Part shown: in pieces, positions 1 to 20,000 of the stretch
How the letters are laid out: each line of letters opens with the position of its first letter
Position numbering within the stretch: position 1 is the first letter of the stretch
Origin: an uncultured virus (IMG/VR IMGVR_UViG_3300042197_003096)
Lineage: Duplodnaviria > Heunggongvirae > Uroviricota > Caudoviricetes
Direction: 5' to 3' (one strand)
Length of the DNA stretch: 20,000 bases
IMG/VR virus record: IMGVR_UViG_3300042197_003096
Notes under the pieces: generated by a model
Told to the model about the DNA's origin: nothing
Databases searched by the model: none
The model's input: only the letters and a program-made list of their open reading frames with translations
Program-made: the position numbers and the translations under genes

Positions 1-1
1 C

Positions 2-1276
2 TCTCCCAGCATCTTCAAAAAAACTGTGGGTGTGATAGGAGAAGTTTTCAGCACCGGACTTTATCACCACGGAGACAGTTCAATGTCTCAAGCCATTTCT
101 AAACTTGCTAGACCTTTTGCTTGTTCTGATCAAATTTTATTAGGTGACGGATTTTTTGGAACACCAGTAAATCCTGCACCATCAGCACCAAGATACACAC
201 AGGTCAAGATCTCTCAAAAATACAAGGAGATCATCGAGAAATACAAGGACCTGAATATACCTAACGAAGAAGGTGGATTCGATTGGATCCACGTAGATTA
301 TCCAGTTGGTATCTCCACTCACATAGTGGGAATCGCAGTTGGATACAAATCAAATATCCTACCGAGAAAACCCGAAGATATAGTCAAATACTTAGAGGGT
401 GACAGGGGTAAAAAATTAAAACCTTTTTTCAGGGGATTCAAGGGAAAAATTTCTAGGGTGGATTCTTTGAAGTGTGCTTGGATGATAGAGGGTGAAACTG
501 AAGTTGATCTCGTAACGAGAACAGTAAAAATCAATTCCATTTCACCACTCCAGAGGTACGAATCATTTTTCACCCGTCTAAATTCTCTCCTGGAAAGATC
601 TCTTCTAAATTATAAGATGGACAACTTCTCCACCGACGAGGTTAAGATCTCAATCAAATTTAGGTGTTCAGATTTAGAGTTTAAGGAGATAAGTGATAAA
701 ATCCTAAAAGAGACAAAGCAGATAGTCACGGAAAATATCGTTTTTGTCAAAGATGGATCTGTTTTAGAATACGACGAGTTGGAAGAATACCTTGATGACT
801 TCTTGGTACACAGAGAAAATAATATTCTGAAAAGATTTCAGAAAGATCTGGAATACCTTGAATTTGATCTTGAATATCTAGAAGCCAAGTTGAAATTTCT
901 TCTTTTCATGTCAGAGAAGAAAAGAACTGCAGAAGAAGTGGAAAAATTTCTTTCCGAATACAAAAAAGAGATCTCTAGAAAATTAGAAGCAATCTCTTTG
1001 ACTAGGCTTACTAAGGAGGAAATTAATCGCACCAAAGAGGAAATAATTCAATGTAAAGCTGCTATAAAAGATAAGAATGCACAAATCAAAAAGCAAACCA
1101 TCAGATTCAAAGAGGTCCAAAAGGAAAATTCTTCTAAATCTAAAAAGGGAAAGAAAACAACTTCTCTTTTAGAAACTAGTCCAGCAGAAGAATATCACAA
1201 TGGAATTAGAATTTGGAACCCTGAAGAGGAAATACTTGAAGAAGAAAAACAAGAAGAACAAATAGAAAATGAGTAA
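2..1276 (+). CDS. Type IIA DNA topoisomerase, breakage-reunion subunit (GyrA/ParC/T4 gp52-like); 5'-truncated by the window edge
   Basis: Frame is open from nt 2 (SPSIFKKTVGVIGE...). Motifs YHHGDSS, GDGFFG and SAPRYT (catalytic Tyr) match the GyrA/gp52 active site. No C-terminal beta-pinwheel; ends in a charged tail, as in T4 gp52-type subunits. Confidence 0.93.
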   Translation, partial: SPSIFKKTVGVIGEVFSTGLYHHGDSSMSQAISKLARPFACSDQILLGDGFFGTPVNPAPSAPRYTQVKISQKYKEIIEKYKDLNIPNEEGGFDWIHVDYPVGISTHIVGIAVGYKSNILPRKPEDIVKYLEGDRGKKLKPFFRGFKGKISRVDSLKCAWMIEGETEVDLVTRTVKINSISPLQRYESFFTRLNSLLERSLLNYKMDNFSTDEVKISIKFRCSDLEFKEISDKILKETKQIVTENIVFVKDGSVLEYDELEEYLDDFLVHRENNILKRFQKDLEYLEFDLEYLEAKLKFLLFMSEKKRTAEEVEKFLSEYKKEISRKLEAISLTRLTKEEINRTKEEIIQCKAAIKDKNAQIKKQTIRFKEVQKENSSKSKKGKKTTSLLETSPAEEYHNGIRIWNPEEEILEEEKQEEQIENE

Positions 1277-2036
1277 AAAATCACAAACCTGGAATCTTAG
1301 AATTATTAATTCTGGAAACTTTATTTCTTTCCTAAAGAAATTGAAATTGGTAGACAAGAGTGTACCTCTTGAACTTGAAGGAGATCAGCTTTTCGCTAAA
1401 GTACGTACACCTGACAAATCTGTTATAAAATTTGTTGGTGTGGATGTATCGGAAGTTCTCGAAGGTGACATTCCTCCGCAAAGACTAAAGATAGGGATTT
1501 TAGAAATCGGTAAACTTATCGATGTTTTCAAACATTTTGGTCCAGAGGAAGAAGTCACACTAATAATTGATTCACAGCCATATGATGGGGGATTTATCGC
1601 TACAAGTATAAAATTCTCTTCTCCTTCTTTGAATATCTTCATTAAGTGTGCAGACATTAGCCTGCTTGCTTATATTGATGACAACATCCAAAGGGGAATT
1701 CACTCCACTGAAGGATCTGAAATTAATTTTTCAATCACCCGTGAATCTTTCCAAAAGATTTCTTCTTTGACTGGGATAGAATCAAATGCGGAAGAACTTT
1801 TAAATCTAGACGTTCATGAAACTGGAGTAACGGTAAGAGGAAATTCTTTTCACTTCCATATCATTAGGGGTTCAAAGGTTCAAGGTTTTACAGAACCTAA
1901 GGTTTTCACCATATACAAAAATCAGTTCTCTTATATCGATCAAGAGGCTTCTGAAATTCATTTTCATGAAAATAGGATCGTTGTTAAATCCACCGAATCA
2001 GATTCTATTATAGCAATAGGTCTTGTTGAAATTTAA
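1269..2036 (+). CDS. Probable DNA polymerase sliding clamp (gp45/PCNA-like)
   Basis: 255 aa with an alternating beta/alpha two-domain pattern typical of clamps. Lies between topoisomerase and polymerase with overlapping/abutting ends. Inferred from size, pattern and context. Confidence 0.65.
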   Translation: MSKKSQTWNLRIINSGNFISFLKKLKLVDKSVPLELEGDQLFAKVRTPDKSVIKFVGVDVSEVLEGDIPPQRLKIGILEIGKLIDVFKHFGPEEEVTLIIDSQPYDGGFIATSIKFSSPSLNIFIKCADISLLAYIDDNIQRGIHSTEGSEINFSITRESFQKISSLTGIESNAEELLNLDVHETGVTVRGNSFHFHIIRGSKVQGFTEPKVFTIYKNQFSYIDQEASEIHFHENRIVVKSTESDSIIAIGLVEI

Positions 2037-2037
2037 T

Positions 2038-3210
2038 ATGACAGAAGAAACAGATTACAGTTCATTATCGATCGAGGAACTAAATAAGAGACTCTCAGAG
2101 TTACAGAAAAAATCATCCGATTACTATAATCAGGAGCAAGGTATTAAATTAACTCTAAACAGTATCTACGGAGCCCTCGGGAACCAATGGTTTGCCTGCT
2201 TTAATCCTGATGTTGCTGAGAGTGTAACTCTACAGGGGCAGGACATCTGGAGGTTTGCTGAAAAAATCATCAATCGGTACTTTAATGATATGTGGCACCA
2301 AGACACCGAGCTCCACGAAAAGATGGGAGTTAGGAATGTCAGAAAGTTAAATATGGATTTAATTATCTACGGTGACACAGACTCGAATTACATCAACCTC
2401 GGAGCCGTTATGGATTCCTGTGAGTTTGATTACGAGCCTTTTGAGTTCGTGAAAAAACTCAACGAGTTTAGACTCAAAGAGTACATTAAAAAGTGCTACG
2501 ATATTTACTCCACTAAATGGGGGACAGACAACTACCAAGATTTTGAATTGGAAAGCCTTTCATATTCAGGAATATTTTTAGGAAAGAAAAAATACGTTCT
2601 TGACATTGCCTGGCAAGATCCAAACAAGGATATGTTTCCCAAGCTTTCTAAAATAAAATCTACAGGTATAGAGTTGGCCCAAGGAGGCACTGCTCCTTTT
2701 GCAAGGGAAAAACTGACCTTCTTACTTAGACACATTTTTGATCGGGGTAAAAGTTTTGATATCAGGGAGTTTGTAAAGATCCTGAAAGAGATCAAAAATG
2801 AATTCAAAGTACAGAACCCGGACCAGGTGGCAGTGGGAACAGCAGTTAACAACATAGAAAAATTTATCATTAACGATACAAACAAATTCGAAGTTGCAAA
2901 AGGGTGTCCAATGCACGTTAGAGCTGCTGGATACCATAACTACCTTCTGAACAACTCAAAGTATAAAGCCAAATACAGCCTTATAAGATCTTCGGAGAAA
3001 ATCAAATACTATTTTGTTAAAGTCAAGAATGAACAAGAAAATAACGTCTTTGGTTATCTGAACGGTTCTTATCCTTACGAAATAGCACCACCGATAGATT
3101 ACGATGAACAATTTAATAGAGTGATCCTAGATCCAATTAACAGATTCGTGGAATCTATGGGATACACTCCACTTTCTCCAAATCTCCTCCTGGTAAGATC
3201 TCTTTTCTAA
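2038..3210 (+). CDS. Family B DNA polymerase, C-terminal subunit (split polymerase, gp43B-like)
   Basis: Motif B (KLTLNSIYG), motif C (YGDTDS), KKKY and K-x-x-G-I-E thumb motifs are present; exonuclease domain and motif A are absent. ATG at 2038 chosen over the upstream TTG. Confidence 0.92.
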   Translation: MTEETDYSSLSIEELNKRLSELQKKSSDYYNQEQGIKLTLNSIYGALGNQWFACFNPDVAESVTLQGQDIWRFAEKIINRYFNDMWHQDTELHEKMGVRNVRKLNMDLIIYGDTDSNYINLGAVMDSCEFDYEPFEFVKKLNEFRLKEYIKKCYDIYSTKWGTDNYQDFELESLSYSGIFLGKKKYVLDIAWQDPNKDMFPKLSKIKSTGIELAQGGTAPFAREKLTFLLRHIFDRGKSFDIREFVKILKEIKNEFKVQNPDQVAVGTAVNNIEKFIINDTNKFEVAKGCPMHVRAAGYHNYLLNNSKYKAKYSLIRSSEKIKYYFVKVKNEQENNVFGYLNGSYPYEIAPPIDYDEQFNRVILDPINRFVESMGYTPLSPNLLLVRSLF

Positions 3211-3228
3211 ATTTTCTCTGTATTTTAA

Positions 3229-3236
3229 GATATATA
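3229..3236 (+). promoter_or_regulatory. (G/A)ATATATA late-type promoter motif
   Basis: GATATATA 14 nt upstream of ATG 3251; one of 8 copies, all just upstream of start codons in the sense orientation. Confidence 0.65.
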
Positions 3237-3250
3237 GAAAAAAATATAAC

Positions 3251-3691
3251 ATGCCACCAATGAGTTTTAAAGATTTTAGATCAGGCGAGGGTCAGCCAGA
3301 AATACAAAATATTGAAATGACCAAGTCCTTGGGTAAAAGTCTAGACGAGCACTTCGTTTCCCTTTTGACTTTTCAAGCACAACTTAAAATAATGCACTGG
3401 GGAACTGGATCATTCGCACAGCACGAAGCTTATGGAAAAACTTATGCTTCTGTTGATGCAGGTTTAGACGCACTTGTGGAATCTTATCAAGGTTATCATG
3501 GCTTGATTGATTTTGGAAGCTCCTGTGAATTTATTAGCTTTCAAAATGTGGAAGTGAATTCATGGCTTGGTTCTATGCTAGAGTGTCTGAACACAATGAG
3601 AGGAGAATTTCAAGAGTCGGATCTTCAGAACTTAACTGATGAGTTAATCTCTGGAATTTCTAAGTTGAAATACCTTTTAACCCTGAAGTAA
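3251..3691 (+). CDS. Ferritin/Dps-like four-helix-bundle protein (DUF5856-like)
   Basis: LKIMHW...FAQHEA.G..Y......D.LVESYQG and C-terminal DLQNL.DE......KLKYLLTLK fit the phage Dps-like family. Confidence 0.75.
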   Translation: MPPMSFKDFRSGEGQPEIQNIEMTKSLGKSLDEHFVSLLTFQAQLKIMHWGTGSFAQHEAYGKTYASVDAGLDALVESYQGYHGLIDFGSSCEFISFQNVEVNSWLGSMLECLNTMRGEFQESDLQNLTDELISGISKLKYLLTLK

Positions 3692-3695
3692 TTAA

Positions 3696-3724
3696 GAAAC
3701 TTAATTCAGGGGATACAATATAAA
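3696..3724 (+). promoter_or_regulatory. GAAACTT-N16-TATAAA promoter motif
   Basis: GAAACTT 3696-3702, 16-nt spacer, TATAAA 3719-3724, ATG at 3729. Same architecture at 5502, 10367, 12128 and 13988. Confidence 0.6.
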
Positions 3725-3728
3725 TTGT

Positions 3729-4067
3729 ATGTCTCTGAATAAACGTTACTTCTCTTGGGATTCGATTTTGGAAAAGGCTTCCCAATCTGATTTTACAGCC
3801 TTTGAATCTTGGTTGATTAAACCAGACGTCAAATTTTACGAAGATGAAATGTCAGCTTATTACGCTGACATTTTTTCTGCATGTCCAGAAAATCACATGA
3901 AAATTATTTTTGAACACACAACGGAAGGTCCGGTATTTCTCGAGGATCTTTTCAAATTAATTGCCGTTGTTACTCACAAGGAAAATAAAGAACACCATCT
4001 TCCCTTCGTAAACCAATACAAAGAATTATGGAGAAAGAAGTGGGAAATGGATATTGAAATAAATTAA
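3729..4067 (+). CDS. Hypothetical protein
   Basis: 112-aa ORF, ATG start behind a promoter motif, fills the gap in a co-directional gene run. Confidence 0.75.
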   Translation: MSLNKRYFSWDSILEKASQSDFTAFESWLIKPDVKFYEDEMSAYYADIFSACPENHMKIIFEHTTEGPVFLEDLFKLIAVVTHKENKEHHLPFVNQYKELWRKKWEMDIEIN

Positions 4068-4077
4068 TCTAAACAAA

Positions 4078-4344
4078 ATGGAAAATTTTGAAAGACCAAT
4101 AAAAGTTGATTTGAGTCAAACACCTTGGATCAAATGTGACGGAGGAAATATGGTATGGGAGTCAGGAATGCTTTTCAAGAAACTATCCCCTCTCGTTAGC
4201 CCAACAGGGAAAGAAGAGCTTATCCCCGCAGAAGTGGTAATCTGTAAAACGTGTGGTAAAATCCCTAAATTTTTCTGGGAAAAAGCTAAGGAAATCCCGG
4301 AAGAGCTTAAATCCACTTGCGAAAAATCTTCGATTATCTCCTAA
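4078..4344 (+). CDS. Small Zn-ribbon-like hypothetical protein
   Basis: IKCDGG...LSPLVSPTGKE...ICKTCGKIP; one complete CxxC and one degenerate knuckle; A-rich start context. Confidence 0.7.
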   Translation: MENFERPIKVDLSQTPWIKCDGGNMVWESGMLFKKLSPLVSPTGKEELIPAEVVICKTCGKIPKFFWEKAKEIPEELKSTCEKSSIIS

Positions 4345-4373
4345 AAACATTTTTTTATTTGAGATTTTTCTAA

Positions 4374-4381
4374 TACCTTTG
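4374..4381 (+). promoter_or_regulatory. Bacteroidota sigma-A -7 element (TAnnTTTG)
   Basis: TACCTTTG, 6 nt before ATG 4388, with TTTG at 4358-4361 upstream. Confidence 0.55.
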
Positions 4382-4387
4382 TCCTCT

Positions 4388-5074
4388 ATGAAATATTTAT
4401 CGATTGATTTAGAAACGACAGGGTTGGATCCTCAAAATCACGAGATCCTGACCTTTTCTGCAATTCTAGAGGACACTGAAAAGAAACTCCCGTTCGAAGA
4501 CTGCCCCAAATTAAATGTTTATATTTTAAGGGGAGAAGTCTCGGGTAGCATTTTTGCACTAAGTATGAACTCAAAAATTCTCTCTTCGATTGCCAGATAT
4601 TCTGGTTTGAAAACTGTCGAAGAAAGAGCAGGGCTAAGGAAATCCTTAAACGCTGTGTTTTTGGACAAGAGATCACTTCCCTACTATTTTTATGCCTGGT
4701 GTTTGAAGCATCTTGAAGGTAAAGATGTCGGTGAAGAAATTTTAGATCCTGTTAATTGGGAAGACCCAATAAAACCCTTCAAAGAAGTTTCAGTATTAAA
4801 AACTCTGAATGGTATTGTTTGGGTCAACGGAGCCGGTAAAAACTTTGGAACATTTGACAAAAGATTTATAGATGCCTACCCCGAATTCGGTGACTTTGTC
4901 AGATTTAAACAAAGAGTATTGGATCCGAGTATTCTCTATGTTGATTGGAAAAATGACAGAAGCTGCCCGGATCTAACGACGTGTAAAGAAAGAGCTGGGT
5001 TAGATCCTTTTGTATCCCACGACTCTCTCGAAGACGCATGGGACGTTGTTGAACTTCTTAGAAAATTTTACTGA
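4388..5074 (+). CDS. DEDDh 3'-5' exonuclease (oligoribonuclease/DnaQ-like)
   Basis: ExoI DLETTG, ExoII GKNFGTFD, ExoIII HDSLEDAWD. Start at ATG 4388; the upstream extension overlaps the previous gene. Confidence 0.88.
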   Translation: MKYLSIDLETTGLDPQNHEILTFSAILEDTEKKLPFEDCPKLNVYILRGEVSGSIFALSMNSKILSSIARYSGLKTVEERAGLRKSLNAVFLDKRSLPYYFYAWCLKHLEGKDVGEEILDPVNWEDPIKPFKEVSVLKTLNGIVWVNGAGKNFGTFDKRFIDAYPEFGDFVRFKQRVLDPSILYVDWKNDRSCPDLTTCKERAGLDPFVSHDSLEDAWDVVELLRKFY

Positions 5075-5075
5075 T

Positions 5076-5495
5076 ATGGACAAAATACTGTACATCGTGA
5101 GAGGATTGCCCGGATCCGGTAAATCAACATTTGCTAAAAAATTGGTGGGTGAAGATTTTCTTGTTTGTGAGGCAGACAAGTATTTTATAGATAAGGAAAC
5201 AGGAGAATATAAATTTGATCCTTTTCAATTAAAAGCAGCGCACAAAGCTTGTCAGGACACAGTGGAAACATACATGAAAGACAGTCTGATCAACGACCAG
5301 TTTTACCGACAGATAGCTGTCTCAAACACATTCACACAGGAATGGGAAATGAAGCCATATTTTGAATTGGCCGAGAAGTATGGTTACTCAGTTTTTTGTG
5401 TCGTTGTGGAAAACAGGCACCAAGGACAAAACGTGCATGGTGTGCCTTCCGAGAAGATTCTACAAATGAAAGAAAGGTTCGAATTCAGCCTTTAA
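5076..5495 (+). CDS. P-loop kinase, AAA_33 / polynucleotide-kinase-like (N4BP2-type)
   Basis: Walker A RGLPGSGKST, EADKYF, VSNTFTQEWEM, N.HGVP. ATG 5076 directly follows the exonuclease stop. Confidence 0.88.
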   Translation: MDKILYIVRGLPGSGKSTFAKKLVGEDFLVCEADKYFIDKETGEYKFDPFQLKAAHKACQDTVETYMKDSLINDQFYRQIAVSNTFTQEWEMKPYFELAEKYGYSVFCVVVENRHQGQNVHGVPSEKILQMKERFEFSL

Positions 5496-5501
5496 TTCCA
5501 A

Positions 5502-5535
5502 GAAACTTCCCTTCGATCCCCTGGTAGAATATATA
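5502..5535 (+). promoter_or_regulatory. Tandem promoter motifs upstream of clpP (GAAACTT-N16-TAGAAT overlapping AATATATA)
   Basis: GAAACTT 5502-5508, TAGAAT 5525-5530, AATATATA 5528-5535. Confidence 0.55.
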
Positions 5536-5551
5536 AAGGAAAAGGAAAGAC

Positions 5552-6280
5552 ATGGGGAAAAGACCAAAGAATTTCGACTCAGTCTGGAGCTGGTTCGACC
5601 ATAATGTGGACCTAGAATCTAGAACTATTTACATGGGCAGTATCTCCAGTGACTATGAAAATAATGAATCCGGTGTGGATCATTTGATGGCAGAGTATAT
5701 CATCAAGGGTATTCATCTTTTAGAAGAAAGATCCGAAGAGGAGATACTAATCCTTATGAATAATCCAGGCGGAGATTGGTATCATGGTTTGGCAATCTAT
5801 GATGCTGTAAAATATTCATCTTGTCATTGCAGAATAAAGGTGTACGGGCACGCAATGAGTATGGGAAGTTTAATCTTACAAGCAGCTGATTCTAGGATTA
5901 TGATGCCAAACAGTAAATTCATGATCCATTACGGGTATAACGGAACAGTCGGACATTCTAAAACCTTTGAAAGGACTGCTGACGAGGGTAAGAGAATCAA
6001 CTACCAGATGGAGAACATTTATCTGGACGAAATAATGGAAAAGGAAGAGGAAGAAGGACACGGACATATCGCCAAGGTTCTTTCTAAAATTATGAATAGA
6101 CTTAGATCTTTCGAATTAAATCCCACCTTAGCTTCCTATAAATTTTCCAAACACCAAGAATCAAAAAAGGAAGAGATTAGAGCAGTTTTAAAAGAAATGC
6201 TTAATTTTGATACATATTTGGATGCACAAGAAACAGTAGATCTGGGATTAGCAGATTTCGTTTTTGGTGAGGAAGAATAA
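5552..6280 (+). CDS. clpP: ClpP-family serine protease with a ~45-aa insertion
   Basis: MNNPGGD..HGLAIYD, catalytic Ser in AMSMGS, His in PNSKFMIH, Asp in FDTYLDAQETVDLGLAD. Confidence 0.92.
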   Translation: MGKRPKNFDSVWSWFDHNVDLESRTIYMGSISSDYENNESGVDHLMAEYIIKGIHLLEERSEEEILILMNNPGGDWYHGLAIYDAVKYSSCHCRIKVYGHAMSMGSLILQAADSRIMMPNSKFMIHYGYNGTVGHSKTFERTADEGKRINYQMENIYLDEIMEKEEEEGHGHIAKVLSKIMNRLRSFELNPTLASYKFSKHQESKKEEIRAVLKEMLNFDTYLDAQETVDLGLADFVFGEEE

Positions 6281-6289
6281 ATATAACAC

Positions 6290-6764
6290 GGGCCATACGG
6301 GAATCGATTGGCAACGAAGTTCTTTGACGTGATGCAGGCAGTGTTAGATGGAAACACTTTAATCCCCTATCAAAACAATAACCGGCAACTCTTATGTTTC
6401 CGCTGAGGGAGACCTCGTACTTGATGGCCTAGCTATCGAGTTTGCTGAACCTGCAATGGCAGCCTAAGCACCGGGCGGCAACTGCCCGGATTAAACAAAG
6501 TTGCAAGCGGCAAGAAAAAAGGTTCGTAGTATTGCCTTTGAACGTTGAGTGGAACCTTGAGATCACATCAATACCCATTAAGATCGGCACTATCGATGTT
6601 CGGGAAATTTGGATCATATCCGGAGAGTAACCCTGACTGAGCGTTAAGTCTGAAAGAAAAAAGAAACGCACCAAAGTTTGTTGATGTCAATAAATCAACT
6701 AAGCCTGTGAAAGAACGCATTTAGCTTGTTGAGCAAGACGGGGGTTCAACTCCCCCATGGTCCA
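6290..6764 (+). ncRNA. ssrA: tmRNA (one-piece, ~475 nt)
   Basis: Acceptor stem GGGCCAT (6290-6296) pairs with ATGGTCC (6757-6763), with a G3.U wobble (Ala identity) and discriminator A6764. T-arm GGGGG-TTCAACT-CCCCC. P2 pairings GTTCTTT/AAAGAAC and GCAGGC/GCCTGT. PK1 AGTGTT/AACACT with loop GATGG/CTATC. Second pseudoknot CCGGGC/GCCCGG with GCAACT/AGTTGC. Internal tag frame ends AA-stop. Confidence 0.96.
6384..6467 (+). other. tmRNA tag reading frame: (A)GNSYVSAEGDLVLDGLAIEFAEPAMAA*
   Basis: Resume context AATAACC|GGC has U at -5 and A at -4, just after PK1; 27 codons end GCA GCC TAA. Confidence 0.85.
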
Positions 6765-6769
6765 CTAAG

Positions 6770-6791
6770 AAAGTCCTTCGGGACTTTTTTT
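6770..6791 (+). terminator. Intrinsic terminator after tmRNA
   Basis: AAAGTCC-TTCG-GGACTTT followed by a T-run; C(UUCG)G tetraloop. Confidence 0.9.
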
Positions 6792-6825
6792 GTGGGATTT
6801 GATTTTTTATAATGTAGATTTTTCT

Positions 6826-6833
6826 TATTTTTG
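6826..6833 (+). promoter_or_regulatory. Bacteroidota sigma-A -7 element (TAnnTTTG)
   Basis: TATTTTTG between the terminator and ATG 6853; heads a run of small co-transcribed ORFs. Confidence 0.5.
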
Positions 6834-6852
6834 TGTGTGATAAAAAAGAAAG

Positions 6853-7215
6853 ATGGAAGATTTTGAAAAAACTCCAGGAATAACTTACGTGGTTCATTTC
6901 AAAAAATACACACACGATGTGTATATAGGAAGACCCTCGAAATGGGCTAATCCTTTTACACACAAAAAATTGACCAAGACCCGGGCAGAATCTCAAGTGG
7001 CTTCAAGACAAGAAGCAATCGAGAGGTTCGAGGAACATTTACATTCCTCCGGACTAATAAACGAGATCGAAGAATTAAGAGGCAAAGTTCTGGGATGCTG
7101 GTGTTGTAATAAGCCGTCAGACGGCTCAGAAAAGACTTTCCTTTGTCATGGTCAAGTCATAGCAAAATATCTTAATAGCGGACTTAAAAACAAACAAAAA
7201 CAGTTGATATTATGA
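6853..7215 (+). CDS. DUF4326-family protein
   Basis: DVYIGRPSKWANPF ... ELRGKVLGCWC ... CHGQVI signature. Confidence 0.88.
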   Translation: MEDFEKTPGITYVVHFKKYTHDVYIGRPSKWANPFTHKKLTKTRAESQVASRQEAIERFEEHLHSSGLINEIEELRGKVLGCWCCNKPSDGSEKTFLCHGQVIAKYLNSGLKNKQKQLIL

Positions 7216-7604
7216 CATCATCTAACGTCATCGAGTATTCCATCTTTAAAGGAGAGGAAGAGGTAGGGAGACACCGCCAAAACATCATGTGTAAAACATG
7301 TAACGACGGCCTTGAAAAATTTCATCCCGCCAAGGATTATACCATCCAAGCATGGGGATATGACTGCGAGGGAGAGGTTTGGGAAGGCGACAAGAGAGAA
7401 AACCTAGAAGAATGGTTGGCCAAGCATCCTGCGGAATTCACTCACAAAAGGTTTGAAGAAGGCGAAACAGTCAGGCTAACAAAGAAAAGGGGAATGGCCA
7501 CAATTCTTGAATCCAGAAAGGGTAAATTTATGCCAGAGTACAAAGTCCATGTCATCGGAGGGGAAATTCTAGACGGCATACAACAAGGAGAAATTATACC
7601 ATAA
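7212..7604 (+). CDS. Hypothetical protein
   Basis: 130 aa, ATGA overlap with the previous gene; CKTC motif; small beta-rich C-terminal part. Confidence 0.75.
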   Translation: MTSSNVIEYSIFKGEEEVGRHRQNIMCKTCNDGLEKFHPAKDYTIQAWGYDCEGEVWEGDKRENLEEWLAKHPAEFTHKRFEEGETVRLTKKRGMATILESRKGKFMPEYKVHVIGGEILDGIQQGEIIP

Positions 7605-7605
7605 C

Positions 7606-7818
7606 ATGGACAAGGAAATTAGATTAAAACATTTGAATGAGGAATGGGCAGAAATCTGTAAGCAGATGCAGATTCTTCAAAGAAGGAGAGTACAGATTTA
7701 CAAAGAGATCGAAGAGATCACTCCAGGAGAAACGGTTTTAAAAATTGAAAGGTCTCCGAGCATTTATTTTGACTTACAAAACCAAGATATTGACCAATTT
7801 AAAGAAGAAAGAATATGA
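7606..7818 (+). CDS. Hypothetical small coiled-coil protein
   Basis: 70 aa, abuts both neighbours (1-nt gap and ATGA overlap). Confidence 0.7.
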   Translation: MDKEIRLKHLNEEWAEICKQMQILQRRRVQIYKEIEEITPGETVLKIERSPSIYFDLQNQDIDQFKEERI

Positions 7819-8057
7819 GTAGATACGTAATAAATTTAGGAGAAAACAAAGAGTTCGTTTATGGCTGGGACCATGCCCTTGGGTATTTTTATGAGCTCTG
7901 GGACAATAACATTTCAGACAAGGAAGAACTTTGTCTCCTAGCTGAAAGATGTTCTTTATTTGACCGAATGCCCAGTTATGAAATAATAGAGCAGATGGAA
8001 AAGTATGGTGCTAAAAAGGAACACGTTGAATCTGTTGCTTCGGACTTACCCTTCTAA
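7815..8057 (+). CDS. Hypothetical phage protein (YGWDHALGYF motif)
   Basis: 80 aa, ATGA-coupled to the previous ORF. Confidence 0.75.
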   Translation: MSRYVINLGENKEFVYGWDHALGYFYELWDNNISDKEELCLLAERCSLFDRMPSYEIIEQMEKYGAKKEHVESVASDLPF

Positions 8058-8061
8058 AAAT

Positions 8062-8340
8062 ATGAAGAATAAAATGTATTTAGTTAGGTATTGCGGAGGC
8101 AGTTATGAAGACTATTATAGTTCTGTTATATTTGCTACCGCAAAAAAATCAACAGCAACAAAATATGTTTCGAAATTTAACAGGATCTTAAAAAAGTGGA
8201 AAAAACACTACTCCCAGTTTGAGTGTGACGAAATGGGATTTAAGTGGATAAAAGAGGAACACATCAAACAACACTTTAATAGATGGAATAGCCTTCGAGA
8301 CATAACGAGGTGTTACTACGAGGAGGTAGAAGTTAGATGA
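8062..8340 (+). CDS. Hypothetical phage protein
   Basis: ATG at 8062 just after the previous stop; MYLVRYCGGSYEDYY...YEEVEV pattern typical of small phage proteins. Confidence 0.72.
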   Translation: MKNKMYLVRYCGGSYEDYYSSVIFATAKKSTATKYVSKFNRILKKWKKHYSQFECDEMGFKWIKEEHIKQHFNRWNSLRDITRCYYEEVEVR

Positions 8341-8591
8341 TTATGAAAATAAAAGCAATCTATATTAAGAACTTAAAAATGAGTGAAGGTAAAATTGCTG
8401 CACAGGTTGCACACGCCGTCAAGAATTTAGGAGTAACCCCTATCGATTGTGATATAATTGTATTAGGTGTTTCCACCACTAAATTCAACGAATTAATAAA
8501 ACAACATGATTGTTATGTCCAAAAAGATAAAGGTTTAACAGAGGTAGAAAGCGGAACAGCAACAGCAGCAGCTTGGATAGAAGTTCAGTAG
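8337..8591 (+). CDS. Peptidyl-tRNA hydrolase Pth2-like, minimal form
   Basis: LKMSEGKIAAQVAHA and DKGLTEVESGTAT match the Pth2 signatures (L.MS.GK.AAQ..HA; DAG.TE...GT.T); only 84 aa. Confidence 0.85.
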   Translation: MIMKIKAIYIKNLKMSEGKIAAQVAHAVKNLGVTPIDCDIIVLGVSTTKFNELIKQHDCYVQKDKGLTEVESGTATAAAWIEVQ

Positions 8592-8637
8592 AATCATTTC
8601 ATGTAAAAAATTTACATCTGACTTTCAATAAAATCCA

Positions 8638-9075
8638 TTACAATTTTTCTACTTCGAAAGAGAATTCTCTTGGCTCGTCTGGATTGAACGTGGATTGAGA
8701 GTATTCAAAATTTGACACTATCAATTCACAAAATTTATTTAGGATTTCTTCTTCTGTTATTTCTAGGTTTGTCTCTTCCAAAAGCCCTCTTATATTAAGC
8801 TTATACTCACAGAGCATTCCTAAATTGTATAAAAATTCTGAGTATTCATAAGAATCGTCCGAGGGAGTCGGAGGATCTTTAAAAATGGAGGTTAAAAAAT
8901 CCCAAAGAATTTCTTCCCAGTCTTCTTCATCCACAGTAAAATATCCCGATTGGTCCCACTCTTGAAAAACGATATTATAAATAAGATCGGTTCTAGATCC
9001 ACCTTTTATGTCTAATGTGAAAACTAATTCCCCTTCTTCGTCATCTGTGAAAAAATCTACCTTGTATTCTGTCAT
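8638..9075 (-). CDS. Hypothetical acidic protein
   Basis: 145 aa, strongly acidic, start overlaps the stop of the upstream minus-strand gene. Confidence 0.75.
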   Translation of the reverse strand: MTEYKVDFFTDDEEGELVFTLDIKGGSRTDLIYNIVFQEWDQSGYFTVDEEDWEEILWDFLTSIFKDPPTPSDDSYEYSEFLYNLGMLCEYKLNIRGLLEETNLEITEEEILNKFCELIVSNFEYSQSTFNPDEPREFSFEVEKL

Positions 9076-9680
9076 TATTTCTTTATTAGATACCCAGAAA
9101 GAATTGCGACTAACTCCGTAATGTCTTCTTTGATGTCTTCTGTCACTTCTATTCGAGTTTTAACCGTGTGAAATTGTAAAAATCCAATTAACTGCCCTGA
9201 AATAGTTCTGATCGGTGCTGTAGAAATTTGTAAAATTCCTTCTTGAGTCACTCTTTCTCTTAAATAATCCAAAACCGGATCGTTAGCATCCACACTAAAA
9301 AAATCATTCTCGCTCAGATGTTTCATTAACGACGGATGCTCTGTTACAAAAACACTTTGATTGTGTTCTTTAACTTTTGAAACCCCCGAAGCAGTTGTCT
9401 CAAACGTCTGTGAGTATTTTTTCATAGGAACGCCATGAAAAAATTTTCCACCGTTATGGAACTGGAAGATCCCTATTCTATCTAGATTCCATTTCTTTCT
9501 GAATTCCTCTAGAAAGTTTTGGATCTCTATCATGTTGTCCACATCCTTTTCTGAAATTCTCTCGTGATCTTCTTCGTCGAAAGCTTTTTTTCTAGTGTCT
9601 AAAAAGTGTTTGAGCCAAACTGAACCTAGTGCCACAGCCAAAGAAAATAAACCGGTAATAATTATTTGTAAAAGCTCCAT
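9075..9680 (-). CDS. Single-TM protein with GAF-like soluble domain; possible T4 T-like holin
   Basis: N-terminal hydrophobic helix (IIITGLFSLAVALGSVWL), then DRIGIFQFHNGG...APIRTISGQLIGFLQF with GAF-like topology. The holin role is an inference from architecture. Confidence 0.5.
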   Translation of the reverse strand: MELLQIIITGLFSLAVALGSVWLKHFLDTRKKAFDEEDHERISEKDVDNMIEIQNFLEEFRKKWNLDRIGIFQFHNGGKFFHGVPMKKYSQTFETTASGVSKVKEHNQSVFVTEHPSLMKHLSENDFFSVDANDPVLDYLRERVTQEGILQISTAPIRTISGQLIGFLQFHTVKTRIEVTEDIKEDITELVAILSGYLIKK

Positions 9681-9706
9681 CTTTGTCTTAGCCCCCTTTT
9701 TTTTAA

Positions 9707-10297
9707 TTAAATTCCGAATCTTCCCATAACTTGAGAACCTTTGATTAGTTTGTCGTCCTTAAGGCTGGGTGGAATAGTTTTAAATTTGGAAACTAAAGTT
9801 GGCTCCTTTTTAAGTTTTCTGATGATGAGGTCCTTGTAAGATTCTGGGCTATAAACTTCTTCTTCTCCGATCGGGGCACCTTCCATTTTCATCACGTATT
9901 TCACTAAGAAATTCATTTTATAAAGATAATCCTCGACAGTCATACAAGATCTTCTAAGGTCCGTGTTCAAACGAGGAAACTCCGAAGATTTTGATGGACC
10001 GGTAACCACTCTGATAGAACCGTTGTGTTGAATATTGTACTGGGGATATCCAGATTTTGGGCTTCTCATGCTCTCGTGTTTGAAAGCAATGTTTCCTAGC
10101 CTATCTTTGAAATATCTTTGTTCTTCTGGACCGCTCTTTTCGATACCAATGGGATTTTCTGCAATCATTTCTGACCATCCCATCCCGTTCATATCTTTGT
10201 AAATTTCAGATTCCCTAATGGGCTGAAAACTTAGAACTGGACATTTTTTGGGTCTTCTAACCTCGGTGACACTTCTAAAATTTTTGTATGATTTCAT
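9707..10297 (-). CDS. Hypothetical protein, putative head-internal protein
   Basis: ATG 10297 (MKSYKNFRSVTE) downstream of AATATATA (10326-10319); C-terminus KGSQVMGRFGI. Confidence 0.75.
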   Translation of the reverse strand: MKSYKNFRSVTEVRRPKKCPVLSFQPIRESEIYKDMNGMGWSEMIAENPIGIEKSGPEEQRYFKDRLGNIAFKHESMRSPKSGYPQYNIQHNGSIRVVTGPSKSSEFPRLNTDLRRSCMTVEDYLYKMNFLVKYVMKMEGAPIGEEEVYSPESYKDLIIRKLKKEPTLVSKFKTIPPSLKDDKLIKGSQVMGRFGI

Positions 10298-10366
10298 ATC
10301 TTTTGGAGTATTTGTCTCTATATATTCAAACACTTCGCGGACTCCCGAGATTTTTATAAATACTGT

Positions 10367-10395
10367 GAAATTTTTCTATTTATTGTCAGTATATG
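10367..10395 (+). promoter_or_regulatory. GAAATTT-N16-TATATG promoter motif variant
   Basis: Same spacing as the other GAAACTT-N16-TATAA copies; points at a mini-ORF/hairpin and terminator. Confidence 0.45.
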
Positions 10396-10397
10396 TG

Positions 10398-10451
10398 ATG
10401 TCATCGCAACAGTTAAATCTTTGGCTGTTGTTCCTTATATTCCCCTTTTAA
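10398..10451 (+). other. Candidate 17-aa hydrophobic peptide MSSQQLNLWLLFLIFPF, or small RNA
   Basis: ATG 2 nt after the -10-like hexamer; stop merges into a terminator; internal hairpin GCAACAGTTA/TGGCTGTTGT. Confidence 0.35.
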
Positions 10452-10477
10452 CCCGATTCTTAGGAATCGGGTTTTTT
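10450..10477 (+). terminator. Intrinsic terminator
   Basis: AACCCGATTC-TTAG-GAATCGGGTT, perfect 10-bp stem followed by TTTT. Confidence 0.85.
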
Positions 10478-10494
10478 GTTTGGAGAATCTTCTA

Positions 10495-10502
10495 TATGTT
10501 TG
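10495..10502 (+). promoter_or_regulatory. Bacteroidota sigma-A -7 element (TAnnTTTG)
   Basis: TATGTTTG followed by CAAC-ATG (10507); TTTG copies at 10475 and 10479. Confidence 0.6.
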
Positions 10503-10506
10503 CAAC

Positions 10507-11040
10507 ATGAAACACATAAATTTTCTGCACATCATAGAAAACCTTTCTGTACCCCGGTCAGTTTTGGATAGGTACGAGAAGTTGAAGGCTCTTAGAGAAA
10601 GGCCGGACTTCCACCCGGAAGAAAGTGCGTTTGAGCACATCAAGATAGTTACCGATCGGCTGATCCAGACAGGAGACCCAGATCTCATTGTTGCTGGTAT
10701 GCTTCACGATCTTTTTAAATGTGATACAGCTCAAATTAATCCTAAAACCGGATATCCAACTTGTCCAGGACATGATGTTGCTGTAGCGAGCTTTATAAGA
10801 CGTGACGAAGAGGTTCAACAGTGGATCTCGTCAATGGGAGCGGATGTTCAAATGGTGGAGAACCTTTGCAAGGACCACATGAGATTCCATCAATTTGGAC
10901 AGATGGGAGGGGTAAAGCAAAAAGAGTTTACGAGTAGGCCACACTGGAAAAAGCTAGAAGTCCTGGGTGCGGCAGATAACATGCTAGAAGATTTTGATTT
11001 AGATCACCTTGAAAAATCATGGAAATGGAAAAGAAAGTGA
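10507..11040 (+). CDS. HD-domain phosphohydrolase (similar to the HD module of CCA-adding/HD-Pnk end-healing enzymes)
   Basis: RPDFHPEESAFEH, AGMLHDLFK, PGHD, HM.FH and AAD motifs; overlaps the RNA ligase start. Confidence 0.8.
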   Translation: MKHINFLHIIENLSVPRSVLDRYEKLKALRERPDFHPEESAFEHIKIVTDRLIQTGDPDLIVAGMLHDLFKCDTAQINPKTGYPTCPGHDVAVASFIRRDEEVQQWISSMGADVQMVENLCKDHMRFHQFGQMGGVKQKEFTSRPHWKKLEVLGAADNMLEDFDLDHLEKSWKWKRK

Positions 11041-12122
11041 AATATGACATTGAAACATTAGAGAGGTACCACAAAGAGGGGCTTTTAGAAAAAAATGAGC
11101 ACCCTTCTTTACCTTTGATTATTTGGAATTATTCCAGGGAATGCCAATACGAGGGCAAGTGGGACGAGATCACCCTTAACATGCGAGGAACGATCACCGA
11201 TAGGGAGGGAAATTTAGTGGCTTCAGCTTTTCAAAAATTCTTCAATTATGAAGAGGTGGCAGACAAAGTGCCAACCACAGGGGACTATGTTTATGTTCAG
11301 GAAAAAATGGATGGATCTCTGGGAATTCTTTTTTGGTACGAAGGGGAATGGCATCTAGCTACCAAAGGCTCTTTCACTTCCGAGCAAGCAAAAAAAGGAA
11401 TGGAGATTCTTAAGAAGAAATATACTCTTGATGCCTTTCCGCATAAACACGTCACATACCTGTGTGAAATAATTTACCCGGATAATCGGATCGTGGTTTG
11501 CTATGAAGGGGAAGAAAAAATCGTATTCATTGGTGCAACCACAGGAGGAGAAGAACTGCACTGGACCACTGCTGAAATGATTTTCAAAGGATCTGGAATT
11601 AAATCAAAAGATATAGTTAAGACCGAGCAGCATTTTCAATTTGATAAATCCCTTTACAAAAGACTGAAAGAACTGAACACCGAAAACTCCGAAGGTTTTG
11701 TCCTGAGGTTCCAACCTGGTAATTTCAGAATGAAAATTAAATTCGAGGAATACATCAGATTGCATTCTTTATTAACCTCTTTTTCTAATCTTGACATTTG
11801 GAGATTTCTAATGAGCGGTAAAGACCCAGAAGAACTTCTGGTCAGAGTCCCCGATGAGTTTGATTTGTGGGTAAAAGAAAACTTAGCTTCTCTAAAACAA
11901 CACTACTCTCTAGTCGAGGACGAAGCCAAAAAAATCTTCGAAACGGTAACCAGGGAAAATCTCTCCAGAAAAGAAATAGCAGAGATACTTAGAAGAACGG
12001 TAAACAAAACTGCAATGGCTATTGTTTTCAGTATGTTGGACGGTAGAGATTATTCCGAAATCATTTGGAGATCAATACGTCCTAAATACCAAAAACCCTT
12101 CTGGCAAAGGAAAGACGATTAA
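11019..12122 (+). CDS. T4 Rnl1-family RNA ligase
   Basis: RG..D..G...A..F.KFFNY, motif I EKMDGSL, ATKGSF, CEII, motif IV EGFVL, motif V MKIKFEEY. Confidence 0.93.
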   Translation: MEMEKKVKYDIETLERYHKEGLLEKNEHPSLPLIIWNYSRECQYEGKWDEITLNMRGTITDREGNLVASAFQKFFNYEEVADKVPTTGDYVYVQEKMDGSLGILFWYEGEWHLATKGSFTSEQAKKGMEILKKKYTLDAFPHKHVTYLCEIIYPDNRIVVCYEGEEKIVFIGATTGGEELHWTTAEMIFKGSGIKSKDIVKTEQHFQFDKSLYKRLKELNTENSEGFVLRFQPGNFRMKIKFEEYIRLHSLLTSFSNLDIWRFLMSGKDPEELLVRVPDEFDLWVKENLASLKQHYSLVEDEAKKIFETVTRENLSRKEIAEILRRTVNKTAMAIVFSMLDGRDYSEIIWRSIRPKYQKPFWQRKDD

Positions 12123-12127
12123 TCTGT

Positions 12128-12155
12128 GTAACTTCTTGGAATTTTGGGATATAAT
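12128..12155 (+). promoter_or_regulatory. GTAACTT-N15-TATAAT promoter motif variant
   Basis: Intergenic, 7 nt before ATG 12163. Confidence 0.5.
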
Positions 12156-12162
12156 ATCTTGA

Positions 12163-13146
12163 ATGTCTCAAAAAGAAATAGAAGAAAAATTCACAGAATT
12201 TCAAGAGTATTTCAATCAAAAGGGATTAACCTCTAATATCTCCAGAAAGTTTCTTGTTCCCTTTAAATCACACGTTGAAGAAAATCCAAGATCCTTTTTA
12301 AAGTTTTGGAATTTTATTAAATCTCTTTGGCCTTTGGATATGAGGGAAAAGATAAACAAGCTCAATAGTGTTAACGAAAAAAGTCCTTTTTTTAAAACAT
12401 TCTTTTTTGTCGCTGATTGGAGTCATTCATATTTAGGTCCGGCAGAAATTCTTTTTCTTCTTGTTGTACAAGATAGTCGTTCAGGAAGGAAAAGATTTCC
12501 AGATCTTGTCTTTGAAAACTCTACGGACAGAATAGAAATCAAATCCTACGAAGGAAATTTTAGGCTGACCGAATCAACTTTCTTCTTTACTGATTTAGGA
12601 ACAATAATTCAAGCACTGGTTCAGGGTGGATTTATGTTAAGCCTCACCGATATTAACAACAACGATCTTAGAAAAGGAATCAGGCAATTCTGCGAAAGTT
12701 TTTTATGTAAAAGAGGATTTATAGAATTGAATTCTAGGATATGGAAACTGGAATCTAAAACGGATGACACTATGGTTTTTAAAATCAGTCCAGAAACGTC
12801 TAGGGAGATAGTTAAATATTCTATAGTTAGAAACTCCCTGAGAAATTGGCTTAGTAGAGGAACTCTCAGTATAAAACTTGGTGAAATAATTGATCCGACT
12901 AGGGTTTCTAGGATCTCAAAAAAAGAATTACAGGATTATGTCAAATGTTTATTAGGAATGGAAGACAGAGCTCCAATTCCTCTTGAACAATATTTCAGTC
13001 TTTGTGAAATAAGTTCTTTGGTCTTATACGAAAAGAAAAATAAAAGAGAGAAATTCCAATTAGTCCTGTTTGATGATCTGAAAAATTTCTCTATAGATAG
13101 GATAGGACAATCTAAAGTTTCTTATAAAAAGAAGATAAGATCTTAA
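12163..13146 (+). CDS. Putative PD-(D/E)xK nuclease-fold protein
   Basis: Helix GPAEIL, then FPDL and IEIKS, spaced like a PD-(D/E)xK core. Confidence 0.55.
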   Translation: MSQKEIEEKFTEFQEYFNQKGLTSNISRKFLVPFKSHVEENPRSFLKFWNFIKSLWPLDMREKINKLNSVNEKSPFFKTFFFVADWSHSYLGPAEILFLLVVQDSRSGRKRFPDLVFENSTDRIEIKSYEGNFRLTESTFFFTDLGTIIQALVQGGFMLSLTDINNNDLRKGIRQFCESFLCKRGFIELNSRIWKLESKTDDTMVFKISPETSREIVKYSIVRNSLRNWLSRGTLSIKLGEIIDPTRVSRISKKELQDYVKCLLGMEDRAPIPLEQYFSLCEISSLVLYEKKNKREKFQLVLFDDLKNFSIDRIGQSKVSYKKKIRS

Positions 13147-13967
13147 CCACCTAATCTTTTCATAAAGGGCATTGCTTTTGAGATCTTAGATTTAATCTCT
13201 TCCATTTCTTTTCTGATTGGCATATCAAAAACCTCTGCTCCTTTTTCCACATGATAAATCACCTCTTTGTTTCCGAGATATGTTGCTATTCTTTTTATGT
13301 CTGGGTCATTTGCCTTTTCTATCAAACTCACGTAAGCCTTCTTAGCTAATTTGGGATCTGCCTGCCTCATCCATTCCACCAAAGCAGCTTCAAAGCTGTA
13401 ATCCCTAACCATTTTACCTTCGCCACCCGTGAAAAGTGTTTGTTGTGTCCACCACTTAAAAAAATCATTTAGGTAATCCTTTCCAAAATCCACCATATCT
13501 AAAACCACTCTGTATGCCTCGGTGAAGGCGGACTGACTTTGTTTTTTGGTGTAATTTTCTGGGATTTTTAAAATAGACCTACTAACTGTTTCTTCTATAC
13601 TCTTTTCTGAATCTGGTTCTTTTATTATAACCCCTAGATCTATCATTTTAAGAGTTACACCAAAGCTTTCCTGAAATTTTTTAAGTTCTTTTTTAATGGA
13701 GCCGTAACTTTGGTTTGAAGTGAAGGTGATGTACATTATTCTATCATTTGCTATTTTAGCAGTGTTTACGTCTATAAAATGGGTGTTAAATCTATTATAA
13801 ATGTAAGACGAAGTTAGCCAATCAAACATCTCCATGATTTCCCTTCCACCTTTAGGTGTGGTTTGGTTTGCTTCAAAAGCAAAATAATTTGGGAACGTTG
13901 AGATTCTTGAGGAAGAGTCTTTAAATTTTTCCCAGGTACTGATTTTCTTTTTCTTCCTTTTTTTCAC
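13143..13967 (-). CDS. Hypothetical protein, putative head-internal protein
   Basis: Long ORF; probable GTG start at 13967 just downstream of GATATATA (13980-13973); C-terminus KAMPFMKRLGG. Confidence 0.75.
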   Translation of the reverse strand: MKKRKKKKISTWEKFKDSSSRISTFPNYFAFEANQTTPKGGREIMEMFDWLTSSYIYNRFNTHFIDVNTAKIANDRIMYITFTSNQSYGSIKKELKKFQESFGVTLKMIDLGVIIKEPDSEKSIEETVSRSILKIPENYTKKQSQSAFTEAYRVVLDMVDFGKDYLNDFFKWWTQQTLFTGGEGKMVRDYSFEAALVEWMRQADPKLAKKAYVSLIEKANDPDIKRIATYLGNKEVIYHVEKGAEVFDMPIRKEMEEIKSKISKAMPFMKRLGG

Positions 13968-13987
13968 ATCTTTATATATCAAAACGA

Positions 13988-14016
13988 GAAACTTATACCT
14001 CCTTTCTTGGTATAAA
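13988..14016 (+). promoter_or_regulatory. GAAACTT-N16-TATAAA promoter motif
   Basis: GAAACTT 13988-13994, TATAAA 14011-14016, upstream of ATG 14044; back-to-back with a GATATATA motif on the minus strand. Confidence 0.65.
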
Positions 14017-14043
14017 TTAAGTACATAAACAATTTAATTTATT

Positions 14044-14268
14044 ATGAGTAACAAGACCAAAGCAAAAAGACCTTCAACGAGTAAGGCAAAAAACACGAAT
14101 CGAGTGGTTATTCCTGTAATCCAGATGACTCCTCGCGGACGTCGTATTAAGAAGTTTACTTCTATGCACGCAGCTGCGAATCACACTGGAGTGAATTCCG
14201 GATCAATTTCACAAGTTGTGAGAGGAATTCGTCAAACTGCAGGGGGTTTCCGTTGGGCTACTGCCTAA
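14044..14268 (+). CDS. Stand-alone NUMOD1-type helix-turn-helix DNA-binding protein
   Basis: VIQMTPRGRRIKKFTSMHAAANHTGVNSGSISQVVRGIRQTAGGFRW matches the NUMOD1 pattern; basic N-terminal tail; no acidic residues. Confidence 0.85.
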   Translation: MSNKTKAKRPSTSKAKNTNRVVIPVIQMTPRGRRIKKFTSMHAAANHTGVNSGSISQVVRGIRQTAGGFRWATA

Positions 14269-14297
14269 TTTGGACTATTTGATTGATTGATTGAACG

Positions 14298-14327
14298 AAA
14301 AGTCCCAGAGAAATCTGGGACTTTTTT
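14298..14327 (+). terminator. Intrinsic terminator
   Basis: AAAAGTCCCAGA-GAAA-TCTGGGACTTTT plus T-run; GNRA loop. Confidence 0.9.
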
Positions 14328-14390
14328 GTGGGAAACGGTTTTTTTGTTGGTGGATAATTCTATAATTTTACCTTAACAAACAAAAAGGAT

Positions 14391-14894
14391 ATGAAAAAGC
14401 TGATCACAATCTTCACCCTGGCACTCTTAAACGGACAAGGATTTTCTCAGGATTTTTATAAACAATATGCCACAGAAAAGGCTTTGGTTATTGTAACCCC
14501 GGGGACAGAACACGAAGATTTTATTGACGGGTTTGACGAAAATGGAGAGCCCGTTTACAAACAAAAAGAAGTTCCTTCTTTTAACTACGGAATCAGCCCA
14601 GTCTTACTGGACTCTGTTACTTTTTATTCAGTTAGAGACTCTTTCTTAAGGGATCAAAATTTTGTTTTCTCTGAACTAAGAATTGTTGACTTCGACGACG
14701 TTTATTGCTACGAGTGTGATTCCACCCTTAATCCAGATTATGAACACGAGTTCATTAGTTATCGCTACCTTTTTGGAGAGGTTTCTGATGAATCGTCTGT
14801 AAAGAATGAAAAATTCGTTTACTATTTTGTCGGAAAAACCGCGGAGGGTGTTTATTGTCTTCACTCTCTGATGGGAACCAAAAGGGAATTCTAA
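14391..14894 (+). CDS. Secreted/periplasmic hypothetical protein
   Basis: Sec-type signal peptide MKKLITIFTLALLNGQGFS|Q, with Gln at +1 as in Bacteroidota exported proteins. Confidence 0.75.
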   Translation: MKKLITIFTLALLNGQGFSQDFYKQYATEKALVIVTPGTEHEDFIDGFDENGEPVYKQKEVPSFNYGISPVLLDSVTFYSVRDSFLRDQNFVFSELRIVDFDDVYCYECDSTLNPDYEHEFISYRYLFGEVSDESSVKNEKFVYYFVGKTAEGVYCLHSLMGTKREF

Positions 14895-14895
14895 G

Positions 14896-16053
14896 TTAGA
14901 ATTTTCCTTCTCCGAAATCTAGAGTTTGCATTCCTTGTTGGCCCCCTGTTGGTTTACCAGAAGCATATTGATGTTCTGTTTGAACAAACTCCATCCATTT
15001 CCTAGCCAACTCTTTACTTGGGACTCCAAAACTTTTCTTTAAGATCCCCGAAGCTTCAGGGAGTAAAGAATCTATTTTTTCAGAAAACCCTTCAGGTCTA
15101 GAAGATTCTGATACGTGATCTATCACTTTGTTACAAACCTCGATAAATTTAGCTATCCCCGAATCTGTGAACGTGATTTTACCCTCTGTGTTTTTGTAGT
15201 TGGATTTATTAGAAAGAAATGATTCTAGATCTCCTTTAACATCAATTGGTTGGGAGTTTGCTAAAAACTTTTTTGTTATCAGCCCCTTTTGCATTCTTAT
15301 GAACGTTTCGTTTATAAGCTCTGCCTGTTTTTTGGGATCTTTTTCCTCCTGTTTGTAAGTTTCGTACCCTTGGCTAAGTTTGTCCTTTACCTTTCCTCCT
15401 GCTTGTTGCACAGTAGCTGTACAAATCAGACTGTAGATAGTGTTCATCCAAGATTGGTTGTTAGATCCAGACCAAGCGCCAAGCCATTCGTTTTTCCTTT
15501 GGTCCTTTGTACCCATTTGGATGTTTATCACATAACCCTGTGTTTGATTTAGGGTCAATCCAGCCGTTTTATAAAATCCTGTGATACCATCATTTCTTTT
15601 TACCCCGTCTTGGTCGCCGTATTTTCCTGCCAGTCTATAGAGCATAAGGACTCCGTTGTTTGAAGCCTCTATAACCATCTCTTTTCCTGCTACTTCGGAT
15701 TTATTGAGATTTATTTCCCCCTTTTCTTCTATGCTTCTATCGTTAATTTTTAGGATATCCTTACCTGCTGAAACCTTATCACCTTCAACCACCGTCATCG
15801 AATCTTTCTTTTTTTCGGCTAAAGTCATCAGAGGAAATTCTTTTGATAGACCTTTCAAAGAATCTAAGCCGTTTTTAAGAGTGATCTTGTACCTGACGTC
15901 TTTCTTTATGCCCATATCTTTGGCTAATGAATCCGTCACGTCGGACTCGCTAGTACTGGCAGCGATAAAAACCACACCCTCTTTTTTCTCTTCCTGTTCG
16001 AATACGAAATTTTCAAGAATAAATTCGGAGAAATTTAAAATCCTTTTTTCCAT
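14896..16053 (-). CDS. Hypothetical protein, putative virion-internal protein
   Basis: 385 aa; N-terminus MEKRILNFSEFILE; AATATATA at 16077-16070 upstream. Confidence 0.8.
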   Translation of the reverse strand: MEKRILNFSEFILENFVFEQEEKKEGVVFIAASTSESDVTDSLAKDMGIKKDVRYKITLKNGLDSLKGLSKEFPLMTLAEKKKDSMTVVEGDKVSAGKDILKINDRSIEEKGEINLNKSEVAGKEMVIEASNNGVLMLYRLAGKYGDQDGVKRNDGITGFYKTAGLTLNQTQGYVINIQMGTKDQRKNEWLGAWSGSNNQSWMNTIYSLICTATVQQAGGKVKDKLSQGYETYKQEEKDPKKQAELINETFIRMQKGLITKKFLANSQPIDVKGDLESFLSNKSNYKNTEGKITFTDSGIAKFIEVCNKVIDHVSESSRPEGFSEKIDSLLPEASGILKKSFGVPSKELARKWMEFVQTEHQYASGKPTGGQQGMQTLDFGEGKF

Positions 16054-16088
16054 TTTGTTTTATTTTGTTTATATATTTTTAGCTAAGA

Positions 16089-16694
16089 TCAGAACCATTT
16101 ATAGATCATCCCTAGATAACTTTCGAGTAGGTTCCACTTTTCTTTTATTTCGTCTTGGGTTCTAGATTCCGTGAGATAAACTATTGTGTTATTGTCTCTC
16201 CTTGTTTCAAAACCAGGAATCTTAACATCAAAAGCTTGAACATACCCGGAGGAGGGACAAACTCCCAAACACCCTTTCTTTTGATGAGCCATACCTCTTC
16301 CAATAAATTCGTCTTTATTCCAAGGCAAATTAAAATTTTGGTATCTGTAAACCGATTGGTGCTCCGTTTCCGGATCTTGTAGAACTATCCCCTTTCCTTT
16401 AATTCTTGATTCCTGGTCTTTTAATTCGTCCCAAGTCTGAGAATAAAAATCAGGTTCGGCTATGTGTCCTGTGCACGAAGGAGTTGTTGGAATTCCTGCT
16501 TGGTGTAGTCCCTTGACCACATTAACAAATTCAGGATCTAAAGTTTTGTAAAAATTTTCAGATCTAGGTAGGGTGTGAGAAATTCTGGGGACCCCGTTCC
16601 AGTACCATTTTGGTCCATCTTTTTCCTGATACCAAGAAGCATGATGAAATCTAGAATGTGGTATAAAATCTGGGCTTAGGATTCTTGAATCCAT
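16089..16694 (-). CDS. Hypothetical protein with GIPTTPSCTGH motif
   Basis: 201-aa ORF in the minus-strand run. The T-x-x-SC-x-GH motif recalls the Tyw3-like TTSSCxG motif; weak evidence. Confidence 0.7.
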   Translation of the reverse strand: MDSRILSPDFIPHSRFHHASWYQEKDGPKWYWNGVPRISHTLPRSENFYKTLDPEFVNVVKGLHQAGIPTTPSCTGHIAEPDFYSQTWDELKDQESRIKGKGIVLQDPETEHQSVYRYQNFNLPWNKDEFIGRGMAHQKKGCLGVCPSSGYVQAFDVKIPGFETRRDNNTIVYLTESRTQDEIKEKWNLLESYLGMIYKWF

Positions 16695-16697
16695 CGA

Positions 16698-17240
16698 TTA
16701 AGGTTCTATTTCTAATTCGTCAATATTAGGAACAGTGAATTCGATCTCTTCTGTCTCTTCCTCGTGTTCGTCACAATGGGATTTTAAAAAATTGTAAACC
16801 TCTTCCACGTCGTCTTTAGAAGTTGCAATGTGATCAACTGCCCAACCGTGGCCATCGGAAAGCACGTGATCTACCTTGTGGTGATCCATGTCCATGATTT
16901 CTTGGCACATTCTGCACATGTTTTTCACATTTGCGAAGAACATGTAGTTGTCGTGTTCGTTGTGTCCCTCACCTAATCCTACCAGGGTCTTAGCAAGATT
17001 CAATCTTCTGAATTTCTTTAGGTCTGGTTTGCTTAGGCCTTGCACTCCTGGCTCTTCTTTGTCCTTGTCTTTCTTCTTCAATTTAGAAAGCTCGTCTTCG
17101 ATCTTGCTTTTGGTCAGGGTTTCTTCCTGTCCCATGTGAAGCTGCTTCTTTAAGGTCCCTGGTTTTTTAATGGCTCCAGCGATCCATTTATCTGATTTTT
17201 TTTCAGAAAGAAAACTTTCGAATGATTTAATCTCCTTCAT
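16698..17240 (-). CDS. Hypothetical two-module protein, putative virion-internal
   Basis: N-terminus MKEIKSFESFLSE; basic module KWIAGAIKKPGTL...RLNLAKTL; His/acidic module NYMFF...DGHGWAVDHIATSKDDVEEVYNFL; GATATATA at 17260-17253. Confidence 0.8.
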   Translation of the reverse strand: MKEIKSFESFLSEKKSDKWIAGAIKKPGTLKKQLHMGQEETLTKSKIEDELSKLKKKDKDKEEPGVQGLSKPDLKKFRRLNLAKTLVGLGEGHNEHDNYMFFANVKNMCRMCQEIMDMDHHKVDHVLSDGHGWAVDHIATSKDDVEEVYNFLKSHCDEHEEETEEIEFTVPNIDELEIEP

Positions 17241-17264
17241 GTTTTTTTTTCTTATATATCTAAT

Positions 17265-17810
17265 TTATAAACCCAACCTTTTGATGTAGGGAAGTGCTTT
17301 CTTAAATTCTTCGGATCCTATGTTTTTCCATCCCGTTTTTTCTTCTGTCTCTTTCTTTTTACTTTCTGGAAGTAGAGAGTACAATTTCAAAAGAACGTCT
17401 GGAAAATTTAAAAGATACTCCTTCATGATTGTTGCAGGATCAAAAGTTTTTAAGTCAAAAGTGGCATTAATGTCTTCATCATACCATTCCACATCCTCTC
17501 CGGGTTCTTCCCATCCTCTAGCTCCAGCTCTCATGTAAAGGTATAGTCCTCCTTCCAGATCTGCAGATGATGTCAAATCCCAGTCACCTTCCCCTGTGTA
17601 TTCCCAAGAGTCAAAAAAATATATGTTCTGTATTTCACCGTTTGGAAAAATCACCGGCCAATCTCCTTCACCATAAAAATCCGTTGGAAATTGGAGTTTA
17701 AATTTTCCCAGCCAGTCCGAGATAACAGGATCCCTTTCAATTTCTGTGAGTTTTTTTCGGTCCCACTCTTCGTGGTCTTCAAAGATGACAAATTCTTTAA
17801 TGTGCTTCAT
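17265..17810 (-). CDS. Hypothetical protein, putative head-internal protein
   Basis: N-terminus MKHIKEFVIFE; C-terminus KALPYIKRLGL; ATGA-coupled to the upstream gene. Confidence 0.8.
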   Translation of the reverse strand: MKHIKEFVIFEDHEEWDRKKLTEIERDPVISDWLGKFKLQFPTDFYGEGDWPVIFPNGEIQNIYFFDSWEYTGEGDWDLTSSADLEGGLYLYMRAGARGWEEPGEDVEWYDEDINATFDLKTFDPATIMKEYLLNFPDVLLKLYSLLPESKKKETEEKTGWKNIGSEEFKKALPYIKRLGL

Positions 17811-18547
17811 GATTCGAGTTCCTTTTTATATTGCTTAAATCTTCTGTCATAGAATCCGAGAAATTCCTCTAAAGATGCTCCCTCCAGTTCTTTCATTTCA
17901 GAAGAAATAGGTTGTCCGGATTCTTCTTGGTTAACATAGTTAACATAAACACTGAACCAAAGATCCGGAAGCTCGTTGAAGTTTTCAAGATCGAATTCAT
18001 TAGGAAGAGGAGTTAACGAGGAAAGGTATTTTGCAAAAGAACGAGGATCAAAAGTTCCCATCCACCCAATCATTTCTTGAGTCATTGGATCTTTGTGCCA
18101 TCTCAATTCTGCTCTTTTAGCTTCCACTTCTATAGGATCCGTAAGATATATGGCCATAAGTAATCTTTGCCACTGCTCATCTTCAGAGAACACCTCAAAT
18201 TCCCTTGTTATATCAGTTGTAAAGAGATCTAATTCACCATCTCTGACAAACTGTAATACATGGACCAATTCATGAGCTAGGGTGCCTTTGTGTTCATTGT
18301 CTTCCCTCTGTTTTGGTGTTATCAGAATAACTATTTTTGCTTCCGTGGAAGAGAAGGAATCAAACTGGGCATTCGCAGAAATATATGGATCCTCTACAAT
18401 TTCCAGATCTGGATTTTCAGAGATCAATTTTTCTTTTGTCTCCTCCCAGATCGGAAATCCTGCCAGAAGTTCTTCACACGTTTCAACCAGACCTTTTTGT
18501 TCCAATCCAGAAGATTCAAATATTCTAAATGCTTTTAAGTGTCTCAT
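17807..18547 (-). CDS. Putative zincin-like metallopeptidase with CTS-like N-terminus
   Basis: TLAHELVHVLQ (HExxH) plus downstream Y...PIEVEA (third-ligand Glu); N-terminus MRHLKAFRIFES. Confidence 0.7.
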   Translation of the reverse strand: MRHLKAFRIFESSGLEQKGLVETCEELLAGFPIWEETKEKLISENPDLEIVEDPYISANAQFDSFSSTEAKIVILITPKQREDNEHKGTLAHELVHVLQFVRDGELDLFTTDITREFEVFSEDEQWQRLLMAIYLTDPIEVEAKRAELRWHKDPMTQEMIGWMGTFDPRSFAKYLSSLTPLPNEFDLENFNELPDLWFSVYVNYVNQEESGQPISSEMKELEGASLEEFLGFYDRRFKQYKKELES

Positions 18548-18870
18548 ATTTTATTTCTAACTGCAATCACTGCTTTAATAAAGAAAAAAGGGGACAGCAT
18601 TTGCCTAGTTCTTCCGTCTGGATACATGACAATGTATCTGGCTTCCCCCATCTCCCATTCGCTTGTCCAGAATCCTGTTTCTGCGTGTTCTTTAAATCTG
18701 TTTGTTCCTAGTTCCCAATTCAAGGTCAGGATGTATCTCATTTCATCTACGGAGGGAAGTCTCCAGCCACCCTTGAGCCCGTCAATTCTTTTATGAGCAC
18801 CCTGCCAAGTGCTTTCCCCTAGAATTTCTCCTAATACCTCTATTGTCCCGATACTATAGGTGCTTTTCAC
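18544..18870 (-). CDS. DUF1566/Lcl-C-like (C-type lectin fold) small protein
   Basis: TWQGA...GWRLPSVDEM...FWTSE...A...VIAVR pattern; GTG start right after GATATATA (18882-18875). Confidence 0.7.
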   Translation of the reverse strand: MKSTYSIGTIEVLGEILGESTWQGAHKRIDGLKGGWRLPSVDEMRYILTLNWELGTNRFKEHAETGFWTSEWEMGEARYIVMYPDGRTRQMLSPFFFIKAVIAVRNKI

Positions 18871-18895
18871 TCATTATATATCGGAGATTAAATTT

Positions 18896-19354
18896 TTAAG
18901 AATTGGATTCGTTTGACCGCGGCTCTGAAAAAATTCCCTCTTTGATCATTTTATTCAGAAGTCTCTTGTTATCTATTCCTGGGATCTCAGAGTGTTTCCA
19001 AGATATAAATCCTCCAAATCTGACTCCTCCCTCGTTTTCAAATTGGACCCCTGGATCAACACTCGGAACACCGAATATCTCGACTTCTCCAAAATTTTGA
19101 AATTTTACACCTTTGGAAATCACTTTCACATCAGATATAAAAACATCACCGGAGTTGGCGAAAACCGTGCCCGGTGGTAGGTATTTTATCCCACCCAGGT
19201 CCACATATCCCATGTTTCTAAATTCTACACCAGGAGGAATTTCAGAAGTGTAAAAATTAAAAAATTTGTCATGTGATATAATAATCCTATCTCCTATGAT
19301 CGTGTATTCATATCTGAGGTCACTGAGTTCTTGTAGAAAAAATTCTCTTGTCAT
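18896..19354 (-). CDS. 20-aa-repeat (LRR/beta-solenoid-like) protein, diverged paralog
   Basis: Repeats of the form IPPGVEFRNMGYVDL; shares N-terminus (MT.E.F...L....Y.Y.I.GD.I...H) and C-terminus (G.DNKRLLN.MIK) with the next gene. Confidence 0.8.
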   Translation of the reverse strand: MTREFFLQELSDLRYEYTIIGDRIIISHDKFFNFYTSEIPPGVEFRNMGYVDLGGIKYLPPGTVFANSGDVFISDVKVISKGVKFQNFGEVEIFGVPSVDPGVQFENEGGVRFGGFISWKHSEIPGIDNKRLLNKMIKEGIFSEPRSNESNS

Positions 19355-19800
19355 ATAAATAACTCTTTTTTAATCATCAGATTCAACAACCTCTTGTTGT
19401 CGACTCCTTCTATCCTTATTCCTTTATTATCCTCCACCCAACCTAAACCCAAACTAGTCAAAATGACATCCCCACCGTTCTTAAAATGGAAATCAGGAGG
19501 AAGGGTCTGGAGGCTCCTCAAATTGACCAACCCACTATTCTTAAATTGGACACCAGGAGGAAGGGTCTGGAGGCTCCTCAAATTGACCCACCCCTTGTTC
19601 TTAAACTCCACACCAGGAGGAAGGGTCTTGAGGTCCATCAACCAGACATACCCCTTGTTCTTAAACTCCACACCAGGTGGAAGGGTCTGGAGGCTATTCA
19701 AATCGACACCCCCTCGATGTGTCACCAGGATCTTGTCACCCTTGATCTCGTAGGAATATCCTTTCTCTTCTAATACCCCAATAAATTCTTCTTGTGTCAT
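19351..19800 (-). CDS. 20-aa-repeat (LRR-like) protein
   Basis: Four copies of V.L.SLQTLPPGV.FKN.G.; ATG 19800 just after GATATATA (19813-19806). Confidence 0.85.
   Translation of the reverse strand: MTQEEFIGVLEEKGYSYEIKGDKILVTHRGGVDLNSLQTLPPGVEFKNKGYVWLMDLKTLPPGVEFKNKGWVNLRSLQTLPPGVQFKNSGLVNLRSLQTLPPDFHFKNGGDVILTSLGLGWVEDNKGIRIEGVDNKRLLNLMIKKELFI
19471..19710. repeat. Intragenic 60-bp tandem repeat x4
   Basis: AAGGGTCT recurs at 19501, 19561, 19621 and 19681; 19501-19528 is identical to 19561-19588 and 19591-19617 is identical to 19651-19677. Confidence 0.95.
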
Positions 19801-19824
19801 ACTCTTATATATCATTTAGATACC

Positions 19825-19915
19825 CGCCTCATCCCCGAGGCAACACTCGCCCCGTCGCCCCGTTTTTCACTACCCAATTTCGCCTCATTTTTCCATTTCG
19901 CCTCGCCTCCGCCTC
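19825..19915. repeat. Cluster of CGCC(T/C)C hexamers in non-coding DNA
   Basis: CGCCTC at 19825, 19881, 19899, 19904 and 19910; CGCCCC at 19848 and 19856; all on one strand in an ORF-free, C-rich tract. Confidence 0.75.
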
Positions 19916-20000
19916 ATTATCTTAGCTAAAACCACAACAAAACGCGGAATAGAAAAATCTCTATTTAGTCCCCATTTTTCCCACAAAATCACCAAAATAA

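Follow-up and report, generated by a model that had tools for sequence, protein, structure and literature searches.

The window, i.e., the whole stretch of 20,000 nucleotides from an uncultured virus that was analysed here, contains all seven elements that a preliminary description had placed within about 8 kb (an exonuclease, a kinase, ClpP, a tmRNA, Pth2, an HD phosphoesterase and Rnl1), and each was located, at or near the positions first given for it, by family, RNA or structure matches:

4388..5074, + strand: DEDDh 3'-5' exonuclease of 228 aa (weak family matches, Exo motifs)
5076..5495, + strand: stand-alone P-loop polynucleotide-kinase-like protein of 139 aa (Pfam AAA_33, PHROG)
5552..6280, + strand: ClpP-family serine protease of 242 aa with an insertion of ~40 residues (PF00574, 6.7e-28)
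6290..6767, + strand: tmRNA gene of 478 nt (Rfam RF00023)
6384..6467, + strand: tmRNA tag frame (resume codon GGC 6384-6386, stop codon TAA 6465-6467)
6770..6793, + strand: terminator-like hairpin (AAAGTCC TTCG GGACTTT) with a T run, directly 3' of the tmRNA (read from the sequence)
8337..8591, + strand: miniature PTH2-type peptidyl-tRNA hydrolase of 84 aa (PF01981)
10507..11040, + strand: stand-alone HD-domain phosphoesterase of 177 aa, counted from ATG 10507 (HD metal-ligand residues, structure match)
11019..12122, + strand: Rnl1-family ATP-dependent RNA ligase of 367 aa (PF09511, phrog_562, 2c5u)

The syntenic relatives G001 and G002 preserve this layout, neither of them being independent of the window. 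A distance of 5 kb separates the kinase from HD-Rnl1, and the kinase belongs to a different probable transcription unit, which also includes ClpP and the tmRNA.

The kinase, the HD protein and Rnl1 are a three-enzyme set for healing and sealing, whose gene identities are solid. The kinase ORF is open from TTG 5010, but translation probably begins at ATG 5076, one base past the exonuclease stop codon. Its product matches Pfam AAA_33 (4.9e-11), phrog_2071 (2.5e-40), the polynucleotide-kinase family phrog_505 (1.6e-7) and, weakly, the solved Pnkp kinase domains, and contains the conserved P-loop, the Asp of EAD-x-YF, SNTF and ENRH. The family is found in 623 cultured phage records, often adjoining Rnl1, and a single fused PHROG family, phrog_8238, is matched by the window's kinase at one end and by its Rnl1 at the other. 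The HD ORF opens at 10480 and likely starts at ATG 10507. Although its Pfam HD score of 20.6 bits is slightly under the 22-bit cut-off, the metal ligands H53, H76-D77, H98, H133 and D166 as well as HPE at 45-47 do not vary among the 41 sequences compared, and the protein matches the part of CCA/A-adding enzymes that holds the HD domain. The predicted model (pLDDT 94.4) matches PhnZ with a Z of 13.1 and, over its whole length, 3wfo with a Z of 12.0; the structure that it matches best over its full length is the part of a tRNA A-adding enzyme that carries the HD domain. Rnl1 is identified by PF09511 (1.2e-16), phrog_562 (1.2e-59) and the T4 Rnl1 structure 2c5u (7.5e-10), with which its KxDG (EKMDGS), EGFV and KIK motifs align. 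In the pathway that we propose, 2',3'-cyclic or 3' phosphates would be opened or removed by the HD phosphoesterase, and 5'-OH ends would receive a phosphate from the P-loop kinase; Rnl1 would join the broken ends, the most likely site being the tRNA anticodon loop.

The linkage of healing to sealing put forward in the preliminary description is borne out by a gene neighbourhood that is conserved across many phages, in which the same set recurs with a calcineurin-type phosphoesterase instead of HD. Among 80 kinase-anchored loci, such a metallophosphoesterase is found in 57 at a median distance of 822 bases and Rnl1 in 33 at a median distance of 1414 bases; the window-type HD is found in none. 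The order is Rnl1, metallophosphoesterase and kinase in the distant jumbo relatives G004 and G005, and metallophosphoesterase, Rnl1 and kinase, with overlapping ORFs, in Aeromonas phage 2L372X. The HD gene, which shares its last 22 bases with the start of Rnl1, occupies the slot of the metallophosphoesterase of 2L372X. Since G002 has a metallophosphoesterase and cRec at other sites, HD may be an addition, not a replacement. Rnl1 is absent from the seven loci (L140-L146, 6.9-20.4 kb) with the closest kinases (74-79% identical), one of which, L145, has a metallophosphoesterase match; in two that were scanned, L141 and L143, a GMP-reductase-like gene adjoins, and L143 also has an Hsp70 gene.

These closest kinases without Rnl1, two of them adjoining a nucleotide-metabolism gene, would suit a reading in which all parts are chance neighbours in a plastic early-gene region, the kinase being a nucleotide kinase, Rnl1 a tail-fibre attachment factor like T4 gp63, the exonuclease a DNA enzyme and ClpP a capsid-maturation protease. 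The region is indeed rearranged between relatives, phrog_562 bears the double name of T4 gp63, and phrog_192 and a Cobetia phage record label the exonuclease family as a DNA-polymerase exonuclease subunit. The exonuclease matches phrog_192 with 7.8e-14 and Pfam RNase_T with 21.6 bits, under the 24-bit cut-off, and its three Exo motifs (D-x-E, N-x3-F-D and H-x4-D) are kept in 5/5 orthologues. However, all five relatives contain a separate ORF with a PolB exonuclease domain, so the DEDDh gene is not required as the polymerase proofreader. It stands at the head of the kinase-ClpP-tmRNA run. For ClpP, the NCBIfam model of the ClpP-related head-maturation protease scores slightly better (91.3, cut-off 120) than that of true ClpP (81.3, cut-off 249), both being under their thresholds, and most of the PHROG names read 'head maturation protease'. 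The catalytic triad Ser103/His126/Asp220 is unchanged in 11/11 aligned sequences, and the protein matches solved ClpP structures. Against a role in capsid maturation, the ClpP neighbours in the seven distant loci examined are non-structural genes, with no portal or capsid gene nearby. Given also the strong conservation of the kinase/phosphoesterase/ligase triad, the HD-Rnl1 overlap and a tmRNA that abuts ClpP at 9, 25 and 27 bases in three genomes, we regard chance neighbourhood as improbable.

The tmRNA of the window is genuine. It scores 55.3 bits with RF00023 (gathering score 47), although ARAGORN fails to call it, and possesses a T-arm and an acceptor stem with 7/7 positions paired, including G3:U70; the seven acceptor pairs and G3:U70 are found, with compensatory changes, in 8/8 related phage tmRNAs. 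The 3' end is ACTA, and CCA is not encoded. The tag consists of 27 codons (GNSYVSAEGDLVLDGLAIEFAEPAMAA) and ends in MAA. The chosen frame alone yields a hydrophobic residue followed by AA at the end of the tag in all eight related tmRNAs, and ARAGORN picks the same frame in the relatives. The tmRNA of the preliminary description is present, with a conserved degradation-type tag and directly behind the ClpP gene.

The tmRNA starts 9 bases past the ClpP stop codon. Because of this gap and the terminator that follows, ClpP and the tmRNA are probably on one transcript; the hairpin at 6770..6793 was not listed by a consensus scan. Three studies yielded RNA-library (metatranscriptome) contigs, of 429, 381 and 338 nt, that are wholly inside the tmRNA. 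They are consistent with its transcription, although such libraries may also contain DNA, and no RNA contig bridges ClpP and the tmRNA. A tmRNA was found in five of the seven searched contigs with a ClpP at least 55% identical to that of the window, compared with 0/5 where ClpP is 44-47% identical. It adjoins a window-type ClpP in 2 of 18 ClpP-anchored loci, i.e., those of the two syntenic relatives, and elsewhere is 16-50 kb off. SmpB is encoded in the relatives G002, G004 and G005, and a Clp-type unfoldase was not found in any of the five relatives. We propose that ClpP and the tmRNA may form a phage trans-translation unit, in which the tmRNA would be released from the shared transcript by tRNA-type processing, charged with alanine as G3:U70 suggests and, with the help of SmpB, which phage relatives encode, would free ribosomes that have stalled on broken mRNAs. 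The 27-residue tag would then mark the product for Clp-type degradation, for which an unfoldase, presumably host ClpX or ClpA, would be needed.

The small PTH2 is the final gene of a six-ORF same-strand run (6853-8591). It scores 29.2 bits with PF01981 (cut-off 23), and both conserved PTH2 motifs are present. Its predicted model has a pLDDT of 91.3, and the best 11 Foldseek rows are all PTH2 or Bit1 chains. By Pfam and predicted fold, the Pth2 identity proposed earlier is real. The short form (~82 aa) comprises 461 clusters; PTH2 was not seen in G001, G003 and G005. The miniature enzyme would free tRNA from dropped-off peptidyl-tRNA.

Of the translation-rescue and RNA-repair toolkit first described, the healing and sealing linkage, the tmRNA behind ClpP and the PTH2 stand, but the seven parts as a conserved unit do not. 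The kinase, phosphoesterase and Rnl1 recur as above, whereas in the same 80 kinase-anchored loci ClpP is found in six, all from one G004/G005-like clade, the tmRNA and the exonuclease in one each and the small Pth2 in none. We favour, with a probability of about 0.6, a reading in which a large freshwater phage carries an accessory island of three separable modules that lie side by side and have the damaged translation apparatus as their target. A looser link between the modules is supported by two observations. The RNA-repair cluster of G004 and G005 (Rnl1, phosphoesterase, kinase, two unknown ORFs, cRec, one unknown ORF and ClpP) ends with a canonical ClpP that shares 27% identity with the window's; PTH2 is 5 kb upstream of this cluster in G004, and SmpB is ~10-11 kb from it in both. 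Moreover, the syntenic sites of G003, a close relative (PolB part 85% identical), are without the exonuclease-kinase-ClpP-tmRNA block and HD, and retain only a 24-codon remnant of Rnl1, absences that could reflect unsequenced DNA because G003 is partial (51% complete, with an overlap with G002 of only ~70 kb).

It is rather unlikely that all seven genes make up one integrated counter-defence kit against ribonuclease-type immunity, i.e., anticodon nucleases, toxin RNases and Cas13 or type III collateral cleavage. Such a kit would explain why a candidate gene for every post-cleavage step is found within 8 kb, why RNA repair, ClpP and PTH2 stay close in two lineages of differing gene order and why neither block is present in G003. 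Precedents exist: T4 Pnkp and Rnl1 counter the PrrC anticodon nuclease by repairing the damaged tRNA, and the tmRNA of E. coli relieves mRNA cleavage of the RelE/MazF type. G001-G005 carry 0-2 tRNA genes, which points to tRNA repair, not replacement, as their route, and the same logic has been argued for RNA repair and PTH2 of jumbo phages (Iyer et al., 2021; PMC7824862). However, outside this lineage the seven do not occur as a set, their parts are separated by DUF4326, nine family-less ORFs and an opposite-strand cassette in the ORF and Pfam map of the window, and the lineage comparisons represent only two or three independent events.

General translation upkeep is possible, if doubtful: ribosome rescue and tRNA/mRNA quality control would sustain long infections in slow-growing freshwater hosts, or clean up after the phage's own shut-off nucleases that break host mRNAs. 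Several metagenome studies of freshwater and aquaculture contain this DNA, and the tmRNA and a window-type ClpP also occur in phages without RNA repair (G006, G009 and G010). Huge phages commonly encode tmRNA, SmpB and release and recycling factors that are interpreted as translation support (PMC7162821), and the tmRNA of phage Melnitz is proposed to serve the upkeep of hijacked machinery or host-protein recycling (PMC9004378). Upkeep leaves unexplained, however, both the ClpP inside RNA-repair clusters in two arrangements and the joint absence of the two blocks in G003, and it is compatible with a defence reading, not exclusive of it. Within the three-module reading, the modules may cooperate, and the selective pressure may be ribonuclease-type immunity or general translation upkeep.

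Compared with archaeal and eukaryotic PTH2 (Pth2/Bit1), the small PTH2 shares both sequence motifs and, in its predicted model, the fold (TM 0.77 to 3erj), but is 84 residues long instead of ~115-120 and scores far under the NCBIfam equivalog cut-offs (34.6 vs 126); this phage-specific short form is also found in Vibrio phage ICP1 and Aeromonas phages. With bacterial trans-translation, in which tmRNA and SmpB act and ClpXP degrades the tagged proteins, and with the tmRNAs known from other phages, the window shares a one-piece tmRNA with a tRNA-like domain, G3:U70, a pseudoknot region and a hydrophobic-Ala-Ala tag end, and SmpB is likewise encoded by relatives. It differs in the length of the tmRNA (478 nt vs a 374-position model) and of the tag (27 residues; 23-33 in most relatives), in the lack of an encoded CCA (6/8 related phage tmRNAs) and in a location behind clpP, not near smpB, in a lineage whose relatives yielded no phage unfoldase. 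Phage G likewise has ClpP, ClpX and a tmRNA (PMC12484599). ARAGORN, the tmRNA finder of all three phage tmRNA papers (PMC7162821, PMC9004378, PMC12484599), misses the tmRNA of the window.

The 5'-kinase, the 3'-end phosphoesterase and the Rnl1-family ligase are common to the window, T4 Pnkp with Rnl1 and bacterial Pnkp-type healing and sealing. In the window, however, each of the three is a protein of its own instead of part of a fused Pnkp, and the kinase is away from HD-Rnl1 and grouped with ClpP and the tmRNA. Its phosphoesterase has an HD domain of the CCA/A-adding-enzyme type, compared with HAD in T4 and calcineurin-like in bacterial Pnkp, G004/G005 and 2L372X. A published precedent exists for the general idea of RNA repair plus ribosome rescue in jumbo phages: Iyer, Anantharaman, Krishnan, Burroughs and Aravind (2021; PMC7824862) describe Rnl1/Rnl2, polynucleotide kinases, phosphoesterases (HAD, rarely calcineurin-like or HD), cRec and an RlaP nucleotidyltransferase, as well as PTH2 for jammed ribosomes (section 3.4.9). 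The cast and logic of their sets are those of the window, and G004/G005 likewise have cRec and a Pol-beta nucleotidyltransferase adjoining Rnl1. In that paper, tmRNA does not occur and phage ClpP is a likely anti-host peptidase, not a rescue component, whereas in the window ClpP abuts a tmRNA and in G004/G005 it closes the repair cluster. What is new here is the ClpP-tmRNA unit and an HD protein in the place of the calcineurin-type phosphoesterase.

Family, Rfam and motif searches found within 4388-12122 of the window all seven elements that the preliminary description had placed there, which confirms the observation itself.

Elements of translation rescue and RNA repair (positions in the window)
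4388-5074, DEDDh exonuclease
5076 (likely ATG, one base past the exonuclease stop), start of the P-loop kinase
5552-6280, ClpP-family protease
6290-6767, tmRNA (Rfam RF00023)
8337-8591, small PTH2 of 84 residues
10507-11040, HD protein
11019-12122, Rnl1 ligase, whose start overlaps the HD gene

DUF4326, nine family-less ORFs and a three-gene opposite-strand cassette are interspersed among these elements. The arrangement is best read as three co-located modules, i.e., a heal-and-seal module, a tmRNA with ClpP, and PTH2, all of which, on the same best reading, bear on one problem, that of translation machinery whose RNAs have been cut; the exonuclease is assigned to none of the three.

Upstream of 4388 lie phage replication genes, for a topoisomerase II subunit and for a family-B DNA polymerase (PolB) that is split. 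DNA of the window is present in freshwater and aquaculture metagenomes from several studies, and megablast with 4000-12500 returned no cultured-phage match. A promoter consensus scan stayed at background, with 30 found vs. 24.6 expected. The split polymerase lies at 1269-3210, and in each of the five relatives its exonuclease-domain ORF is found at a great distance; in the close relative G003, the polymerase part (118803-121656) is interrupted by about 1.7 kb between query residues 121 and 120, possibly by an intron, an intein or a homing-endonuclease insertion. The DUF4326 gene (6853-7215), next after the terminator of the tmRNA, has been retained in G003 and in the syntenic relatives G001 and G002; according to a prediction of Iyer et al. 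(2021; PMC7824862), this domain connects NAD/ADP-ribose systems with DNA modification. The HD gene and the divergent orf208 are separated by 170 bases, in which two strong plus-strand hairpins (10406-10473) are found. The second (10450-10473) is followed by a T run, no plus-strand gene lies upstream, and the pair may represent a small RNA, a leader or a terminator that works in both directions. On the minus strand, orf152 and orf154 (18896-19815) are mutual paralogues of a family that also occurs in tandem arrays in G002 (134233-135838) and G003 (140789-141647).

Rnl1 is recognized well by Pfam PF09511 (61.7 bits, cut-off 28.3), and its KxDG, EGxV and KxK motifs align with the T4 Rnl1 structure 2c5u; against the NCBIfam T4 RnlA equivalog it reaches 59.7 bits (cut-off 242.25), as a distant family member. 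The kinase retains its P-loop and a conserved downstream Asp and, with the 3'-phosphoesterase and RNA ligase neighbours of its family, fits the Pnkp-type polynucleotide 5'-kinases of RNA repair. Kinase and Rnl1 match opposite ends of one fused kinase-ligase PHROG, and the kinase family includes 623 cultured phage records, often annotated beside Rnl1. For instance, a calcineurin-like phosphoesterase, Rnl1 and the kinase follow each other in this order, with overlapping ORFs, in Aeromonas phage 2L372X. Single-sequence PDB searches with the exonuclease, the kinase and the HD protein were uninformative. The exonuclease conserves the Exo I, II and III motifs with H-x4-D, as in the DEDDh type, in 5/5 sequences and scores 21.6, below the Pfam cut-off of 24. 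A role as PolB proofreader was set aside: the PolB exonuclease domain is on its own ORF in 5/5 relatives, so the DEDDh gene is not needed for proofreading.

Gene co-occurrence supported the proposed toolkit in part. Among 80 kinase-anchored IMG/VR loci, a metallophosphoesterase was found in 57, Rnl1 in 33 and cRec in 10, and the 33 loci with full flanks include 25 with metallophosphoesterase and 20 with Rnl1; the triad of kinase, phosphoesterase and Rnl1 is thereby firmly linked. The claim of linkage did not hold for the tmRNA and the exonuclease, found in one locus each, or for the small PTH2, found in none; the window-type HD was also found in none of the 80. ClpP occurs in six, all of them jumbo contigs like those of the distant relatives G004 and G005. 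In the seven kinase loci nearest to that of the window (74-79% identical, 6.9-20.4 kb), Rnl1 was found in none and a metallophosphoesterase match in L145. In a scan of two loci, a GMP-reductase-like gene was found beside the kinase in both (L141 and L143) and an Hsp70 gene in L143. Non-Rnl1 ligase families also occur near kinases, e.g., in L189, a locus of a 238-kb phage contig. There, one 20-kb stretch (features at 2814-14040) contains a tmRNA with the tag DVELSTMTFEDVMSFVGADYAIAA, 24 tRNA genes, a metallophosphoesterase-kinase-RNA ligase run with a ligase of the PF09414 type, and PhoH; it is a second translation-repair island, differently built.

In the window, the HD gene occupies the slot upstream of, and overlapping, Rnl1. 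In 41/41 sequences its six metal ligands (H...HD...H...H...D) and an HPE motif do not vary, and its single-sequence Pfam PF01966 score, 20.6, is slightly below the cut-off of 22. The structural model (pLDDT 94.4) aligns with PhnZ (Z 13.1, rmsd 3.1, 133 aligned) and, over the whole length, with the A-adding enzyme 3wfo (Z 12.0, rmsd 4.0, 162 aligned); a Foldseek search with the model gave zero matches at E <= 0.001. The HD profile also matches the HD-bearing region of an A-adding enzyme (E 0.0034), and NCBIfam CCA-enzyme models match the HD protein. In CCA enzymes, the HD domain is reported to act both as a cyclic phosphodiesterase and as a phosphatase. Given that its gene overlaps Rnl1 and that it resembles the HD part of CCA/A-adding enzymes, the HD protein may, by analogy, act on RNA ends as a 2',3'-cyclic phosphodiesterase or a 3'-phosphatase. 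A metallophosphoesterase and cRec are also encoded elsewhere in G002. According to Iyer et al. (PMC7824862), the phosphoesterase step is served by calcineurin-like or HD domains in a few jumbo phages, and the replacement of a metallophosphoesterase by HD would bring in a kind of end-healing enzyme that is rarely encountered in phages.

The tmRNA scores 55.3 bits (gathering threshold 47) over model positions 1-374, the full RF00023 model; blastn found zero matches to it in cultured phages, and ARAGORN reported neither tRNA nor tmRNA in the window. Together with seven tmRNAs recovered from relatives it forms a comparison set of eight. ARAGORN reports two of these eight Rfam-detected tmRNAs, those of G004 and the relative contig G006, and misses those of the window, G001, G002, G005 and two further relatives (G009 and G010); ARAGORN-based surveys of phage tmRNAs may thus undercount, notably the long variants of 440-484 nt. 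The tRNA-like domain of the window has 7/7 acceptor pairs, G3:U70 and a T-stem of 5/5. G3:U70 is the alanine identity element, and the acceptor stem is fully paired with G3:U70 in all eight tmRNAs, with compensatory changes at positions 4-7. The tag frame resuming at GGC/GAC, which starts at GGC 6384 in the window, is likewise conserved, with MAA, LAA, VAA or IAA endings in 8/8, and the ARAGORN calls in G006 and L189 give the same frame as the GGC reading. An alternative frame from GCA (ATLMF...LMA) was dropped because it is not conserved in relatives. CCA is encoded in two of the eight; the window tmRNA ends in ACTA and would therefore need 3' trimming and CCA addition.

Only 9 bases separate the clpP stop from the tmRNA start in the window, and about 25 in G001 and G002; a hairpin and a T run directly follow the window tmRNA. 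In metatranscriptome libraries of three studies, contigs (429, 381 and 338 nt) fall entirely within the tmRNA, with 6-9 differences, and a 365-nt contig from a fourth study lies inside clpP; none of these RNA-library contigs spans the ClpP-tmRNA junction or extends past 6749. The contigs fit a stable, expressed tmRNA, as far as contigs that cannot show ends, from RNA libraries that can hold DNA, allow. SmpB is not among the ORFs of the 20-kb window; SmpB (PF01668) is encoded in G002, G004 and G005, and was not found in the fragments G001 and G003.

ClpP is a clear PF00574 member (98.2 bits, cut-off 20.2), whose S103/H126/D220 triad is invariant in 11/11 sequences, canonical phage ClpPs included. 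With an insertion of about 40 residues and a best NCBIfam ClpP score of 81.3 bits, below the 249 that marks orthology to cellular ClpP, it is, as judged from its sequence, a divergent phage subfamily. The NCBIfam ClpP-related head-maturation model is also below its cut-off (91.3 vs. 120). A prohead protease was rejected on context, as the neighbours in seven distant ClpP loci are non-structural (helicase, RecA, sigma factor, Thg1, DNA ligase or a second ClpP), and no portal or capsid gene was found near ClpP in these seven. No Clp-type unfoldase of the AAA_2 family was found in 5/5 relatives (G001-G005), and the window ClpP would presumably use host ClpX or ClpA. A tmRNA was found in 5/7 searched contigs with a ClpP at least 55% identical to that of the window and in 0/5 with one 44-47% identical; it adjoins ClpP in 2/18 ClpP-anchored loci, only the two syntenic relatives, and relatedness confounds both counts. 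Two ClpP genes stand in tandem in one distant phage (L018 9971-11264), reminiscent of ClpP1/ClpP2 pairs, and in another phage (L015 5527-6348) a Thg1 tRNA-His guanylyltransferase lies 3.6 kb upstream of a ClpP-like gene.

The small PTH2 scores 29.2 bits against PF01981 (cut-off 23) and, with 84 residues, is below the full-length equivalog cut-offs (NCBIfam Pth2, 34.6 vs. 126; arch_pth2, 29.5 vs. 82). All of the best 11 Foldseek matches of its model (pLDDT 91.3) are PTH2/Bit1 chains, with a best TM of 0.77. The N-terminal GK...Q..HA and C-terminal D.G.T motifs, which have a catalytic role in PTH2, align to solved Pth2 chains, and across 25/25 sequences K19, Q23, H26, D64, G66 and T74 are invariant, with T68 conserved in 90% or more. 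The protein is one of a large family whose members, about 82 residues long, are also found in Vibrio phage ICP1 and Aeromonas phages; PTH2 is missing from the complete genome G005. DUF6717, which immediately precedes the small PTH2 in G004 (L019 4857-5198) and adjoins SmpB directly in G002 (58555-58905), is a candidate ribosome-rescue-associated protein.

The distant jumbo relatives G004 (99% complete) and G005 (100%), whose replication genes are 44-60% identical to those of the window, possess a cluster of Rnl1, metallophosphoesterase, kinase, two ORFs of no known function, cRec, one more such ORF and a canonical ClpP. Upstream of the G004 cluster are a Pol-beta nucleotidyltransferase and, at 5 kb, a small PTH2. 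SmpB is about 10-11 kb from the cluster in both genomes and the tmRNA 56-80 kb away. With no more than 27% identity between their ClpP and that of the window, two different ClpPs adjoin the same kinase family. The ORF between cRec and ClpP in G004 (L019 13988-14446) and G005 encodes a virus-only 152-aa protein with no family in Pfam, PHROG or Atlas, which adjoins a full-length PTH2 in G002 (23035-23496). In G003, with a PolB part 85% identical, the segment from DUF4326 to orf180 is inverted, the exonuclease-kinase-ClpP-tmRNA block is absent at one breakpoint, HD is absent and 24 Rnl1 codons are left. The G003 contig amounts to half a genome and shares only about 70 kb with G002 (G002 120-190 kb), so its absence of SmpB, PTH2, cRec and metallophosphoesterase carries no weight, and the genes missing at the syntenic sites may lie in its unsequenced part. 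The link of ClpP to RNA repair is recurrent and lineage-bound, in comparisons that amount to two or three independent events.

A counter-defence purpose of the gene set, put forward in the preliminary description against ribonuclease-type immunity, is plausible and has already been proposed in print for jumbo phages (PMC7824862). We also consider, as an unlikely extension, that proteolysis may be a third arm of a phage RNA-damage response in which RNAs are healed and sealed and failed products cleared. The trailing part of the clpP transcript would give rise to the phage tmRNA, which, where ribosomes stall on account of cut tRNAs or mRNAs, would add an unusually long, phage-specific tag to their products, for which phage ClpP and a host unfoldase would provide a private disposal route. 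Such a response would account for the position of ClpP next to RNA-repair genes in two phage lineages whose ClpP genes are unrelated to each other. In the accessible main-text passages on phage tmRNA with ClpP or SmpB, we met no description of a clpP-tmRNA unit or of ClpP within RNA-repair clusters. If these links hold, phage ClpP, usually read as a capsid protease or an anti-host peptidase, would acquire a function in rescuing ribosomes, and phage tmRNAs a defined downstream partner. With respect to known systems, the kinase of T4 Pnkp is fused to a phosphatase domain, whereas the window kinase is a stand-alone protein, 139-161 aa long, that lacks this fusion.

Follow-up and report, generated by a model that had tools for sequence, protein, structure and literature searches.

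The window, namely the whole 20,000-nucleotide stretch analyzed here, is from an uncultivated T4-like jumbo phage. Three genes on its minus strand, occupying 9707-10297, 13143-13967 and 17265-17810 (g18, g22 and g28, respectively), terminate with K-[GA]-x-x-h-h-x-R-[FL]-G-x, and the three C-termini claimed in the preliminary description, LIKGSQVMGRFGI (9707), ISKAMPFMKRLGG (13143) and FKKALPYIKRLGL (17265), are present in the sequence as given there. The genes were called as greedy longest open reading frames (ORFs), among which those across the boundary of a 20-kb piece lose their N-terminal part. The true starts of g18 and g22 are probably ATG 10297 and GTG 13967, instead of the long-ORF starts at 10333 and 13982, since alignments A1 and A2 favor the former and an RATATATA motif falls inside the long ORFs. 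The features of the locus are as follows.

9707..10297, minus strand: g18, 196 aa from ATG 10297, with leader MKSYKNFRSVTE and tail KGSQVMGRFGI
9707-9709, minus strand: stop codon after the tail LIKGSQVMGRFGI
9710..9742, minus strand: C-terminal tail of g18, K-G-S-Q-V-M-G-R-F-G-I
10262..10297, minus strand: CTS-like leader of g18, MKSYKNFRSVTE; in homologues MKKYQEFRTIRE and MSIKNYxxFKKIQE, then VRR
10319..10326, minus strand: AATATATA motif, late-promoter-like, 21 nt ahead of the start codon of g18
13143..13967, minus strand: g22, about 274 aa from GTG 13967, with tail KAMPFMKRLGG
13143-13145, minus strand: stop codon after the tail ISKAMPFMKRLGG
13146..13178, minus strand: C-terminal tail of g22, K-A-M-P-F-M-K-R-L-G-G
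13973..13980, minus strand: GATATATA motif, preceding the GTG start of g22 by 5 nt
14896..16053, minus strand: neighbor with a leader-like N-terminus (MEKRILNFSEFILE), without tail
16698..17240, minus strand: neighbor with leader only (MKEIKSFESFLSE), without tail
17265..17810, minus strand: g28, 181 aa, with leader MKHIKEFVIFE and tail KALPYIKRLGL
17265-17267, minus strand: stop codon after the tail FKKALPYIKRLGL
17268..17300, minus strand: C-terminal tail of g28, K-A-L-P-Y-I-K-R-L-G-L
17778..17810, minus strand: CTS-like leader of g28, MKHIKEFVIFE, ending with I-F-E, a site of the L/I-x-E type
17807..18547, minus strand: neighbor with leader only (MRHLKAFRIFE), without tail; zincin-like HExxH protein
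18875..18882, minus strand: GATATATA motif heading a three-gene operon (18870 to 17265), of which g28 is the last gene

The last 11 residues of 32 window proteins were compared with BLOSUM62 (496 pairs). The tails at 13143 and 17265 scored 38; under the null, a pair reaches this score with a probability of 2.1e-6, and 0.001 such pairs are expected. Paired with these two, the tail at 9707 reached scores of only 13 and 12, ranking fifth and sixth among the 496 pairs (1.5-2.1 pairs are expected by chance), and is not significant on its own within the window. This tail is rescued by the relatives, as it fits the consensus of the g22 family, KKGxxLLxRFGx (alignment A1), with a PSSM score of 15.4 from a profile trained on that other family, and as its own family keeps the tail (see below). 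The bodies of the three proteins had been described as dissimilar. Indeed, BLASTP aligned the tail alone, and when the profiles of the three families were compared by hhalign, the alignment covered either 17-18 tail columns only or 41 weak columns at a probability of 6%; the three proteins are not full-length paralogues. Two repeat proteins (18896 and 19351) had also been thought to end in a related tail; however, their shared ending, GIDxKRLLNxMISKGxF, is conserved within the single paralogous family to which both belong and is not this motif. None of the three tail proteins in the window received a functional Pfam or PHROG assignment, and we found no paper describing the shared C-terminal tail in the literature.

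Distribution and conservation of the tail

We surveyed three related viral contigs of 130-248 kb (G001, G002 and G003) and 43 metagenome loci. In these sequences, 15 unrelated body families end with the canonical tail, KG[GAS][SG][LI]Lx[RK]FG, followed by 0-10, often acidic, residues. There are three tail proteins in the window and 9-12 per related contig, and the 34 of them from the window and the three contigs comprise 14 body families; 58 tail proteins from 14 genomes comprise 15, albeit the counts across genomes are not independent, as the genomes share homologues. The 31 tail proteins of the three contigs, likewise, bear no functional Pfam or PHROG assignment.

The tail is almost exclusively C-terminal. 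The regular expression [KR][GAS]..[LIVMFYW][LIVMF].[RK][FLYM] matched 28 times in the 857 proteins of the window and the three contigs, with 16 of the 28 matches at most 6 residues from the C-terminus, and the best 27 12-mers over all positions were all 0-11 residues from a C-terminus. In a non-circular test, a profile was built from 18 non-window homologues of g22 and the g22 family was omitted from the scan. All of the 19 matches scoring at least 14 were C-terminal (12 residues or fewer from the end), while 1.23 were expected by position share and 0.05 per shuffle; at a score of at least 10, 25 of the 30 matches were C-terminal. Thus, the proposal of a portable C-terminal tag is borne out by both the 15 families with unrelated bodies and the enrichment of the motif at C-termini.

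The g18 family is the most conserved among the tail-bearing families (90 clusters in the protein collection, 43-98% identity), and 85 of its 87 full-length homologues keep the tail. In the g22 family (19 representatives), the tail is kept in 17 of 18 homologues, down to 23% body identity (alignment A1). Because of its retention in these two families, the tail is, judging from the alignments, under selection. A homologue of g28 at 77% identity retains LPYIERLGL, and those in G002 and G003 end with FKGG[NS]LLNR[LF]GDI; in alignment A3, KALPYIKRLG of the window occupies the place of KGG[SN]LLNR[FL]G in the homologues. In the AF2 model of g22 (pLDDT 83.7), the tail forms the last part of helix 257-276, and the N-terminal 44 residues of this protein are disordered yet conserved (poly-K, then I.TW/F..). 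For the AF2 model of g18 (pLDDT 78), no fold match was found.

The tails of unrelated proteins change in concert within a genome. The column occupied by R in 24 of 25 other tails is N or K in nine of the nine G001 tails (Fisher 1.9e-7). At the two hydrophobic positions, the three window tails read VM, FM and YI; the 31 other tails have only L, I or M at the first position and, apart from a single I, only L (30 tails) at the second. The window lineage thus has a form of its own, [KR]-[GA]-x-x-[VFY]-[MI]-x-R-[FL]-G, with a divergent dialect, KA[ML]P[FY][IM]KRLG, on two proteins. Tails of different families were on average identical in 5.38 of 10 columns if taken from the same genome versus 4.71 if taken from different genomes, and none of 2000 within-family label permutations reached the observed difference. 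The greater similarity of unrelated proteins' tails within a genome points to one common partner, which probably exists. Recombination between tails could be an alternative source of the concerted change; g22 and g28 share 7 identical tail residues, 5 of which have the same codon.

Leaders, the RATATATA motif and head genes

An N-terminus like the T4 capsid-targeting sequence (CTS) had been ascribed to all three window proteins. It is clear in g28 and in g18 (homologues of g18 start with MKKYQEFR...), but only loose in g22 (poly-K, then ISTWEKF). The T4 internal proteins IPII and IPIII begin with MKTYQEFIAE, and in the T4 leader, residues 4 and 7 are described as targeting the protein and L/I-X-E as being cleaved (PMC9026906). 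Among the proteins of the window and the three contigs, a regular expression for the leader matched 14 of 34 tail proteins versus 44 of the 823 remaining proteins, an odds ratio of 12.4. The pairing of an N-terminal signal with the tail therefore stands as a statistical association but not as a strict two-signal code, as 20 tails lack the leader and 44 leaders lack the tail. The motif [LI]NE[SAG] occurs within the first 30 residues in 21 of 52 cases (7.3 expected), and the N-terminus of the capsid protein carries ...HSLNE-SAGA. We infer that the leader is cleaved. Its interpretation as a capsid-targeting signal is weakened, as a genuine adenylate kinase (PF00406, 3.1e-37), which would be an odd capsid cargo, also carries it.

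RATATATA matches the window 8 times versus 1.03 expected, and every match closely precedes a start in sense orientation. The three genes had been assigned to units controlled by this motif, which is real and lies directly before g18 and g22, while g28 is the third gene of a motif-headed operon. In the window and the three contigs, the motif is upstream of 19 of 34 tail genes versus 115 of 823 others.

A gp21-type prohead protease (PF03420) and a gp23-type capsid protein (PF07068) were found in two of the three related contigs. In G003, the tail genes (139-221 kb) are far apart from the capsid gene (20 kb), which speaks against a role in the head. The capsid proteins of the clade share 81-100% identity among the 120 relatives listed. 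The tails, by contrast, vary markedly from one lineage to the next, which is awkward for the capsid wall as the partner.

Possible role of the tail and known systems

From the sequence comparisons, we read the tail as a short linear motif for docking that is portable between proteins and would, most likely, act as a second cargo signal of the prohead, at the C-terminus; we put the probability of this reading at roughly 55%. A clade of uncultivated T4-like jumbo phages would have grafted a ten-residue peptide, canonically K-G-[GAS]-[SG]-[LI]-L-x-[RK]-F-G, onto the flexible C-terminal ends of about 15 unrelated late-protein families. The peptide would plug all the carriers into one common partner protein, letting the tails of one genome drift together. 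The best candidate for the partner may be a component of the assembling prohead, either of the scaffold core or of the inner wall of the capsid, because many carriers bear a CTS-like leader with an L/I-x-E site and the relatives encode the gp21-type protease and the gp23-type capsid protein. This placement of the partner, phage-encoded and in the prohead, is tentative and may well prove wrong. The tail would then serve as a cargo-loading signal in the manner of the encapsulin C-terminal targeting peptide.

Other explanations appear less likely. Chance resemblance or hidden paralogy, for which the weak rank of the g18 tail within the window could be cited, is rejected by the score of the g22/g28 pair, the 19 of 19 C-terminal matches in the non-circular test, the hhalign results confined to the tails and the 15 body families, and its probability is close to nil. 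It is unlikely that the tails dock injected or late phage proteins on one host hub and co-vary with the hosts of each lineage. Concerted, lineage-specific variants fit any common partner, host or phage, and the carriers, without assigned function, evolve fast (27-69% identity where the replication proteins are 75-86% identical), as is typical of host-interaction genes. However, the tail corresponds to no class of host motifs, its association with the capsid-targeting-like leader and the late-type motif points to assembly, and g18 is highly conserved, unlike an arms-race effector. An amphipathic membrane-targeting helix of the MinD/FtsA type, by which the carriers would become peripheral proteins of the host inner membrane either in the course of assembly or once ejected, is improbable, even though KGFLKRLFGG of Escherichia coli MinD is likewise C-terminal and predicted to be helical, starts with KG, mixes hydrophobic and basic residues and has FG at the extreme end (PMC5471200), AF2 places the tail at a helix end, and g18 is co-transcribed with a conserved protein bearing an N-terminal transmembrane helix (9075-9680). 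There are just three hydrophobic positions, and acidic residues follow the core in 28 of 58 tails and 71 of 85 g18 homologues; the 181 residues after ..FG include 53 D/E versus only 10 K/R. Furthermore, the position-specific conservation of K-G and R-F-G across unrelated proteins and the genome-wide switches (R to N/K in G001) are expected from a docking pocket and not from a lipid surface.

C-terminal degrons are a known class, and the tail could be a degron or protease tag for the phage ClpP-like protease, host Clp or Lon, or the prohead protease. The window encodes a ClpP-family protein (5552-6280; PF00574, 6.7e-28) behind a AATATATA motif, G001 encodes a 67% identical copy of this protein, and T4 Alt and gp21 are described as losing C-terminal pieces (PMC9026906). 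Nevertheless, we regard this as quite improbable: G002 and G003 have only distant ClpP-like matches (26-29% identity), no consistent L/I-x-E site was seen before the tail by inspection, and it is not obvious why a degron would be placed on 9-12 proteins per genome, including the most conserved family (g18). Recruitment of the carriers to a phage sliding clamp on DNA, finally, is highly improbable. The C-terminus of T4 gp43 that binds gp45, EKASLDFLFG (PMC6212786), is loosely alike in K-A/G-S, hydrophobic residues and the FG end, and the window carries T4-type replication genes. However, the DNA polymerase of this phage and all three relatives ends with NLLLVR[SA]LF, not with the tail, no clamp gene was recognized (the ORF at 1269-2036 matches no family), and the carriers are late proteins with leader peptides rather than replication or transcription factors.

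In the scaffolding proteins of P22 and herpesvirus, C-terminal coat-binding ends keep the protein attached to the inside of the capsid wall while the capsid assembles. Such an end belongs to a single scaffold protein, or to a scaffold and a protease in nested arrangement, and is not spread over numerous families of unrelated cargo. The encapsulin targeting peptide consists of about 10 C-terminal residues on unrelated cargo, which dock inside an HK97-fold shell. The family 1 consensus SDGSLGIGSLKRS (PMC8346489) and DLGKGAS[IM]LKRFG of the g18 family have in common Gly and Ser, Leu, then Lys-Arg, a lead only, as the two align only with a one-residue gap and may resemble each other by coincidence. 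The genes of the putative cargo here do not adjoin the shell gene, and the encapsulin pocket, as described in the same source, uses an N-terminal helix absent from phage capsid proteins. The tail also departs from that of MinD in its acidic extensions, position-specific conservation and genome-concerted substitutions. In T4, no exact match to the back-translated tail pattern was found, and IPII and IPIII do not end with this tail. The CTS of T4 (IPI-III and Alt) is, as described, a short terminal peptide common to otherwise unrelated, polymorphic late proteins of T4-type phages (PMC9026906, PMC3012670), and many tail carriers have a similar leader, M-K-x-[IY]-x-x-F ... [LI]-x-E. The tail differs from the CTS in being C-terminal, in sequence and in lacking an adjoining L/I-x-E site, so that it is probably not removed and would stay on the mature protein.

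Three tail-bearing proteins of the window and their families

The preliminary description reported a common C-terminal tail on three late proteins of the window, and the three C-termini, at 9707, 13143 and 17265, read from the sequence exactly as claimed. They belong to the following genes:

9707-10297, minus strand: g18, ending in KGSQVMGRFGI
13143-13967, minus strand: g22, ending in KAMPFMKRLGG
17265-17810, minus strand: g28, ending in KALPYIKRLGL

When 32 window proteins were compared pairwise over their final 11 residues (496 pairs), the g22 and g28 tails matched with a score of 38, for which chance predicts 0.001 such pairs, whereas the g18 tail scored only 12-13 against the other two, and chance gives one or two such pairs. 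The window taken by itself thus shows a clear likeness for one pair of tails and no more than a hint for the third. The bodies of the three proteins, described as unrelated, gave no BLASTP alignment, and profile-profile comparison of the three families matched the tails alone; full-length remote paralogy, which had been set against the claim, was thus seen in neither comparison. A related tail had also been assigned to two repeat proteins (at 18896 and 19351), and this assignment has to be withdrawn, as the end in question is a paralogous family's own C-terminus rather than the portable tail. The two paralogues (window 18896-19815, minus strand) carry units like LQTLPPGVEFKN.G.V.L. Their family has four to six members per genome, and every C-terminus reads GIDxKRLLNxMISKGxF, an end shared because of paralogy.

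At the DNA level, none of the phage records matched the window. Its polymerase half reached at most 38% identity, to Lak phages and to uncultured phages of 460-735 kb. As single-protein queries, g28 and g22 found no relatives in viral_contigs, and tblastn with g18 and g28 found nothing in 50,697 phage records. Scanning IMG/VR with the g22 family alignment (A1) yielded three contigs of 191, 130 and 248 kb (G001, G002 and G003, respectively). These contigs are syntenic with the window, their replication proteins are 75-86% identical, and they contain homologues of all three window tail proteins, each bearing a tail. The plus strand of the window carries T4-type replication genes (topoisomerase II subunit, exonuclease, P-loop kinase, ClpP-family protease and RNA ligase 1), among which minus-strand genes without known function are scattered.

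Further plus-strand genes of the window
1269 onward, plus strand: 255-aa ORF preceding the polymerase half; 76-80% conserved in relatives; without Pfam or PHROG family
2023-3210, plus strand: split family-B DNA polymerase, C-terminal half only in the window; NLLLVR[SA]LF end in all four genomes
5552-6280, plus strand: ClpP-family protease (PF00574, 6.7e-28); AATATATA motif in front; end ...DLGLADFVFGEEE
14044-14268, plus strand: NUMOD/HNH-like small DNA-binding protein (PF22083; phrog_20162); same position in G002 and G003

The window ClpP has a 67% identical copy in G001, and a further, distant ClpP-like gene (26-29%) was found in G003 and G001, with no match in G002. A phage-encoded tmRNA was detected at 6290-6767 (plus strand) by Rfam RF00023, over the full-length model, with 55.3 bits (gathering score 47) and E 6e-21, but was absent from the ARAGORN output. 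G002 and G003 conserve spurious ORF translations of this region, which makes a tmRNA probable in the relatives as well.

A full HMMER search with g22 retrieved 19 representatives, 18 of which were aligned with the window protein (one protein of 1995 aa was omitted). KKGxxLLxRFGx is the end of 17 of the 18 homologues, at identities down to 23%, and the tail of g18 is closer to this consensus than g22's own tail. The g18 family comprises 90 clusters in a 5.8-billion-protein collection, and a tail-like core ends 85 of its 87 full-length members, typically as DLGKGAS[IM]LKRFG[AG]F with acidic residues after it. At the sequence level, it is the homologues, unlike the window alone, that settle the membership of the tail at 9707. 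Conservation within the g22 family is highest in residues 1-44 (window 13836-13967, minus strand; KKKKRINTFKNWLLARDSSSRISTFP.Y in relatives), which are disordered in the AF2 model (pLDDT 41-55) and may constitute another linear motif. The g18 gene heads a conserved three-gene operon (window 8638-10297, minus strand), the other members of which are:

9075-9680, minus strand: second gene; transmembrane helix at the N-terminus of the product; phrog_30125; 69-71% identity to the relatives
minus strand: third gene, encoding an acidic 145-aa protein

Position and portability of the tail

The C-terminal enrichment anticipated in the preliminary description was examined in 857 greedy-called proteins (316, 346, 164 and 31) and was borne out: a regular expression gave 28 matches, 16 of which lay at most six residues from the C-terminus. 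With a PSSM built from the regex seeds, the 27 best of all 12-mers sat 0-11 residues from the C-terminus, and 34 proteins scored at least 7. A non-circular PSSM was trained solely on the 18 non-window g22 homologues, with the g22 family excluded from the scan. At a score of at least 14, all 19 matches were within 12 residues of the C-terminus, against 1.23 expected from the position share and 0.05 per shuffle, and at a score of at least 10, this was true of 25 of the 30 matches. After removal of the last 25 residues, the 34 tail proteins fell into 14 BLASTP families, and the addition of ten metagenome genomes brought the collection to 58 tail proteins in 15 families. What was found is a short C-terminal peptide common to unrelated proteins, as is the encapsulin family 1 targeting peptide to its cargo. 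A strict back-translated DNA pattern, which covers canonical tails only (K-G-[GAS]-[SG]-[LI]-L-x-[RK]-F-G) and would miss those of the window's g22 and g28, matched 13 times in G001-G003 and never in the reversed control. The same pattern had zero matches in LR756500, MaF61, Lak-A2, MA9V-2 and PTm1, and no exact match to the canonical form was present in T4.

No functional Pfam or PHROG assignment was obtained for the three window tail proteins and the 31 of the relatives. The AF2 models are confident for both the g22 family (pLDDT 83.7) and the g18 family (pLDDT 78), and Foldseek searches with them against PDB and BFVD returned nothing at E <=0.001. The best VIA-align wide matches, a 56-residue helical hairpin at Z 6.9 and PsiB at Z 5.1, were both under the tool's stated noise level, and a protein atlas search gave no usable match. 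Separately, a coiled-coil tail protein at G001 25208-25774 was considered as a scaffold and dropped, having no homologue in the other contigs and not lying in a clear head module.

Upstream motif, leader and head genes

The three genes had also been placed in units controlled by RATATATA. The window contains eight copies of this motif where 1.03 would be expected, and every copy lies on the sense strand, 4-21 nt upstream of a start codon:

3229 and 5528, plus strand: RATATATA
10319, 13973, 16070, 17253, 18875 and 19806, minus strand: RATATATA

Among the 857 genes of the four genomes, 134 are preceded by the motif, namely 19 of the 34 tail genes and 115 of the 823 others. Other genes behind the motif are the one just before the protease-capsid block and one that PHROGs label 'virion structural protein'. 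Most of the large genes that it precedes are unnamed by PHROGs. The T4 late promoter is TATAAATA, and by this likeness RATATATA is probably a late promoter. Some genes have the motif so close to the start that their mRNAs would be leaderless or nearly so.

An N-terminus resembling the T4 capsid-targeting sequence (CTS), a leader of some ten residues of the form M-K-x-Y-x-x-F, had been ascribed to all three proteins; this stands for g28 (MKHIKEF) and g18 (MKSYKNF), while in g22 the resemblance is loose (ISTWEKF after a poly-K run). The leader, M-K-x-[IL]-K-x-F-x-x-[FL], was found on 58 of the 857 proteins. Fourteen of the 34 tail proteins possess it and 20 lack it, against 44 with it among the 823 proteins without a tail (odds ratio 12.4, in which homologues across genomes are not independent). 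As far as sequences can tell, the leader, M-K-x-I-K-x-F-x-x-F, is a portable tag itself. It also occurs on a bona fide adenylate kinase (G003 118393-118986, corresponding to L020:4393-4986; PF00406, 3.1e-37), the domain of which starts at residue 20.

The g18 homologues begin with MKKYQEFR...E-ARR, similar to MKTYQEFIAE of T4 IPII and IPIII. According to two papers on T4 (PMC9026906; PMC3012670), the first ten residues of IPIII are enough for encapsidation, targeting depends on residues 4 and 7 of the leader, and L/I-X-E marks the site after which gp21 cuts. Candidate L/I-x-E sites lie at the leader end in g28 (I-F-E) and in the g18 homologues (I/L-x-E), the corresponding residues of g18 being V-T-E. 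Furthermore, [LI]NE[SAG] falls in the first 30 residues in 21 of its 52 occurrences against 7.3 expected, and the leader often precedes [LI]-N-E-[SA].

A gp21-type protease (PF03420) and a gp23-type capsid protein (PF07068) passed the cut-off in two of the three contigs, G003 and G001; the head module lies beyond the window.

G003 20315-22039 (L015:1315-3039): gp23-type capsid protein (A5), with invariant ...CHFHSLNE-SAGAYN near residue 43

The [LI]NE[SA] site of the capsid protein is the same as that after the leaders and is probably the propeptide cleavage site. The capsid protein, far more conserved than the tails, is related to those of Lak and other huge phages and of jumbo phages of Flavobacterium, Chryseobacterium, Tenacibaculum and Sphingomonas, and the 2341 members found for its family at E <=1e-20 show the clade to be abundant. 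No PF07230 portal was found in the three contigs, and the gene of 863 aa that lies upstream of the protease bore no likeness to the MaF61 portal. The 678-aa protease-containing frame of G003, considered as a possible tail-bearing scaffold end, finishes in ...AAELEKRFKK, a sequence unlike the tail.

Concerted change of the tails and the candidate docking partner

The tails change genome by genome. The column generally occupied by R is N or K in all nine G001 tails and R in 24 of the 25 elsewhere (Fisher 1.9e-7). At the two central hydrophobic positions the window tails have VM, FM and YI. Of the other 31 tails, all have L, I or M at the first position, and all have L at the second except one with I. 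Two window tails have A for G and a proline in common, and in the g28 alignment (A3) the window's KALPYIKRLG aligns exactly with KGG[SN]LLNR[FL]G of the homologues. Among the metagenome loci, L040 and L041 (93-98% identical to g18) keep the window's variant, while others have M-L (L055 and L065), L-[KR]-x-F-G (L060), or RFK or RFR ends (L072-L075). Across 14 genomes, tails of different families agreed at 5.38 of 10 columns when they came from the same genome and at 4.71 when they came from different ones; genome labels were permuted 2000 times within families, and the difference was never reached. The simplest cause of this concerted change is selection by a single common partner. Recombination between the tails is an alternative, to which the same codon at five of the seven residues identical between the g22 and g28 tails lends support. 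As the product of a common partner, the genome-wise drift would be a clear case in nature of a peptide motif co-evolving with its receptor.

Altogether, we propose, with a probability of about three in four, that the tail is a docking peptide for one common partner. A C-terminal membrane-targeting helix of the MinD/FtsA type is disfavoured. KGFLKRLFGG is the membrane-targeting sequence of MinD (PMC5471200), and the tail is helical in the AF2 models (pLDDT 62-65 in the last block), with only three hydrophobic positions. However, the 181 residues after the core include 53 D/E against 10 K/R (acidic in 28 of the 58 tails), and the position-specific conservation and genome-wise changes are not what a constraint on composition alone would leave. 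A clamp-binding tail as in T4 (gp45, LDFLF type) is similarly disfavoured: T4 gp43 ends in EKASLDFLFG (PMC6212786), but the polymerase of all four genomes here ends in NLLLVR[SA]LF and the tail carriers are without replication domains. Less probable alternatives are that the tail acts as a degron or docks on a host hub.

As for where the common partner of the docking peptide would sit, the prohead is suggested by the leader together with the late-type motif and T4-type head genes, a placement we hold at somewhat below even odds. No protease site precedes the tail, so it would persist after maturation. A two-ended head-cargo address, in which a cleavable N-terminal T4-type leader is combined with a retained C-terminal peptide docking in the prohead interior in an encapsulin-like manner, is a less likely extension; with such a code, the phage could load a large repertoire of fast-evolving injected proteins and exchange its members. 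Several observations weigh against the prohead: the leader is shared with a true adenylate kinase, 20 tail proteins lack it, the capsid protein is much better conserved than the tails, and no partner was found. Complex prediction for the G003 capsid protein with the last 52 residues of the g18 homologue of G003 (A6) returned no answer (score 0.00), which speaks neither way.

The tag would make otherwise unannotatable genes one functional class, probably packaged or co-assembled and possibly anti-defence cargo, and its ten residues would serve as a pull-down handle on the common partner. To our knowledge, the N-terminal CTS of T4 is the single case of a portable head-addressing peptide in tailed phages; it underlies T4 protein-delivery technology, and the tag proposed here would offer a new means of loading foreign proteins into phage heads. 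We found no paper describing a second, C-terminal tag on about 15 unrelated families of an abundant environmental phage clade: the literature on CTS, C-terminal signals, jumbo phages, ejection proteins, encapsulin peptides and phage capsids (supplementary files being outside the scope) described no such tail, and six tail hexapeptides occurred in none of the papers searched. A further comparison is with encapsulins. The targeting-peptide consensus of family 1 is SDGSLGIGSLKRS (PMC8346489), which the tail recalls by its Gly and Ser, Leu and Lys-Arg near the C-terminus (LG.G.S.LKR, matched by eye with one gap). We regard this likeness between sequences as a lead. Unlike encapsulin cargo, the tail genes of G003 lie at 139-221 kb (plus a weak match at 11 kb), whereas its capsid gene lies at 20.3-22.0 kb. 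If the partner is the capsid interior, cargo loading in phages would be tied to that in encapsulins, and the two-ended code would be a phage counterpart, possibly an ancestor-like form, of encapsulin cargo loading.
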